Source: Microbacteriaceae bacterium (GTDB lineage Bacteria; Actinomycetota; Actinomycetes; Actinomycetales; Microbacteriaceae). Taken from it: DNA of 64,000 bases. The notes below the pieces were generated by a model. That model was not told the DNA's origin. It ran no database searches and saw nothing but the letters and a program-made list of their open reading frames with translations. This document shows, in pieces, positions 1 through 64,000 of this stretch; position 1 is the first letter of the stretch, and each line of letters opens with the position of its first letter. The translations under genes were made by a program, and so were the position numbers. Location: the NCBI GenBank assembly GCA_027487865.1, contig JAIYCT010000002.1, positions 91,038 to 155,037 of the forward strand, read 5' to 3'.

Positions 1-4
1 GGCC

Positions 5-562
5 GTGCTAATCGTTGCCGTCTGGGGTTGGATCGCTTTCGCTAACCCATTTGGACCTGCCGCGCCAAGCCCTGTTACTCCTGCCATGAGCGAGTCGGCC
101 ACAGTGTCGGCTGAGGCAATAGCACCAGCGGCTGGCGATGCGCCAGTCTGCCAGCCGGGCGTGGTTCAGGTTGAGGTCATGATCGGTAATGAGACTGAAA
201 CTCTCAACACCTTCGGTGCTGATGAGCAGCCAATGATTTGGTATTCGATTGTCAACACCGGCTTGGAAGACTGCAAGTTCAACGTTGGCTTGCGCGGCAC
301 CTTCTTCACCATTACTTCTGGAGACCAGACCTATTGGTCCTCCAAGCAGTGTCTTCGTGATGGTCTAACAGACTCCGATGTCGTTTTGCCAGCGAACCAG
401 GCATTCTCTGCTCAGAAGGGGCCGTGGGAAAAGGTTTACTCTTCTGAAAATGGCTGTAATGCGGAGACTAATGACCTGGTCCCAACCGGCGGTGCAACCT
501 ACAAAATCAAGGTTGAAGTCAACGGCGTTATCTCAGATGAGAAGTCCTTCATCCTCAACTAA
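5..562 (+). CDS. membrane-anchored extracytoplasmic protein of unknown function (frame is open to the window start, so the N-terminus may lie upstream)
   Basis: 185-aa ORF with an N-terminal hydrophobic helix (LIVAVWGWIAF), a Pro/Ala linker and a Cys-containing beta-rich domain. Codon usage looks coding. It overlaps the radA 3' end by 8 nt (convergent). Confidence 0.5.
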   Translation: MLIVAVWGWIAFANPFGPAAPSPVTPAMSESATVSAEAIAPAAGDAPVCQPGVVQVEVMIGNETETLNTFGADEQPMIWYSIVNTGLEDCKFNVGLRGTFFTITSGDQTYWSSKQCLRDGLTDSDVVLPANQAFSAQKGPWEKVYSSENGCNAETNDLVPTGGATYKIKVEVNGVISDEKSFILN

Positions 563-1865
563 TTGCTTGGTTGATTGCAGCTTTGACCAGCTGACCCTTT
601 TCACCGATCACCGTGGCATGTCCAAGACGCTGGGCTTCTTGGTTGCGTTGTGACCCATTGGTGACACCTCTGATTTCGCCAGCTAGTGAGATCTCACCAA
701 AGGCGGCTACCTGGTGGCTAACTGGCTTGTCTTTCACTGCTGATGCAATCGCGATCGCAATAGCTAAATCTGCAGCCGGTTCAGTGATCTTCATTCCACC
801 GACGGTTGAAACATAAACATCTTTGTCTGATACCGAGATGCCTGCTCTTCTTTCTAGCACCGCCAGAATCATGGCGACTCTCGATGCATCGACGCCATTG
901 GTGACTCTTCTAGGCTGCGGCGAGGTGGAGTGAACAACCAAGGCCTGTATCTCTGCGATGAGCGCGCGCTTGCCCTCAACTGTGACGGTGATGCAGGTGC
1001 CGGAGACCGGGTTTAGGGAACCGGAAACAAACAGCGCGCTTGGGTCCGGGACCTCCAAGATTCCCTCGCCGGTTAGCTCGAAGCAGCCGACCTCATCGGT
1101 TGGACCAAAGCGGTTCTTTAGGGTTCTTATAAAGCGCAGTGAGGTCTGTCGATCACCCTCGAAGTGGCAGACCACATCTACTAGGTGCTCAAGAGTTCTA
1201 GGACCGGCAATCGAGCCATCCTTGGTGACGTGCCCGACTAGAAGCAGTGGAATCCCATTTTGCTTTGCGGTGCGAATGAGGTTCGCTGCAACCTCGCGAA
1301 CCTGAGCCGGCATACCCGCAACACCATCGATATCGCTAGAAGCAACGGTCTGAACCGAGTCAACAATAAACAGTTCTGGCCGAATCGCTTCAACCTGACC
1401 GAGCACAGTTGCCAAGTCAGTTTCGGCAGCAAGGTAGAGATTTGGGGTGAGTGCGTTGGTTCGCTGGGCGCGCAGTTTTACCTGCGAGGCAGATTCTTCA
1501 GCGGACACATAGAGCACCTTCTTGCCTTGCTTGGCAAGACGAGATGCGACCTCAAGCAGCAGGGTGGACTTACCAACACCAGGTTCACCGGATAGCAAAA
1601 TCGCAGCCCCCGGAACCAAGCCACCGCCCAGGACGCGGTCAAATTCTCCGACCATGGTTGGTTGGCTTTGGCTTTCGCCGGTTTCGATCTCAGTGATGGG
1701 CCTAGCGGCTTGCGACTCGTTGAGTTTTATTGCACGGACCTCTTTGGTTGTGCCGCTGGTTTCATCGAGGCTGCCCCAGGCCTGGCACTCACCACATCGA
1801 CCCGCCCACTTGACGGTGGTCCAGCCACACTCTGAACACTTGAATTCGCTTTTTTGCTTAGCCAC
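555..1865 (-). CDS. radA: DNA repair protein RadA/Sms
   Basis: 436 aa with an N-terminal zinc finger (CSECGWTTVKWAGRCGEC), Walker A (GEPGVGKST), a KNRFG motif (LKNRFGPTDE) and a Lon-like C-terminal domain. Confidence 0.95.
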   Translation of the reverse strand: MAKQKSEFKCSECGWTTVKWAGRCGECQAWGSLDETSGTTKEVRAIKLNESQAARPITEIETGESQSQPTMVGEFDRVLGGGLVPGAAILLSGEPGVGKSTLLLEVASRLAKQGKKVLYVSAEESASQVKLRAQRTNALTPNLYLAAETDLATVLGQVEAIRPELFIVDSVQTVASSDIDGVAGMPAQVREVAANLIRTAKQNGIPLLLVGHVTKDGSIAGPRTLEHLVDVVCHFEGDRQTSLRFIRTLKNRFGPTDEVGCFELTGEGILEVPDPSALFVSGSLNPVSGTCITVTVEGKRALIAEIQALVVHSTSPQPRRVTNGVDASRVAMILAVLERRAGISVSDKDVYVSTVGGMKITEPAADLAIAIAIASAVKDKPVSHQVAAFGEISLAGEIRGVTNGSQRNQEAQRLGHATVIGEKGQLVKAAINQAIS

Positions 1866-1932
1866 GAATGAAACCTAACTCACACCTAGGACACCTAAAC
1901 TCTTCAAACGCACTGGTGTTGAAAGTTGAGAC

Positions 1933-2649
1933 GTGACAAAGAACCATAAGTACGAGTTTTGGCTGGTTTTGATGCTGTCCCTGGGAGCATCAGCTATCTG
2001 GTCAACCATCTCGCTCTTGCGCAAGCTTGCCCAAGAAGGCGGGCTTGCGAAGGCAACCGCAACCCTGAATAGACCACTTGCTGAAATAGCTTGGCTAGAC
2101 CTTGTGAGTCAAATTGCGAGTATCGCTCTGGCTCTGGTTCCAGTTCTACTGGCGATCTATTTTTTGAATCAGGACGGCATAAGCCTTGGGCTGAAACCTA
2201 AATGGTCAGACCTTAGACAGGTTGTGCTGGTTGCGGCTGGTGTTGGAATACCGGGAATTGGTTTGTATTTCCTTGCGCTCGAACTTGGCTTGACTGCAAG
2301 GGTAATTCCCAGCGCCCTTGGTGATAACTGGTGGACCATCCCGGTTCTTTTGCTTGCTGCGCTAAAGGCGGGGCTGCTTGAAGAAGTAATCGCCGTTGGT
2401 TTCTTTATGACCAAGCTCTCCAGGTGGAAGCCAGAGGTTTCGATCTGGGGGCTGATCGTGCTCTCGGCATTGTTTAGGGCGAGCTATCACTCCTACCAAG
2501 GCTTCTCGGCATTCGTTGGAAACTTTGTAATGGGCTTGGTTTTTGCCTTCTGGTTCCACAAAACAAAGCGTGTAGCACCGTTGGTGTTGGCGCACTTTTT
2601 GATGGATGCTGTTGTCTTTATTGGCTACCCACTGGTGTTTGGCTCATAG
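1933..2649 (+). CDS. CPBP (CAAX) family intramembrane metalloprotease
   Basis: 238-aa polytopic protein with LLEEVIAVGFF (EExxxR-type), FRASYH and HFLMDAV motifs typical of the family. Confidence 0.8.
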   Translation: MTKNHKYEFWLVLMLSLGASAIWSTISLLRKLAQEGGLAKATATLNRPLAEIAWLDLVSQIASIALALVPVLLAIYFLNQDGISLGLKPKWSDLRQVVLVAAGVGIPGIGLYFLALELGLTARVIPSALGDNWWTIPVLLLAALKAGLLEEVIAVGFFMTKLSRWKPEVSIWGLIVLSALFRASYHSYQGFSAFVGNFVMGLVFAFWFHKTKRVAPLVLAHFLMDAVVFIGYPLVFGS

Positions 2650-2652
2650 GAT

Positions 2653-3483
2653 TTGAAAATGGACAATCTTCGCATTGCATTTATCGGTAGCGGCTCAATG
2701 GGCTCAGCCGTTCTCGATGGCCTAATAGCCGCTGGTCACCCAAAACCATTGATCTCTGCCACCACAAGGACCGAGTCGAAGGCTAAGGCCCTGCGCGATC
2801 GTGGAGTTAGTGCTCTGGCCGGCGAAACCTCACCGGATGCCAATGCGCTTATGGCGGGCGATGCAGATGTAATTGTGCTTGGCGTAAAGCCCTACCAAAT
2901 TGTTGATGTCCTAACTGAGCTCAAAGGCGAGATTGGTAAGAACGTTGTCGTTATCTCGATGGCTGCCGGCATCAAACTTGCCACCATGGCAGCGGTGCTG
3001 GATGAGAACCCAAACCTGATTCGCACCATGCCAAATACCCCAGCGCTGGTTGGTAAGGGCGTAACTGGTCTGGCCTCTGCGGCATCTGCATCGCCTGAAG
3101 CGATTGCTGCTGCCAAGGCTTTGTTTGAGGCAGTTGGCTCGGTGGTAGTGATTCCAGAGGAAAAGATTGACGCGCTGAGTGCAGTCTCTGGTTCAGGTCC
3201 AGCCTGGGTTTACTACATCATCGAGCAGTGGGAGAAGGTTGCAATCTCCGAGGGCTTTAGCGAGGCAGATGCCAAACTCATGGTCCGCCAAACTCTTGCC
3301 GGTTCGGTCGAATTGCTTGCGAACTCAGGTGAGGAACCAAGAGAACTGCGCCGCAAGGTAACTAGCCCCGGCGGCACCACCGAGCGGATTATTGCAACGC
3401 TAGACGAGGCAGATCTTCAGGGCATTTTCTCGCGGTCACTAAAAGCAGCGGTTGCAAGGGCTGGGGAAATCGCAAACTCTTGA
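2653..3483 (+). CDS. proC: pyrroline-5-carboxylate reductase
   Basis: 276 aa with a Rossmann N-terminus (IAFIGSGSMG) and the MPNTPALVGKG and VTSPGGTTE signatures. Confidence 0.9.
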   Translation: MKMDNLRIAFIGSGSMGSAVLDGLIAAGHPKPLISATTRTESKAKALRDRGVSALAGETSPDANALMAGDADVIVLGVKPYQIVDVLTELKGEIGKNVVVISMAAGIKLATMAAVLDENPNLIRTMPNTPALVGKGVTGLASAASASPEAIAAAKALFEAVGSVVVIPEEKIDALSAVSGSGPAWVYYIIEQWEKVAISEGFSEADAKLMVRQTLAGSVELLANSGEEPRELRRKVTSPGGTTERIIATLDEADLQGIFSRSLKAAVARAGEIANS

Positions 3484-3505
3484 AATTCATGGATAGTCTT
3501 ATTGC

Positions 3506-4114
3506 ATGGCAGACATCTTTGAAGCAATTGCAGATCCAACTAGACGCGTGCTGCTTGAGACGCTTCTAGATTCTCACCTCACCGGTGGTAGCGGGGAACT
3601 AACCGTGACCGAACTGGTTGAGCGCACCAAGTTGGGCCAACCAACCGTATCCAAGCACCTGAAGACTCTTCGTGAGGTCGGCCTGGTTGCTGCCCGCGAA
3701 GAAGGCCAGAAGCGTTTCTACTCGGTGGTTCCAGAACCACTTGAGGAGATCGAAGACTGGATGATCAACTTCCTATCCCTTGGCTTCGACGCTGAAGCCG
3801 AAGAGGGCGATGAGCTTTCCCAAGCCCTGGGAGATGCTGGCGAGAAGCTGGGCCACTGGCTAACCGAGAAGGCCGGCTGGTTGGGCGAGCAGCTCAAGAC
3901 CAAGGTCGACGAACTAGACATCGATGTTGACGCTAAGGACCTCGGTCACCGCCTAGGTCGCAAGCTAGCGGACGCAAAGGTTGAAGCCGCTAGAAGCGCC
4001 AAAGACTTTGAGAAGATTGCCCGCGACAAGGTCGATGAGGTAGTTGACGAGGTCAAGGCTGAGGCCAAGCACTTCGCATCCGAGGTCAAGTCCAAGGTTA
4101 GGCGCACCAAATGA
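3506..4114 (+). CDS. ArsR/SmtB-family winged-helix transcriptional regulator with a long charged C-terminal tail
   Basis: 202 aa. N-terminal IADPTRRVLLETLL...VTELVERTKLGQPTVSKHLKTLREVGLV matches the ArsR HTH. The C-terminal half is Lys/Glu/Asp-rich and looks coiled. Confidence 0.8.
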   Translation: MADIFEAIADPTRRVLLETLLDSHLTGGSGELTVTELVERTKLGQPTVSKHLKTLREVGLVAAREEGQKRFYSVVPEPLEEIEDWMINFLSLGFDAEAEEGDELSQALGDAGEKLGHWLTEKAGWLGEQLKTKVDELDIDVDAKDLGHRLGRKLADAKVEAARSAKDFEKIARDKVDEVVDEVKAEAKHFASEVKSKVRRTK

Positions 4115-4392
4115 GCGAAGATCAAGACATTAGAAACTTCGCGCGCAAGCGTCTAAAGAAGCAGCAGGACTTCAAGCAATACCTCGGCGTTTGGGTCGGC
4201 GTGAGCATCCTGTGCACTGGAATTTGGTTTCTGACCAGCCCAGGTAGCTCCTTCTGGCCAATCTGGGTCATGTTTGGCATGGGAGTCGGAGCGCTGTTTG
4301 CCGCAATCGATGCGTACGGACCAGGTCAGAAAAAGGTAATTACCGAATCTGATGTTGATGCAGAGGTTGAGCGCCTGAGACGTAAGGGCTAA
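4111..4392 (+). CDS. 2TM-domain small membrane protein
   Basis: 93 aa with a basic N-terminus (RKRLKKQQDFKQY) followed by two hydrophobic helices. Its start overlaps the arsR-family gene stop (ATGA overlap). Confidence 0.6.
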   Translation: MSEDQDIRNFARKRLKKQQDFKQYLGVWVGVSILCTGIWFLTSPGSSFWPIWVMFGMGVGALFAAIDAYGPGQKKVITESDVDAEVERLRRKG

Positions 4393-4442
4393 ACTTACAA
4401 GGTTGTCCAATCGGACAGTAACAAAAGTTTTGTGAGGTCTTC

Positions 4443-4541
4443 GTGGGTTCAATTATCAAGAAGCGCCGCAAGCGTATGTCTAAGAAGAAGCACCGTAAGC
4501 TCCTTCGCAAGACCCGCCACCAGCGTCGCAACAAGAAGTAA
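4443..4541 (+). CDS. 30S ribosomal protein bS22 (actinobacterial 32-aa basic peptide; not in the ORF track)
   Basis: GTG-started 32-codon ORF encoding MGSIIKKRRKRMSKKKHRKLLRKTRHQRRNKK. It is near-identical in pattern to mycobacterial bS22 (the Rv0500B-type peptide) and sits downstream of proC as in mycobacteria. An intrinsic terminator follows it. Confidence 0.85.
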   Translation: MGSIIKKRRKRMSKKKHRKLLRKTRHQRRNKK

Positions 4542-4552
4542 ATCTTCTCTAA

Positions 4553-4577
4553 AACCCGCCTCCGGGCGGGTTTTTTA
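4553..4577 (+). terminator. rho-independent terminator after the bS22 gene
   Basis: Stem CCCGCC (4555-4560) / GGCGGG (4565-4570), 4-nt loop, then TTTTTT (4571-4576). Confidence 0.75.
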
Positions 4578-4593
4578 TTGGCAGGATTGCTCC

Positions 4594-5148
4594 ATGACGA
4601 TTCAGGCAGACGAGATTTCCTTTAGCTCGCGCGCCGATCTGCGACGTTGGTTAGCAGAGAACCACCAGCGGCCCAAAGGCATTTGGGCTATCTTTCACAA
4701 GCAGTCAACAGGCCTGAGTGATCTCAGCTGGGATGCCCTTGTTGAAGAGTGCCTATGCTTCGGTTGGATTGACAGCGTGCCCGGCAAGGTCGATGATCTG
4801 AGGACCAAGATCTACATTTCACCTCGCAAACCAGGCTCCGGTTGGTCCGCCAGAAACAAAGCAAAGATCATTGAATTGCAAGCGTTGGGGCTAATTGAAG
4901 AACCAGGCATGCAGGCAATCGAGCGGGCAAAGAGTTCTGGTTCGTGGACATTGTTTGACCTCGCCGAAGCTCAGGTTGTGCCTGAGGTAATTAGCGCCGT
5001 ATTCGCTTCTAATAGCGAGCTAGCAGAGGCCTGGGGTCTGCTAACCGATGCTCAGCGCAAAGCAAAACTTCAGAATTTCTATTTGGCGAAAAGCGATGCA
5101 ACTAAAGAGAAAAGGGTCGCAGAAATCATTGCCGCGCTAAAGAGTTAG
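4594..5148 (+). CDS. YdeI/OmpD-associated family protein
   Basis: The ORF 4432-5148 is trimmed to ATG 4594 (MTIQADEISF...), because the upstream part overlaps bS22 and its terminator. The LRRWLAENHQ...GWIDSV...GSGWSARNK pattern resembles the YdeI family. Confidence 0.7.
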   Translation: MTIQADEISFSSRADLRRWLAENHQRPKGIWAIFHKQSTGLSDLSWDALVEECLCFGWIDSVPGKVDDLRTKIYISPRKPGSGWSARNKAKIIELQALGLIEEPGMQAIERAKSSGSWTLFDLAEAQVVPEVISAVFASNSELAEAWGLLTDAQRKAKLQNFYLAKSDATKEKRVAEIIAALKS

Positions 5149-5858
5149 GAATTGGCCTTTAGCTCTTTTTTCTTGAACTGGAGGATCGACCAACCAGCTG
5201 CTTCGGCGTAGCGCTTGAGGACCTTGTCTGGGTTTACCGCAACCGCGTGACCAACCAGGGTCAAAAGCGGTAGGTCATTCACAGAGTCCGAGTAAGCGAA
5301 AGAGCGCTTGAGCGAAATGCCACGTTCTTTAGCTAGTCGCTTGGCTGCCTTGCGCTTGGCTTTGCCGTGAAGCGGCTCTCCCACTAGCTCACCGGTTAGC
5401 ACATCACCGTCGTGGGCAACAATGGTTCCGAGGGCTCCAGTTGCACCAAGGGCATCAGCAATCTTCTGAACTAGATCAACCGGTGCTGCCGAGATCAGCC
5501 AAACCTCTCGGCCTTTTGCAAGGTGACCCTTTAGGGCTGCTACAGCCTCCGGCCAAAGTCTTGGCTGAATCTCGGATTCGTACACCGTGTCAATCAGTTC
5601 GCGAAGTTCCGCAATTGGGTGACCCTTGGTCAGCTGTAATGCTCGATCTTTGAAGTCCGCCATCTTGGAGTTCTTCTCGCCCCTGCGGATAAACATGACC
5701 TGCTCAAACATAAAGCGCCAGATGTCGCGGCGTTTGATCGCGCCACCTGCGAAGGCAACCTTGCCAAAAAGGATTGAGGTTGAGCCACGAACCAGGGTGT
5801 TGTCGACGTCGAAGAACGCAGCCTCGATCTTGGGCTTTATTTCCTGGGGCTCTAGCAC
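5145..5858 (-). CDS. HAD-IB family hydrolase (SerB-like)
   Basis: 237 aa with HAD motif I (FFDVDNTLV) and a C-terminal YSDSVNDLPLL motif. Confidence 0.8.
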   Translation of the reverse strand: MLEPQEIKPKIEAAFFDVDNTLVRGSTSILFGKVAFAGGAIKRRDIWRFMFEQVMFIRRGEKNSKMADFKDRALQLTKGHPIAELRELIDTVYESEIQPRLWPEAVAALKGHLAKGREVWLISAAPVDLVQKIADALGATGALGTIVAHDGDVLTGELVGEPLHGKAKRKAAKRLAKERGISLKRSFAYSDSVNDLPLLTLVGHAVAVNPDKVLKRYAEAAGWSILQFKKKELKANS

Positions 5859-5901
5859 CGGCTTAGTCTAATCAGCTAAGGCAAACACTTAGGCTTGTGA
5901 C

Positions 5902-6171
5902 GTGCCAGAACAAATTCACCTCACCTTGATTGTGCGCCAGGGCTGCCACCTCTGCGAGGTCGCAGAGAATGACCTGGCGAGGGTTTTGGGCCGTTTCAGC
6001 GCAGAGCATCCAGACACTGGCTTTCAGGTGGAGCTAGTAGAGATTGACTCGAGGCCTGAGTTTGAGAAATACACCGACGATATTCCGGTGTTGCTAATCA
6101 ATGACAAGCAGGTAGCATTTTGGCGAATCGATGAAGACCGAGTGTTTGAACAGCTGAGGAAACTGGCATGA
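5902..6171 (+). CDS. glutaredoxin-like (DUF836-type) thioredoxin-fold protein
   Basis: 89 aa, GTG start, CHLC redox motif near the N-terminus. Confidence 0.65.
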   Translation: MPEQIHLTLIVRQGCHLCEVAENDLARVLGRFSAEHPDTGFQVELVEIDSRPEFEKYTDDIPVLLINDKQVAFWRIDEDRVFEQLRKLA

Positions 6172-6299
6172 GAAAAGTTGTTTTCTGGATTATCAAGAAC
6201 TTTTGGTTCCCGATTTTGGTGGCGATCCTGGGATCACTTGCCAAGAAGCACACTTGGGCAGCCAAAGCCCACGTTGCTGTCAAAAAACTTCCAATGTAG
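6168..6299 (+). CDS. possible 43-aa small membrane protein (not in the ORF track)
   Basis: The ATG overlaps the upstream stop (ATGA). It encodes MRKVVFWIIKNFWFPILVAILGSLAKKHTWAAKAHVAVKKLPM, one TM helix plus a basic tail. No homology evidence. Confidence 0.3.
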   Translation: MRKVVFWIIKNFWFPILVAILGSLAKKHTWAAKAHVAVKKLPM

Positions 6300-6318
6300 T
6301 TGTTGCATTATTACTACA

Positions 6319-6332
6319 TAGCATTTATGCTA
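6319..6332. promoter_or_regulatory. palindrome TAGCAT-TT-ATGCTA just upstream of the XRE regulator gene (candidate auto-operator)
   Basis: 6-bp inverted arms with a 2-bp spacer, flanked by direct CTACATA repeats, ending 6 nt before ATG 6338. Confidence 0.3.
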
Positions 6333-6337
6333 CATAC

Positions 6338-6574
6338 ATGGGTCGTAAACCAAAGTCTGAAGAAGAGCGGGTAGCTAACCGCATCGAAGAACTGCGCACC
6401 CTATCCGGACTGACTCGGCAAGAGCTCGCCGAGCAGGTCGGAGTTCACTATCAAACCATCGGTTACATTGAGCGAGGCGAGTACTCACCTTCTCTGGTGT
6501 TGGCACTTCGCATTGCCTCAGTTTTAGAAGTCAAGGTCGAAGGGATCTTTTGGCTGGATGAGGAACAAGCATGA
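6338..6574 (+). CDS. XRE-family helix-turn-helix transcriptional regulator
   Basis: The ORF 6203-6574 is trimmed to ATG 6338 (78 aa). The HTH is LSGLTRQELAEQVGVHYQTIGYIERGEYSPSL. Confidence 0.8.
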   Translation: MGRKPKSEEERVANRIEELRTLSGLTRQELAEQVGVHYQTIGYIERGEYSPSLVLALRIASVLEVKVEGIFWLDEEQA

Positions 6575-7428
6575 ATGAGCTTTTAGTTGTTTTCTATCTT
6601 TTGGCAACTCTGGCGGTTGCCTATCTCTGGTTCTATCCAATAGTCATTGGCAATAACGTCAAGCGAATGATGTGGATGGACATCGTGGTCACCGGTATTC
6701 CGGTCGCCATATCCGCAATCCTGTTTTGGGAATCCGACCCGGTCTTCAGTCTCTTTGGCTGGGAGTTGAACTGGTTTTTCTTCACTGTCCTGGTGATGTT
6801 CGCGATTGAGCTGCCGATTTTCCTGCTGTATTTGAAGGCCCGCGGTCTAAGCGCCGAGTATTGGGCGGCAGTGGGAATGGCGCCCAAGGGATCCGCCGAC
6901 GCCGGTTGGTCCACCGCCTCGGTAAAGGAAGTTGAAAAGCAGCTCAACGACACAAAGTGGGATGGCCTTAGGACTCCGGGAGCCAAGCGATTCTTGCTGA
7001 TCGGTTCGAACGTTGTGATCATCGCAGGCACCGGCTTCCTATTCTCGGCTGGAGACAACGCCTGGTCTGCCTTCTCGCTAATTCAAATCCTGCTCACCTT
7101 TGTCTGCTGGTTCCTGCTTCGTCAGTCAGTGCGCCTGGTGGCGGATGCGCCAGAGGAAGCTCTGGATGAGCGCATGATTCGTCAGCGCGACCGCAGCTAC
7201 CTGGTTGCCTATCGCTGGCTGGCATCCATCGGAGCCACCTTGGTCACAGCCTTGATGGTTTATGCTGTGTTCACAGATGCCCAGACCAACTCGGATGGTT
7301 TCAACTACCAGCTCGCATTCACCTGGCCTCAGGTTCAGGCTCTGTTCTGGCTGGTTTTGGGCTACTCGTTCATGCTGCCTTCGATGGCCATGATCTCGCT
7401 GGAACTCAAAAAGCGTAAGAAGGTCTAG
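6571..7428 (+). CDS. polytopic membrane protein of unknown function, translationally coupled to the XRE regulator
   Basis: 285 aa with several hydrophobic helices. Its start overlaps the XRE gene stop (ATGA). Confidence 0.6.
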   Translation: MNELLVVFYLLATLAVAYLWFYPIVIGNNVKRMMWMDIVVTGIPVAISAILFWESDPVFSLFGWELNWFFFTVLVMFAIELPIFLLYLKARGLSAEYWAAVGMAPKGSADAGWSTASVKEVEKQLNDTKWDGLRTPGAKRFLLIGSNVVIIAGTGFLFSAGDNAWSAFSLIQILLTFVCWFLLRQSVRLVADAPEEALDERMIRQRDRSYLVAYRWLASIGATLVTALMVYAVFTDAQTNSDGFNYQLAFTWPQVQALFWLVLGYSFMLPSMAMISLELKKRKKV

Positions 7429-7430
7429 CC

Positions 7431-7538
7431 ATGCCACTAGAAATTTGGATCGCAATTCTTGGCGGCTTGGGTGTGATCATCTTTAGCACCCTGGCAACTG
7501 GAAAGAAGGGGAAAGATGACGACGAAACAAAGGGATAG
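7431..7538 (+). CDS. possible 35-aa single-TM peptide (not in the ORF track)
   Basis: The ATG lies 2 nt after the upstream stop. It encodes MPLEIWIAILGGLGVIIFSTLATGKKGKDDDETKG and overlaps the start of the next gene by 23 nt. No homology evidence. Confidence 0.25.
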   Translation: MPLEIWIAILGGLGVIIFSTLATGKKGKDDDETKG

Positions 7539-8682
7539 CTTTCCCGACATTCTGAGAGGCTTCGCGCTCTTCGGAATTGCGATGGTGAACATTCAGTTCT
7601 TCTCGATCAGCACATTCAATGGGGCTGAATCTCTTGATTTATCGCAGCCTGAAAACGGCACTGTGGCATTCATTATTTGGTCGCTGTTCCAGGCCAAGTT
7701 CTACCTGCTGTTCTCGTTCCTCTTTGGCTACTCGGCCCACTACGTGATCAAGTCTGACAAGAGCAACCGTGGCCGCTGGATCGGTCGCTCAATTGGCCTG
7801 CTACTGCTGGGTGCTATCCACCTGAGCTTCTTCTTCCACGGTGACATTCTGTTCCTGTACGGAGCACTCGGTCTTTTGCTGACCGCCTTCTACTTCCGCA
7901 GCGACAAGGCGCTAAAGGTCTGGGCCTGGCTGATCTATGTAGTTACCGCAGTGCTCTTTGCGGCTTTGGCGCTACTCACTTTCGCTGGGGAATTCTTCTT
8001 GGCCTCCAAGGGCAAGAGTTTGCCGGCCGATCTCTACAACGATGTCTTGGACGTTGCACTGAAAAACGGAGGCTTCTTTGAGATTGCGGCGGCCAGAGTG
8101 GAGCTTTGGCTATCGCTGGCTGGACAAGCATTCTTACTCCAGGGACCCTTGGTCTTTGCCGCCTTCTTAGTCGGCGTGCTGGTGGCTAGGAGGGACGGAT
8201 TGGCCGCCAATCTGTCTCCGAGGTTGATGAAACGTTTTGCCGTCTGGGGTCTAACCCTGGGACTTGGCATCCAGCTTGCTGCTGCCTACATGTTTGTTCA
8301 GAGCACGCAGCTTGAAAGCTATGGACTGGGCCTATACCTGAGTGCCATCGCACTCAACTTCCTAGGTGCTCCACTGATGTCGGCTGGTTTGGTTGGTGGA
8401 CTGTGGCTGATCTCGCGAAGATTCAAGCTCTCTTTGCTGAGCGCTGCTGGCAGGCACTCACTCAGCGTCTACCTTGGTCAGTCCTTAGTGTTCTCCACTC
8501 TGTTCTCGGCCTGGGGATTTGGGCTGTTCGCAGAGGTCTCGCTGCTGGGAGTGGTGCTCATTGCTGCAGCAACCTGGCTTGCACTAGCGCTTTTGGCGCA
8601 GCTGAATACCCGCTACAACTCCAAGGGCCCCATGGAGGCTCTGCTCTCGAACTTCAGCAAGCTATTTGATAGGAAGTCATGA
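7516..8682 (+). CDS. DUF418 (YeiB-like) membrane protein
   Basis: 388-aa polytopic protein. The N-terminal DILRGFALFGIAMVN is typical of the DUF418/YeiB family. Confidence 0.75.
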   Translation: MTTKQRDSFPDILRGFALFGIAMVNIQFFSISTFNGAESLDLSQPENGTVAFIIWSLFQAKFYLLFSFLFGYSAHYVIKSDKSNRGRWIGRSIGLLLLGAIHLSFFFHGDILFLYGALGLLLTAFYFRSDKALKVWAWLIYVVTAVLFAALALLTFAGEFFLASKGKSLPADLYNDVLDVALKNGGFFEIAAARVELWLSLAGQAFLLQGPLVFAAFLVGVLVARRDGLAANLSPRLMKRFAVWGLTLGLGIQLAAAYMFVQSTQLESYGLGLYLSAIALNFLGAPLMSAGLVGGLWLISRRFKLSLLSAAGRHSLSVYLGQSLVFSTLFSAWGFGLFAEVSLLGVVLIAAATWLALALLAQLNTRYNSKGPMEALLSNFSKLFDRKS

Positions 8683-9143
8683 ACCTAGAACAACTTGGGC
8701 TACTGGGCATCTTTCTGGCAGGGGCAACTCCATGGTTAGAAGCGATTGCCGTTGTGCCAGCAGGAATCATTTTTGGACTTGATCCGGTGCTTACGGTGAT
8801 AGCAGCTGCAACCGGTAACGCTATCACTATCTTCTTGTTTGCCTATGCCGGTTCAAGCATTCGCAGCTGGATCATTCGTCGACGTGAGGCCAGGGGTAAA
8901 ACTGGTGAGTCCCCGAAGTTTCAGAAGGCTGTTGCAGCATTTGATAAGTACGGCATCTACGGAATGGCAGCGTTAGGACCAGTTCTCATCGGCACTCAGT
9001 TTGCAGCAGCAGCTTCTGTTGCAGCCGGAGTAAAGCCGCTCAAGACATCGCTGCTGATTACCGCCAGCATGGTGCTGTGGGGCACAGGAATTGCTCTGCT
9101 GATGGTTTTCTCTGGACTAAACCTAGAGAACCTGCAGAGCTAA
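8679..9143 (+). CDS. small membrane protein, small multidrug-export-like
   Basis: 154 aa with 4 predicted helices. The ATPWLEAIAVVPAGIIFGLDP segment resembles the small multi-drug export family. The assignment is tentative. Confidence 0.5.
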   Translation: MNLEQLGLLGIFLAGATPWLEAIAVVPAGIIFGLDPVLTVIAAATGNAITIFLFAYAGSSIRSWIIRRREARGKTGESPKFQKAVAAFDKYGIYGMAALGPVLIGTQFAAAASVAAGVKPLKTSLLITASMVLWGTGIALLMVFSGLNLENLQS

Positions 9144-9147
9144 TTGC

Positions 9148-10458
9148 TTATGGCTGAAGCCTGTTAGGTCCGCGGAATAGGAAGCTAGCCTCACGGATGT
9201 TTGGTAGGTCTAGTAGCAACATCACAACGCGGGTTAGACCCATACCGAATCCACCGTGGCTAGGTGCTCCGTAGCGGAAGAAGTCCAGGTAGAAGTTCAA
9301 GCTTTCAAGCTCGAGACCCTTGTCCAAAACCTGCTTCTCCAAGACCTCAATGCGGTGCTCTCGCTGCGCACCGGTGGTGATTTCGGTACCCTTCCAAATC
9401 AGGTCGTAGCTGTTGGTCAGGTTCTCATTGTCCGCATGACGCATGTGGTAGAACGGGCGGATGTTCTTTGGGTAGTCGGTTAGAAACACGAATTCGTGAC
9501 CTGAAGTCTCCATTACGTGCTGGTGAATCTGACGCTCACCCTCTGGATCTAGGTCGCCATCCATGCGAGGCACCTTGTAGCCGCGAGCCTCAACAATCTT
9601 GTGTGCCTCAGCTAGCGGGATGCGTGGGAATGGGGTGGCAGGAATCTGAATATCGATGCCGTAGAGCCTTTGAATCTCTTCACCGTACTTCGCCTTCACC
9701 GCGGTGATGGCACGAACCAAGAGCTGCTCCTGGAACTGCATGATGTCTTCGTGAGACTCGATCCAGCTCATCTCCATGTCAACAGAGACGAACTCGGTTG
9801 CGTGTCGGGAGGTGAAAGATGGGTCGGCACGGAACACCGGCCCAATCTCGAAGACCTTGCCAAGACCTGCGCTCATCGCCATCTGCTTGTAGAACTGAGG
9901 TGACTGGGCAAGGTAGGCGTGGGTTTCGAAGTACTCAAGCTTGAATAGCTCGGCATGTGACTCAGAAGGCGAAGCCATTAGCTTCGGGGAGTGAATCTCG
10001 ATGAAGTCGTTCTCCAACCAAACCTCGCGCCAAGTCTTCTCGATCTCGGTCTGCACGCGCATCATTAGGTTGATTTCTGGGCGACGCATGTCAATGAAGC
10101 GCCAGTCCAGTCTCTTGTCGATTGAAGTGTCATCGGCAATTGGGCTGTCTGGGTTTGCTAGCGAAACAATCTTCATGCCGGTCAGCAAAATCTCGATGCC
10201 GCCAAGCTTTACGCGCTCGTCGTGCTTGAGGTTTCCAGTGATCTCAACAAAGGAGCCATTGGAAAGGCTTGAGACCTGGTCAGCCAGTGCATCCTCGTCG
10301 GCTGGACGAGGGTAGGTGACCTGTACGCTGCCGGACTCATCGCGAATGATGATGAACTGAATGCGCTTTTGATCGCGCAGGGTTTCCACCCAACCACCAA
10401 TGGTTACAGGGCCATCTGCTTGCGAAGCAAGAGAAGAGATGGTGTGGCGATTAAGCAT
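9148..10458 (-). CDS. aspS: aspartate--tRNA ligase, archaeal/eukaryal type (class IIb, type 2)
   Basis: 436 aa with an OB-fold N-terminus, motif 2 (FRADPSFTSRHATEFVSVDMEMSW), motif 3 (GGFGMGLTRVVMLLL) and a C-terminal NIREASFLFRGPNRLQP, typical of short AspRS rather than the roughly 590-aa bacterial type. Confidence 0.8.
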   Translation of the reverse strand: MLNRHTISSLASQADGPVTIGGWVETLRDQKRIQFIIIRDESGSVQVTYPRPADEDALADQVSSLSNGSFVEITGNLKHDERVKLGGIEILLTGMKIVSLANPDSPIADDTSIDKRLDWRFIDMRRPEINLMMRVQTEIEKTWREVWLENDFIEIHSPKLMASPSESHAELFKLEYFETHAYLAQSPQFYKQMAMSAGLGKVFEIGPVFRADPSFTSRHATEFVSVDMEMSWIESHEDIMQFQEQLLVRAITAVKAKYGEEIQRLYGIDIQIPATPFPRIPLAEAHKIVEARGYKVPRMDGDLDPEGERQIHQHVMETSGHEFVFLTDYPKNIRPFYHMRHADNENLTNSYDLIWKGTEITTGAQREHRIEVLEKQVLDKGLELESLNFYLDFFRYGAPSHGGFGMGLTRVVMLLLDLPNIREASFLFRGPNRLQP

Positions 10459-10526
10459 GGGATTACCTCGTTGGGGGTAGGCGTCTAGTTATGTATTGTC
10501 AAGTTTAGCGAAGGTAGACTTAAGCC

Positions 10527-11180
10527 ATGCCTGCCAACCGTCTTCACTTCGTTCGCCACGGGGAAGTATTCAACCCCAAAGGCGTACTTTATGAGCGAAT
10601 CCCAGGCTTTCAACTAAGCGATTTGGGTCACCAAATGGCAGAGGCTGCTGCCAAGCAGCTGGCTTCTGAAAATCGAGAAATCGTAAAACTTTTGGCATCA
10701 CCTTTGCAGCGCACCCAAGAGTCCGCAGCTCCAGTTTCCAAAGAATTTGGCCTTGAGATTGAGCACGAGCACAGGGTTATCGAACCCTGGAACAAATTTG
10801 CCGGCTACAAAATGGGTGGGCGGGCGGTTTTGAAGAAGCCTTCGCTGGCACTGCACCTATATAACCCACAAAAGCCAAGCTGGGGCGAGCCCTACAAAGA
10901 GATCGCCACTCGCATGACCGATGCAGCGCTCTCGGCCTGGGACAGTGTGGATTCCGGCGATGTGGTCGTAGTTTCACACCAACTTCCCATCTGGATGCTT
11001 TATCGTTCCAGCCAGGGTTTGGCTTTGCCGCACGATCCTAGAAACCGCAGGTGTTCACTTTCATCGATCACCTCATTCGAGGTAGTTGATGGCAAGTTGG
11101 TGGAAGTTGACTACCGAGAGCCTGGTTTAGAACTTGCAGCAAGACTCAGCGAAGCAGCGAAAGATGGAGGTGCGGTGTGA
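10527..11180 (+). CDS. histidine phosphatase (phosphoglycerate mutase) family protein
   Basis: 217 aa with the RHGE catalytic motif (LHFVRHGEVFNP). Its position upstream of the ccs genes matches the mycobacterial arrangement. Confidence 0.8.
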   Translation: MPANRLHFVRHGEVFNPKGVLYERIPGFQLSDLGHQMAEAAAKQLASENREIVKLLASPLQRTQESAAPVSKEFGLEIEHEHRVIEPWNKFAGYKMGGRAVLKKPSLALHLYNPQKPSWGEPYKEIATRMTDAALSAWDSVDSGDVVVVSHQLPIWMLYRSSQGLALPHDPRNRRCSLSSITSFEVVDGKLVEVDYREPGLELAARLSEAAKDGGAV

Positions 11181-11782
11181 AGAAAGAAACTCAAAGAACA
11201 ATCGCTCTCACCCTGGTCATCTTTATCGTCGGGACCATTGCACTGAGCTTGGTCGGCTGCACTTCTGACCCACTGGCTGACCAATTTCGCTCCGGGGACT
11301 CCAAGAACTACATCGCAGGAGATGGCACCGTTACCGAGTTTGACTCGGCTGAAAGGCCAACCTTCCTGCCCTTCACCGGCGAGACCGAGTCTGGACAGAT
11401 GCTTGACTCCAAGGCCCTAGAGGGCCAGGTCGTGGTTATGAACTGGTGGTATTCAGCCTGTGCTCCTTGTCGGGCGGAAGCTCCGGATCTGCAGGCGCTA
11501 TTTGAAGAGTTCCAGGACCAAGGTGTGCAGTTTGTTGGCGTGAATGTTCGCGATACGGCAGAAACCGCATTGGCTTTTGATCGCAAGTTTGACATCGGTT
11601 TTCCCTCAATCATTGACGCTCAGTCCGGTGCCGTCTCCCTGGCTTTTCAGGGAGTCGTAAGTCCGCAGGCAGTGCCAACAACTTTGGTGATCGACAAGCA
11701 GGGCAAGGTTGCCTCCAGGATTCTGGGTCGAATCGATCCATCGATTCTCAAGACACTGATTGAGACCGTGGTAGCCGAGTGA
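11177..11782 (+). CDS. TlpA/ResA-family thiol-disulfide oxidoreductase lipoprotein (cytochrome c maturation)
   Basis: 201 aa with a lipobox (LSLVGC) and a thioredoxin CxxC motif (WWYSACAPCRAEAP). Confidence 0.85.
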   Translation: MKKETQRTIALTLVIFIVGTIALSLVGCTSDPLADQFRSGDSKNYIAGDGTVTEFDSAERPTFLPFTGETESGQMLDSKALEGQVVVMNWWYSACAPCRAEAPDLQALFEEFQDQGVQFVGVNVRDTAETALAFDRKFDIGFPSIIDAQSGAVSLAFQGVVSPQAVPTTLVIDKQGKVASRILGRIDPSILKTLIETVVAE

Positions 11783-12501
11783 ACCCAGCAGATGTAATCC
11801 TCAACGGATCACTTTTGGCAGCCATGCCGATTGCGCTGCTGGCTGGTTTGGTCACCTTCCTATCTCCTTGCGTTTTACCGTTAGTTCCGGGTTACCTCGG
11901 ATACGTATCGGGTGCTGCACAAAGCAAGACCAAGCTGGTTCTAGGCGGGGTGCTATTCGTCCTTGGCTTCACGGCGGTCTTCGTCTCGCTGGGAGTGCTT
12001 GCAGGGTCAGCGGGACTTTTGTTTTTTGCAAACAGTTTCTGGGTTCAATTTCTGCTCGGTTTGCTGGTCGTAGTTTTTGGTCTAGCGATGATTGGACAGT
12101 TTGATTTTCTTCAGCGCAGCATCAAGATTCCATTTAGCCCAAAGGTTGGTCTGGCTGGAGCTCCTTTATTGGGTGTGGTTTTTGCCGTTGGCTGGACCCC
12201 TTGTATTGGCCCCACTCTGGCTGCGGTTTTGACTCTTGCTTCAACCACTGGTGATCCGGTTAGAGGTGGCATTCTCGCAACCGTCTATTCGCTAGGTATC
12301 GGCATTCCCTTTGTTCTGATTGCGCTTGGTATGCGCTGGGCAGTATCGAGCGTGGCATTTGTAAAAAAGCACCTCAGAGCCTTCAACCTCTTTGGCGGCG
12401 GCCTATTGATTTTGATTGGACTGTTACTCATGACCGGCCTCTGGGGCCAGTTCCTGACTTGGATGCAGGGGGTGCAAAGTGGCTTCGAACTTATTCTCTA
12501 G
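11779..12501 (+). CDS. ccdA: cytochrome c biogenesis protein CcdA
   Basis: 240 aa, 6 TM, with conserved Cys in LSPCVLPLVPGY and GWTPCIGP. Confidence 0.85.
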   Translation: MNPADVILNGSLLAAMPIALLAGLVTFLSPCVLPLVPGYLGYVSGAAQSKTKLVLGGVLFVLGFTAVFVSLGVLAGSAGLLFFANSFWVQFLLGLLVVVFGLAMIGQFDFLQRSIKIPFSPKVGLAGAPLLGVVFAVGWTPCIGPTLAAVLTLASTTGDPVRGGILATVYSLGIGIPFVLIALGMRWAVSSVAFVKKHLRAFNLFGGGLLILIGLLLMTGLWGQFLTWMQGVQSGFELIL

Positions 12502-13978
12502 GTTGATCTTTTGGCCAAGGTGGTTCTGGCGTCAGCTCACCTCGATGCGCACGGCGCTATTCCTTTTGCTGCTGCTCGCCATTGCCGCAGTTCCTGGCTC
12601 GGTTTACCCGCAGCGCTCGGCTGACCCAAATGGCGTTCGCATCTTCTTTGACAACAACCCAGACATCGCTGAGGTTATGGATGATTTCCAGCTCTTTGAT
12701 GTCTACACCTCGGTCTGGTTCTCTTCGATCTACATCCTGTTGTTTGTTTCTCTAGTTGGTTGCGTTTTCCCAAGAACCAAGGTTCACTTTGAAGCGCTAA
12801 GAACCCAGCCGGTTCAGACTCCGCAGAACCTAAAGCGCATGCCGGTTTTCCAGAAGGCGCAAGGTCAGGCTGGCTATCTTGAGGCAGCGCTTGAGGTCCT
12901 AAAGTCAAAGCACTACAAAGTTGCAATGCACCAAGATTCTGTCTCTGCCGAGAAGGGCTACATCAAAGAAACTGGCAATCTTGTTTTCCACTTCTCGCTA
13001 ATTGGAGTTCTAATCGCGGTTGGTGTCGGCGGCGGTTTGAGTTTTAGTGGGCAAAGAGTTTTGGTGGTTGGCGATAGCTTCGTGAACAACCTGGCCAGCT
13101 ATGACTCATTCTCACCGGGTCCGTTTTTTGACGAAGCGCAACTTGAGCCCTTCAGCGTTCGACTTGATGATTTTCAGGTGCTGTATGACCTGCAGAACCC
13201 GAACAACCTAGGTCAACCAATCGACTTCATCGCAAGCGTCACCTCGGAGGGTAAGTCTTCTGAGGTGAGAGTCAACTACCCACTGGAAGCCCCAGGGGCG
13301 AGCATTTACCTAACCGGCAACGGCTTTGCTCCTGTGATCACGGTCTTTGACGGCGAGGGGAATGTGGCGTTTTCTGGACCGAGTGTGTTCTTGCCGCAGG
13401 ATTCGAATATGACCTCGCTCGGTGTAATCAAAGTTCCTGATGCACTTCCCAAGCAGGTCGGCATCATCGCCTTCTTCTACCCAACCGCCGAGCAGTTGGA
13501 ATCAGGGGCCTACACCTCGATTTATCCCGACCCAATCGATCCGCTTATGACCATGAATGTCTATTCCGGCGACTTAGGGCTTGATGAAGGAGTTCCTAAA
13601 AACGTCTTTGCGCTGGACACCGAAAACTTAGAGGTCGTGGCATCAAGAGATGGACCAAACGATCCGATTCAGCTTCGCATTGGCGAGACTGTCGAGCTAC
13701 CAAACCAATTGGGCAAGGTCAGATTCGATGGGCTACTGCGATTTGCCTCACTGGATGTTGCCTACAACCCCGGTGGTATTTGGGTATTGCTGTTTGCCCT
13801 GCTGGCACTTTTCTCAATGGGGCTCTCGCTAATGACCCCGCGTCGCCGAATTTGGGTGAGACGGAATAAAGATGGGACAATTGAGCTTGCTGCTCTGGCT
13901 CGCAGCGATGATCCAAGGCTAGAAGAGGTGTTGGTCGAAATCCGAACTGTAATTGAATCCAAGGTTGGAAGTAAATGA
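12479..13978 (+). CDS. resB: cytochrome c biogenesis protein ResB/Ccs1
   Basis: 499 aa with the N-terminal LTSMRTALFLLLLLAIAAVPGS, a large extracytoplasmic domain and a C-terminal TM. The exact start is uncertain. Confidence 0.85.
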   Translation: MASNLFSRLIFWPRWFWRQLTSMRTALFLLLLLAIAAVPGSVYPQRSADPNGVRIFFDNNPDIAEVMDDFQLFDVYTSVWFSSIYILLFVSLVGCVFPRTKVHFEALRTQPVQTPQNLKRMPVFQKAQGQAGYLEAALEVLKSKHYKVAMHQDSVSAEKGYIKETGNLVFHFSLIGVLIAVGVGGGLSFSGQRVLVVGDSFVNNLASYDSFSPGPFFDEAQLEPFSVRLDDFQVLYDLQNPNNLGQPIDFIASVTSEGKSSEVRVNYPLEAPGASIYLTGNGFAPVITVFDGEGNVAFSGPSVFLPQDSNMTSLGVIKVPDALPKQVGIIAFFYPTAEQLESGAYTSIYPDPIDPLMTMNVYSGDLGLDEGVPKNVFALDTENLEVVASRDGPNDPIQLRIGETVELPNQLGKVRFDGLLRFASLDVAYNPGGIWVLLFALLALFSMGLSLMTPRRRIWVRRNKDGTIELAALARSDDPRLEEVLVEIRTVIESKVGSK

Positions 13979-14850
13979 CGATCGTTTTAAACGAGCCGCT
14001 ATCCCAGGTCTCGCTGCTGTTTGTCTCGGCTGCGATGGCGTTCATTGCGCTCGCGCTGGTGCTGTTCTCGCTTCAGCTATCAAAGCTTTTGGGTCAGACC
14101 CCAGAGGAGCGCGCCAAGCTCTCCAACATTGAAAAGATCGGCTTCATCGTTACCGCCGTCGGCACCGTGGTTCTGGGAATCGGTGTTGTGCTGCGAGGTG
14201 TTGCAGCGGGTCGTGTGCCATGGGCCAACATGTATGAGTTCTCGATCTCATCCGCGCTGCTGATCTTGTTGGTTTACCTGACTTCTTTGAAGATCAAAGA
14301 CGTTCGCTTTATCGCAACTTTTGTCACCGGTTTTGTGCTGGTGACTTTGTTTGCTGCGGTTTCGCTCTTCTACGTTGAGGTCAAGACTTTGATGCCGGCA
14401 CTGCAGAGCTACTGGTTGGTAATCCACGTCGTGGTTGCCATCCTGGCAACCTCGTTCTTTGCAATTGCCGCAGGTCTCCACATTGCATACCTGGTGAAAT
14501 CCAGCAACTTCGCAAAGCGCCTGATGGAGCTTTTCCCAGCGCTTGAGCAGCTAGAGAGATTGGCATATCGCTTCAACGTGGTGGGCTTTGTGCTCTGGAG
14601 CTTTACCTTGATTGCCGGTGCTATCTGGGCAGAGCGAGCCTGGCACCGCTACTGGGGTTGGGACACCAAAGAGGTTTGGACCTTCATCATCTGGACCCTT
14701 TACGCCGGATACCTACACGCCATGGCAACCAGAGGCTGGAACGGCAAGCGAGCAGCTTGGCTTGGCCTAGTTGCATTCCTTGCGATCATCTTCAACTTCA
14801 CTATCGTGAACCAGTTCTTCAAGGGACTGCACGTTTACTCAGGACTCTAG
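13975..14850 (+). CDS. ccsB: c-type cytochrome biogenesis protein CcsB (CcsA family heme exporter)
   Basis: 291-aa polytopic protein with a Trp-rich heme-handling motif (RYWGWDTKEVWTFIIW). Confidence 0.9.
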   Translation: MTIVLNEPLSQVSLLFVSAAMAFIALALVLFSLQLSKLLGQTPEERAKLSNIEKIGFIVTAVGTVVLGIGVVLRGVAAGRVPWANMYEFSISSALLILLVYLTSLKIKDVRFIATFVTGFVLVTLFAAVSLFYVEVKTLMPALQSYWLVIHVVVAILATSFFAIAAGLHIAYLVKSSNFAKRLMELFPALEQLERLAYRFNVVGFVLWSFTLIAGAIWAERAWHRYWGWDTKEVWTFIIWTLYAGYLHAMATRGWNGKRAAWLGLVAFLAIIFNFTIVNQFFKGLHVYSGL

Positions 14851-15813
14851 AAGGTCAAAGCAACGCTCTAGTCGCTCGAGCCACCACTTGGTGCGCTCGG
14901 GGCTGGCCTGGTATTTCTGCAATAGCGCCGCATCCGGCTGAATCTCGCGCGGGGTGATTCTTCCGGCAACTGGCGTAAGCGGCTCGAGTGTGATGTCTGA
15001 CTCCATGAGGCTCAGGGTTCCAAGTCCGCAGTCGAAATCAAGCTCAGGCAGTGCTGCCGCGAGGTAAGCGCCCTGGGATAGCCCAATGCTGGTCTCAAGC
15101 GCTGAGCTAACCACAGCGCGCAAACCGGTTTGCCTGGCTATTTCCAAGCTGCGCTCAATGCCACCCAGTGGCTGCACCTTGAGCATCACAATGTCCGCTG
15201 CTTGCCTTTCGGCAACCTCGATCGGGTCACTTGCCTTGCGGATTGATTCGTCGGCTGCGATCAGAACCTTCAGACCCAAGTGTTTGATGGTGGTTCTAAG
15301 TTCTACTAACCCGTCGATGCTGGCGCAGGGTTGCTCAAAGTAATCAAGTCGGTCAAGTGGGATTTGTGCCAAAAGTTCGAGCGCTTTTTCAGGGGAGAAG
15401 TTGCCGTTGGCATCCAGTCTGATCCTGACATCTGGATAGCTCGAGGTGACCTTCAGGACCCTGGCAATGTCATCGATTAGTGTTTGCCCGACTTCAGCAA
15501 CCTTGATCTTTACGGTTGAGAATTCACCAAATTTGCTTAGTACTTCTTCGACCTGATCTGGGCCCACCGCAGGCAATGTGGCATTGACGCCAACAGTGTC
15601 TCTGTGAAGTTTTGGTAGGTCTTGGTTTGCAAAGCTCAAGGCCGCGGCCAGCCAGGTGCTGGCTTCTTGGTCTGAGTATTCAATAAAGGGGGAGAACTCA
15701 GCCCAGCGCTTAGTTCCCTTGAAAATTAGTACCTCGCGGTGGCTGAGGCCGCGGAATTTGGTCAGCATTGGGATGCTCACAACGCTGATTTGGGTTATTT
15801 TCTCCCCGTACAC
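14839..15813 (-). CDS. menC: o-succinylbenzoate synthase
   Basis: 324 aa of the enolase superfamily (IRLDANG, MLKVQPLGG). It lies in the men gene context and overlaps ccsB by 12 nt (convergent). Confidence 0.85.
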   Translation of the reverse strand: MYGEKITQISVVSIPMLTKFRGLSHREVLIFKGTKRWAEFSPFIEYSDQEASTWLAAALSFANQDLPKLHRDTVGVNATLPAVGPDQVEEVLSKFGEFSTVKIKVAEVGQTLIDDIARVLKVTSSYPDVRIRLDANGNFSPEKALELLAQIPLDRLDYFEQPCASIDGLVELRTTIKHLGLKVLIAADESIRKASDPIEVAERQAADIVMLKVQPLGGIERSLEIARQTGLRAVVSSALETSIGLSQGAYLAAALPELDFDCGLGTLSLMESDITLEPLTPVAGRITPREIQPDAALLQKYQASPERTKWWLERLERCFDLLES

Positions 15814-15830
15814 CCGATTAGTCTAATTGC

Positions 15831-16715
15831 ATGGCAAATTCGATTTCCGAGACCTTTGATCAGAACCTTTGGCATTCCGTTGCCGGTTTTGAGGAGCTGA
15901 CCGACGTCAGCTACCACCGTCACAACACCCTCGGGGTGGTTCGAATCGGCTTTTCGCGCCCAGAAGTTAGAAATGCTTTTAGACCACAGACCGTAGACGA
16001 GCTCTACCAAACCCTTGAGCACGCTAGGGCTTCCAGCGATGTTGGCGTTGTGCTTCTAACCGGCAATGGACCTTCTCCAAAGGATGGCGTCTGGTCGTTT
16101 TGCTCCGGCGGAGACCAAAGAGTTCGAGGCGACAGCGGTTACGAGTACGGACCTGGAACTGCCGGTCGATTGCACATCCTTGAGGTGCAGCGCTTGATTC
16201 GTTTTATGCCAAAGGTGGTTATCGCTTTGGTTTCTGGTTGGGCAGCAGGCGGCGGTCACTCGCTCAATGTTGTTTGCGATTTATCGATTGCATCTCGTCA
16301 GCACGCTCGCTTCAAGCAGACCGATGCCGATGTCGGCTCATTCGATGCCGGTTACGGCAGTGCCTACCTAGCCCGTCAAACCGGGCAAAAGTTTGCTCGT
16401 GAGATCTTCTTCCTAGGTCGCGAATACGACGCTCAGCGTGCCTATGAAATGGGTGTTGTGAACGCGGTTGCCGATCACGACAAGTTAGAGAGCACCGCAT
16501 TGGAGTGGGCCGAAGACATTTTGGCTAAGTCACCAACCGCCATTCGAATGCTGAAGTATGCCTTCAACGCGGTTGATGATGGCCTGGTTGGACAGCAGCT
16601 TTTTGCAGGCGAGGCAACTCGTTTGGCCTACGGCACCAAAGAGGCGGCCGAGGGCAAGAATGCATTCTTGGAGAAGCGAAAGCCAGACTGGTCTGACACC
16701 CCCTGGCACTACTAA
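15831..16715 (+). CDS. menB: 1,4-dihydroxy-2-naphthoyl-CoA synthase
   Basis: 294 aa with a crotonase fold, including AFCSGGDQ-like FCSGGDQRVRG and the C-terminal EGKNAFLEKRKPDW. Confidence 0.95.
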   Translation: MANSISETFDQNLWHSVAGFEELTDVSYHRHNTLGVVRIGFSRPEVRNAFRPQTVDELYQTLEHARASSDVGVVLLTGNGPSPKDGVWSFCSGGDQRVRGDSGYEYGPGTAGRLHILEVQRLIRFMPKVVIALVSGWAAGGGHSLNVVCDLSIASRQHARFKQTDADVGSFDAGYGSAYLARQTGQKFAREIFFLGREYDAQRAYEMGVVNAVADHDKLESTALEWAEDILAKSPTAIRMLKYAFNAVDDGLVGQQLFAGEATRLAYGTKEAAEGKNAFLEKRKPDWSDTPWHY

Positions 16716-17794
16716 TGAAACCGCTTCGCCTGATTCCTGCCAACGACACCTTTCGTGCGCTTGCTAGCTGCGTCGAATTGCTGGACGGCAAGATCGCGCT
16801 TTTCATAACCGACCCCGAGCTAAACGGACTGATGCCTGAGGTCAACGGTTTGCCAAACGAAGTCGCAAGTGATGTTGCGCTAATTGTTGAGAGCTCTGGT
16901 TCCACCGGAACTCCTAAGCGCATCGAACTCTCTGAGGCTGCCCTTCGGGCATCGGCCCAGGCTTCTGCAGAGAGACTAGGAGGTGGGGGTCAATGGCTAT
17001 TGGCACTACCAACCAAGTTCATCGCCGGTATAAACGTGCTTATTCGCTCGGTTATTGCCGACACCCAACCGGTGATCATGAATGCCCAATTGCCATTTAC
17101 TGCGGATGCATTTTTCAGGGCGGCATCTTTGATGACTGAGTCCAAGCGATTTACCTCTTTGGTTCCAGCTCAGCTTGCAAGACTGCTGGATGCAGTCAAG
17201 ACCGACTCCTATTCGCTTTCGCTACTTCGTCGCTTTGATGCGATTTTGGTTGGCGGCCAAATGCCAGATGAATCGGTCGTGGAAGAGCTGCGGGCGTTGG
17301 GCGTAAACATCGTCATCTCCTACGGCATGAGCGAGACTGCCGGCGGCTGCGTCTATGACTCAGTCCCGCTTGCCGGGGTTGCGGTAAACATTCGCGAGGG
17401 TCGAATTGCCATCTCAGGTGCTGTATTGGCAAATGGATTGCAAAAGGAGTTTCTAACCAGCGACCTAGGCGAGATTCGTGACGGCAAGCTCTATGTCACC
17501 GGCCGTGCCGACCGAGTAATCATCTCCGGAGGTCACAAGGTATCGCTTGAGGCTATCGAGGCAAAAGCGCTGCATGTTTCCGGCGTCAAAGAGGTTGCAG
17601 CCGTAGCTATTGCCACCAGCTGGGGAGAATCTGTTGGCTTGGTCTATGTTGGTGAGCCAGAGGTCGACTTCGCAGTTCTAGAGCAACTTTCAGTGGCAGC
17701 CAAGCCACATCGAGTGCTGTTAGTTCCTGAGCTTCCAAGGCTGGTCAGCGGCAAAGCCGACCTTGTGGCAATCGCAAAGCTTTTGAGCGAATAG
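16715..17794 (+). CDS. menE: o-succinylbenzoate--CoA ligase
   Basis: 359 aa with an AMP-binding motif (SSGSTGTPKRIE) and YGMSET. Its ATG overlaps the menB stop (TAATG). Confidence 0.85.
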   Translation: MKPLRLIPANDTFRALASCVELLDGKIALFITDPELNGLMPEVNGLPNEVASDVALIVESSGSTGTPKRIELSEAALRASAQASAERLGGGGQWLLALPTKFIAGINVLIRSVIADTQPVIMNAQLPFTADAFFRAASLMTESKRFTSLVPAQLARLLDAVKTDSYSLSLLRRFDAILVGGQMPDESVVEELRALGVNIVISYGMSETAGGCVYDSVPLAGVAVNIREGRIAISGAVLANGLQKEFLTSDLGEIRDGKLYVTGRADRVIISGGHKVSLEAIEAKALHVSGVKEVAAVAIATSWGESVGLVYVGEPEVDFAVLEQLSVAAKPHRVLLVPELPRLVSGKADLVAIAKLLSE

Positions 17795-17797
17795 CAT

Positions 17798-18682
17798 TTG
17801 TGGGTTATGTCGATTAAAAACTGGATCACCGGAGCAAGGGTTAGAACCCTGCCGCTTGCCGTAGCACCAATCGTGCTTGGTTCTGCAAGCGCAGACCTGG
17901 TTGATCGTTTTGATCCGCTGCTTGCCCTATTGGCACTTCTAGTTGCTCTGCTGTTGCAGATCGGCGTGAACTACGCGAATGATTACTCAGACGGCATTCG
18001 CGGCACAGATGCCAATCGAGTTGGCCCACTTCGACTAACCGGTTCCGGATTGGTTCGTCCTCAGGCTGTGAAACTTGCAGCTGCAGTTACCTTTGGTTTG
18101 GCTGCGCTTGCTGGCCTAGCCATTGTTTTGCTTACCGGACAGTGGTGGCTGATTGCCGTTGGACTTCTCTGCATTGTTGCAGCCTGGTATTACACCGGGG
18201 GTAAGTCTCCCTATGGCTACGCGGGCCTTGGAGAAATAGCGGTATTTGTTTTCTTTGGCCTGATTGCCACCGTTGGAACTGCCTACATTCAAATCCTTGA
18301 GGTTGATCCGATGGCGATTTTGCTGGGTGTCAACTTTGGTTTTTATGCCACAGCCGTTTTGTTGGTGAACAACATTCGCGATGTTGAGACCGATCGTCTA
18401 AGCGGTAAGAACACCCTGTCGGTTCGTATTGGAGTGCGGGCATCAAAGGTGCTCTTTGCGCTTCTTTTGGTTTTGCCGGTGATCTTCAACCTGTTTTTGG
18501 CTGCGATCTACCCTGCGACCATTATTGGTCTTGCCAACCTGATGCTGGTTTTCCCAGCGTTGTTGGCAGGCGTGAAGGGCAAGGGTCCGAAGGACTACAT
18601 TTCGGCGCTGAAGCTAACTAGCTTTGCGGGCCTTGGCTTTGGGTTACTTGTCGGCCTCGGGCTTTTTGTTGTTTCGTTCTGA
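17798..18682 (+). CDS. menA: 1,4-dihydroxy-2-naphthoate polyprenyltransferase
   Basis: UbiA-family polytopic protein with NDYSDGIRGTD and NNIRDVETD motifs. The start may instead be ATG 17807. Confidence 0.9.
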   Translation: MWVMSIKNWITGARVRTLPLAVAPIVLGSASADLVDRFDPLLALLALLVALLLQIGVNYANDYSDGIRGTDANRVGPLRLTGSGLVRPQAVKLAAAVTFGLAALAGLAIVLLTGQWWLIAVGLLCIVAAWYYTGGKSPYGYAGLGEIAVFVFFGLIATVGTAYIQILEVDPMAILLGVNFGFYATAVLLVNNIRDVETDRLSGKNTLSVRIGVRASKVLFALLLVLPVIFNLFLAAIYPATIIGLANLMLVFPALLAGVKGKGPKDYISALKLTSFAGLGFGLLVGLGLFVVSF

Positions 18683-18937
18683 GTCCAGAGCGTCGTTTTC
18701 TAGATCACCCTCATCGTCCTGATAGCTGCCGCTTTCATCACGTGAGAGTTTCTTGGCAACAGAAGCACTCAGGGCATCGCGCTGCTTGTCTAAAAACATA
18801 AGTGAGAGCGCGAAGGAAATAGCTGCAGCGAAAACTGTTGAGAACAGTGGGCCGAAATTCAAAAGCATAAACACAGCGAAAATGCCGAAGAACATGCCCA
18901 ATCGGAGCAGGGTGTAGCCAAGCCAAGGGTTCTTCAC
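18644..18937 (-). CDS. DUF4229 small membrane protein
   Basis: 97 aa with two N-terminal helices (YTLLRLGMFFGIFAVFMLL...) and an acidic tail. It overlaps the menA 3' end by 39 nt. Confidence 0.7.
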   Translation of the reverse strand: MKNPWLGYTLLRLGMFFGIFAVFMLLNFGPLFSTVFAAAISFALSLMFLDKQRDALSASVAKKLSRDESGSYQDDEGDLENDALDSERNNKKPEADK

Positions 18938-18976
18938 GGTTACAAGTCTAGGCGAGTCTGAATTAGGGTTGATGGT

Positions 18977-19276
18977 ATGACAAGACTGGCAATTGCCTCG
19001 ATCGTATTTTTGGTGATCTTCACGGTTTTCACCACCGTTTTTGCCGCGGCGGCAAACAAGAGCGAAGTAAGGCTTTTGCCTAAGTGGGTGTGGGTGCTTT
19101 TGTGCTTGCTAATCCCATTCTTCGGTGGCCTTTTGTATCTGATGGTTGGAAGACCACTCGGTAAGGGACCTCAGGGTGGTCAAAAGAACAAGCGATATGT
19201 CGCACCCGACGACGATCCAAACTTCCTTCGTGATCTGCAGCGCAAGCTAAAGAAAGACGAAGACGACCAGAAGTGA
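18977..19276 (+). CDS. PLD-nuclease N-terminal (PLDc_N) domain membrane protein
   Basis: 99 aa. LPKWVWVLLCLLIPFFGGLLYLMVGRP is typical of the PLDc_N small membrane protein family. Confidence 0.7.
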   Translation: MTRLAIASIVFLVIFTVFTTVFAAAANKSEVRLLPKWVWVLLCLLIPFFGGLLYLMVGRPLGKGPQGGQKNKRYVAPDDDPNFLRDLQRKLKKDEDDQK

Positions 19277-20784
19277 CAAACCTAAGCTCCCAATCATTCG
19301 CAGCTGAGCTATTGGCGACTTTGGTCGCCACCGGTGCAAAGCACCTATACCTAGCTCCGGGAGCAAGATCTCAGGCTTTAGCAATTGCTGCCGATCAACT
19401 TGCCACAAAAACCCTTGCCGATCTCACCATTCGCCTGGATGAAAGATCAATGGGCTTTGTCGCTCTTGGTCGAGCAATGGCAACCGGTAAGCCATCGGTT
19501 GTGATCACCACCAGTGGCACCGCGGTGGCTAATTTGCACCCAGCTGTTCTTGAGGCTCACCACAGTGGTGTACCAATGATTTTGCTAACTGCAGACCGAC
19601 CAGCCAGGTTGCGTGGCAAGGGAGCTAACCAAACCACCAACCAGGTGGGTATATTCGCCGATGCGGTTATTCGCTGCATCGATGTCAGCGTGCCAGAGCT
19701 TGGAGAGTTTGATCCAAGAGCCCTCGCCATCGAAGCAATTGAGCTTGCCACCGGAGAGAAGCCAGGTCCAGTGCAGCTGAACCTGCAATTCCAAGAGCCG
19801 CTCAGCGACCTAACTCCTAACGCCAGCGAAATCGCAGTTGGGGAGATCTCGCTGTATCCACTAACTTCAGAAACCTCAAGCCTCGAGGTGGTGATCTCGG
19901 ACCGTGCTGTGGTTATTGCAGGTGCCGGTGCTGGATCTAAAGCCGTAGCGTTCGCAAATATGGCAAACCTGCCACTTCTGGCAGAGCCGACCTCCGGCGC
20001 TCGCTACTCCAAGCAGGCAGTTATCGATTACATCGGCGCACTGAGCGGTGAACTTGGTGGGGCGGTTGATCAGGTTTTTGTCTTTGGAAAGCCAACTCTT
20101 TCCAGGCCAATCCAGCGCTTGATTGCAAACTCCAAGGTCTGGGTTTGTGAGAGCAAGACCCACGGCCACTTTGACCCAAGTGGAAATGCCCTGGGTTATG
20201 CCGATGAGCTAATCCCGATGGGAAGCGCTGAGCAATCCTGGGTTGATTCTTGGTTCAAGTCAGAAGTTTTTGTTTCAAAGCGAGGTGATTTAGCAAAGGC
20301 GGTTTGGGATGCGACAAAGCCAAATGACCAGCTACTTTTTGGAGCTTCGCAGATTATTCGCGAGGCTGATCGGGTGCTACCTTCCAAAGAGATTTCGGTC
20401 TTTGCTAATCGAGGGCTAGCAGGTATAGATGGCACAGTTTCAACTGCGATTGGACTTGCCCAAAACGGCAAGAAGACCAGGGTGCTGCTTGGTGATCTCA
20501 CCCTGCTGCACGATGCCAGTGGGCTAAATCTCTCTGGAATTAAGGGCTTAGACATTCAGGTGATTGTCGGTAACGACAACGGCGGCGAGATTTTCAAAAA
20601 GCTCGAAGTTGCCCAGCTATTGCCGGAGGCAACCCTGGAAAGACTTTTCCTGACCCCGCAGAACGTTGACCTCAAAGCTCTGGCAAGTGCCTACGGCTGG
20701 GAGTATTTGGCGGTGAGTTCTATCCAGGAGCTAAATCAAGCCATGCAGCGCTCAGGGCAACTGCTAATCGATTACCAGCTCTAG
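19273..20784 (+). CDS. menD: 2-succinyl-5-enolpyruvyl-6-hydroxy-3-cyclohexene-1-carboxylate synthase
   Basis: 503 aa with a ThDP-enzyme layout (GARSQALA, TSGTAVANL, GNDNGGEIF). GTG start overlaps the upstream stop. Confidence 0.9.
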   Translation: MTNLSSQSFAAELLATLVATGAKHLYLAPGARSQALAIAADQLATKTLADLTIRLDERSMGFVALGRAMATGKPSVVITTSGTAVANLHPAVLEAHHSGVPMILLTADRPARLRGKGANQTTNQVGIFADAVIRCIDVSVPELGEFDPRALAIEAIELATGEKPGPVQLNLQFQEPLSDLTPNASEIAVGEISLYPLTSETSSLEVVISDRAVVIAGAGAGSKAVAFANMANLPLLAEPTSGARYSKQAVIDYIGALSGELGGAVDQVFVFGKPTLSRPIQRLIANSKVWVCESKTHGHFDPSGNALGYADELIPMGSAEQSWVDSWFKSEVFVSKRGDLAKAVWDATKPNDQLLFGASQIIREADRVLPSKEISVFANRGLAGIDGTVSTAIGLAQNGKKTRVLLGDLTLLHDASGLNLSGIKGLDIQVIVGNDNGGEIFKKLEVAQLLPEATLERLFLTPQNVDLKALASAYGWEYLAVSSIQELNQAMQRSGQLLIDYQL

Positions 20785-21971
20785 TGTTCGAAGGCGTAGC
20801 GAACCGCGCGGAATTTTAGATCGGTTTCTGCAAGCTCAGCCTGAGGGTCAGACTCTGCAACAATTCCGCAGCCGGCAATCGCTCTTACAACTACCTTGTC
20901 TTCAAAACTCTCAATGATTCCGCCGCGTAGGGCAATTGCAAGCTCCCCAGAACCATCGGCGGAAATCCAACCAACTGGGCCGGCATAGCCACCGCGGTCA
21001 TAGGGCTCCAATCCTTCAATCACAGAAATCGCTAGATCTCTCGGGGTTCCGGCAACCGCTGCGGTTGGGTGCAGGCGAGCAATTACATCCAGCAGGCTGA
21101 TTGCTGGTTTGAGCTTTCCTCGAACATCGGTTGCTAGGTGCCAAAGATCTGGCAGGGCTAGCGAGAATGGCTGGGCATCGGCCTCAACCCAATCGCAAAA
21201 AGGATCTAACTCGGAGACCATGGACTGCACGGCATAGCCGTGCTCGTGATTGTTCTTGATTGAGTGTGAAAGGCCATCTGCAATCGCTCGATCTACATCT
21301 GGGTCTGTTCCGCGTCCGGCGGTTCCTGCCAGCACCCTTGCAGACACTTCACCGCGATCTGCTCGAAGCAGTAGCTCAGGAGAGGCTCCAAAGACGCCCT
21401 CGACCTTGTAGGTCCAGCAATCTGGGTAGCGAGAGCGCAGTCTTGCAAGCGGGGTGGTTAAATCAGGCTGGGAATCCAAAACCATCTCAAGGTCACGAGA
21501 GAGCACGACCTTCCTAAGATCGCTCTGTTGGATTTTGGTGATTGCGTTGGAAACCGCAGCTTCAAACCCAGCGGCACTTAGCCGCCCGGTGTGGAACTGG
21601 GTCGGGGTTGATGTCTTGGATGGGGCAGCATCTTCGCCCTCGACTTCGATTAGAAAGCTGGCTTCTGGGCGAATGACGTAAAGCTTTCTTGGGACAACCA
21701 AAACGCTCTCGGTCTTGGAGTTGTCCGAGAAGCTGATGGAGCTAAAGGCAACCAGCGAGCTACCGGGGAGCTTTACGTTGTCTTGGATCTCGGCCTCAGC
21801 GCAAGCCTTGCGCCACATTGCAGCAAGGGTAGAAATGCGCTCTGGGCCGGTGGCGGAAAGCCTTAGCGCGGTTCCCTGACCAACCAGAGTTTGGTTGCTT
21901 CTGGCAAAAAGAAAGTCGCCGGTTGGGATGCTGGCCAGCTCAATTAGACGTGACGTCACCTTGAGCGGCAT
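20781..21971 (-). CDS. menF: isochorismate synthase
   Basis: 396 aa with a chorismate-binding domain (LHPTAAVAGTP, GGYAGPVGW, AIALRGG). Confidence 0.85.
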   Translation of the reverse strand: MPLKVTSRLIELASIPTGDFLFARSNQTLVGQGTALRLSATGPERISTLAAMWRKACAEAEIQDNVKLPGSSLVAFSSISFSDNSKTESVLVVPRKLYVIRPEASFLIEVEGEDAAPSKTSTPTQFHTGRLSAAGFEAAVSNAITKIQQSDLRKVVLSRDLEMVLDSQPDLTTPLARLRSRYPDCWTYKVEGVFGASPELLLRADRGEVSARVLAGTAGRGTDPDVDRAIADGLSHSIKNNHEHGYAVQSMVSELDPFCDWVEADAQPFSLALPDLWHLATDVRGKLKPAISLLDVIARLHPTAAVAGTPRDLAISVIEGLEPYDRGGYAGPVGWISADGSGELAIALRGGIIESFEDKVVVRAIAGCGIVAESDPQAELAETDLKFRAVRYAFEH

Positions 21972-22070
21972 TGTGATCCTTTACTAAGAGTTGGCTGTGA
22001 GCATCAGCGAAAGCTGGGGTAGAACACGAGCACTATCTATCCTTGAGATTAAGTCTAGGTGAGGAGTCCA

Positions 22071-22379
22071 ATGCGAAAAGCTGTCGCGGTATTCCTTGCG
22101 CTCCCGATGATCCTGTTTCCACTGGCAGCTTTTGCCGATGAAGAGGGTGAAGAGTCAGAGTCTCAAGAGCAGGTAATTGGCCCACAGGTTCACAGCCCAG
22201 ACGGCACCGCACCAAAGGCTGAGCCGATCAACGTCTCCGAAATTGTGATCACCAGGCAAACTCCAGCGGACACATTTGTGCTGGCAACCACACCGTTGGT
22301 GCTGGCCCTGGGAGTTGGATCAATCGGCTTAGTGATTTACACCTTCGCTCGGGGTTCCAAGCGCGAGGATAAAGATTAG
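22071..22379 (+). CDS. small secreted/membrane-anchored acidic protein, unknown function
   Basis: The ORF 22059-22379 is trimmed to ATG 22071, which is preceded by AGGTGAGGAG. It has a signal peptide (MRKAVAVFLALPMILFPLAAFA), an acidic stretch and a C-terminal TM with a basic tail. Confidence 0.45.
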   Translation: MRKAVAVFLALPMILFPLAAFADEEGEESESQEQVIGPQVHSPDGTAPKAEPINVSEIVITRQTPADTFVLATTPLVLALGVGSIGLVIYTFARGSKREDKD

Positions 22380-22388
22380 ACTCTACTG

Positions 22389-23078
22389 GTGAGCAAGGCT
22401 GACCTATCCAAACAACCGCAAGCCGTATCGGCGATGTTTGATTCGGTCGCAGATTCTTACGACAAAACCAATGACCTACTTTCCTTCGGGCAATCCCGCC
22501 TTTGGCGCGGCAAGGTTGCCAAGGCAGTAAATGCCAAATCTGGCGAACAGGTCTTGGATATCGCAGCCGGCACCGGCACCAGCTCCATGGCATTTCTATC
22601 CGAAGGCGTTCGCGTCGTCGCAGCCGATTTCTCCAAGGGCATGCTCGAGGTTGGAAAAAAGAAGCATCCAAAGCTGGAGTTTGTATTTGCAGACGCCATG
22701 AAGCTTCCCTTCCAAGACGCCGAGTTTGATGTCGTGACCATGAGTTTTGGGTTGCGAAATGTCCAGGATCACAAGGTTGCCCTCGGTGAATTCTTGCGAG
22801 TGCTAAAGCCTGGTGGACGCTTGGTTATCTGCGAGTTCTCTCACGTGCCAGGGCCGTTTGGAGCCTTTTACCGGTTTTATCTCAAGAACTTCCTGCCAAA
22901 GATCTCCGGTCTTTTCTCCAAGAGCCCAGAGGCTTACGACTACCTCTCCGACTCCATCCAGGCTTGGCCTAAGCAGAAGCAGTTGGCTCAGGACATTGCA
23001 AATGTTGGCTTTAGCGAGGTTGGTTATCAAAACCTCTCGCTCGGTATTGTCGCAATTCACAAGGCGGTGAAGCGATGA
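22389..23078 (+). CDS. menG: demethylmenaquinone methyltransferase
   Basis: 229 aa, UbiE/MenG family, with a SAM motif (VLDIAAGTG) and SFGLRNV. Confidence 0.9.
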   Translation: MSKADLSKQPQAVSAMFDSVADSYDKTNDLLSFGQSRLWRGKVAKAVNAKSGEQVLDIAAGTGTSSMAFLSEGVRVVAADFSKGMLEVGKKKHPKLEFVFADAMKLPFQDAEFDVVTMSFGLRNVQDHKVALGEFLRVLKPGGRLVICEFSHVPGPFGAFYRFYLKNFLPKISGLFSKSPEAYDYLSDSIQAWPKQKQLAQDIANVGFSEVGYQNLSLGIVAIHKAVKR

Positions 23079-24073
23079 AGGTTTCACTTCCGAGCCAGCT
23101 CAGATTGGTTTCCGATAAAGCTTTGATTGCCGATCTTGAGACCCGCATGGCAATCGTCGAAAAGCGCATCGCAGAGGCAACCTCCCACACCGAGCCACTG
23201 GTAAATGAGATGTCCAGCCACCTTTCTGCCGCCGGCGGCAAGCGACTGCGTCCCGTGCTCACCCTTTTGACTTCGCACCTTGGTAACTCCAATGAGGAGG
23301 AGGTGCTGGATGCCGCGGTTGTGATGGAGATCACACACCTGGCAACTCTGTACCACGATGACGTGATGGACCAGGCTTCAAAGCGCAGAGGTGTTGACAC
23401 CGCCCACATGGTTTGGGGCAACAACGTCGCAATCCTCACGGGTGACCTTTTGTTTGCAAGGGCATCCAACATTGTCTCTGGTTTGGGTGATGACTCGCTA
23501 AAGCTTCAAGCCAAGGTTTTTGAGCAATTGGTGCTTGGTCAGCTGCACGAAACCATCGGACCGCAGGATGGTCAGGACATCATCGAGCACTACTACGAGG
23601 TATTGCGGGATAAGACCGGTTCACTAATTGCACTCTCGGCACAAATTGGTGCTTTGGTCTCCGGCGCACCTGGTGAGTACCAAGAGCCGCTAAAGCAGTT
23701 TGGCGAGAGCATCGGAGTCGCCTTCCAGCTTATTGACGACATCATCGACATTCAAAGCACCAAGGACCAGTCCGGCAAGGTTGCCGGAACTGACCTATTG
23801 GCTGGAGTCCCAACCCTTCCGGTATTGCTTTTGGCTAATCACCACGATGCAGATTCCCAAGCGCTCTTGGCGAAAATCTCGAATGGTTTGGAAGAAGCAG
23901 ACCTAAAAGACGTGTTGAGTAAATTGCGCTCTCACAAGGTAATGGCTGAGTCACTAAGCATTACCAATGGCTGGGCGGATCGGGCCAAGGCTGCCCTAGG
24001 TCCACTTCCAGCCTCGAGCGTGAAGTCGGCATTGATTGCATTCGCCGACGCAGTCGTTGATCGGCAAGGTTAG
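23075..24073 (+). CDS. polyprenyl diphosphate synthase (menaquinone side chain, GrcC1/HepT-like)
   Basis: 332 aa with two Asp-rich motifs (LYHDDVMDQ and LIDDIIDI). Confidence 0.85.
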   Translation: MKVSLPSQLRLVSDKALIADLETRMAIVEKRIAEATSHTEPLVNEMSSHLSAAGGKRLRPVLTLLTSHLGNSNEEEVLDAAVVMEITHLATLYHDDVMDQASKRRGVDTAHMVWGNNVAILTGDLLFARASNIVSGLGDDSLKLQAKVFEQLVLGQLHETIGPQDGQDIIEHYYEVLRDKTGSLIALSAQIGALVSGAPGEYQEPLKQFGESIGVAFQLIDDIIDIQSTKDQSGKVAGTDLLAGVPTLPVLLLANHHDADSQALLAKISNGLEEADLKDVLSKLRSHKVMAESLSITNGWADRAKAALGPLPASSVKSALIAFADAVVDRQG

Positions 24074-24083
24074 AGGAAAGTAA

Positions 24084-25439
24084 TTGGCAAAACTACGTTT
24101 GGCGGTAATCGGGGCGGGACCGGCCGGCATTTACGCATCGGACCTAATCCTCAAGGCAGAGCGTGACTTTGAGGTCTCAATTGACCTCTTTGACCTTTTG
24201 CCAGCCCCCTACGGATTGGTCCGCTACGGAGTTGCCCCTGATCACCCAAGAATCAAAGGCATCATTCGTGCGCTCTACGAGGTGCTGGACCGAGGCGACA
24301 TTCGGTTTTTCGGAAACGTAAAGTACGGCACCGACATCACCCTTGATGACTTAAAGCAGCACTACAACGCAGTGATCTTTGCCACCGGCGCTATTCAAGA
24401 TGCTGACCTAAGAATCCCAGGTGTTGAGCTTGATGGTTCCTACGGTGCTGCTGACTTTGTGAACTGGTATGACGCACACCCCGACTTCCCTCGCACCTGG
24501 TCACTGGATGCCAAGCAGATTGCGGTTATCGGAAACGGTAACGTCGCACTCGATGTCGCCAGAATGCTGATCAAACGTCCGGATGACCTGCTTTCCACTG
24601 ACATCCCAGATCACGTCTATGAGGGCCTCAAGGCATCTCCAGTGACCGATGTCCATGTCTTTGGAAGACGCGGACCAGCTCAGGTGAAATTCAGCCCGCT
24701 GGAACTTCGTGAAGCACTTCACATCGAAGGCGTGCAATCAATCGTTTACGAAGAAGACTTCCAATACGACGATGGATCGCAGACCGCTATCGACAGCAAC
24801 AACCAGGTTCGCGTAATGGTGAAGACCCTGGAAGATTTGCGAGCGAACCCACAGGCTTCTGAGGACCGCAGGTTGCACCTGCACTTCTTCGCTGCCCCGG
24901 TTGAGGTTCTAGGCGAAGACGGCAGGGTTACTGGCCTTAGAGTGCAGCGCACCAAGTTGGATGGCACTGGAAACGTAACCCCAATCGATGAGTTTGAAAC
25001 CTTCCCGGTTCAGGCGGTTTACCGAGCGGTTGGTTACTTTGGTTCACCGGTCGACGAGATCCCTTTTGACTCTAAGTACGGCGTGATTCAAAACAACGAG
25101 GGCCGCGTACAAGACGGCGAAGGTAAGCAGGTCCCAGGTGTTTACTGCACCGGCTGGATCAAGCGTGGCCCGGTTGGACTAATTGGTCACACTAAGGCGG
25201 ACGCCATCGAGACCATCTCGCACGTCATTGCAGATAGAGCAATGTGGTGGCAGCCGGCTAAGCCTGCCGAGGCTGAGATTTTGGCAACCTTGGATGCTCG
25301 CGGTGTGAAGTACCTAGAGTGGAATGACTGGCTAACCCTCGATGCCAAAGAGCTTGCCCTTGGTGCTCAGGATGGCCGCGAGCGTAAGAAGCTGTTTGAT
25401 CGCGAGGAAATCTCCTCGATTATTGAAGGCTCAAAGTAG
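24084..25439 (+). CDS. fprA: FprA-type NADPH:ferredoxin (adrenodoxin) reductase
   Basis: 451 aa with an FAD motif (LAVIGAGPAGIYAS), a second dinucleotide motif (IAVIGNGNVALDVAR) and GWIKRGPVGLIG. Confidence 0.85.
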   Translation: MAKLRLAVIGAGPAGIYASDLILKAERDFEVSIDLFDLLPAPYGLVRYGVAPDHPRIKGIIRALYEVLDRGDIRFFGNVKYGTDITLDDLKQHYNAVIFATGAIQDADLRIPGVELDGSYGAADFVNWYDAHPDFPRTWSLDAKQIAVIGNGNVALDVARMLIKRPDDLLSTDIPDHVYEGLKASPVTDVHVFGRRGPAQVKFSPLELREALHIEGVQSIVYEEDFQYDDGSQTAIDSNNQVRVMVKTLEDLRANPQASEDRRLHLHFFAAPVEVLGEDGRVTGLRVQRTKLDGTGNVTPIDEFETFPVQAVYRAVGYFGSPVDEIPFDSKYGVIQNNEGRVQDGEGKQVPGVYCTGWIKRGPVGLIGHTKADAIETISHVIADRAMWWQPAKPAEAEILATLDARGVKYLEWNDWLTLDAKELALGAQDGRERKKLFDREEISSIIEGSK

Positions 25440-26711
25440 TTGGAAAAGCTTTCCGGTAAGCGACTTCGCAAGGCACAAATTGCGATGCTTATCACCTTTA
25501 CCTTCACCGGTCACATCGCACTTAGCTCGGTGGCTTGGGTTCCCGAATTCATCGACCGCTTAGGTGTCTCTTTCGCGACTTGGGGAACCATCATCGGCTT
25601 TGGTGTGGTGGGTTCGATTGTCCCGTTGTTCTTTGTTTCGCGTTTGATTATGCGCTTTGGCCCGAGGACCTTAATTCGATACGGCAACTACCTAAGTGCG
25701 ATCTTTTTGGTGCTGCTGGGACTAACTTCCAACCCATTTATCTGGTTCTTCCTGAACATGGCCTTCAACTTCTTCATCTCGATTCTCGGTGTCTCGGTCA
25801 ACTCTCACTCGGTGCTACTGCAGAAGCAGATCAAGAAAAACGTAATTGCTCGCTTCCACGCCGGCTGGAGCGTGGGTGCGGTGGCGGCAGCGATGACCGG
25901 TGGTCTGTCGACACTGGTATTGGACCTCGAGCAGTTCCTAATCATCGTTGCAATTTTGAACGTTATTGTCTTTGAGTTCGCATTGCGCTGGCTGCTGTCC
26001 CCAACCGAGGACGGCCACCTAGAAGAGCGTGCCGGGGTTGTAAAGCGTAAGTTCTTCCACATCCCGGTCCAATTGGTTTGGCTGGCTCTGGGAATCATCG
26101 GCATCGTCTTTCCAGAGGTTGCCGTCATCGACTGGGCTGCTGTTTTTGCCAGAGACATCTTGAACGTTGAATTAGCACTTCGGTCGCTACCGTTTGCCGC
26201 CTTTATGATCGGCATGATCGTCGGGCGCTTGTCAATGACCAGTCTGGCGGAGAAATACCACCCGAATCTGATTGCATCTCGAGGTGCTTTTTTGGCGGCT
26301 GGAGTTCTAGCAATGGCCGCAGTTTTTGCACCGCTACTAGCTGACTCCTCCAGCACCCTGGCTCTTGTCGCCACGATGGTGCTGTGGCTGATTGCAGGGC
26401 TAGGTCTTGCTCCAGGAGCACCAACCTTCTTGTCTGCCGCAGGTCACATCCCAGGGGTTTCAACGGCGTGGGCGGTATCGAGGCTTTCGCTGATGAGCGC
26501 GATCATGCAGGTTATGGCAAAGACTCTCATGGGTGCCCTTGCGGAAGGTGTTGGTCTGTCCCTGGCATTCTTCTTCCCGGTTGCACTCGCGGTCGCCTCA
26601 GGATTTATCGCCCACCAGTTTGCTCAGCGGGCCAAGCAAACCGAGCTTGAATCCGTTTCTCCGCCAACCTCACCGATGCCGGTGATTGTCATGCAGGACG
26701 AGCGCAGGTAA
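25440..26711 (+). CDS. MFS transporter
   Basis: 423 aa with about 12 hydrophobic helices. Confidence 0.75.
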   Translation: MEKLSGKRLRKAQIAMLITFTFTGHIALSSVAWVPEFIDRLGVSFATWGTIIGFGVVGSIVPLFFVSRLIMRFGPRTLIRYGNYLSAIFLVLLGLTSNPFIWFFLNMAFNFFISILGVSVNSHSVLLQKQIKKNVIARFHAGWSVGAVAAAMTGGLSTLVLDLEQFLIIVAILNVIVFEFALRWLLSPTEDGHLEERAGVVKRKFFHIPVQLVWLALGIIGIVFPEVAVIDWAAVFARDILNVELALRSLPFAAFMIGMIVGRLSMTSLAEKYHPNLIASRGAFLAAGVLAMAAVFAPLLADSSSTLALVATMVLWLIAGLGLAPGAPTFLSAAGHIPGVSTAWAVSRLSLMSAIMQVMAKTLMGALAEGVGLSLAFFFPVALAVASGFIAHQFAQRAKQTELESVSPPTSPMPVIVMQDERR

Positions 26712-26714
26712 TCG

Positions 26715-27794
26715 ATGACCCTTTATGCAATTGGCAATAACCCCATGAACTATGCCTGGGGTTCCAGCCCACTGCTCTCTGATCTACTTGGAATCGAAGA
26801 GCCGGAATACCCAATCGCAGAGCAGTGGTTCGGCACCCATCCAACAGCACCCGCGAAAGTTCTAGATTCACAAGGCGGCACGCTCTCAGATCGCCACGGA
26901 CAACTCGGTTATTTGGTGAAGTTTTTGGCGGCAGCCAATCCGCTTTCGATCCAGGCGCACCCAACCAAGGAATTAGCGGAACGACAGTTTCTAAACCACC
27001 ACCCCTCTTACTCAGATGCCAATCACAAGCCTGAGCTGATCATTGCTGTCACTGATTTCCGAGCCCTCTGTGGCTTTAGGCCAGTGGCTGAGACTCAGGT
27101 TGACCTTGAGGAGCTAGCTCGTGCAAACGCAGGCTTTACCCCGCTTGCAGAGGTGTTTGCCCTTGGTGGTTATCAGGCGGCCATGCAGTGGGTGTATGAA
27201 TCTGATCCGGAGCTAATCCTCACCCTCGTTGCCAATGCAGCAGTACTTGGTCGCAAGCGCGATCGCCTTATCGAGCAGCTGTTCCAGCTTTACGGCAGAG
27301 ACCCGGGCATCTTGGTCTCGGTATTCATGAACCTAGTAGCGCTTTCATCAGGAGAGGGTTTGTATCTTCCGGCCGGCAACATCCACGCCTACCTTGAGGG
27401 TCTAGGCGTTGAGGTTATGGCCAGTAGCGATAACGTGCTGCGTGGGGGATTGACCACAAAGACCGTGGATGTTCGAGAGCTACTTAGAGTTTTGGACTAC
27501 AACGAACTAGCTCAGCCAAAGATTGCGGTCAAAAAACTAAGCCAGGGCATCTGGGAGTATCCAGCTGCGGCAGAGGACTTCAAGGTCTATCGGGTTGAGC
27601 CAAGTTCCAGCGTGATGTTGATGGACCTTGATCTTCCAAACACCGGCATTGTGGTCTGCACCCAAGGGGAGCTCACCATCTCAACCAGCAAAGACGAGAC
27701 GCTAACTATTGGTCGCGGCAAGGCAGCATTTATGGCAGATGCCAGATTGTTCTCGGTTACCGGTAACGGAACCGGCTTTATCGCACTTGGCTAA
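26715..27794 (+). CDS. manA: mannose-6-phosphate isomerase, class I
   Basis: 359 aa with [26 protein letters not shown] and NIHAYLEG motifs. Confidence 0.85.
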
Positions 27795-28279
27795 CGGAAG
27801 TTAGTGAACTGAAGGTCAACCTCAAGGTCTGAGCCACGAAGTAACGCCATGGTGTCCTGCAGGTCATCTCTCGACTTCGAGCTAACACGAAGCTCATCGC
27901 CCTGAATCTGAGCCTTCACGCTCTTAGGTCCCTGATCGCGAATGATCTTGGAAATCTTCTTGGCGTTCTCTTGGTCAATACCGTTTTTCAAACTGCACTC
28001 GATGCGGAACTCTTTGCCCGATGGGTATGGCTCTCCGGAATCCAAAGACTTTAGTGAGATGCCGCGCTTGATCAGCTTGGTCTCAAAGACATCCAACACC
28101 GCTAGCGCACGGTCTTGCGAGTTGGCCTTAATCATTACCTTTTCGCCGCTCCACTCAATGGATGCGTCGGTGCCCTTAAAGTCGTAGCGCTGCTCGACTT
28201 CCTTGGAAGCTTGATTTAGGGCGTTGTCCGCCTCTTGGTGGTCAACTTTAGAAACTACGTCAAATGAGGAATCAGCCAT
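27791..28279 (-). CDS. YajQ-family nucleotide-binding protein (UPF0234)
   Basis: The ORF 27791-28360 is trimmed to ATG 28279 ([28 protein letters not shown]...), giving the family-typical length of about 162 aa. Confidence 0.85.
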
Positions 28280-28289
28280 GAGGCAAATT

Positions 28290-29318
28290 CTAGCTAGTGG
28301 CTTGTCTCGCCGTCGAAGAACGCACCACCAAATCAATAGGCCAGGTCGTGAGCTGCTCAACGTTGTTTAGTAGCTTGTCGTCGCCAGCCTCCAAAATGTC
28401 CACCAACATGTCAGCACCCCTAGCTCCTTGAGCGTTGGTTTGCTGGTCGATGGTGGAAAGCCCATAGAACTCACCCATTGGGTGTCCATCCATCGCGATA
28501 ACGCTGATGTCCTGGGGAACCCTTAGGCCTAGGTCACGGGCCGCTTGGATTGCACCAAAGCCCATCTCGTCAGATGCACAGTAGATAGCGGTAGGGGAAT
28601 TTCTTGGATCACCAAGCATTTGCTTGGCTGCAACATAGCCACCGCTAACGGTGAAGTCAGCCTCGGCCACCCACTTCGGGTCAAAGTCCAGATTTGCATC
28701 AAGCAGTGCTTCTTGGTATCCGGTGCGACGAAGGTATGGCTGGTGGAAGTCCATCTCGGTGGCAGGTGTTCCCGAGATCATGCCCACCTTGCGGTGACCA
28801 AGAGAAATAAGGTGTTGGGTTGCAAGACGTCCTGCACCCTCATCATCAATCGAGATTGAGCGTGCTCCAGGAATAGGACCACCAATACCAACGATGGGCT
28901 TTTGCAATTCGCTAAGTCGCTTGAGCTCAGATTCGGAGAGCTTCACCGCAACGGTGAGCACGCCATCTACACGCTTGCGAAGTACTAAGTCCTCAAAGAC
29001 TCGCTTGCGGGAAGCAGGTCCACCCGACAGACTGTAAAGCGTTACATCGTAGCCACGGTTTACCAGAGCGTTTACAGCTCCATCCAATACCGCGGAGAAA
29101 AACCAGCGGTCGATGTATGGCATCACAACGCCAATGTTCTTGGAGCGACCGGTTGCAAGGGTGTAGGCAGAGGATGATGCCACGTAGCCCAGTTCCTGCG
29201 CGGCTTTGAGGACTTTCTCGCGTGCGCGAGCTGAGACGTGGCTTTTGCCATTAAGTGCTCTAGAGACAGTTGCAGTTGAGACACCTGCGCGCTCTGCGAC
29301 CTCGATAATTCCGACCAT
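28290..29318 (-). CDS. LacI-family transcriptional regulator
   Basis: 342 aa with an N-terminal HTH ([22 protein letters not shown]) and a periplasmic-binding-protein-like core. Confidence 0.9.
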
Positions 29319-29328
29319 AATCTCAAAC

Positions 29329-29342
29329 TGTAAAGCTTTACA
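29329..29342. promoter_or_regulatory. perfect 14-bp palindrome TGTAAAGCTTTACA, candidate LacI-family auto-operator
   Basis: It lies 11 nt upstream of the lacI-family start codon. The half-sites TGTAAA/TTTACA match the general LacI/GalR operator pattern. Confidence 0.5.
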
Positions 29343-29410
29343 ATCTTTGCCGCTAGTTAGAGCAAGGAAAATGGGCTATTCTTTTGCATCGCGTGATAAA
29401 AAACGCATCT

Positions 29411-29492
29411 GGCTAGTTACCCAAGTGGCCAAAGGGAACTGACTGTAAATCAGCTGGCTCAGCCTTCGGGGGTTCGAATCCCTCACTAGCCA
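29411..29492 (+). tRNA. tRNA-Tyr (GTA)
   Basis: Cloverleaf folded by hand: acceptor GGCTAGT/ACTAGCC, anticodon loop CTGTAAA, long variable arm (class II), T arm GGGGG-TTCGAAT-CCCTC. CCA is not encoded. Confidence 0.9.
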
Positions 29493-29527
29493 CGAAAACC
29501 CACCCCTCCACGGGTGGGTTTTTACTT
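29487..29527 (+). repeat. direct repeat copy A (tRNA-Tyr 3' end plus terminator)
   Basis: 41 nt, 34/41 identical to 30073-30113. Mismatches fall in the hairpin loop plus one compensatory stem pair. Confidence 0.7.
29497..29524 (+). terminator. rho-independent terminator after tRNA-Tyr
   Basis: Stem CCCACCC (29499-29505) / GGGTGGG (29512-29518), 6-nt loop, TTTTT (29519-29523), preceded by an A-run. Confidence 0.75.
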
Positions 29528-29610
29528 TAACCACTTAACCTGATACCTAAATTTGCAAAACATACGGATAACCGCTGGTTTTAGTTTCAAGAACCCCTTA
29601 GATTGATGGC

Positions 29611-30048
29611 ATGAAAATTTTCAATCGTCACTCAGACGCAAATGAGTATCGAGGCAGTCGCCTCTCCTTTCTATTTCTAATAATCCTTACTGCTGTGGCA
29701 ACCGGCCGAAGCCTGGCCCACATCTTCCTTCCCGATGGAGGTGCTGGCAGTATCGCCGGCATGGACGTTGAGGTCGAGGGCGGCAACAACATCATCGCCA
29801 TGTTTGGGCAGTGGGGCTTTTCTCAGCTACTACTAGCCGGGCTGATGTGGGTAATCATTTTCAAACAGCGTCATCTGGTGCCGCTGGCTCTGTTGTTCCA
29901 GACCTTGGATTGGGGTGGTCGAATTCTTGTTGGGCTAATCAAGCCAGTTGAGATCGCATCGACCCCACCGGGCGAAATAGGAAGTTACATCCTTTTCCCG
30001 CTGTGTGTGATTGCGCTGTGGTTCTCAATGCCTAAGGCTAAGAGGTAA
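29611..30048 (+). CDS. small polytopic membrane protein, unknown function
   Basis: 145 aa with 4 hydrophobic segments. It is bracketed by the two repeat copies. Confidence 0.5.
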   Translation: MKIFNRHSDANEYRGSRLSFLFLIILTAVATGRSLAHIFLPDGGAGSIAGMDVEVEGGNNIIAMFGQWGFSQLLLAGLMWVIIFKQRHLVPLALLFQTLDWGGRILVGLIKPVEIASTPPGEIGSYILFPLCVIALWFSMPKAKR

Positions 30049-30072
30049 AGCTGACGGGCTCTAAGTTCAAAG

Positions 30073-30113
30073 TAGCAACGAAAACCCACTCCTTAGGGAG
30101 TGGGTTTTTACTT
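30073..30113 (+). repeat. direct repeat copy B (terminator duplicate)
   Basis: TAGCAACGAAAACCCACTCCTTAGGGAGTGGGTTTTTACTT, compared with copy A TAGCCACGAAAACCCACCCCTCCACGGGTGGGTTTTTACTT. Confidence 0.7.
30083..30110 (+). terminator. rho-independent terminator after the 145-aa ORF
   Basis: Stem CCCACTCC (30085-30092) / GGAGTGGG (30097-30104), loop TTAG, TTTTT (30105-30109). Confidence 0.75.
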
Positions 30114-30178
30114 CTTGGAAGATTAGGCTTTTCTACCTAAGCCTTGTTTCACCAAGGCTTTAAAAACATAAGGAACCC

Positions 30179-31459
30179 ATGTCACAAACCCAAGACGCTA
30201 CTACCGCCATCACCGACTCATTTGAGGGTTGGAAGAGGCGGGTATCGGTCTTTTTAGTGGGGCAGACCGTCACCATGTTTGGGTCGATGTTGGTGCAGTA
30301 TGCAATTCTTTGGCACCTGACTTTGACAACTAAGTCAGGCGTGGTTCTCGCTCTGGCAGCTGTGTTTGGCTTCTTGCCGCAGGCGATTGTTTCGATTTTT
30401 GGGGGAGTTTGGGCAGACCGCGTAAATCGCAAACTGATGATCATTTTCTCTGACGCGGCCATCGCACTTGCGACTCTGGGTCTGGCTCTGCTGATGCTCT
30501 CAGGGGTCGACGATTTGTGGTTGATCTTTGTTGTTATGGCAGTTAGATCAATTGGTGCCGGTATTCAGATGCCTGCAGTTTCGGCACTTTTACCACAGCT
30601 AGTTCCGGGTGATCAGTTGATGCGCGTGAACGGCATCAACAGCAGCGTGCAGTCATCACTTACGATTCTTGCTCCCGTTGCTGCCGCAGGTGTTTACGCG
30701 ACCATGTCGCTGACCGGCATCTTGTTTATTGACGTTGTAACTGCCGTGATCGGCGTTGCGCTACTGGCAACTGTGAAGGTTCCAACCTTGGCTCGCGCAG
30801 CAAGTCTCGATAAGCCTTCCTACTTTGCAGATCTCAAAGACGGCATCCAATACACCTTCACTCACGACCTGGTTCGTTGGGTCTTGGTTATCTTCGCAAT
30901 CGTTTTCCTATTGATTGTTGCTCCTTCAAACCTCTCTCCATTGATGTTGGTTAGAACCTTCGGTGATGAGGTCTGGATGCTGACCGTGCTTGAGCTGTCG
31001 TTTGGCGTTGGAATGGTGCTGGGAGGTGCCTTGATTGCTGTTCTGGCATCGAAGCTAGATCGCCTATCGACGATTATTGGAACCTCAATTGCCTTTGGAG
31101 TGATGGCTATTGCGATGGGATTCACAACCAACCTGATCGTGTTCTATGCACTGTTCTTCCTGATCGGTTTGACGGTTCCAGCCTTCTCTACCTCGGCTTT
31201 CACTCTGCTTCAGGAAACAGTGGAGCCAGAGCGCCAGGGTCGAGTATTTGGTTTTGTTGGCATTGTGATGTCACTGGCGATGCCGATTGGCATGGCGGTG
31301 CTGGGTCCTTTGGCCGACGTGGTTTCGGTTGAGCTTTTGTTGATTGTGACCGGTGCAGCAACTGTGGTTATTGCTGGACTAGCTGTTCTGCTTCCAGGAG
31401 GTAAGCGAGCGATTGCAGCAGCACATGCTTCCACCGGTCCTGCCACCGAGACCGAGTAA
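30179..31459 (+). CDS. MFS transporter (efflux-type, EntS/Mef-like)
   Basis: 426 aa, 12 TM. The N-terminal RRVSVFLVGQTVTMFGSMLVQYAILWHL pattern is typical of this MFS subgroup. Confidence 0.8.
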   Translation: MSQTQDATTAITDSFEGWKRRVSVFLVGQTVTMFGSMLVQYAILWHLTLTTKSGVVLALAAVFGFLPQAIVSIFGGVWADRVNRKLMIIFSDAAIALATLGLALLMLSGVDDLWLIFVVMAVRSIGAGIQMPAVSALLPQLVPGDQLMRVNGINSSVQSSLTILAPVAAAGVYATMSLTGILFIDVVTAVIGVALLATVKVPTLARAASLDKPSYFADLKDGIQYTFTHDLVRWVLVIFAIVFLLIVAPSNLSPLMLVRTFGDEVWMLTVLELSFGVGMVLGGALIAVLASKLDRLSTIIGTSIAFGVMAIAMGFTTNLIVFYALFFLIGLTVPAFSTSAFTLLQETVEPERQGRVFGFVGIVMSLAMPIGMAVLGPLADVVSVELLLIVTGAATVVIAGLAVLLPGGKRAIAAAHASTGPATETE

Positions 31460-31550
31460 CAACCTCGATAACAGAGCATCATCGGTTGGGCACCGCGGGA
31501 ACTTTTTTCTCAACCGCTAGGTTTTACCTTGAGTTACGTCTGGAGAAAAC

Positions 31551-33653
31551 ATGAACGCGCTAATCAACTTCATCACTGGCAAAAAGACCGCATGGGTCAC
31601 TTTGCTTATCGGTCTCATCTTTGCTGGTTTGGCTTTTGGCCCGCTCAGTGCCACCACCACCGAGACCGCACCTACCAATGGTTTGCCAGATACTTCTGAG
31701 ACTGCTTTGGTGAACAAAGCGCTAGAGGGTCTTCCAGGATCTGATGCAACCGCAGCGGTATTGGTCTACAAGTCAGAGGCCAAGTTCACCGAAGATGAGA
31801 CCTTGTGGCTGCAGGGAAGTTTTGACCCGGCCACCCAAATGCTTGCAGGTGGTGTGAACGAGAAGTTCTTGGAGATCACAAACCTTGAGGTCATGGGTGA
31901 GCCATTTGTGCCACCGGCCCAGATCTCGGAAGACGGCAAGGTTGCCGTCGTTACCGTCCCACTTGAGAAGTCCGACGAAGTTGAGGTCGTTACCGAGCGA
32001 GTAACGGAACTTCGTGAACTAGCTGCCGAGGGTATGCCGGCTAGCTTCGAGGTATACCTAACCGGACCTGAGGGTTTCCAAGCTGACCTGAACAACGTCT
32101 TCGCAGGAGCTGACTTTACGCTTTTGCTTTCAACAGTGATTGTGGTTGCGGTTCTACTTCTGATTACCTACCGCTCCCCAGTGCTATGGCTAGTTCCACT
32201 TATCGTGGTTGGTGTCGCCGATGGTATGGCTGGTCAGCTTGGTCGCCAGGTGGCAACTTTGTTTGGCATGGTTCCGGATGGTTCGGTAACAGGAATTCTG
32301 TCGGTGCTGGTGTTTGGTGCCGGAACCAACTACGCGCTTTTGATCATCGCTCGCTACCGCGAAGAGCTATTGCTTGAGCAGGACCGTCACGTTGCAATGG
32401 CAAAGGCAATCAGGGGTGCAGGTCCCGCGATCATCGCCTCTGGTTCAACAGTTACCTTGGCCCTACTAACCCTGACCCTTGCCGAACTTGGTGGCAACCG
32501 AACCCTCGGTTTGGTTTGTGCAGTTGGAATCGTGATTGCAATGATCTCCGCGCTGGTAGTGCTACCTGCCGCACTTGTGGTCTTTGGTCGCGGCTTGTTC
32601 TGGCCATTCGTGCCACGCTTTGGCGGTGTGAACAAGAGCCTCAATGGCCTATGGGGCAAGCTTGGTCGCGCGGTTAGCAAGCGCCCAGCAATCATCTCCT
32701 CGGTTGGTGTTTTGATCTTGGCTGGTTTGGCAATTGGCGCTAGCGGTATCCAGGTTGGACTTGCATCCACCGAGCAGTTCAGAGAGAAGCCTGAGGCGGT
32801 TTACGGTCAGGAAATTCTTGGTGAGGCCTTCCCAGCCGGCGCTACCTCTCCAACCACTGTGATTGTGGACAAGGGCTTTGAGGCAGATGCTGCAGAGATT
32901 GCCAAGAACGTTCCTGGTGTGGCAGAAGTCACCGTAGGTGACACCGACGGTGAGATCGTTGCTCTGAGCGTTGTGCTAGATGCCACCGGAGGTTCGGAAG
33001 AGGCTTACCAGTCGATTCGCGACCTACGCACTGAGCTTGCAACGCTGGAATCTGCCAACGCACTGGTTGGTGGCCTAGATGCAGAGACTCTTGATGTGAA
33101 GTCCACCTACGAGCGCGATCAGCTGCTGGTAATTCCACTGATCTTGATCTTGGTGTTCTTGGTCTTGGTAATGCTACTTCGCTCACTCCTTGCACCGATC
33201 CTGTTGCTCACCACCGTGGTGGCATCGTTCTTCGCATCAATGGGAGCCAGCTGGTTAATCTTCGAGCAGCTCCTTGGATTGCCTGCCCTTGACCTGAGCG
33301 TGTTCTTGTACTCGTTCTTGTTCCTAGTGGCCCTCGGTGTTGACTACAACATCTTCTTGGTCTCCAGGGCCCAGGAGGAGGCTGTGAAGCACGGTACCCG
33401 TGAGGGCATGGTTCGCGCTCTAAGCGCAACCGGTGGTGTCATTACCTCGGCAGGTATTTTGCTGGCTGCGGTATTCGCGGTGCTTGGAGTATTGCCACTG
33501 ATCGCGCTTTACCAGATCGGAATCATCGTCTGCATCGGCGTGCTACTTGACACCTTGCTGGTGAGAACCGTTGTGGTTCCGGCGCTCGCTTTTATGACCG
33601 GAGACAAGTTCTGGTGGCCAAGAAAGAAGCTAACCTCCCCTAAGTTTGGCTAG
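31551..33653 (+). CDS. MMPL-family (RND superfamily) transporter
   Basis: 700 aa with two 6-TM bundles, each preceded by a soluble domain. Includes GAGTNYALLIIARYREEL and GVDYNIFLVSRAQEE motifs. Confidence 0.9.
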   Translation: MNALINFITGKKTAWVTLLIGLIFAGLAFGPLSATTTETAPTNGLPDTSETALVNKALEGLPGSDATAAVLVYKSEAKFTEDETLWLQGSFDPATQMLAGGVNEKFLEITNLEVMGEPFVPPAQISEDGKVAVVTVPLEKSDEVEVVTERVTELRELAAEGMPASFEVYLTGPEGFQADLNNVFAGADFTLLLSTVIVVAVLLLITYRSPVLWLVPLIVVGVADGMAGQLGRQVATLFGMVPDGSVTGILSVLVFGAGTNYALLIIARYREELLLEQDRHVAMAKAIRGAGPAIIASGSTVTLALLTLTLAELGGNRTLGLVCAVGIVIAMISALVVLPAALVVFGRGLFWPFVPRFGGVNKSLNGLWGKLGRAVSKRPAIISSVGVLILAGLAIGASGIQVGLASTEQFREKPEAVYGQEILGEAFPAGATSPTTVIVDKGFEADAAEIAKNVPGVAEVTVGDTDGEIVALSVVLDATGGSEEAYQSIRDLRTELATLESANALVGGLDAETLDVKSTYERDQLLVIPLILILVFLVLVMLLRSLLAPILLLTTVVASFFASMGASWLIFEQLLGLPALDLSVFLYSFLFLVALGVDYNIFLVSRAQEEAVKHGTREGMVRALSATGGVITSAGILLAAVFAVLGVLPLIALYQIGIIVCIGVLLDTLLVRTVVVPALAFMTGDKFWWPRKKLTSPKFG

Positions 33654-33729
33654 ACCAAAACCCAAGCTGTGTAGATGACACCTGAGCGCCACCATTGAGC
33701 ACCTTCTTGGCTTAGGTGTAACGGCATGA

Positions 33730-35388
33730 CTAGAGCTTTATCCAGGCAACCTGGTCGTGCTCTAGTACCTCCTCGATGGTTAGGTCGTGCTGAGTGGTTG
33801 CCAGCAGCTCACCCTTTGGAAGCGAGATTGCACTTCCGGTGAAGTTAGCCAGCACCAAGACACCGTTGTTGATGTAGGCAAGCGAGTTTTTTCCAGCGTG
33901 CTCGTCGGCCCACTTCAGGTTGCCGTGACCAAGATTGTGGTCCTTGCGAACCTTGATCAAGCGCTTGTATAGCTCGAGGGTGGAACCTGCAACACCGCGC
34001 TGCGATGCTCGGGCGTAGATCTTGTAGTTAGAAGGCTGTGGCAACCAAGCCTCACCTGTGGCATTGAAGCCAAGTGCTGGTGCATCTGCCTCCCATGGAA
34101 TTGGAACGCGGCAACCATCGCGACCAACTCGCTCACCCTTGGTGCGGAAGTAGGTTGGGTCTTGACGGTACTTACCTTCAAGGGTGGTGTGCTCTGGAAG
34201 TCCAAGTTCTTCACCCTGGTAGATGTATGCGCCACCAGGAAGACCAAGCATGAATGCGCTGGCAGCTCTACCAATGCGCTGGCCTCTTGCCTCATCAGGC
34301 TGCGGGTAGTCAGGTCCGATTCCATCGCCCTGCTTCGGAACCTTGTCGTAAGCCATGCGGGTTACGTGGCGAATGGTGTCGTGGTTAGAAAGCACCCAGG
34401 TGCTTGGAGCTCCTACACCGCCAAATGCAGCGAGCGACTCGTCAACGACATCGCGAAGTTCATCTTTGTCCCAAGGGCAGCCAAGGTAACCAAAGTTGAA
34501 GGTCTGGTGATACTCGCCAGGTCTTACCCACTGCGCCATCTTTGGGATGGTTGAAAGCCAAGCTTCACCACACATCGCACGGTCTTCGTATTCATCGAGA
34601 ACCTTGCGGAACTTCCTGTTGATCTCGTGAACTCCAGGCTGACCCCAGAACGGGTGCTGGTAGTCCTTGAGCTCATCGCTGATGCCGGTCATGGTCGAGT
34701 TGTTCTCAACCACATCTGGCAATCCAGACTCTTTTACAAGGCCGTGGGCAACGTCGATGCGGAAACCAGCAACGCCGCGATCTAGCCAAAAGCGAAGGAT
34801 TGATTCGAACTCTTCGACGACCTTCGGGTTATCCCAATCAAAGTCAGGCTGAGAGGAATCGAAGATGTGCAGGTACCACTGGCCATCTTCGATCTGGGTC
34901 CAGGCAGGACCTCCGAATACTGACTCCCAGTTGTTTGGAGGTAGCTCACCCTTCTTACCCTTGCCCTCGCGGAACATGTACATCGCGCGCTCTGGTGATC
35001 CCTTGCCGGCCTTTAGTGCCGCCTGGAAAAGTGGGTGCTGGTCAGAGGAGTGGTTTGGAACTAGGTCAACAATCACGCGAATGCCCATTGCGCTGGCCTT
35101 AGCCAACATCGCATCAAAATCCGCAAGGGTTCCAAATAGCGGGTCGATGTCCTTGTAATCGGAAACGTCGTAACCGGCGTCCTTCTGCGGGGACTTGAAA
35201 AACGGTGAGAACCAAATGGCGTCAATGCCAAGTTCCTGCAGCTCACCCAAGCGCTGGGTGATTCCGTTTAGATCACCGATGCCATCGCCATCGCCGTCAG
35301 CGAAGGAGCGTGGGTAGATCTGGTAGATGACGGCAGAGCGCCACCACTCTTTACCTGGGGAGGATGGAACTAGCAAGTTTTCGGACAT
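33730..35388 (-). CDS. GH13 alpha-glucosidase / oligo-1,6-glucosidase
   Basis: 552 aa with GH13 conserved regions DLVPNHSS, GFRIDVAHG, GEAW and LSNHD. Confidence 0.9.
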   Translation of the reverse strand: MSENLLVPSSPGKEWWRSAVIYQIYPRSFADGDGDGIGDLNGITQRLGELQELGIDAIWFSPFFKSPQKDAGYDVSDYKDIDPLFGTLADFDAMLAKASAMGIRVIVDLVPNHSSDQHPLFQAALKAGKGSPERAMYMFREGKGKKGELPPNNWESVFGGPAWTQIEDGQWYLHIFDSSQPDFDWDNPKVVEEFESILRFWLDRGVAGFRIDVAHGLVKESGLPDVVENNSTMTGISDELKDYQHPFWGQPGVHEINRKFRKVLDEYEDRAMCGEAWLSTIPKMAQWVRPGEYHQTFNFGYLGCPWDKDELRDVVDESLAAFGGVGAPSTWVLSNHDTIRHVTRMAYDKVPKQGDGIGPDYPQPDEARGQRIGRAASAFMLGLPGGAYIYQGEELGLPEHTTLEGKYRQDPTYFRTKGERVGRDGCRVPIPWEADAPALGFNATGEAWLPQPSNYKIYARASQRGVAGSTLELYKRLIKVRKDHNLGHGNLKWADEHAGKNSLAYINNGVLVLANFTGSAISLPKGELLATTQHDLTIEEVLEHDQVAWIKL

Positions 35389-35452
35389 AGGCAGAAGCTT
35401 ATGACCTAGTCTGGCGCAGTTCTAGAGGCTCTAGAGCGAGTCGCGATTGGTC

Positions 35453-35466
35453 TGTAAACGATTACA
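35453..35466. promoter_or_regulatory. LacI-type operator candidate O1 (TGTAAACGATTACA)
   Basis: 12/14 palindromic with a central CG. It fits the TGNAANCGNTTNCA pattern and lies in the divergent agl/malE-like intergenic region. Confidence 0.5.
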
Positions 35467-35484
35467 GTTGCTAAACGACTGCCT

Positions 35485-35498
35485 TGTAAGCGTTTTCA
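35485..35498. promoter_or_regulatory. LacI-type operator candidate O2 (TGTAAGCGTTTTCA)
   Basis: It fits TGNAANCGNTTNCA and is 10/14 palindromic. Confidence 0.4.
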
Positions 35499-35551
35499 AG
35501 AAAATGCAGCTTCTACCCTAAAAGTAGGGCCTGTTATGAACTTGTTATCTA

Positions 35552-35565
35552 TGCAAGCGGTTGCA
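35552..35565. promoter_or_regulatory. LacI-type operator candidate O3 (TGCAAGCGGTTGCA)
   Basis: 12/14 palindromic with a central CG, and fits TGNAANCGNTTNCA. Confidence 0.5.
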
Positions 35566-35605
35566 GATTTGACCGACTCGTTCACCAAGAGTTCACTAGT
35601 AGTTG

Positions 35606-35621
35606 TTTGCGGTACCGCAAA
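35606..35621. promoter_or_regulatory. perfect 16-bp palindrome TTTGCGGTACCGCAAA in the 5' leader of the binding-protein gene
   Basis: It ends 24 nt before ATG 35645 and is followed by TTTTTA. It could be a protein-binding site or a short leader hairpin. Confidence 0.35.
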
Positions 35622-35644
35622 TTTTTATCAACGAAAGGTAACCA

Positions 35645-36886
35645 ATGAAGTTCACCTCACGTGGCTTTAAGGCTGCGGCCGCAGTCATCGCCACCGCTTC
35701 ACTATTGGGTGCAGGTCTTCTACCAGCTCAGGCTGCTCCAAAGACCATCACCGTTTGGGCAGACGAGACTCGTGGCCCACAGCTAAAGAGCCTGATCGAT
35801 GGAAACACCACCATCGCACCTGGATACGTCATCAAGGTTAAGTTCTTTGCATCTCTAACCGCTCTACAGAGCGCTTGGGACAAAGCAACTGCCGCTGGTG
35901 GTCCAGATGTTCTAACCGGTCCAGCATCGTTCAACGCTGCTGCTAAGAGCGGTAAGGTTCTTCCACTTCTTTACTCCAAGGCCGCACAGAGCGAGATCCC
36001 TTCCGGTGCAAAGCAGGCACTGTCATACAAGGGTCGCACCTACGGTGTACCTCTAGATGTTGACACCACCGCTATGTACTGGAACACCGCATACGGTGCG
36101 TCAGCTCCAGCGACCATGGACGCAATGTTCGAGCTATACAAGACCCAGAAGGCAGCCGGCAAGGTTACCGGTGGTATCTGTGCTTTTGACGGTACCTGGG
36201 GCGCTCACCCAGTTCTAACTGCACTTGGTGGCGGAGCTTATGGCTTCACCAGCAACAACCCAGATGCAAACAAGGTCCTCATCAACAGCGCTGCCTTCAA
36301 GGCAAACGTTAAGAAGTACCTAGTTGGCACCGACGGCAAGTCAACCGGCTTCCTAAAGTGGGATGGCTGTGCTGACGAGTTCAAGGCTGGCAAGATGCTT
36401 GCTGCTAACACCGGTGCTTGGAACCTAGACGGCATCACTGCCGCCGGTATCAAGTTCACCCTTGGTGCAGTTCCTGGCCTAACCTCTTCTTCTAAGGGTG
36501 CTCAGTGGGTTAACTACTCTGGCGCTTGGGTAACCTCTTACGCTCGCACCCACGGTGTTGAGCTAGGTGCTAAGAAGCTAGTTATCGACTGGATGGCATC
36601 CTCTGCTGGTCAGCTACAGATGTACGCTGCCGGCGACCGCCCACCAGCCAACACCAAGGCAGCAGTCGCAGTGAAGAACGCCGCTACCAAGGGCTTCGCA
36701 ACTGCAGCTGGTACCGGTGTTCCTCAGTTCAGCGCTTGGTTGGACGACAAGACCGGTGGCTCTAACTGGTACGACACTCTAGGTTCAGCTTTGACCAACA
36801 TGTTGGTCAAGGGTGACAATGTCGACACCACCTTGGATGCAGCAGCAGTGATTCTTAAGAAGAACTTCGCTAACGCATCAAAGTAA
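35645..36886 (+). CDS. ABC transporter sugar-binding protein (maltose/maltodextrin-type), non-lipoprotein signal peptide
   Basis: 413 aa with signal peptide MKFTSRGFKAAAAVIATASLLGAGLLPAQA and no lipobox Cys. It precedes MalF/MalG-like permeases and has CTA-rich Leu codon usage like the ribosomal protein genes. Confidence 0.85.
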   Translation: MKFTSRGFKAAAAVIATASLLGAGLLPAQAAPKTITVWADETRGPQLKSLIDGNTTIAPGYVIKVKFFASLTALQSAWDKATAAGGPDVLTGPASFNAAAKSGKVLPLLYSKAAQSEIPSGAKQALSYKGRTYGVPLDVDTTAMYWNTAYGASAPATMDAMFELYKTQKAAGKVTGGICAFDGTWGAHPVLTALGGGAYGFTSNNPDANKVLINSAAFKANVKKYLVGTDGKSTGFLKWDGCADEFKAGKMLAANTGAWNLDGITAAGIKFTLGAVPGLTSSSKGAQWVNYSGAWVTSYARTHGVELGAKKLVIDWMASSAGQLQMYAAGDRPPANTKAAVAVKNAATKGFATAAGTGVPQFSAWLDDKTGGSNWYDTLGSALTNMLVKGDNVDTTLDAAAVILKKNFANASK

Positions 36887-36906
36887 GTAAAACCAATTAA
36901 AAGTGT

Positions 36907-36936
36907 GGGGGTTGGATCCTTAGGGAACCAGCCCCC
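36907..36936 (+). promoter_or_regulatory. intercistronic stem-loop between the binding-protein and permease genes
   Basis: GGGGGTTGG (36907-36915) pairs with CCAGCCCCC (36928-36936), including one G-U pair. There is no T-run, so it is more likely an mRNA-stabilising hairpin than a terminator. Confidence 0.4.
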
Positions 36937-36957
36937 ATCACTTTGGAAGCAGTAAAA

Positions 36958-38511
36958 ATGGCAAAGATAAAGCAAGACTCCAAGCCGGTGAGGCTAGGCC
37001 CACTCGTGGCCAAGATCATCTTCATGTCGCTGCTCGCAGCTGGGCTCGGCTACATGATGTTCGTTGCTTTTCTAGCCGGTGAGAATCTAATCGGTGGCGT
37101 TCTAGCACTGGTACTGATCGCATCATTTGTGGTCTACAGCTCAAAGGGCCTAGTGCCGCTAAAGTTCCTACTCCCAGGAATAGTGCTACTCGCAATCTTT
37201 GTCGTAACACCCATTTTGTACACGGTCTTGATGTCGGGGTTTGTCTACAAAACTGGAAATGAAATTAGCCGCGAAGAAGCACTAACTCAGATTTATGAAA
37301 CCGGATATGTTCCGGATGAAAGTTTCACCGCCTTCTATATGACCTTGGGTAGCTACGAAGGCGAAGTATCAGCACTTTTGACCGATCAGATGACCATGAC
37401 TCCATACCTTGGAGCAAATGGAGTTGCAACCGAGTTGGGCGCCGACCAGGTCCAGCTTGATGAATACGGCACCGCGGTTGGCTTTGAGGGCTTTGAACCA
37501 ATCGGCTTTGATGAGGCGGCAACCCTTGAGGCAGAGATCATTGACCTCCGCTTTGACATGGGCGAGGGAAAGTTCATTCGCCCGGAGTCTTTGGATGCAG
37601 CTCTTTTGATGATCCAAGCCTTCACCCTGGATGGGGCAAGCGGCGAACTCTATGACTCGGTTAACGACATCACCTATGTCGATAACGGCGAGGGAAACTT
37701 TGTAAACAAGGCCAATCCCGAGGAGAAGCTATTCCCAGGCTGGCGAGCATTCAGCCCACTGGAGAATTACGTTGGTTTGCTAACCGATCCGGTGATTCGT
37801 GGCCCGTTTGTGAATGTCTTTATCTGGACCTTCTCGTTCGCGCTGATCACGGTGGCAACCATGTTTGCGGCAGGGCTAGCCCTTGCAATCGCAATGGATA
37901 AGCCGCTTAGATTCAAGCGTTTCTACAAATCGATTTTGATCCTGCCCTACGCAATCCCAAGCTTTATGTCGATCCTGATTTGGAACGGTATGTTCAACCG
38001 AGACTTCGGTGCGGTGAACCAGGTTCTAGGCCAGGAGATCGACTGGTACAACGATGCGACCTTGGCCAAGCTGGTGATCATTATTGTGAACCTGTGGCTA
38101 GGTTTCCCATACTTCTACCTAATCTCCTCGGGTGCACTGCAGGCACTTCCTGGTGAGCTAGAAGAGGCGGCGTCAATCGATGGTGCTAGCCCGGCTCAGA
38201 TCATGGCGAGAATCAAGCTGCCACTGTTGCTTCAGATCCTTTCGCCACTGTTGATTGCGTCCTTCGCGTTCAACTTCAACAACTTCAACATTGTTTATCT
38301 ACTTACCAACGGTGGTCCGATAAATGTGCTGGCGGGTGAGACGGCCGGTGCCACTGACATCTTGATTACCTACGCCTACAAGACCGCCTTTGGTTCTGCC
38401 GAGCAGAACCTCGGTTTGGCCTCAGCGATCAGCGTGATCATGTTCTTTATCGTCGGTGGGCTATCGCTTTGGAGCCTGAGACGCTCGAAGGTATTGGAAT
38501 CGGTGATTTAA
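36958..38511 (+). CDS. sugar ABC transporter permease, MalF-like with a long extracytoplasmic loop
   Basis: The ORF 36943-38511 is trimmed to ATG 36958 (MAKIKQDSK...). It has an EAA motif (LEEAASIDGASPAQIMARIKLP) and a large loop between early TM helices, as in MalF. Confidence 0.85.
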   Translation: MAKIKQDSKPVRLGPLVAKIIFMSLLAAGLGYMMFVAFLAGENLIGGVLALVLIASFVVYSSKGLVPLKFLLPGIVLLAIFVVTPILYTVLMSGFVYKTGNEISREEALTQIYETGYVPDESFTAFYMTLGSYEGEVSALLTDQMTMTPYLGANGVATELGADQVQLDEYGTAVGFEGFEPIGFDEAATLEAEIIDLRFDMGEGKFIRPESLDAALLMIQAFTLDGASGELYDSVNDITYVDNGEGNFVNKANPEEKLFPGWRAFSPLENYVGLLTDPVIRGPFVNVFIWTFSFALITVATMFAAGLALAIAMDKPLRFKRFYKSILILPYAIPSFMSILIWNGMFNRDFGAVNQVLGQEIDWYNDATLAKLVIIIVNLWLGFPYFYLISSGALQALPGELEEAASIDGASPAQIMARIKLPLLLQILSPLLIASFAFNFNNFNIVYLLTNGGPINVLAGETAGATDILITYAYKTAFGSAEQNLGLASAISVIMFFIVGGLSLWSLRRSKVLESVI

Positions 38512-39366
38512 ATGAAGCGTACAAACATTAGATCCGCGGCTTGGCGTCACATCTACGCCTGGGCATTGATTCTGTTTTCGATCTTCCCGATCTACGTGGT
38601 AATCATCAGCTCCTTCGACCCAGCCGGTGGCTTGGCTTCTTCAACCCTTTTGCCGCAGCGCTTTAGCTGGGTGAACTACGAGACGCTGTTTACCTCGCCA
38701 ACGATTCCGTTCATGACCTGGATTTGGAACTCGTCATATTTGGCTGCACTGAACGCCATCCTGTCGATTGTGGTTGGAGCGTTCTCGGCATTTGCATTCT
38801 CAAGGCTTCGCTTCAAGGGTCGCAAAACTGGCTTGCAGACCCTGCTTTTGATTCAGGTGTTCCCGGCGTTCCTTGCCCTTGCCGCCATCTACGTGATGAT
38901 GGAACGCATCTACACCATCTTCCCGGCCATCGGTCTCGGTAGCCACGGTGGATTGCTTCTTATCTACCTAGGTGGATCAATGGGTGTGAATGCTTGGTTG
39001 CTCAAGGGCTTTATTGACTCGATTCCTATGGAGTTGGATGAGGCAGCCAAGATCGATGGTGCGACACCATTCCAGATCTTCTGGCAAATCTTTGTTCCGC
39101 TATCCGCGCCTGTTCTAGCTGTTACGGCTTTGCTCTCCTTCATCGGAACCTTCAACGAGTTTGTACTTGCCAGCTTGTTCTTGCAGGACGTGAACCTAAG
39201 AACTGTGGCTGTTGGTTTGCAGTCCTTCGTTGGTGCACAGTTCGGTGCCAACTGGGGACCGTTTGCCGCCGGTTCTATCCTTGCCTCTGTGCCACTGGTC
39301 GCGCTGTTCCTATTTGCTCAGCGCTACATCATCGGTGGTCTAGTTTCTGGTTCCGTGAAGGGCTAA
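38512..39366 (+). CDS. sugar ABC transporter permease, MalG-like
   Basis: 284 aa, 6 TM, with an EAA motif (LDEAAKIDGATPFQIFWQIFVP). Confidence 0.9.
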   Translation: MKRTNIRSAAWRHIYAWALILFSIFPIYVVIISSFDPAGGLASSTLLPQRFSWVNYETLFTSPTIPFMTWIWNSSYLAALNAILSIVVGAFSAFAFSRLRFKGRKTGLQTLLLIQVFPAFLALAAIYVMMERIYTIFPAIGLGSHGGLLLIYLGGSMGVNAWLLKGFIDSIPMELDEAAKIDGATPFQIFWQIFVPLSAPVLAVTALLSFIGTFNEFVLASLFLQDVNLRTVAVGLQSFVGAQFGANWGPFAAGSILASVPLVALFLFAQRYIIGGLVSGSVKG

Positions 39367-39374
39367 CGCCTTAG

Positions 39375-40592
39375 TTGCTGGATTACCTGCGATTATTGAG
39401 ACCTACGAGCTTGGGGTTGAAATTGCGCATTTTGGTTGGTCTTGCCACCGTCCTTGCCTTAGCCGGCTGCGCATCAGCGACCCCATCCGCAACTCCTTCT
39501 CCAACTGAGGCAGCCCCTAGCACTGGCGTCACTGTCCAGGTTTGGATTGACGAAGAGCTGAGCGAGAGCTTTGCAGTGTTTGCCGAGCAGTTCAAAAAAG
39601 ACACCGGCAACAACCTTGAGATTGTCGTCAAGGATTTCTATGCGCTGGAGACTGAGTTCCCAGCTCAAGCACCAACCGGCCCGGACCTGGTTGTTGGTTC
39701 CAACGAGTGGGTTTCGACCTGGGCGGCAAGCGGCGCTATTGCCCAGGTTCCGCTTTATTCACTTGAACCCTTTGATTCGGTATCTCAAGTATTCGTAAGG
39801 TCCGCGGTGAACTACGGCCTGCCATACGCAACCGAGAATGCAGCTCTTATTTGCAATGCCGATCGAGTCGGCAGTGCACCGAATAACTGGGAAGACCTGA
39901 TTGCCAAGCAGGTAAAACTTCCAATCAACCCAGGTGGCGACCCGTATTTGATTCAGGCAGTTCAGTCCTCCTTCGGGGTGGAGCTTTTCCAAAAATCAGA
40001 GACCGGTGACTACGGAACCGAACTTGCACTTGGTGGAGAACCCGGGTTGAAGTTCGCCTCTTGGCTCAGGGGTAACTCGGTAGATTTCCCACAGCTTGAC
40101 TACACCGCTGCAACCGAATTCTTTGCCACCGAGCAGACTCCCTGCTGGTATACCGGCATGTGGGCAGTACCTGCAATCAAGGAGCGAGCGCAGTTCAACC
40201 TAACCGCCTACCCGTTGCCTTCGGCAGGCGGAGAAACCGCTGCACCATTTGGGGCATCGAGAGCCTTTTTCCTAAATAGCAAATCGCAACATCCAGACCA
40301 GGCGGGTGCATTGCTAGAGCTTTTAGCCTCGGACTCAGCCCAGCAATTGATCTTTGAAACAACCGGCCGACAGCCGGTGACCAGTGCCTTTGATGGCTCT
40401 ATTCAGGATCCAGTGATGCGCGGATTTATGGAAGCTTCGAAGTCCAGCGTCGGCATCCCAGATACAGCACTGATGCAACACGTCTGGGGTCCGCTCGGTA
40501 TTGCACAGGTGAAACTTTTGGGAGTAGAGAGGCAACCAAAAGACATCTGGAGTCAGATGGTCTCTGAGGTATCAACCAAGTTGGGAAATTAG
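39375..40592 (+). CDS. second ABC transporter sugar-binding lipoprotein
   Basis: 405 aa with a lipobox (LALAGC). The start may be TTG 39417 (MKLRILVGLATVLALAGC). It has a binding-protein-like fold pattern and ordinary codon usage. Confidence 0.75.
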   Translation: MLDYLRLLRPTSLGLKLRILVGLATVLALAGCASATPSATPSPTEAAPSTGVTVQVWIDEELSESFAVFAEQFKKDTGNNLEIVVKDFYALETEFPAQAPTGPDLVVGSNEWVSTWAASGAIAQVPLYSLEPFDSVSQVFVRSAVNYGLPYATENAALICNADRVGSAPNNWEDLIAKQVKLPINPGGDPYLIQAVQSSFGVELFQKSETGDYGTELALGGEPGLKFASWLRGNSVDFPQLDYTAATEFFATEQTPCWYTGMWAVPAIKERAQFNLTAYPLPSAGGETAAPFGASRAFFLNSKSQHPDQAGALLELLASDSAQQLIFETTGRQPVTSAFDGSIQDPVMRGFMEASKSSVGIPDTALMQHVWGPLGIAQVKLLGVERQPKDIWSQMVSEVSTKLGN

Positions 40593-40661
40593 ATTCTAAA
40601 TTTGGCGTTTGCCTAGCACCACCGCTAGTGCTAATCTTGTGCGGTTGCCTTTTAGGCTAAC

Positions 40662-40733
<72 letters not shown>

Positions 40734-40766
40734 CGATCGACAGTGGGTTTATTCGCTGCAGTTCGA

Positions 40767-40843
40767 GGCTGAGTAGCTCAGTTGGTTAGAGCGCACGACT
40801 CATAATCGTGAGGTCGCGGGATCGTGCCCCGCCTCAGCTACCA
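40767..40843 (+). tRNA. tRNA-Met (CAT), elongator-type, CCA encoded, atypical T-loop
   Basis: Acceptor GGCTGAG/CTCAGCT (G1-U72 wobble), anticodon stem CACGA/TCGTG with loop CTCATAA, T arm GCGGG-ATCGTGC-CCCGC (A at position 54 and T at 58, instead of T54/A58). Confidence 0.8.
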
Positions 40844-41872
40844 GGTCAATACCCTGACATTTCGTAGGTCAGCCAAGAATTTGGTGCCCGAAATCTCATC
40901 CCAAATCAGCTCGAAGTTACTGAGCTTCAGCTTGTCCACAACCGTCAAAAAACTGGTGATGAAGGCCCTGGCCTCGTATTCGGCAAGATTCATTCCAATA
41001 CAGGCGTGAGGGCCGTAGCCGAAGGCTAGATGCGGCTGCTTGCCTCGGTAGATGTTGACCCGATCCGGAGCTTCCCAAATCGATTCGTCATAGTTTGCAG
41101 AAGCAAAGTGCAACCGATGGTAAACCGGCTCAGCCTCTGAAGTCTCGTCGGTTTTGATTCTTTCGATTGCCGGCAGGGGTGTCAAAAACCTAAGTAGCTC
41201 ATTGATGATTGAGCGTTCCAGGGAAGGGTCTGCTTTGAGGGCGGCAAGGTCCTCGGGCTTATTTAGAAGGTGCCAAACCAATCCAGAAATCAGTTTGATC
41301 ACAGTGTCACGCCCGCCGGCCAAAAGCACGCTGGCATAGCCTCTGAACTCAGCCTCGGTTAGGGGCTCTCCAAGTGGCCTGGTAGATCTGATAAAGCCCC
41401 AGACATCATCCTTGAGTTCTTCTTCAAACACCCTTGCCAAATAGCCGTGCAGTGTCTTGCCGGATCTGGTCGGTGACTCTGCAGTCCAAACATCTGGCCC
41501 CCAGGAGATCCACTCATCGAAGTCCTGCGGACGGTTGTAAATCAAGGTTAGGCAACCAACCACATAGGGCAGAGAAATCTCGGTGTAGACATCTACCTCA
41601 CCCCTACCGCCGAGCTTTTCAAGCAGGTTTTTAGCAAGGTTCTCAAACTTAGGCTTTAGCTCTTCTAGCTTCGGCCGCAGAAACAGCGACTGAATTGCGT
41701 GGCGATAAGAGGTGTGGGCTGGAGGGTCCACCTCTAGAGGGAGTTGGGGGTAATCTCTGACGTCACGATCGCCCTGCAGATTTGAGGAGTACTGCTCCCA
41801 ATCTTTCGCTGCATCGCGAACAGCGTTGTAGCCGAGAATTGCTTTATTCGGCTCATCGGTAAATGACTTCAT
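40838..41872 (-). CDS. cytochrome P450 (compact, 344 aa)
   Basis: Heme-ligand loop FGYGPHACIGMNLA, EXXR motif (ELLR) and I-helix LLAGGRDTV. A GAGGTG Shine-Dalgarno sequence lies upstream of ATG 41872. The stop codon overlaps the tRNA-Met 3' end by 6 nt. Confidence 0.85.
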   Translation of the reverse strand: MKSFTDEPNKAILGYNAVRDAAKDWEQYSSNLQGDRDVRDYPQLPLEVDPPAHTSYRHAIQSLFLRPKLEELKPKFENLAKNLLEKLGGRGEVDVYTEISLPYVVGCLTLIYNRPQDFDEWISWGPDVWTAESPTRSGKTLHGYLARVFEEELKDDVWGFIRSTRPLGEPLTEAEFRGYASVLLAGGRDTVIKLISGLVWHLLNKPEDLAALKADPSLERSIINELLRFLTPLPAIERIKTDETSEAEPVYHRLHFASANYDESIWEAPDRVNIYRGKQPHLAFGYGPHACIGMNLAEYEARAFITSFLTVVDKLKLSNFELIWDEISGTKFLADLRNVRVLTW

Positions 41873-41916
41873 TGTTCTTCACCTCGAGAAAAGGGCATTG
41901 AGACTAGCCTTATCCT

Positions 41917-42354
41917 ATGGTGAATCCGGACATTCAAGGCAAGCGCTACCCCAGGACCTCCAGCTATTTGGTGGGTCGCGAAAAGGTGCGCGAATTCGCA
42001 AAAGCTGTCATGGCAGCAAAGGAATCTCAGGACTTGGGATTCGCTCAATCCAAGGGTTATGCAGACCTAGTTGTGCCACCAACTTTCCCAGTTGTAATTC
42101 AGGAGCAGAGCCTTACGCTCGTGTTGTCTGATCCTGAGGCCAAGATTGACTTTTCTCGCGTGGTTCACGGTGACCAGCGCTTCGTTTACCAACGCCCAAT
42201 CATTGCCGGCGATGAACTTACCTCTGAGCTCACTGTGGCCAGCGTGAAGAGCCTTGGCGGAAACCACATGGTTACCTTTGAGACGGAGATTTTTGATACC
42301 GCAGACAAGCTGGTCTGCACCGCAATTTCAACCCTGGTTGTGAGGGGAGAGTAA
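41917..42354 (+). CDS. MaoC-like dehydratase N-terminal-type subunit (HadA-like, UPF0336)
   Basis: 145 aa. The GKRYPRTSSYLVGREKVREFAKAV pattern and its position upstream of secE match the hadABC position in mycobacteria. Confidence 0.8.
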   Translation: MVNPDIQGKRYPRTSSYLVGREKVREFAKAVMAAKESQDLGFAQSKGYADLVVPPTFPVVIQEQSLTLVLSDPEAKIDFSRVVHGDQRFVYQRPIIAGDELTSELTVASVKSLGGNHMVTFETEIFDTADKLVCTAISTLVVRGE

Positions 42355-42770
42355 TGCCTAAATTTGAAGAACTAACCGTTGGCGATGTTGTTGCCCAGCA
42401 GGATTACAAGATCACGCGTGACTCACTGGTTCGCTATGCCGGCGCATCGGGGGATTTCAACACCATCCACTACCGCGATGACATTGCCCAGGCAGTTGGC
42501 TTGCCAGGTGTTCTGGCCCACGGAATGTTGACCATGGGTATCTCAATCCAGCCGGTGGTTTCTTGGGTCGGTGACGCAGGTCAGGTTGTGGACTACGGCG
42601 TTAGATTCACTAAGCCTGTTGTGGTTCCAGCCCAGGGTCACGCAGCGCTCAATGTCAAAGCAACCATTGGCGCTTTGGAAGAAGAAACCAAGCGTGCGAG
42701 AGTCGACCTAACCACCACGTTTGAAGAGAACACCGTATTGGGCAAGTCCCAGGCTTGGGTGCAGTTTTGA
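42354..42770 (+). CDS. MaoC-family (R)-specific hydratase/dehydratase (HadB-like)
   Basis: 138 aa with the hot-dog fold motif SGDFNTIHYRDDIAQAVGLPGVLAHGMLT. Its ATG overlaps the upstream stop. Confidence 0.85.
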   Translation: MPKFEELTVGDVVAQQDYKITRDSLVRYAGASGDFNTIHYRDDIAQAVGLPGVLAHGMLTMGISIQPVVSWVGDAGQVVDYGVRFTKPVVVPAQGHAALNVKATIGALEEETKRARVDLTTTFEENTVLGKSQAWVQF

Positions 42771-43807
42771 GTCAGGTCCCCATTGAGGTAATGGCCAAAT
42801 ACACCACGATGCAAGTTGGTGGAAAGCCAAAATCTCTAACCAAGTGCGAGAGCACAAAAGAGCTTTACGAGACGGTGCTTAACGCTTGGAATGAAGAGTC
42901 GAACTACCAAATTTTGGCTGGCGGATCAAACACAGTTTTCGCCGATGACATCTCCAATCTCGATGTGATTTTGGTTGCCAATCTCGGCAAGGAAATCGTC
43001 AGCGAATCTGATACTTCGGTCACCGTTCGGGTGCAAGCCGGCGAAGGCTGGGATGAATTTGTAGCTTGGGCAGTTGAGCACGGCTACGCCGGTATCGAGG
43101 CCATGAGCGGCATTCCAGGCAGCGTTGGAGCAACTCCAGTTCAGAACGTTGGTGGATACGGCCAAGAGGTTTCTGAGACCATAAAGCAAATCGAATTCTT
43201 AGACTTTGAGACCTTTGAGGTCGAGGTAAATCCTGCTGAATTCTTTGAGTTTTCATACCGCGACAGCGCACTAAAGCACGGCCTTCGAGGTGTGATTGGC
43301 TGGGTTGAGTTTGAGCTGCAAAAGCTTGGCGGATTGAGCATTCCGATGGCATCGGGTCAGATCACAAATCACCTCGGTGAACCTTACGGATCGCAGTTGC
43401 CACTGCAGGTGGTTCGCGACACTGTGATCGAACTCCGCACCTCCAAGGGCATGGTGGTTCAGGCTTCTGACCCATCGAGTGTGAGCTGCGGCAGCTTTTT
43501 CACCAACCCAGTGGTCTCAAAAATCAAGGCCCTGGAATTCCCTCAGGACATGCAGAAGTGGTCGATGGAAGATGGCGAGAAATTCAAGCTCTCTGCCGGT
43601 TGGTTGATTGAAAACTCCGGCATCCCAAAGGGTTATGCGCTACCTGGATCAAAGGCCAAGGTGAGCGATAAGCATGCCCTCGCGATCACTAATGGCGGGG
43701 GAGCTAAGTCCAAGGAAATCATCGAACTTGCAAGGTTCATTCAGGAGCGGGTAGCCGCAACCTGGGGCATCAACCTCGTGCCAGAACCTAACCTGATTGG
43801 GTTTTAG
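42755..43807 (+). CDS. murB: UDP-N-acetylenolpyruvoylglucosamine reductase
   Basis: 350 aa with an FAD-binding domain ([17 protein letters not shown]) and the [18 protein letters not shown] motif. The exact start is uncertain. Confidence 0.9.
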
Positions 43808-45003
43808 CTAAACAGGCGCTGCAAGCGCTGAATGCCCGCAACCAACTGGTCATCGCCCAGTGCGTAGCTGAGGCGAACATAGCCCGAAGGTCCAAAGGCT
43901 TCACCTGGAACCATCGCAACCTCAGCCGCATCGAGTGCGTAGTCACAAAGTTCTAGCGAGCTGTTGATCTGCTTGCCACCCCAGTTCTTACCCAAAAGAC
44001 CAGAGACGTCGCTGTAGATGTAGAAGGCGCCCTTTGGGGTTGGGGTCACAACACCTGCAACCTTGTTCATCTCGGAAACCGCAAGCTGTCTGCGACGATC
44101 AAATGCTGCGAGCATCTCCTGCACCGGCTGCTGGTCACCGGTAAGTGATGCAAGGGCTGCACGCTGGGAGATGTTGGAAACGTTTGAAGATAGGTGCGAC
44201 TGCAGGTTCGCAGCAGCCTTGGCTGCATCCAGTGGGGCAACCATCCAACCCAAGCGCCAACCGGTCATCGCGTAGGTCTTAGCCACACCGTTGACCATGA
44301 TGGTGCGGTCAGCAAGCTCTGGAACCAACTCGGTGATTGAGTAGGCGTAAAGTCCGTCGTAGGTGAGGTTTTGGTAAATCTCATCCGATACCACCCAGAG
44401 GTTTGGCTTCGAAGCCACCCACTGGCCAATCGCCAAGATCTCTTCTTTGGTGTAAACCGCACCGGTTGGGTTGGAGGGTGAGCAGAGCAAAAGCACCTTG
44501 GTCTTCGGGGTGTAAGCAGCCTCTAGCTGAGCAACCGTGACCTTGTAGTCCTGGTCGCTGCCAGCGAATACGTCGACCTGCTTGCCACCGGCAAGTTTGA
44601 TTGCCTCTGGGTAGGTGGTCCAGTAAGGAGCTGGGACCAAGACCTCATCCTGCGGGTCCAAGATCACCGCAAATGCCTGGTAAACGGCCTGCTTGCCACC
44701 GTTCGTGACAATTACCTGCGCCGCAGTGACTTCGGTACCCGAGTCACGCTTGGTCTTCTCAACGATTGCTTCGCGAAGTTCTGGCAGACCAGCTGCCGGG
44801 GTGTAGCGGTGGTTCTTAGGGTCGCGAACTGCTAAAACAGCGGCCTCGACGATGTGCTGCGGGGTAGCGAAATCTGGCTCTCCGGCGGCGAAAGAAATGA
44901 CATCCTTGCCCTCGGCCTTGAGAGCTTTCGCCTTGGCATCAACTTTTAGCGTTGCACTCTCTGCGATGGCAGCGATTCTTTGAGAAATACGGTTTGCGGA
45001 CAT
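43804..45003 (-). CDS. PLP-dependent aminotransferase (aspartate aminotransferase class I)
   Basis: 399 aa with SPSNPTG, a PLP-lysine region ([15 protein letters not shown]) and a C-terminal RLSYA. Confidence 0.9.
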
Positions 45004-45214
45004 GCCTAAAAGAATACTTAGGTTTCTCAGATTTCAGGCCAGGATTCCCGTTGCATATCCCCGTCTTTACCCCTAAACTCTTTCAAGTTGACATCTGCCC
45101 AAACTAATCTGGCGAAAAATCAAACTAATAGATTCAATCTAGAAGTATGCCTTTCTCAGGTGACACTTGAAACCAAGCCTCGTGTCTGTTCAGGTTGATG
45201 TAGATGGCAACGAT

Positions 45215-45287
45215 AGGGCGGTAGTTCAATTGGTAGAGCAGCGGTCTCCAAAACCGCAAGTTGCAGGTTCAAATCCTGTCCGCCCTG
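45215..45287 (+). tRNA. tRNA-Trp (CCA)
   Basis: Hand-folded: acceptor AGGGCGG/CCGCCCT, anticodon loop CTCCAAA, T arm GCAGG-TTCAAAT-CCTGT. It is in the canonical position upstream of secE. Confidence 0.9.
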
Positions 45288-45309
45288 CGCTAACAAAGAA
45301 GGATGACAA

Positions 45310-45573
45310 ATGTCAGAAGAGACACAGAACGCCTCTGAAGACTTAGTTGAAGCCGCGAAAGCGGAAAAGGCTAAGACCAAGAACCCGCTTCAGCGCGGAT
45401 CGCTGTTTTTCCGTCAGGTGGTTGCAGAACTTGGGAAGGTCACCAGACCGACCCGCAAAGAGCTAATCAACTACACCGGTGTAGTGCTTGGTTTCGTGGC
45501 GGTAGTGATGGCAATCATCAGCGGCCTGGACTGGGTCTTCTACAACGTTGTCACCTTCGTATTTGCAGGATAA
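45310..45573 (+). CDS. secE: preprotein translocase subunit SecE
   Basis: 87 aa. FFRQVVAELGKVTRPTRKEL followed by a single TM helix. Confidence 0.9.
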   Translation: MSEETQNASEDLVEAAKAEKAKTKNPLQRGSLFFRQVVAELGKVTRPTRKELINYTGVVLGFVAVVMAIISGLDWVFYNVVTFVFAG

Positions 45574-45583
45574 AGAGGAATTT

Positions 45584-46417
45584 GTGTCAGACCTAAACTT
45601 CAGCGACACCGAGGAAACTGAGCCAATGGCTCAGTCCGAGGACACAGTGAACGAGAACACCGACTTAGACGAGGCCGACCTAGACCTCGCAGAGGTTGAG
45701 GCAGAGCACGAGCTCGACGGTTTCCAAATCGAAGAGGTTCCTTCCGAGGCAGAGGTTGTTGCAGCCGATGCAGCAGCGGCCGAGGATGACCCTTACCGCA
45801 AGTTCCGTCAGGAACTTCGCGAGCAGGATGGTAAGTGGTTTGTTATCCACTCCTACGCAGGTTACGAGCGTCGCGTGAAGCAGAACATCGAAGTTCGTCG
45901 TGCAGCATTGGCCGGAGGTGACCAGGTCTTCCAGGTCGAGGTCCCAATGGAAGAGACCATCGAGATCAAGAACGGTCAGCGCAAGCTAGTTTCCAAGGTG
46001 CGTATCCCTGGATACGTTCTAGTCCGCATGGAAATGACTGAGGACACCTGGTCGCTAGTGCGCCACACTCCTGCGGTTACTGGTTTCGTTGGCAACAGCC
46101 AGCACCCAACCCCACTTCGTCCAAACGAAGCTTTCGAAATGCTAAAGCCGCTATTCACCCCTGAGGAAACTGAAGAGGTCAAGAGCGCTAAGGCTGCAAT
46201 TTCATCCGGTGGCAAGGCCAAGGGCAGAACGATCCCAGTAAAGATCGACTTCTCGGTTGGCGAATCCATCATGATCAAGGACGGCTCATTCGCTGGCCTT
46301 CCAGGCACAATCTCGGAGATCAACCCAGCCTCTGGCAAGATCACCGTTCTAGTTTCGCTATTCGAGCGTGAGACTCCAGTGGAGCTGTCTTTTGACCAAG
46401 TCGGACCACTGAACTAA
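45584..46417 (+). CDS. nusG: transcription termination/antitermination factor NusG with an acidic N-terminal extension
   Basis: The ORF is trimmed to GTG 45584, which is preceded by AAGAGGA. It has an NGN domain (WFVIHSYAGYERRVKQNI) and a KOW domain (GESIMIKDGSFAGLPGTISEI). Confidence 0.95.
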   Translation: MSDLNFSDTEETEPMAQSEDTVNENTDLDEADLDLAEVEAEHELDGFQIEEVPSEAEVVAADAAAAEDDPYRKFRQELREQDGKWFVIHSYAGYERRVKQNIEVRRAALAGGDQVFQVEVPMEETIEIKNGQRKLVSKVRIPGYVLVRMEMTEDTWSLVRHTPAVTGFVGNSQHPTPLRPNEAFEMLKPLFTPEETEEVKSAKAAISSGGKAKGRTIPVKIDFSVGESIMIKDGSFAGLPGTISEINPASGKITVLVSLFERETPVELSFDQVGPLN

Positions 46418-46438
46418 TAAGAGAGAAAAGAAAACAAC

Positions 46439-46870
46439 ATGGCACCCAAGAAGAAAGTCACCGGTCTGATCAAGCTTCAGATCCAGGCTGGCGCTGCTAA
46501 CCCAGCTCCACCTATCGGACCTGCTCTAGGTCAGCACGGTGTAAACATCATGGAGTTCTGCACCCAGTACAACGCAGCTACCGCTGACCAGCGTGGCAAC
46601 GTAGTACCGGTTGAGATCACCGTTTACGAAGACCGTTCATTCACCTTCATTCTGAAGACCCCTCCTGCCGCTGAGCTAATCAAGAAGGCAGCTGGAGTTC
46701 AGAAGGGAAGCGCAACCCCTCACACCGTGAAGGTTGCAAAGCTATCCCGTGACCAGGTGTTGAAGATTGCCGAGGCGAAGATGAGCGACCTAAACGCTAA
46801 CGACGTCGAAGCAGCAGCAAAGATCATCGCTGGAACTGCCCGCTCAATGGGCATCACCACCGAGCTATAA
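46439..46870 (+). CDS. rplK: 50S ribosomal protein L11
   Basis: 143 aa with [30 protein letters not shown]. Confidence 0.97.
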
Positions 46871-46892
46871 ACCCAATAACCAAACATAAATA

Positions 46893-46929
46893 GTCGTGGG
46901 AGGGGTTAGCGCCCCTTAGAACCACGGAC
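46893..46929 (+). promoter_or_regulatory. structured element in the rplK-rplA spacer (candidate L1 autoregulatory site)
   Basis: Outer helix GTCGTGG/CCACGGAC (one bulge) encloses hairpin AGGGG-TTAGCG-CCCCT. It ends 22 nt before the rplA ATG. Confidence 0.3.
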
Positions 46930-46951
46930 TGTGACCGAAAGGAAAAGCAGA

Positions 46952-47644
46952 ATGGCAAAGCGCTCAAAGGCCTATAACGAGGCCGCAGCAAAGATCCAAG
47001 AAGGCAAGCTCTACAGCGCAGAAGAAGCTGCCGCACTTGCGATCGACACCGCAGGTAAGAAGACCAACTCAACCATCGAGGTTGCACTCAAGCTTGGAGT
47101 GGACCCTCGCAAGGCTGACCAGATGATCCGTGGCACGGTATCTCTCCCTCACGGAACTGGAAAAGTAGCCCGAGTAATCGTGTTTGCAAATGGTGCCGCA
47201 GCAGACGCAGCTCGTGAGGCTGGAGCCGACGAGGTCGGTGGCGATGAGCTAATCGCCAAGGTTGAGGCTGGCTGGGTCGACTTCGACTACGCAGTTGCAA
47301 CCCCAGACCTAATGGGCAAGGTTGGTCGTCTAGGTAAGGTGCTAGGTCCTCGTAACCTAATGCCAAACCCAAAGACCGGAACCGTAACCATGGACACCGC
47401 TAAGGCTGTTACTGACATCAAGGGTGGAAAGATCGACTTCCGCATTGACAAGCAGTCCAACCTTCACTTCATCATTGGTAAGGCAAGCTTCACCCAGGTT
47501 CAGCTAACTGAGAACCTAAACGCCGCAATGGATGAGGTTGTTCGTCTAAAGCCTTCTACCTCAAAGGGTAAGTACCTTCTAAAGGGTGCCGTAGCGACCA
47601 CTTTCGGTCCTGGCATTCCTTTGGACACCGCAACCTTTATGTAA
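46952..47644 (+). CDS. rplA: 50S ribosomal protein L1
   Basis: The ORF is trimmed to ATG 46952 ([11 protein letters not shown]...), preceded by AAAGGA. 230 aa with a typical L1 sequence. Confidence 0.97.
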
Positions 47645-49205
47645 GGTTTCTAAGCCACTTATAAAGCGCCAGTGTGCTTGCGCAATCGTCTCGGTTGTAA
47701 GCAATCACCTGGCGCTTTAGCTTTTCCGCGGCAGTCGCATCCTGAGCCAAAGTGGTTAGGTACTGGTCGTAGAACTCCATCGAACCCATCGCTTCTTTGA
47801 CGTCCGATGAGCGATCAAACTCGTAGAAGTTCTCGAGGTTTTTGATGCTGTAACGCTCCTCGGAGATCACCAGAGTGTTCTCGACCACTCGGTAAAGGTC
47901 AACAAAGACTCCGTTTTCAATCAGCTGCATAACCTCATACTCAAACTTGCCGGTTCTTGCGGCGAGCTTTTTGAGCGCAGTCTTTTCGTAGTGCGCGTAG
48001 TGGTAGATCCGACTCTCCGGGTAGCGCTTGCGATTGAGTAAAACAGTCTGCATAAATGCCTCATACGCCTGCTCTTCACCTTGGCGATCATCCGCCCAGT
48101 GGTGGAAGAAATCCCCCTTGGCATCGACCCAACCCCATAGGTATTCCAAGCCGCCAGGCTCCCCAAAGAACGTGAAGCCCTCGAGGTCAAAAAATAGATC
48201 CCCTGGGTTTGGTTCTGGCAGCTCCGCCAAAAGCTCAGGGTCGGTGACAACCTGGGAGCGCTCGCCGGTATCAAAGAAGTTTTGCTGCAACCTGGCCTGC
48301 AGGGCCAGCTTCCTAATGACCTCGGCGGGGTGCTTGTCGGTCCCAGAATCAAGTTCTGCCAGTTGGCGAATCGTGTGAATGCCCAGCTGGCCAAGTGCCT
48401 CTATATGTGCCTTCTTGATTCCTGCAACCAGCTGTAGGTGGTTGCTCTCAAATCTCATGTGTCGGCACAGCGCTGGGTACTCACACATCTCGCAGTAGCT
48501 CGATGCCTCACAAACCAATGGACCTAGGTCCGCAAGGGTCTTTGGATTCTTTTGAATCAGCGCTAAAACGCTGTCTTGATATAGGGCGCGTTTAGCAATC
48601 ATCTGAGCGATCACCGCATCGGCAGCGAATCTGGCAAACTCGCGATTTCCCAAAATCAAGCCGTGCTCCACCGGTGCTTCAAGCCCCAATTCTCTGAGCA
48701 CGTCGACGTAAAGTCCGACCTGAATCTGATAGTCGGGTTTTGCAGTGCTGGATAACTTGGCATCCCAGGCTGCATAGCCTCCGGTCCACTGACCACTCTG
48801 GATCGCGGTCAGCCCGGCGTCGGAGAATTCGAACCGGTAGTCACCGCGAATCAGAAAGTCTGGACGTCCTGAGAACTGAAGCTCCCCAGAACCACCTTTG
48901 AGGACACCCTGGTATATCACCGGCACGCCCTGCTGCATCAGCTCCAGGGTTGCCTCAAGGGTTTGGGGCTTGGGGGCTTGAACCAGTTCCCCTAGGTTCT
49001 GCAAAAGCTCCTGCTCCAAGGCGCTCTCGAATTTCATGCCGTAGCGAATTGCAAGGCTGTCCGGCTTCACATAGAACTGCTCTATCAACTCGCGCAGGCC
49101 CTTGACCTCTAACTCGCGCGCTACAGAAACTTGAGTGCAGTGTGAGCACTGGGATCGCATAAGGTCTCGAGAGTCGAAACTAAGTCCGGAAGAAGTTTTT
49201 CGCAT
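47637..49205 (-). CDS. TM0106-family RecB-like putative nuclease (Cas4-like PD-(D/E)xK Fe-S domain fused to an RNase H-like domain)
   Basis: Motifs GRPDFLI, WDAKLS (D-x-K), QIQVGLY (QxxxY), an N-terminal Cys and a C-x2-C-x5-C cluster ([10 protein letters not shown]). The C-terminal half has FFDLEG and YNRDDC. The start is set to ATG 49205 ([15 protein letters not shown]...); the longer option reaches 49289. Confidence 0.75.
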
Positions 49206-49301
49206 GCCTAGAGTTTGCCCCAGGGTAGTGACATTATTCGGTTGATATGTGCGGATACCCGTGCTCAGATTATGCTTGCTTACATTCACAACGGGAGCCA
49301 G

Positions 49302-49955
49302 ATGCCAAAGTCAGACCCTAAGGCCTACCGCCACGTTCTAGTGGTTGAAAACGAACCGCTAATGAGAGACCTCTTGGCTCGAGCTGTTGAATCAGCCGGT
49401 TTTGTCGTCACCACAGCTGCCAACGCGGCAGATGCCAAGCGCGCAATGAAGTCCATCGACCCTGATGCCATTGTGGTGGACATTGAACTGGGACCGGGTC
49501 CCAATGGATTTGAACTGGTTGATTCACTAAGCCCAGCCGCACACGCGGTTGGCATTGTTTACCTCACCAATCTGCCAGACCCACGCTTTGGCAAAAAAGA
49601 TGCTTCGATGGTGAAGTCCAACCAGGCTTACCTGCGCAAAGGTGCAATCCAGAATGGCCAAGAACTGGTCGATGCAATCGAGGCCGTGCTCAAAGATTCC
49701 ATAACCAAGGAATACCGTCACGATCTTGCAAGCAACCGCCCATTCTCGGCACTCTCTCGTCGTCAGGTGGAGACGCTGCAGCTGCTAAGCGAAGGTAAGA
49801 CCAACGCCCAGATCGCTGAACTTCGCGGCACCACCATCAGGGCCGTTGAGGGCATGCTCACTCGAATCTTTGAACTAATGGCCATCGATCCAAAAGACGG
49901 TAACCCCAGGGTTGAGGCAGCTAGCAAGTATCACCAGCTAAAAGAACAGGTCTAA
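49302..49955 (+). CDS. LuxR/NarL-family response regulator
   Basis: The ORF is trimmed to ATG 49302, preceded by GGGAG. It has a receiver domain (VLVVENEPLMRDLL...AIVVDIEL) and a C-terminal LuxR HTH (LSRRQVETLQLLSEGKTNAQIAELRGTTIRAVEGMLTRIF). Confidence 0.85.
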   Translation: MPKSDPKAYRHVLVVENEPLMRDLLARAVESAGFVVTTAANAADAKRAMKSIDPDAIVVDIELGPGPNGFELVDSLSPAAHAVGIVYLTNLPDPRFGKKDASMVKSNQAYLRKGAIQNGQELVDAIEAVLKDSITKEYRHDLASNRPFSALSRRQVETLQLLSEGKTNAQIAELRGTTIRAVEGMLTRIFELMAIDPKDGNPRVEAASKYHQLKEQV

Positions 49956-49958
49956 TAC

Positions 49959-51701
49959 TTGGCGCAACAAACCGTTTCTCCGTGGAGTGCTCTCGGGGGG
50001 AAGCATGCCCTGAATTGGAGATCTCACCTTTTCTTCGCGCTACCTGCTGTGATAACCGGGCTAATCAACGACTATGGTCGCCTAGGTGGCGATCCAATCA
50101 GCTGGTTCGTGGTGGTGGTGGCTGGTTTTGCAGCCACCGTTTTGTCCATCGAGCTTTTAGGTCAGGCCTACTCCAGAGTGTTTGGCAAGGCACAAGCGCC
50201 GGCCAACCTGGTCATTCTGCTGCTAGCCGGTGTAGTTCGTGGAGTAACTGTCTTCAACGTCGGAACCTTGTTGGGCGTGATGCCAGCAAGCGACATTTGG
50301 TTCCGCTTATTTGCAGCTCCGATTTATGTGGCTGCGGTCTACATGGTTTTCAATACCTTGGTTGCCTCATACCTTGCGCAGAAAGAGATAGACCAGGAGC
50401 TACGCCGTGAGCAGTACTCCCTGACTCAATCCAGGCTCGAGTTTGCTCAGGAAATTGACCGGTTACGGCTAGCCCAAAGAGCAAGAATCAGAGAGATGAT
50501 CACCCCTTCGCTCTGGGAAATTTCCAAGCACCTAAGCGATGCCCGGCTCTCCAAAGACGCATCGGCCATCGTGAGGGCTTTGCGTGGACTCAACGAAGAT
50601 GTGGTGAGACCGCTGAGCCACGAACTGGCGATGCGTTTTGATCCACCAACGCTGACCGCAGCGGCACCGTTCTTTACCAAGCTAGGCCGCCTAACGCTTC
50701 CAAAGCGAACCACCCTGGGAAACACCTTGCCGGTTGGCTGGACCGCCCTCACCGCTTTTGTGTTGGGGTTCTCGATGCTCTCGGCCTCGAGCAATCCACT
50801 GCAGGGACTGATAACGGCCCTGGTGCTAACGAGCTGGTTTGGATTGATTACCTACGGAGTGAAAGCAATAACGGTGAACCTTGATCACCCAACCTGGTTT
50901 GGCTTTTTGGTATCTATCCCTGCCGGTGCGCTAATCGGTCTTACCGCCTGGCCATTTACCTTCTGGGACACGCTTTCCCTGCCGGCGGCTTTCTTGGTGC
51001 AGTCAACTGTTTTCTTCTCAATCGCATACCCCAGCATCTATTTGATGGCGGTGGCTCAGAATCAGTCCGACATCTCACAGGCTCAGCTAAGAGGCATAGT
51101 TGAGGAGCTCAGGCTTCTAAACTCACAGCTTCGTCAACAGGTATGGCTTGATCAGAAGATGTTGGCAACCGAGCTGCACGGAAGCGTGCAGGCCACCCTG
51201 CATGCCACTGCCCTGCAGCTATCCAAGATTGACCAACCATCCATCTCAGATCTAGAAAAAGTAAAGGATGCGGTCGATAAGGCAATCTCACGACTTGGCC
51301 AGACTGAATACCTTGAGGGCGAGAGTTTTAGCCAAATCATCGAGGACATTGCCGAGGTTTGGGAAGACACCTGCGAGATTGAGTACCTAATCCAACCGGA
51401 TGCCCACGCCGTGTTGGATCAACAGCAAAGCTTGGCTAGAAGCACCGTCGAGGTATTGCGCGAGGCAATTACAAATGCCATAAAGCACGGCAAAGCCAAG
51501 TACATAAAGGTGAGCATTACCAAAAACGGCCAGCTGGTTGATCTAATCGTTGATAACGATAGCTCTGAGATCGTTACTGGCCAGCAGGGGCTTGGATCCA
51601 GCGTTATGGCCGAACTTACCCACAGCCACAAGCTCTACAAAACCAGAGGCGGCGTGAGGTTCACCGCTTCTATCGCGCTTGGGCTGCAACTCGAGCAGTA
51701 G
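49959..51701 (+). CDS. polytopic sensor histidine kinase (HisKA_3/NarX-DesK type)
   Basis: 580 aa with two blocks of TM helices separated by a coiled segment, an H-box-like ATELHGSVQATLHA, an N-box (EAITNAIKHGKA) and a G-box (GQQGLGSSV). Confidence 0.8.
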   Translation: MAQQTVSPWSALGGKHALNWRSHLFFALPAVITGLINDYGRLGGDPISWFVVVVAGFAATVLSIELLGQAYSRVFGKAQAPANLVILLLAGVVRGVTVFNVGTLLGVMPASDIWFRLFAAPIYVAAVYMVFNTLVASYLAQKEIDQELRREQYSLTQSRLEFAQEIDRLRLAQRARIREMITPSLWEISKHLSDARLSKDASAIVRALRGLNEDVVRPLSHELAMRFDPPTLTAAAPFFTKLGRLTLPKRTTLGNTLPVGWTALTAFVLGFSMLSASSNPLQGLITALVLTSWFGLITYGVKAITVNLDHPTWFGFLVSIPAGALIGLTAWPFTFWDTLSLPAAFLVQSTVFFSIAYPSIYLMAVAQNQSDISQAQLRGIVEELRLLNSQLRQQVWLDQKMLATELHGSVQATLHATALQLSKIDQPSISDLEKVKDAVDKAISRLGQTEYLEGESFSQIIEDIAEVWEDTCEIEYLIQPDAHAVLDQQQSLARSTVEVLREAITNAIKHGKAKYIKVSITKNGQLVDLIVDNDSSEIVTGQQGLGSSVMAELTHSHKLYKTRGGVRFTASIALGLQLEQ

Positions 51702-52647
51702 TCTCCGCAAGGGTCGGTGGCTCACAGCCCTTTCGCTCACAAACAATTCCAGCTGCAACAGCGGCAACCTCAGCCGCAGTTTGCAATTGAGTCGAATCTA
51801 GTTTTGCAAGCCTAGAAATCGGTTCATTACCTAGGGCGCCCACTAGATCAAGCTCAGCCAAAAGGTTCGCCATAAAGGTGTCACCAGCGCCAACTGTGTC
51901 AACCAGATTGATCTTTGGAGCTTTGGCGTGAAGCTTGTTGCCGTTCAAGAAAAGTGTTGCGCCATCACCACCGCGGGTAACAACAACCAACTTGCCACCC
52001 TGGCTCCACAAAAGTGCAATCTCATCGATGTTCGCTCCCACCGGAAGGTCATACAACCATTCGATATCGGCATCCGATGCCTTGATGATGTGGCTGTGGG
52101 CATTAATTCTTTGCACGCGAGCAAGTTCGCTCTGACGCTCAAAACCGAGGGCAGAGCGAATGTTGAGATCGTGACTCAAAGTCATCTGGCCTGTTGCGTA
52201 AAGCTCTTTTAGCCATTTCTCCAACACCAAGCCACCCGGGGCAATAGCCATCGCCAAACAGCCAAACTGCACTGCTTTGGTATCAAGGGACGCAAGCTCG
52301 ACGGCATTTGGAAGCTCAGCGTCGGTCCAGCCCCAGTCCGCGGTGCCATCAACGTAGAAGCTGTAGCTGGCTGATCCGCCGTCGCCAATGGTTGCTACCG
52401 CAAGCGTTGTCTGCTCTTTTGCATTGATGCTGTAATCGAGGTTTACACCGTTAGAACTCAAGCGCTCGCGAATCTGCTGGCCAAAGCCGTCGGATGAGAT
52501 TCGACCCATAAACCTTTGCTCAACCCCGCGCCGAGCCAGGGCCAAAGCGACGTTGGCGTTTGCTCCACCAACCACCGCTTGGTACTGACCAGAGCCATCG
52601 GCTGCGCCAATAAGGTCAATCAGCGCCTCACCAATCACCAGAATCAT
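51670..52647 (-). CDS. PfkB-family carbohydrate kinase (fructokinase-like)
   Basis: 325 aa with GEALIDL, GGANANVA and DTVGAGDTF motifs. It overlaps the kinase gene 3' end by 32 nt. Confidence 0.85.
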   Translation of the reverse strand: MILVIGEALIDLIGAADGSGQYQAVVGGANANVALALARRGVEQRFMGRISSDGFGQQIRERLSSNGVNLDYSINAKEQTTLAVATIGDGGSASYSFYVDGTADWGWTDAELPNAVELASLDTKAVQFGCLAMAIAPGGLVLEKWLKELYATGQMTLSHDLNIRSALGFERQSELARVQRINAHSHIIKASDADIEWLYDLPVGANIDEIALLWSQGGKLVVVTRGGDGATLFLNGNKLHAKAPKINLVDTVGAGDTFMANLLAELDLVGALGNEPISRLAKLDSTQLQTAAEVAAVAAGIVCERKGCEPPTLAETTARVAAQAR

Positions 52648-52669
52648 TCGGTAAGTCTAGGCTGTAGCT

Positions 52670-53692
52670 ATGAGTGAATCTAGAACCGCAAGACGGGCAA
52701 TAAAGCTTCCACTAATCGGAGTAGCTTTCCTGTGGGCCATGATGATGCTGGCCCAATACGTAGACCTCCAACGCGCGTACCCAACCTATGACAAAGACGG
52801 AGTTCAACTTCCCTACGAAATCACCCTGCAGTGGAGCGTCTATCTGCTTCTTTTGGGTATCGCCGGAGTCGCAATTGCATCGCTGCTCGGTCAGCGCATC
52901 GCGCTTGCACTAAGGGTGGAAAACGATTCTCCGCTAGCGCTTAGCGCTCACCGCTTCAACAACCTGTTTGTGATCCTGTCGCTGGTGGCAGGAGCGATAT
53001 TTGCAATCGGAAACTTCCTAGGTGCATTCAATAACTACGATTCCAGAGACACCCCACCTTGGGTGCGCATCTTTGGTGTCTATGTGCCAATCATCCTGGC
53101 TACCGCACTTGTAGTGGTCCTTATCCTGTTCGCATTTGTATTCCGCAAGGATGCTCCGGACATCTCGCCTGAGGAGCGCGATGAGGAGCGAGCAAGATTG
53201 CAGCGAGCAGTTGGACTGGCGTATGCCTCACCAATCATTGGTACCGCCATCGCAATCATCTTTGGCCTGGTGGTTTATGACACCACCCGCACCACACTGG
53301 ATGTTTGGATCTGGGTGATAATTCAGGCAATCATCGCGACCTCAATCATTATCGGAACCCGCTTTGCCGCTGAGGCAAGGTCATCCAAGCCGCTTGAGCC
53401 AAAGCCGAGAAGAACCGGAACCGCGGCAGTGAACCTAAACCTCGTGCTCTCGATTATCTTCGGAGCAGTGGTGACCATCATGGCTTTCGCCTTTGGATTT
53501 GCGGCAATTGAGGCGCTACGCGAGTGGCCACAGTGGGTCGAGGGAGACCCTAATTCGCAACAGCCGTTTGTAAATCCAATCTCGCTGACCTGGGCGTTGG
53601 AGAAACTGCTCCCAGCTCTTGTCCTGTTGTTCCTCGCAACCTTCGGTGTCTACCGGACCATGATCTCGCGAAACCGAGAAGTCAGTGCGTAG
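52670..53692 (+). CDS. polytopic membrane protein, unknown function
   Basis: 340 aa with about 8 hydrophobic helices and no recognisable motif. Confidence 0.5.
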   Translation: MSESRTARRAIKLPLIGVAFLWAMMMLAQYVDLQRAYPTYDKDGVQLPYEITLQWSVYLLLLGIAGVAIASLLGQRIALALRVENDSPLALSAHRFNNLFVILSLVAGAIFAIGNFLGAFNNYDSRDTPPWVRIFGVYVPIILATALVVVLILFAFVFRKDAPDISPEERDEERARLQRAVGLAYASPIIGTAIAIIFGLVVYDTTRTTLDVWIWVIIQAIIATSIIIGTRFAAEARSSKPLEPKPRRTGTAAVNLNLVLSIIFGAVVTIMAFAFGFAAIEALREWPQWVEGDPNSQQPFVNPISLTWALEKLLPALVLLFLATFGVYRTMISRNREVSA

Positions 53693-54326
53693 TTATTACA
53701 AGGGACTGCTATTTGACAACGATGGCGTCCTAGTTGACTCCATGCCGGGTGCAATCAGCGCCTGGCGGCAGTGGGGTGAGAAGTATCACCCAGGATTTGA
53801 ACTCACCTCAGAGCACCACGGTCGGCGTGCTCAGGATTTGGTTTTACAGATGGTGGGGGAGCAGCTTTTCAAAGAGGCCGATGACTACATCAATAAGCTC
53901 GAGCAGGACCTTGCCCACCTAACTGTTCCACTAGAAGGCTCGGTTGAATTTCTAACCTCCCTAAAACAAGGCGTTTGGACAGTGGTTACCAGTGCCAATC
54001 CAAACCTTGCAAAGGCCAGACTTAGCGCAGCCGGCATCCCAATCCCTAGCGAGCTAGTTACCGCATGGGATGTTGAAAACGGCAAACCACACCCGGAGCC
54101 ATATCTCAAAGGTGCTGCCAATCTAGGTTTCGATATTTCCGACTGCGTGGTGTTTGAAGATGCCGCTTCCGGAATACTCGCAGGACTAGAAGCAGGCGCA
54201 GGACTGCTAGTGGGTGTCACCGAGCATGCCCTTGACACTCAGGCAGACATAGTGGTTCGTTCTCTCAAGGGAATTACCTTTGTGGATGGCGAGTTAGTAA
54301 TTCCAGATTCGATTAGGTTGAGGTAA
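53685..54326 (+). CDS. HAD-IA family hydrolase (beta-phosphoglucomutase/phosphatase-like)
   Basis: 213 aa with motif I (LLFDNDGVLVDS), VVTSA and FEDAASGILAG. Confidence 0.8.
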   Translation: MRSYYKGLLFDNDGVLVDSMPGAISAWRQWGEKYHPGFELTSEHHGRRAQDLVLQMVGEQLFKEADDYINKLEQDLAHLTVPLEGSVEFLTSLKQGVWTVVTSANPNLAKARLSAAGIPIPSELVTAWDVENGKPHPEPYLKGAANLGFDISDCVVFEDAASGILAGLEAGAGLLVGVTEHALDTQADIVVRSLKGITFVDGELVIPDSIRLR

Positions 54327-54330
54327 AAAA

Positions 54331-54582
54331 ATGGCAGAAATTGAGTTCTACGGAGCAGACTGGTGCAGCGATTGCAGAAGGTCTAAGTCACTTCTAAACA
54401 CCCTTGGTGTGGAGTACGAGATGCACGACGTTGCGGAAGATGCAGCAGCTGCGGATCGCTCGAAGGAGATCTCAGGTCGCACCAATATTCCGGTGATTCG
54501 CTTCGCTGACGGCACCCACTTGGTCGAGCCAAGCGATGCCATTTTGCACGCTGAGCTAAAGCTCCGCGGCCTCGTTAGCTAA
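54331..54582 (+). CDS. glutaredoxin-like protein (mycoredoxin-like)
   Basis: 83 aa with a CSDC redox motif in FYGADWCSDCRRSK and IPVIRFADG. Confidence 0.75.
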   Translation: MAEIEFYGADWCSDCRRSKSLLNTLGVEYEMHDVAEDAAAADRSKEISGRTNIPVIRFADGTHLVEPSDAILHAELKLRGLVS

Positions 54583-54677
54583 TTTGGTTCTATCTTTTTT
54601 GACGCTTAGCGCCTAGGCTTGGAATTCGTAGTGCTAGAGGAAACCGTCCTTGGGCACGTCCCTAAGGAATCCTCAAA

Positions 54678-56471
54678 ATGCCAAAAGATTTTTCGTCGCC
54701 TTCGCGCGCGCCCAGGCCAGCTGCCGCTGGTAAAAAAAGAGCAGTAGCCCCTAAGTGGGATTCTGCACGCAGTGAGTCCCCAGCTAAGCGTGATGGCCGT
54801 AAGGGCTATGCGTCTAACAAGGGTGACTACGTTCCAAAGTCAGAGCGAATTGTTGAGGTAGATCGCAAGCCTCGCACCGCTCGTCCAGACTACGAAGCGG
54901 ACCGCAAGCCTCGCACCGCTCGCCCGGACTACGACGCTGACCGCAAGCCTCGTGCTGCCCGTGACTTTGATGGTGACCGCAAGTCTCGCACCGGTGGTCG
55001 TGACTTTGACCCAGCCCGTAAGACTTTCTCAGAGCGTCCAGATCGCGTGGCTCGCGACAACGACCGCAACCGCAGCTTCGATGGCGCTCGTGCCAAGAGC
55101 TCAACCGGCAAGACCTTCTCACAGGACGTCAAGCTAGAGCGTCTTGAGAGCGCAACCGATGCAGCTACTTTCGCAACCTTCCAGGAGATGGATCTTCCAG
55201 AGCGTCTGACCCAGGAACTTGCCAAGATGGGTGCAGCGACTCCTTTCCCAATTCAGGCGGCAACCATCCCGGTTGCAATGGCTGGACAGGATGTTCTAGG
55301 TCGCGGTAAGACCGGTAGCGGTAAGACCATCGCATTCGGTGTTCCACTGGTAGCAATGCTGGCAGCAGCCGGTAACCAGCCTCGCGAAGCTCGTAAGCCT
55401 CGTGCGCTAGTGCTAGCTCCTACTCGTGAGCTTGCAGAGCAGATCGACCGCACCCTGTCACAGCTTGCAAAGAGCGTTGGCTTTTTCACCACCACCATTT
55501 ACGGAGGTGTTCCTCAGTACCGTCAGGAGCAGGCCCTAAAGCGCGGTGTTGACATTGCAATTGCAACCCCGGGCCGCCTAGAGGACCTAATGGCTCAGGG
55601 CCTAGTTGATCTATCCGGTGTCGAGCGCATTGTTATCGATGAGGCTGACCACATGTGTGAGCTTGGCTTTGTTGAGCCGGTAACTCGCATCCTGGAGGCA
55701 ACTGGAGATTCTCAGAAGCTACTGTTCTCGGCAACCCTGGACAAGCAGGTTGCAAACCTGGTCAAGCGCTTTATGCCAAACCCATACGTCTATGAGGTAC
55801 CGGGTGAGGTAAACGAGTCTTCGGACATCGACCACATCGTGTTGACCATGGAGCCAAGAGACCGCTCACAGATCTTCCACCGCCTAGTTCAGGGCGAGGG
55901 CAAGTCAATCGTGTTCGTTCGCACCAAGGCAACCGCTGAGGCACTATCTCAGTCGCTAAACGATGCCGGTGTTTCCACCGCTCGTCTACACGGTGACCTA
56001 AACCAAGCGCAGCGCACCAAGAACCTAGAGCGCTTCACTCACGGAGCAGCTCGCGTGATGATTGCAACCGACGTTGCAGCTCGCGGTATTCACGTTGACG
56101 ATGTGAAGTTGGTTATCCAGCTTGACCTCCCAGAGGAATACAAGACTTACCTACACCGTGCAGGCCGAACCGGCCGTGCCGGTCGCTCCGGAACCGTGGT
56201 TTCGCTTGTTCCACTGGGCAGAACCCGCAAGGTTGAGGGACTTCTAGAGCGCGCTGACCGTCAGGCCAAGTACGTTCACGTAACCCCGGGCGACAAGGTG
56301 ATCACGGATCTTGCAGGACCGATTGCCCCACCACCGATTGTTGATTCCTTGGACTTTGGTGACTCTCGTTTCGAGACCACCAACAAGTCAGCGGTAAAAA
56401 AGAACTTGCGCGAGCGCAGCTCGGGAAATAAGCTATACGCAGCCAAAGACCGCCGGTTTCGTCAAAGGTAA
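54678..56471 (+). CDS. DEAD-box ATP-dependent RNA helicase with a repetitive basic N-terminal extension
   Basis: 597 aa with a Q-motif region (FPIQAA), GRGKTGSGKT, DEAD-type IDEADHM, SAT, HGDLNQAQR and HRAGRTGRAG. Confidence 0.9.
   Translation: MPKDFSSPSRAPRPAAAGKKRAVAPKWDSARSESPAKRDGRKGYASNKGDYVPKSERIVEVDRKPRTARPDYEADRKPRTARPDYDADRKPRAARDFDGDRKSRTGGRDFDPARKTFSERPDRVARDNDRNRSFDGARAKSSTGKTFSQDVKLERLESATDAATFATFQEMDLPERLTQELAKMGAATPFPIQAATIPVAMAGQDVLGRGKTGSGKTIAFGVPLVAMLAAAGNQPREARKPRALVLAPTRELAEQIDRTLSQLAKSVGFFTTTIYGGVPQYRQEQALKRGVDIAIATPGRLEDLMAQGLVDLSGVERIVIDEADHMCELGFVEPVTRILEATGDSQKLLFSATLDKQVANLVKRFMPNPYVYEVPGEVNESSDIDHIVLTMEPRDRSQIFHRLVQGEGKSIVFVRTKATAEALSQSLNDAGVSTARLHGDLNQAQRTKNLERFTHGAARVMIATDVAARGIHVDDVKLVIQLDLPEEYKTYLHRAGRTGRAGRSGTVVSLVPLGRTRKVEGLLERADRQAKYVHVTPGDKVITDLAGPIAPPPIVDSLDFGDSRFETTNKSAVKKNLRERSSGNKLYAAKDRRFRQR
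54861..55010 (+). repeat. in-frame tandem repeats (39, 39, 36 and 36 nt) encoding DRKPRTARPDY(E/D)A-type units
   Basis: Units at 54861-54899, 54900-54938, 54939-54974 and 54975-55010. The first two are nearly identical at the DNA level. Confidence 0.85.
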
Positions 56472-56493
56472 TCAAAGAAATTAGTTTCTAGAT

Positions 56494-56635
56494 TCACCTG
56501 CGTTGATTAAGGTTCACGAAAGTGAAGGCCAGCGCAGGTGAATGTAAGAAGCTTTTGAAGCTCTGAACGTTTACTCTGCGTTCGGAGCTTTTTTCTTTTA
56601 AGAACTGACCGGCACCAACACAAACAAGGAGTGCC
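56494..56635 (+). promoter_or_regulatory. rplJ (L10) leader with structured 5' domain and attenuator
   Basis: Long-range helix TCACCTGCG (56494-56502) / CGCAGGTGA (56533-56541) encloses TTCAC-GAAA-GTGAA. A terminator-like hairpin and the Shine-Dalgarno sequence AAGGAG follow. Confidence 0.6.
56560..56598 (+). terminator. attenuator/terminator hairpin inside the L10 leader
   Basis: GCTCTGAACG (56560-56569) pairs with CGTTCGGAGC (56579-56588), with one G-U pair, followed by TTTTTTCTTTT. Confidence 0.55.
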
Positions 56636-57148
56636 ATGGCAGACAAGAAGGCTACGGTCGCCGAGCTAAAGGACAAGTTCTCTAGCTCGAGTGCAGTAAT
56701 CCTTACTGAATACCGCGGACTCACAGTGACTCAGCTCAAGGAGCTGCGTCGCACATTGGCTAATGACGCAACCTACGTAGTTGCTAAGAACACCCTTCTA
56801 ACAATCGCAGCAAAGGAAGCAGGAGTATCTGCTTTCGACGGTCAGCTATTTGGACCATCTGCATTGGCATTTGTTCACGGAGACGCAGTTTCCGTAGCAA
56901 AGGCACTGAAGGACTTCGCAAAGGCAAACCCACTGCTAGTGGTAAAGACCGGTGTCATGGATGGCACTGCTCTTACCGAGGCAGAGGTTAAGAAGCTTGC
57001 GGACCTCGAGACTCGCGAAGTACTACTGGCCAAGGCCGCTGGTGCTCTAAAGGCCACGTTGTTCAAGGCTGCCTACACCTTCAACGCGCTTCCTTCGGGA
57101 ACCGTTCGCGTTGTCGACGCGTTGCGTCAAAAGCAAGAGTCCAAATAA
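56636..57148 (+). CDS. rplJ: 50S ribosomal protein L10
   Basis: 170 aa with a typical L10 N-terminus (KKATVAELKDKFSSSSAVILTEYRGLTV). Confidence 0.97.
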   Translation: MADKKATVAELKDKFSSSSAVILTEYRGLTVTQLKELRRTLANDATYVVAKNTLLTIAAKEAGVSAFDGQLFGPSALAFVHGDAVSVAKALKDFAKANPLLVVKTGVMDGTALTEAEVKKLADLETREVLLAKAAGALKATLFKAAYTFNALPSGTVRVVDALRQKQESK

Positions 57149-57178
57149 CAATCGTTCACAACCCATTAGGAGACACAA

Positions 57179-57559
57179 ATGGCAAAGCTATCTGCCGACC
57201 AGCTCATTGAGGCTTTCAAGGAGCTAACCCTTATCGAGCTTTCTGACTTCGTTAAGAAGTTCGAAGAGGTATTCGAAGTTTCTGCTGCTGCACCTGTTGC
57301 TGTTGCTGCTGCTGGCGCAGCTGCACCTGCTGAGGCTGCAGAAGAGAAGACCGAGTTCGACGTTGTACTAGAGGCCGCTGGTGACCAGAAGATTCAGGTC
57401 ATCAAGGAGGTTCGTGCAATCACCAACCTAGGTCTAGGTGAGGCAAAGGCTCTAGTTGATGGTGCACCTGCAACCATCCTCGAGGGTGCAAAGAAGGAAG
57501 TTGCTGAGGACGCTAAGGCAAAGCTAGAAGCTGCCGGCGGCAAGGTTACCCTAAAGTAA
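57179..57559 (+). CDS. rplL: 50S ribosomal protein L7/L12
   Basis: 126 aa with an Ala-rich hinge and the C-terminal domain [23 protein letters not shown]. Confidence 0.97.
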
Positions 57560-57579
57560 TCACCCCAAAGCAAAGATTG

Positions 57580-57611
57580 ATCCCCCAGGTTCACCTGGGG
57601 GATTTTCTTTT
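57580..57611 (+). terminator. rho-independent terminator after rplL
   Basis: Stem TCCCCCAGG (57581-57589) / CCTGGGGGA (57594-57602), loop TTCA, then TTTTCTTTT. Confidence 0.8.
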
Positions 57612-57662
57612 CCCTGTGGTTCCAAAAGCTATAAAGACACTCGCTTTATAGGCTGAACCCAA

Positions 57663-58241
57663 ATGGGACTCAAGAAGGCAATTACCGCTATCGCAGCCAT
57701 GCTGCTCGTGAGTCTTGCCCTGCCAGCTCAAGGGCTAAACCTTCCCCAAGCCCCAAGAGCGACGCCAGCGATCGAAGGTTCCCAGGCCAAGGCAGATAGC
57801 GTTATTAGAGTCGCCGGTTGGGACTTCAAAAAGGTCGAGCAAGTCCTCATTGATGACCTGCCAACCACCTTCCAGGCCTCCTCAAATACCTTGATCGCTA
57901 TCCGCATCCCACTTGGTACCAACCCAGGTGATGTCACAATCACCCTGGTCTCAAATAGCGGCAACACTAAATCTTCCTTCCAGATCGAAATCGTGTCGCT
58001 TGAGACCGAAAAAGATACCAAGGTTACCATCGGTTCGTTTTTGGGATACGTCGCCGTGTACACCAAAAATCTCTCCGGAGAAAAGCTCTCGATTCAGGTG
58101 GGTAATAAGTTCCGTGAGGTATCGGTTTTGGACAACAACTTCACTGCGAACCTCACCAAAGTGGGCGGCAATCGCCTGGTCGAAGTGAAGGTTTTTGTCG
58201 CAGGTCAACTGGTCGAATCGGCCATGGTTTTGGTTCGCTAA
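57663..58241 (+). CDS. secreted protein with an IPT/TIG-like Ig-fold segment, unknown function
   Basis: 192 aa with signal peptide MGLKKAITAIAAMLLVSLALPAQG. The IRVAGWDF...TLIAIRIPLGTNPGDVTITLVSNSG pattern resembles IPT/TIG. I saw no terminator before the giant ORF downstream. Confidence 0.55.
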   Translation: MGLKKAITAIAAMLLVSLALPAQGLNLPQAPRATPAIEGSQAKADSVIRVAGWDFKKVEQVLIDDLPTTFQASSNTLIAIRIPLGTNPGDVTITLVSNSGNTKSSFQIEIVSLETEKDTKVTIGSFLGYVAVYTKNLSGEKLSIQVGNKFREVSVLDNNFTANLTKVGGNRLVEVKVFVAGQLVESAMVLVR

Positions 58242-58382
58242 AAAACTCCCCAAAACCCCCCTTTCCAACGTGTCAAAACAGCTTCGGATACCCGTATCTA
58301 CGCGGAAGTGTGACCATGCCCCCTGCCTAAACTTGAAGGGCCTAAAGGGTGCGCTTTGCCGTGCCTGAAAACGAGAGAGATT

Positions 58383-61300
58383 ATGACCGAGCTGCAGTTA
58401 ACCAGAGGGGCAACCAAGTGGTTGCGATCCCTCGGCCTAGCTGCAATTGCGTTGCTCGTTGCAGCAGCAGTCTCCGTTACCAGCTTCTTGAGTGCCCAAT
58501 CTTCGGCTGACGGTTCTGCATCTGAAATCGACTATGCCTTACAGGTAAACCAAACGAACTACGCGAGCGGTGCTAACTCCATTGCCCTAGGCTCACAGGT
58601 TGCGTGGGAAGCCTGGATCAACCCGACCAGCTATGACAGCAGTTTCGGCACCTTCTTAGTGAAGGAAGCGAGTTTCATTTTCGCCATCAGAGGGGGGACC
58701 CTTTGGTGGCACGCGGCCAATGGAAGCGCTTGGGTCGGCACGTGGATGGACAGTGGAATTCCAATCGCAATGAATCGATGGACCCACTTCGGTGCGTCAA
58801 TGAATGGCAGCAGCCTCACCTTCTTCATCGACGGACAGGAGAGAGGGACTTTCTCAACCTCATTCAGCACAATCGCAACTAACGCCTCTTGGCCAATTAC
58901 GGTTGGGTCACGCGGCGGCGAGCACATGGTTGGCCAAATCGACGAGGTGAAGATTTGGACTACCACCAGAACCGCTGCCCAAATGGCCCAGAGCATGCAC
59001 AGCAAGGTCTCCGGATCCTCCACCGGACTTGCCGCCTACTGGGATTTCAATGAACCTTCGGGAGCTACGGTCTTCAACCGAACCGGTTCCAACAACCTTA
59101 GCTTTGTCGGCACACCGACAAGGGTTGACGTTAAGCGAATAACCGGGCTCGACACTGGTGAGACCGTCATCACTTTCCCAAGAACCTACCTTCCAGGCAA
59201 TGGAACTTGGAAACCGCCAGCAGCAGCCAAGAACATGAGTGCCCTCGTGGTTGCCGGTGGCGGTGGTGGCGGTGGCCAGCTAGACGCCGGTGGCGGTGGC
59301 GGTGGCGGTGTCATTTCATTCGCAAGCATTTCGATCACCTCATCAACTCCAATCGTTGTTGGTCAAGGTGGCCCTGGTGGCTGGAATGAGGCATCTGTAA
59401 GAAACCACGGCTTGAATGGTCAAGACACACTACTCGGAACCATTAGAGCACTGGGTGGCGGTGGCGGTGGTGGTTATGGCTGGCCAATTAACCTCGACCG
59501 TGCTCTTGGATATTCAGGTGGATCTAGCGGTGGTCACGCCGAACAGAACGCGATTCGGTCGGGCGTTGCGGGGCTACAGACAACAGACGCTGCGACATAT
59601 GCAGGTGGTGTCGAATACGGAAATGCTTCTGGAGCAACAATTGCAGATGCTCTGGCAGGTTCTGGTGGTGGTGGTGCAGCTGGTGCTGGTGGCGCTGTAA
59701 CCGTAAAGAACAACGGTGGTGCCGGAGGTGCCGGTGTTCTGAATACAATTCGCGGCTTTTCCAACTACTACGGTGCTGGTGGTGGTGGTGCCGATCGATC
59801 TGGATTCGGCGAAGTTGGCGGCTCTGGCGTTGGTGGCAATGGTGGCGGGCCTTCTGGGGCTCGCACGGCGGGAGCAACTAACACAGGTTCAGGTGGTGGT
59901 GGTGCTTACGAATCTTTTGGTGGCGACGGTGGCTCCGGTGTAGTCATCATTCGATACACGCCAACTGAAGACCGCGCATGGTTCCAGCAAGCAGATCCAT
60001 CCAAGCACCTCAGCTACGACGGCTACGTGATACCGAACACCGATAACAGCAGCTTTATGGTTGCGATGTGGATTAAGCCTGACCTATCGAATACAGACCT
60101 CTATCAAGGGCTTTGGTCGCAAAGTACTTACAACGATGGCAACACCCGTTACGCGTTTTATCGAATGTCCAACGGAAACTACTTGCTCGACATGGGAGGT
60201 GCAGATACAACTTTCACACCGAACATACCGGTGAGTGGCGAATGGACACATGTCGCCATTGAGGTTGTGCACCCTTCGGTTTACCTCTACATAAATGGTG
60301 AGCTAGCTGCCCAGGTCAATAACTACGGAACCAGGAGCCGACCCGGTGGAAAATTCACAGTAGGTGCCGTACTGGCTGATGGTGGAAATCGTTTTACCGG
60401 CTGGATTGATGAAGTAAAGGTCATGACTGGAGGTACCCCTGGTCAAACCAACATCCGTAACATGATGCACACCTATGGCTATGTGGGTGGCTTGCAGGCC
60501 TATTACGACTTCAATGAATTCCACGAGAACACGGTTGTAGATCGCAACGGTAGTGCACGCAATTTGATTCCTACGGCAACTGGCATTTGGACTTCCGAAA
60601 CCGTCACTTCATCACAAATCGTTGAATATGGCAGTGCATACGGCACACAGACGACTGCCAAGTTCATGCGTAGCTACCTAACCGGTGCCGGGGGTTGGAC
60701 GACTCCAAGTGGCGTATCCGCCATGAAGGCACTTGTCGTGGCTGGCGGCGGTGGTGGTGGTGGTGGGCCGAGCGGTAATCACTCAAACGGTGGTGGTGGA
60801 GGTGCTGGAGGTTTTAGGGTCACCGAATCAATCTCAGTTGCACCGTCCACGCAGGTTTCAGTAATTGTTGGCCATGGAGGCACTGGGGCTCGCCTCAACA
60901 ATCTCGATAACGCCTACTCTCGGGAACCAAGCAATGGTGGCAACTCCCAATTCGGAAGCATGACCTCAGCTGGCGGCGGTGCTGGCGGTCACATGACGAC
61001 AATCGGCACCATGATCGCCGCAACTTCAGGAGGCTCTGGTGGTGGTGGTGGTGCTCAGGCCAACGTCATCTACCCAATTTCTGGTGCCGCTGGAACGACT
61101 GGTCAAGGTAATGCCGGTGGAAATGGTTTCAACTGGGACAATGCCTTCCAGTCCTCAGGTGGAGGTGGTGGCGCAGGTTCGGTCGGTGAGGCTGCTAACA
61201 AGGCTGCTAACCGCTCTGGTAATGGTGGATCTGGCCTGTCCTCGAGCATTACTGGCACGAGCGTTCCTTACGCTGGCGGCGGCGGCGGCGGTTCCCGATC

Positions 61301-64000
61301 CTCGTCCAATGCCGGAACCGGCGGAGCAGGAGGCGGCGGCAACGGAGCCAAGATGGGTGACGGATCTCCCGCAACTGCAGGACGTGGTGGCGGTGGAGGT
61401 GGCGGAAGCCTAAATGGTGGAAGCGGCGGCTCTGGAGTTGTTGTCTTGTCATGGGGAGGAACCCTTGATGTCGCGCAGACTCCCACTGCAGTTCGACCGG
61501 GACAAGCTTTTGCAAGGGCACTCCAAATACAACTAACTGATGCTTCCGGTAATCGGACTACATCCAATGGCAATGTAACGCTTACTGCGTCTGCTGGAGT
61601 GCTGCAGATCAACGGCTCAACTCTTACTCAATCTCTGACCGTGGCTGCTGTCAACGGCGTTGCTACGTTCAACAATGTGGGCTATACGAGCACAGTTACA
61701 AGTCCTCAGACCTTAACTTTCACCGCCGATGGATTTGTGGGCACCTCTACAACTATTGCAATCACTTACATGCCGGGCAACGTGAATATCGCGAACGGAG
61801 TGACCACCCAGGGAACGTTTGTTGATGGCCTGTTCTACGCATCTACAACATCAGGAACAACGAACATTTTGGCTTCTGATCTGGTTCGCCACATGGCGAG
61901 TTTCTCAACAGTTATCTCAGCCTCGGGAAACATCAGCGTCTCTGCAGATGTGACAACCTCTGCAACAGCCAGCTTGACCCTTCGAGCAGCTGGAAGCATC
62001 TCACTCTCGCCGAATGTCGATATGGTGCTCAATGGCGGCAACCTAATCCTTTGGTCTGACTCAGATAACAATGGAGCTGGCTACTTCAGAGCCGAACAGG
62101 GCGTCGTTCTGAATACCGTCGGTGGCAGCACGACAGCTTTGACTGGTGGTGGACACATATACATAGCTGGTGGTTTGGATACCAACAGTGATGGCCTGCC
62201 TGACGGTTCTGCTCGAAGTGTGGCAAGCACCAACAAGGGAGACGCTGTATGGATCGGTGCGGACAGCACAGCCAACGCCTTCTCCGCATACTCCGGCGGC
62301 GGTGACATCGTCGTCAGGGGTGACGCCTCTAGGCATATCGGTGTCAACATCAACGGCCAGATCACGATGAAGGCTGGCAATGGCCGACTCATCATTGCCG
62401 CCACCACAAGTTCTACTACCAGTGCCGAAGGTAACAACACCCACGCTCTCGAGGTACTTGCCTACTCTGGTTACCCGAGTTTGTATGAAAGCTATAGCTC
62501 TCACAGCCAAGCAATTTCTATCACCGGAACTTCAACTGCCAATAACACCGATACCTTCGGCGTCTCGTTCCTGTTTGGGTCGAACTCGAGTAACACGGTT
62601 ATTTCGAGTAAGGGCACCGGTGGTGTCTACATTTCTGGTTCGAGCTCCGCAACCGACATACAGCCCGTGAGATTAGACAAAGTCACTATTCACGCTGTGA
62701 CCTCATCGATTGTTATTGAGGCCCGCGGCTCAGGATCTGCCAACGACAAGTCTGTTTTGCATTTCGTGGATGCCAACAGCAACATCGGCGCTTCGGGAGC
62801 CCTTACCTCTTCGGCGAACATCATTCTCCGGGCCGATGAATTTATGGGCTGGGCGGGAACCCTTGCCCTTAGCACTTCAGGAAAGGTAACCGTTGAGCCT
62901 TTCAACGATTCCTTCTCCGGCTGGTTTAACTTCCTGTCATTCTTCGACCCATCAAGCGCAGTCACTGAGCTGACCATCGGTAAGCCCGGAAGAGTTTCTG
63001 GTAGTGCCGTAGTTTCTCAGAGTGCTCACGCAATTTCTATCAGCCGAGCAGTAAGCATCAATGGGCCAATTGGTGTTTACGGCTCAGTGGTTTCGATAAA
63101 CGAGAACATAACCACAACGGCTGTTGGTGCCGCCATAACATTGCGAGCCAGTTCTTACATTCACGTAACAAGCTCTAAGCAGGTTCGAACAGCTGGTGGA
63201 AACATCGTGCTTTGGGCGGATAGCGACAACAACTCAGCCGGCTTCGTGCGATTGCTAGGTGGAGCAACGCTCTGCTCCACCGCTGGAACTTGCGGCACTG
63301 CGACCACTGGCGGTGGAGACATTGTTATCGGTGGAGGCTCGGCGAGCACAACCAGTCCAACCCAGCCTGGCGGAGCTGCGGCTGGCAGTGGTTCGACATA
63401 CAACACCACTGGAGGGGCTGACACCACTGGTGTCCAGCTTGGCACCATGGGCGTTGGGGGAAGTGGAGCAAAGCTTTACTCCGCCGGCGGAAACATTCGA
63501 GTTTACGGCCGCATGCACTCCAGCCCCGGTGCCGCATGGGCCGCAGGTATTGCCGTAGTAGGTGGAACTGAGATTCTCTCAGGCACGGGCAAGATCAACC
63601 TGATTGGTGAGACAACATCCGCTGGTGGCACAGGTCCAGATGGCACTATGGAAATCAACGCTTGGAGCGGAACTGTCAATCTGACTTCGCTTTCCACCGC
63701 CTCTGATGCGATTTTGATCGAGGGTCGACAGGTTGGTTCCGGTGCAGCCGATTACGGCATTTGGGGAGGTAACGATGGAACCTCATTCACCGCACCCGGT
63801 GGAGTGGTTATTCGTGCAGATCACATAAGCCATGGCCTAGAGGCAACAATCAGCACCAGCGGTCAAATTGTGCTTGAGCCTCAGGGCACTGCGTTTAGAA
63901 CTTCGGCTGCCTCAACTAACTTCGTACCAAAATTCGGTGCTGATGACGATCTGAAATTCACAGGCAATCCGACGGGCTTGCGTGTGGGTTCGGCATCGAA
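58383..64000 (+). CDS. giant secreted surface-type protein, 3'-truncated by the window end (at least 1872 codons): signal peptide, 2 x [LamG lectin-like + glycine-rich domain], Ig-like domain, beta-helix-type repeats
   Basis: Translated by hand codon by codon. The frame is open from the last in-frame stop (TGA 58311-58313) to nt 64000. ATG 58383 is preceded by GAGAGAGA; TTG 58356 is an alternative start. It is absent from the ORF track because no stop lies in the window. Protein content is coherent throughout. Confidence 0.9.
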   Translation, partial: MTELQLTRGATKWLRSLGLAAIALLVAAAVSVTSFLSAQSSADGSASEIDYALQVNQTNYASGANSIALGSQVAWEAWINPTSYDSSFGTFLVKEASFIFAIRGGTLWWHAANGSAWVGTWMDSGIPIAMNRWTHFGASMNGSSLTFFIDGQERGTFSTSFSTIATNASWPITVGSRGGEHMVGQIDEVKIWTTTRTAAQMAQSMHSKVSGSSTGLAAYWDFNEPSGATVFNRTGSNNLSFVGTPTRVDVKRITGLDTGETVITFPRTYLPGNGTWKPPAAAKNMSALVVAGGGGGGGQLDAGGGGGGGVISFASISITSSTPIVVGQGGPGGWNEASVRNHGLNGQDTLLGTIRALGGGGGGGYGWPINLDRALGYSGGSSGGHAEQNAIRSGVAGLQTTDAATYAGGVEYGNASGATIADALAGSGGGGAAGAGGAVTVKNNGGAGGAGVLNTIRGFSNYYGAGGGGADRSGFGEVGGSGVGGNGGGPSGARTAGATNTGSGGGGAYESFGGDGGSGVVIIRYTPTEDRAWFQQADPSKHLSYDGYVIPNTDNSSFMVAMWIKPDLSNTDLYQGLWSQSTYNDGNTRYAFYRMSNGNYLLDMGGADTTFTPNIPVSGEWTHVAIEVVHPSVYLYINGELAAQVNNYGTRSRPGGKFTVGAVLADGGNRFTGWIDEVKVMTGGTPGQTNIRNMMHTYGYVGGLQAYYDFNEFHENTVVDRNGSARNLIPTATGIWTSETVTSSQIVEYGSAYGTQTTAKFMRSYLTGAGGWTTPSGVSAMKALVVAGGGGGGGGPSGNHSNGGGGGAGGFRVTESISVAPSTQVSVIVGHGGTGARLNNLDNAYSREPSNGGNSQFGSMTSAGGGAGGHMTTIGTMIAATSGGSGGGGGAQANVIYPISGAAGTTGQGNAGGNGFNWDNAFQSSGGGGGAGSVGEAANKAANRSGNGGSGLSSSITGTSVPYAGGGGGGSRSSSNAGTGGAGGGGNGAKMGDGSPATAGRGGGGGGGSLNGGSGGSGVVVLSWGGTLDVAQTPTAVRPGQAFARALQIQLTDASGNRTTSNGNVTLTASAGVLQINGSTLTQSLTVAAVNGVATFNNVGYTSTVTSPQTLTFTADGFVGTSTTIAITYMPGNVNIANGVTTQGTFVDGLFYASTTSGTTNILASDLVRHMASFSTVISASGNISVSADVTTSATASLTLRAAGSISLSPNVDMVLNGGNLILWSDSDNNGAGYFRAEQGVVLNTVGGSTTALTGGGHIYIAGGLDTNSDGLPDGSARSVASTNKGDAVWIGADSTANAFSAYSGGGDIVVRGDASRHIGVNINGQITMKAGNGRLIIAATTSSTTSAEGNNTHALEVLAYSGYPSLYESYSSHSQAISITGTSTANNTDTFGVSFLFGSNSSNTVISSKGTGGVYISGSSSATDIQPVRLDKVTIHAVTSSIVIEARGSGSANDKSVLHFVDANSNIGASGALTSSANIILRADEFMGWAGTLALSTSGKVTVEPFNDSFSGWFNFLSFFDPSSAVTELTIGKPGRVSGSAVVSQSAHAISISRAVSINGPIGVYGSVVSINENITTTAVGAAITLRASSYIHVTSSKQVRTAGGNIVLWADSDNNSAGFVRLLGGATLCSTAGTCGTATTGGGDIVIGGGSASTTSPTQPGGAAAGSGSTYNTTGGADTTGVQLGTMGVGGSGAKLYSAGGNIRVYGRMHSSPGAAWAAGIAVVGGTEILSGTGKINLIGETTSAGGTGPDGTMEINAWSGTVNLTSLSTASDAILIEGRQVGSGAADYGIWGGNDGTSFTAPGGVVIRADHISHGLEATISTSGQIVLEPQGTAFRTSAASTNFVPKFGADDDLKFTGNPTGLRVGSAS
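58524..59061 (+). other. LamG/concanavalin-like domain 1 of the giant ORF
   Basis: VAWEAWINPTSY...FIFAIRGGTLWWHAANGSAWVG...NRWTHFGASMNGSSLTFFIDGQE...GQIDEVKIWTTTRTAAQM...YWDFNE follows the typical Laminin_G_3-type pattern. Confidence 0.7.
59139..59963 (+). other. glycine-rich domain 1 of the giant ORF
   Basis: It opens ITFPRTYLPGNGTWKPPAAAKNMSALVVAGGGGGGG and closes GGDGGSGVVIIRYTP, with many GGxGG runs between short beta-strand-like segments. Confidence 0.65.
59256..59309 (+). repeat. two heptaglycine codon tracts (GGT/GGC)7 separated by 12 nt
   Basis: 59256-59276 and 59289-59309. This simple-sequence triplet repeat generates proline/tryptophan/arginine-rich artefact ORFs in other frames. 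Confidence 0.9.
60003..60518 (+). other. LamG/concanavalin-like domain 2 of the giant ORF
   Basis: FMVAMWIKPD...YAFYRMSNGNYLLDMGG...GEWTHVAIEVVHPSVYLYINGEL...GWIDEVKVMTGG...YYDFNE is paralogous to domain 1. Confidence 0.7.
60663..61460 (+). other. glycine-rich domain 2 of the giant ORF
   Basis: It opens FMRSYLTGAGGWTTPSGVSAMKALVVAGGGGGGGG and closes GGSGGSGVVVLSWGG. Gly tracts lie at 60744-60767, 61275-61292 and 61386-61406. Confidence 0.65.
61461..61769 (+). other. Ig-like (bacterial Big-type) domain of the giant ORF
   Basis: TLDVAQTPTAVRPGQAFARALQIQLTDASGNRTTSNGNVTLTASAG...VAAVNGVATFNNVGY...LTFTADGF...IAITY follows a beta-sandwich pattern. Confidence 0.55.
61770..64000 (+). repeat. beta-helix-type region built from divergent repeat units of about 387 aa
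   Basis: The landmark motif (L/I)TLRA...GGN(L/I)(I/V)LW(S/A)DSDNN(G/S)AG(Y/F)(F/V)R occurs at 62031-62090 and 63192-63251, 1161 nt apart. Each is followed by a TGGG(H/D)I(Y/V)I(A/G)GG segment. The composition is Gly/Ser/Thr/Asn-rich and strand-like. Confidence 0.6.

Follow-up and report, generated by a model that had tools for sequence, protein, structure and literature searches.

The window, a stretch of 64,000 nucleotides from a Microbacteriaceae genome, ends inside a very large gene on its forward strand. The frame from 58314 to 64000 contains no stop codon. Translation of 58311-64000 places the last in-frame stop, a TGA, at 58311-58313, followed by 1,895 sense codons, of which 1,872 run from the start of the gene, the ATG at 58383, to the window end. 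The chance probability of an open run of this length is around 1e-29 at the stop-trinucleotide frequency of the window (0.035), and around 1e-22 at the regional frequency of 0.027. The first-pass annotation had reported an unlisted open frame passing through this ATG to nucleotide 64000, as well as its omission from the ORF track, and both observations hold. The track leaves the frame out because it has no stop within the window, and lists 22 short ORFs of at least 60 aa over 58383-64000. That the frame is a real and very large gene, as had also been claimed, is confirmed by the 858 matches returned in a homologue search with its product and by a public contig (L001), 100% identical to the window, on which a gene is called from the same ATG (L001 position 4631, window position 58383). 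The codon-position GC of the gene is atypical (GC2 0.58) because the encoded fragment is 18% glycine and rich in serine, alanine, and threonine; the evidence for coding therefore comes from homology and not from codon bias. The window carries the 5' third or less of a real giant gene for a predicted secreted surface protein, and the total length, judged from the sequence of an orthologue, is probably more than 5,000 codons.

Following rplJ-rplL, the gene occupies the stretch up to the window end; encoded beside it are rplJ and rplL themselves, a DEAD-box helicase, and a small secreted protein. The last of these is 192 aa long, shares 36% identity over 168 aa (E 2e-29) with the C-terminal end of a giant homologue (P0007), and is kept at the same place, with around 90% amino acid identity, in a second genome (L004) that harbors a syntenic and colinear orthologue of the giant gene. 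A functional link between this protein and the giant gene is probable. A hairpin after rplL, a consensus match to a terminator, may set the 192-aa ORF and the giant gene apart from the ribosomal-protein operon. Neither phage genes nor a dedicated export partner of the CdiA or FhaB type were seen near the gene in the window. The features of the locus are as follows.

57579-57604, forward strand: terminator-like hairpin with an 11-bp stem and a T run, after rplL (pattern scan)
57663-58241, forward strand: 192-aa secreted protein with a signal peptide, a weak TIG match (E 1.5e-4), and a C-terminal module
58373-58379, forward strand: purine-rich run GAGAGAG, 3 nt upstream of the ATG, a candidate ribosome-binding site read from the sequence
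58383-64000, forward strand: 5' part of the giant gene, 1,872 codons, running off the window
58383-58511, forward strand: N-terminal export signal, possibly an N-terminal membrane anchor
58532-63172, forward strand: hypervariable segment covering the two heads, Ig domain, and repeat A and reaching into the beginning of repeat B (blastn against L004, the closest genome)
58572-58982, forward strand: Laminin_G_3 domain 1 (ConA-like lectin fold), aa 64-200 (Pfam PF13385, 67.3 bits, E 2.1e-18)
59196-59957, forward strand: Gly_rich_2 domain 1, aa 272-525, 33% Gly (Pfam PF21722, 75.1 bits, E 1.1e-20)
60036-60425, forward strand: Laminin_G_3 domain 2, aa 552-681, repeating module 1 (PF13385, 57.0 bits, E 3.2e-15)
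60687-61454, forward strand: Gly_rich_2 domain 2, aa 769-1024, 34% Gly (PF21722, 65.6 bits, E 8.8e-18; AF2 model)
61455-61772, forward strand: Ig-like beta-sandwich, aa 1025-1130 (AF2 model residues 1-105; Foldseek)
61773-62882, forward strand: all-beta stalk repeat A, aa 1131-1500, a putative beta-solenoid (self-similarity, jackhmmer, AF2 pLDDT around 90)
62946-63992, forward strand: all-beta stalk repeat B, aa 1522-1870 (matches the repeat A profile in jackhmmer at E 3e-79)

The N-terminus of the protein comprises a basic n-region, a hydrophobic core of around 22 residues (LGLAAIALLVAAAVSVTSFL), and a SAQS motif. This segment is nearly identical in the L004 orthologue, lying within a flank that is 93% identical in nucleotides between the two genomes. 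The signal peptide proposed earlier is consistent with the translated sequence and its conservation. The hydrophobic stretch could instead be an uncleaved membrane anchor, in which case the recognition modules would sit beside the membrane rather than distally.

The region that follows is composed of two tandem modules, each a LamG domain followed by a glycine-rich domain, just as the first-pass annotation had described. All four domain matches score far above the Pfam gathering scores of 27.6 bits for PF13385 and 24.3 bits for PF21722; both Gly_rich_2 matches extend from profile position 4 or 5 to position 225 of 226, and self-comparison recovers module 1 as module 2 at a shift of 489-496 aa. 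A scan of the whole fragment against NCBIfam matched no family. The LamG and Gly_rich_2 pairing recurs in most of the 120 matches listed, of the 858, and is found in the phage family phrog_2295 as well. To call the architecture undescribed was an overstatement, given more than 850 homologues, two domain families that are both in Pfam, and a fold that has been solved. The giant protein is a member of a large uncharacterized family and not a one-off. Our searches found no characterized cellular member, and no ligand, expression data, or phenotype for any cellular member; a literature search on PF21722 or Gly_rich_2 found no paper, and giant genes and adhesins are not mentioned in the Luna-1 paper (PMC12422013).

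The second glycine-rich domain is modeled by AF2 with a pLDDT of 88.0 and a pTM of 0.87, and its predicted fold is a TNF-like sandwich combined with a glycine lattice. A pLDDT of 88 in a sequence that is 34% glycine indicates a folded domain and not a linker. When the model was compared with the PDB using Foldseek, the tail tip of mycobacteriophage Bxb1 (9d93, E 1.3e-7) and the fiber of cyanophage Pam3 (7ypx, E 3.2e-4) were matched, and the glycine-rich domains of the receptors ALK and LTK, which make up 19 of the best 24 PDB chains, were matched weakly (E 0.02-0.3). A search of BFVD returned 244 viral "glycine-rich domain" proteins at E<=1e-3, with TM scores of 0.6-0.78 and identities of 30-44%, phages of aquatic bacteria being among them. 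At the level of sequence, a profile of the domain finds the Pam3 fiber among PDB sequences (E 7.4e-5). Matches to PHROG families are to phrog_2295 (E 2e-43) and to families annotated as tail fiber assembly, minor tail protein, and tail fiber protein. A phmmer search of PDB sequences with the whole fragment gave no match, and neither did a tblastn search of INPHARED phages with module 2, for which the low-complexity filter is probably responsible. Some homologues of 1,100-1,500 aa that lack a signal end in the glycine-rich domain, as phage fibers do.

The TNF-like and glycine-lattice fold has been solved in phage fiber tips and in ALK/LTK, where it binds a receptor or ligand, and in Pam3 gp24 the glycine-rich domain has been proposed as the receptor-binding, tip-variable part (PMC9608196). 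The earlier statement that no role is established for this class of domain was accordingly too strong. The same predicted fold is shared with the tips Pam3 gp24 (7ypx/7yfw), Bxb1 chains Qa/Qb (9d93), and S16 gp38 (6F45, cited in PMC9608196), together with GGGGxGG-type motifs and a closing strand of the form GGSG-V/I-V-I-x-R/S-Y/W. However, the window protein is a cellular, probably exported giant, which has neither the N-terminal baseplate-docking helix, nor the phage context, nor the adjacent fiber chaperone of the phage proteins. Phage fiber tips are trimeric and C-terminal, whereas the domains in the window are internal, occur twice in tandem, and are each preceded by LamG, and the binding mode may therefore differ. 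The extracellular TNF-like plus glycine-rich (TG/GRD) ligand-binding domain of ALK/LTK (7ls0, 7nx0, 7lir) bears a weak but consistent structural resemblance to the window domain, and by analogy both may be viewed as ligand-recognition modules. This resemblance, at 13-18% identity and TM scores of 0.19-0.26, is one of predicted structure; the window domain belongs to PF21722 and in the Pfam scan matches no ALK-type glycine-rich family, and ALK and LTK are eukaryotic receptor kinases.

Behind the two modules lies a single domain that the first-pass annotation took to be Ig-like, an assignment upheld by the AF2 model and by Foldseek matches to GH2 Ig-like, complement MG, and adhesin CLIPPER domains, with 103-119 aligned columns and a probability of around 1.0. 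In the L004 orthologue, at least 11 further copies of this domain type are present. The Ig-like domain of the window is succeeded by two long all-beta repeats of around 375 aa, close to the 387 aa given before; the segment spanning the Ig-like domain and the repeat is modeled with a pLDDT of 89, repeat A being all-beta with around 30 short strands. The part of the earlier claim that made these repeats beta-helices is not established, though such a fold is plausible on the model. Long PDB alignments were obtained only to right-handed beta-helices, the GH28 exopolygalacturonase 2uve and the RbmB polysaccharide lyase 9ozl, and these are weak (probability 0.12-0.28, TM 0.13-0.24), while a Pfam scan of 26 repeat sequences matched no family. 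The L004 orthologue contains seven beta repeats and at least 12 Ig-like domains, and tandem copies of the repeat are 25-38% identical. For the stalk region, a word-indexed search found five homologues and an exhaustive search of representatives found 268.

The size of the complete protein can be judged from its relatives. The L004 orthologue, 56.5% identical in amino acids, is still open after 5,266 codons, which is a lower bound as the 21 kb of sequence used ends inside the gene. Another relative (L009) extends for at least 4,900 aa up to its contig end, and a more distant one (L010) is represented by pieces of 5,425, 741, and 2,842 aa, around 9,000 aa in total. The C-terminus of the window protein lies beyond nucleotide 64000, and its anchor is therefore outside the window. 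Where ends are visible in relatives, Rhodoluna lacicola (P0015) has an OmpA domain, L010 a polytopic TM domain, and others an LPTTG motif or one TM helix followed by a basic tail. The tail of one relative (L011) was considered as OmpA-like and rejected, since Pfam gives two fn3 matches and a weak TIG and assigns the remainder to no family. An exact 50-nt match to the window end was sought in metagenome contigs and none was found, searching for homologues with the L004 tail yielded no full-length protein, and the contigs carrying P0002, P0127, and P0129 are cut or frameshifted.

The N-terminal plan of the window protein, a signal peptide followed by two LamG and Gly_rich_2 modules, is shared by the 2,571-aa P0015, annotated as an "InlB B-repeat-containing protein", and by others among around 850 further database homologues. 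In P0015, however, the stalk consists of Listeria-Bacteroides (Flg_new) repeats with OmpA at the C-terminus, whereas the stalk in the window is formed of Ig-like and ~375-aa beta repeats, such that only the head is shared. The overall plan resembles that of the fibrillar adhesins and "periscope" proteins of Gram-positive bacteria (PMC9704523), which likewise combine an export signal, a terminal recognition region, and a tandem Ig-like or beta stalk. Tandem stalk domains are present in the window as the Ig-like domain and two beta repeats, with more in L004. As in the periscope proteins, the copy number of stalk domains differs between relatives, and the relatives carry wall or membrane anchors. 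A head of the LamG and Gly_rich_2 type was not encountered in the adhesin literature searched.

A comparison of the window with L004 by blastn reveals that the flank up to 58531 is 93.4-94.6% identical in nucleotides, that no nucleotide match exists over 58532-63172, and that identity resumes at 88.9% from 63173. At the protein level, identity in 100-aa blocks is 28-69% over most of this segment, a range at which the synonymous sites across the head are saturated, and it rises to 93-96% over around aa 1601-1872, within repeat B. The alleles are mosaic: the metagenomic protein fragments P0001, P0121, and P0193 vary between 35 and 99% identity by block. The hypervariability is described from one genome pair and metagenomic protein fragments. 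Of the public contigs, three that are identical to the window stop at or in the gene, at 58383, 58662, and 63110.

In aquatic bacteria, clusters of giant-protein genes and giant gene regions occur as replacement genomic islands (PMC4033161, PMC5644125), and replacement islands for exposed structures have been linked to phage predation (PMC4033161). In the one genome pair compared, the window and L004 display this behavior, with the same locus, a preserved upstream gene order, conserved flanks, and strongly divergent content. As with the giant gene region of Polynucleobacter, which holds a gene of up to 42 kb, and the giant protein clusters of Alteromonas macleodii (PMC5644125, PMC4033161), a very large surface-protein gene occupies a fixed locus, its content diverges between close relatives while its flanks are conserved, and metagenome assemblies break there. 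The likeness is one of locus, size, and variability, and there are differences: the window gene comes from another phylum (Actinomycetota, Microbacteriaceae), its domain make-up is another, and the segment replaced is internal to the gene, following the signal peptide, and does not span a whole gene cluster. The best reading is that the locus belongs to this known class of giant-gene replacement islands of planktonic bacteria.

Taken with the domain plan, we consider it probable, at roughly 0.6, that the gene encodes, in a freshwater (pond) member of the Microbacteriaceae, a surface protein that is fibrillar and adhesin-like and whose hypervariable head binds a ligand. The protein would be exported via its N-terminal signal and attached to the cell by the C-terminal end beyond the window, forming a surface filament. 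Its distal N-terminal end would bear the two tandem recognition modules, each a LamG-type lectin fold with a compact glycine-rich domain of the kind that phage tail fibers and tips use on host surfaces and that ALK/LTK use on ligands. Behind this head, a long rigid stalk of one Ig-like domain, all-beta (probably solenoid) repeats, and then Ig-like arrays would keep both modules at a distance of tens to over 100 nm from the wall. There they may bind a glycan or protein on the surface of particles or other cells. We propose that the head is replaced and reshuffled by recombination between strains, as happens in replacement flexible genomic islands and giant gene regions, because it is exposed; such behavior is usually ascribed to phage or grazer pressure.

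An unlikely alternative is that the filament serves mainly as a phage receptor, a decoy, or a passive shield, coating the cell with a long and variable layer that phages have to recognize or penetrate or that soaks up phage particles, with phage-like heads arising from an arms race or from module exchange. It would account for a head fold common to phage tail tips and to the 244 viral proteins, for a head that varies between conserved flanks, and for the tie between islands encoding exposed structures and phage predation (PMC4033161). However, the best viral matches, at 30-44% identity, fall below many cellular homologues (39-66% within alignment A1), so there is no sign of recent exchange between host and phage, and two elaborate recognition modules at the tip would be left unexplained. 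A more speculative reading, to which we give rather little credence, treats the LamG and glycine-lattice head as a recognition cassette shared by aquatic bacteria and their viruses. A phage-type receptor-binding tip would then be carried on a host filament more than 100 nm long, binding glycans of its own kind or of partner cells for kin recognition and attachment, or intercepting phages that use the same ligands, and it would be swapped by recombination within a conserved frame of signal peptide and stalk.

LamG and ConA-like folds often bind carbohydrate, which, along with the alignments of the repeat to 2uve and 9ozl, could suggest a surface-tethered polysaccharide-active enzyme or scavenger, in which solenoid repeats akin to pectate lyases or glycosidases are catalytic and LamG domains feed them polymer. 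We consider this improbable, as those alignments are weak, no Pfam glycoside hydrolase or lyase family appears in any of the 26 repeat sequences, and seven tandem copies at 25-38% identity suggest a structural role more than a catalytic one. Systems of the CdiA or FhaB type also combine giant size, beta-strand repeats, and a variable recognition region, and the gene might by the same token encode a beta-helical filament for contact-dependent competition, its head targeting neighbors and a polymorphic toxin lying downstream of the window. Known systems of this type, though, have a C-terminal variable toxin and dedicated export partners; here no partner is seen nearby, the variable part is N-terminal, and the ends visible in relatives are formed by OmpA, TIG, LPTTG, or a TM helix or polytopic membrane domain and not by toxin domains, which makes such a filament very improbable. 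Finally, a phage or prophage tail-fiber gene would explain the phage-like glycine-rich domain, the PHROG matches, and the signal-less homologues, but the locus sits beside rplJ-rplL with no phage genes near, the N-terminus bears a hydrophobic export signal, the gene is syntenic in a second bacterial genome, and relatives of 5,000-9,000 aa have cellular anchors. A non-functional ORF or pseudogene is opposed by the 1,895-codon open frame, the chance probability of which is at most 1e-22. Both the tail-fiber gene and the chance ORF are rejected on these grounds, and we accord them next to no weight.

Abundant planktonic bacteria have small genomes, of which giant genes make up 1-2%, and the function of these genes is a long-standing open question. 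An ORF track that demands a stop codon overlooks the window gene, which also breaks metagenome assemblies and is therefore systematically under-reported. If the reading of the head as a cassette shared with viruses were true, the heads would represent a programmable, phage-like specificity module of cellular origin. More generally, the locus provides a concrete and testable handle on giant-gene function, in that the variable exposed end is built from two copies of a recognition-type domain; where structures of its relatives have been solved, in phages and in ALK/LTK, they are tips that bind a receptor or ligand. The same head architecture is present in Rhodoluna lacicola, a culturable and genetically tractable relative for which genome editing has been reported (PMC11577799).

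Translation of 58311-64000 in the frame of the giant gene meets one stop only, TGA at 58311-58313, after which 1,895 sense codons follow up to the end of the window, confirming the giant open ORF that the first-pass annotation had described as running off the window. From the observed frequency of stop trinucleotides, the chance probability of so long an open run is around 1e-22 to 1e-29. A purine run, GAGAGAG at 58373-58379, precedes the start at ATG 58383. On the public contig L001, which matches the window at 100% identity, the gene call begins at the same codon (L001 4631 corresponds to window 58383). The ORF listing does, as had been claimed, contain 22 short ORFs (>=60 aa) across 58383-64000, and lacks the long frame because there is no stop codon within the window. 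The giant gene has a GC2 of 0.58 and an atypical codon-position GC, a consequence of a product that is 18% Gly and high in Ser, Ala, and Thr. The evidence that the frame is coding therefore comes from homology, which is overwhelming.

Upstream of the gene lie a DEAD-box helicase, rplJ, and rplL, as well as a tRNA-Trp at 45215-45288, and rplL is followed by a strong terminator-like hairpin (57579-57604). In most bacteria, rpoB directly follows rplL; in the window, a 192-aa ORF and the giant gene come after rplJ-rplL (region 56636-58383). The convergent genes at 49959-51701 (+) and 51670-52647 (-) overlap by 32 nt, in keeping with the tight packing noted earlier. The 580-aa product of the former gives only a weak HATPase_c match (E 5e-4).

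The part of the protein encoded within the window, together with its small neighbor, is made up of the following features, all on the forward strand.

aa 1-43, +: N-terminal segment with a basic n-region, a hydrophobic core of about 22 residues, and an SAQS motif
aa 64-200 and 552-681, +: Laminin_G_3 domains 1 and 2 (Pfam)
aa 272-525 and 769-1024, +: Gly_rich_2 (PF21722) domains 1 and 2 (Pfam)
aa ~1025-1130, +: Thr-rich segment of ~100 aa, a beta-sandwich in the predicted model
aa 1131-1500 and 1522-1870, +: a ~375-aa repeat present twice, from the self-similarity of the protein
57663-58241, +: 192-aa ORF between rplL and the giant gene, with a signal peptide, a weak TIG match, and a C-terminal module

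The N-terminal segment looks like a putative Sec signal, with an uncleaved anchor as a possible alternative. All four Laminin_G_3 and Gly_rich_2 matches lie two- to three-fold over the Pfam gathering scores, and the LamG + Gly modules are duplicates of each other, sharing 32-40% identity at a shift of 489-496 aa. The ~375-aa repeat and the Thr-rich segment have no match in Pfam or NCBIfam.

The glycine-rich domain was modeled over aa 748-1040 from a 37-sequence alignment of domain copies in homologues, giving a pLDDT of 88.0 and a pTM of 0.87, with 201 of the 293 residues at >=90. DSSP leaves most of the modeled residues unassigned, a combination expected for extended glycine strands packed in an ordered lattice, not for a disordered linker. 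In Foldseek searches of the PDB, the model matches the mycobacteriophage Bxb1 tail tip (9d93 Qa/Qb; E 1.3e-7, 26% identity), the cyanophage Pam3 fiber (7ypx, E 3.2e-4; 7yfw, E 3.9e-3), and 19 ALK/LTK glycine-rich-domain chains (E 0.02-0.3). The alignment profile also finds the Pam3 fiber among PDB sequences (E 7.4e-5), with the closing GGsGvViiry strand included. Among viral models in BFVD, 244 match at E<=1e-3 (TM 0.6-0.78, 30-44% identity). These are "glycine-rich domain-containing proteins" from uncultured Caudovirales, Synechococcus phage Bellamy, and S-TIM4, with others from Pelagibacter phage HTVC025P, Halorubrum phage HF2, and prasinoviruses, and some also harbor a ConA-like lectin domain. 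The PHROGs match is phrog_2295 (E 2e-43), followed by weaker matches to families annotated as tail fiber assembly, minor tail protein, and tail fiber protein. In Pam3, the glycine-rich domain forms the distal part of the fiber; its glycine stem is conserved, and its tip varies and is proposed by the authors to bind the receptor. They liken the domain to S16 gp38 and the ALK ligand-binding domain (PMC9608196). The earlier statement that the role of this domain class is not established is thus overstated: Pfam names the family, its fold has been solved, and in viruses its role is known.

The stalk model, aa 1025-1500 built on a 26-sequence alignment, reached a pLDDT of 89.0 and a pTM of 0.86. 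Its residues 1-105 form a beta-sandwich that matches Ig-like domains of GH2 enzymes, complement MG domains, and the CLIPPER domain of a fibrillar adhesin (103-119 columns, probability ~1.0, E 2e-3 to 4e-2), which supports the predicted Ig-like domain. The rest consists of about 30 short strands and one helix. Over this part, long alignments come only from right-handed beta-helices (GH28 2uve and RbmB lyase 9ozl) and are weak, at a probability of 0.12-0.28, which makes the beta-helix assignment for the repeats plausible but undemonstrated. At E<=1e-3, an exhaustive HMMER search with aa 1031-1872 matched 268 representative proteins, 147 of them at 1e-10 and several of the 268 being >6,000 aa. 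The ~375-aa repeat is a recurrent stalk unit without a name.

The size of the complete protein can be gauged from its relatives.

L004, 629-kb contig of a Microbacteriaceae MAG from a pond: same upstream gene order, colinear orthologue with 56.5% aa identity
L009, contig of P0002: homologue with 41% aa identity, 2,501 + 1,356 + 1,049 + ... aa in successive frames, running to the contig end
L010, 406-kb contig: distant relative of 5,425 + 741 + 2,842 aa, ~9,000 aa in total, in three successive frames

The L004 orthologue remains open for at least 5,266 codons, to the end of the 21 kb examined, and encodes a signal, 2 x (LamG + Gly), an Ig-like domain, seven beta repeats, and then at least 11 more Ig-like domains. 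In the metagenome contigs L009 (3444-18282), L010 (1-20690), and L012, gene calls split the giant gene into 3-4 consecutive, overlapping pieces in different frames. Either the frames shifted in assembly or sequencing, or they are real, whether programmed or decayed. The end of the L010 giant (19191-20690) consists of three fn3 domains, then an Ala/Gly/Ser linker, and last a polytopic membrane domain of ~330 aa for which Pfam gives no match; as an anchor of a giant surface protein, this is unusual. Other C-termini, from the 120 best homologues, are OmpA (E 1.7e-10, in P0015 of Rhodoluna lacicola), LPTTG, one TM helix followed by a basic tail, and a TIG type; all the cellular types are surface-retention devices. 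A separate set of homologues of 1,100-1,500 aa, within P0031-P0116, has no signal or N-terminal hydrophobic segment and carries the glycine-rich domain as its exact end (...GGSGIVIIRYYGG), like phage fibers; these are probably phage fiber-like proteins rather than cellular giants. In L011, a contig with a relative, both-strand short ORFs 3' of the giant-gene stop (9800-12076) translate to Val/Glu and Pro runs. Such runs are typical of reading a Gly-rich gene out of frame, and a second glycine-rich gene may therefore follow.

The 192-aa ORF shares 36% identity over 168 aa (E 2e-29) with the C-terminal ~170 aa of the LamG/Gly_rich_2 giant P0007, a tail also found in P0009, P0011, P0017, P0019, P0021, and P0119, and it is kept beside the giant gene in L004. 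It is thus a small, secreted, stand-alone version of the module that closes other giants, encoded separately here, and may act as a docking or anchoring partner.

The head of the protein is hypervariable. By blastn, L004 is 93.4-94.6% identical to the window up to 58531, a stretch that covers the genes upstream and ~50 codons at the start of the giant gene; it gives no match over 58532-63172 and returns to 88.9% over 63173-64000. In 100-aa blocks, protein identity is 28-69% across most of the unmatched region and 93-96% from about aa 1601 on; the flanking rplJ product and 192-aa ORF are 95% and 90% identical. Other alleles are mosaic: P0121 is 96-99% identical to the window protein over aa 1201-1500, where L004 is 51-69%, and P0001 shows 34-52% in module 1, 58-66% in module 2, and 80-88% in the first repeat copy. 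The three window-identical contigs, L001 (53753-63110), L002 (49756-58662), and L003 (56623-58383), all break at or inside the giant gene, L003 exactly at the start codon. Contigs stopping in one gene are the usual symptom of strain-level heterogeneity, and these ends suggest assembly breaks of that origin. The pattern matches the replacement flexible genomic islands and "giant gene regions" known in aquatic bacteria (PMC4033161, PMC5644125).

The best-supported reading is of a fibrillar, adhesin-like surface filament with a head diversified by recombination. An export signal would come first, followed at the far end by two recognition heads, each a LamG and a glycine-lattice domain, and behind these a long stalk, made of Ig-like domains and beta repeats, leading to a C-terminal anchor. 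The analysis establishes the gene, its domains, their predicted folds, and the hypervariability, together with the size and the anchors found in relatives; we infer the export and topology, as well as ligand binding by the heads and a selective agent acting on them. A decoy or shield, a surface enzyme, and a toxin-delivery filament are not favored over such an adhesin, and a phage gene is essentially excluded.

The kind of protein is already known: planktonic bacteria have giant surface proteins that vary, and fibrillar adhesins are likewise familiar. With >850 homologues, and with its LamG and glycine-rich domains already in Pfam, the architecture is not a rare one and poses no structural mystery, and calling it undescribed is an overstatement; our literature search found no paper describing cellular LamG + Gly_rich_2 giants or tying their heads to phage fiber tips. 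The finding is nonetheless not trivial, because the gene offers a way to test what giant genes do.
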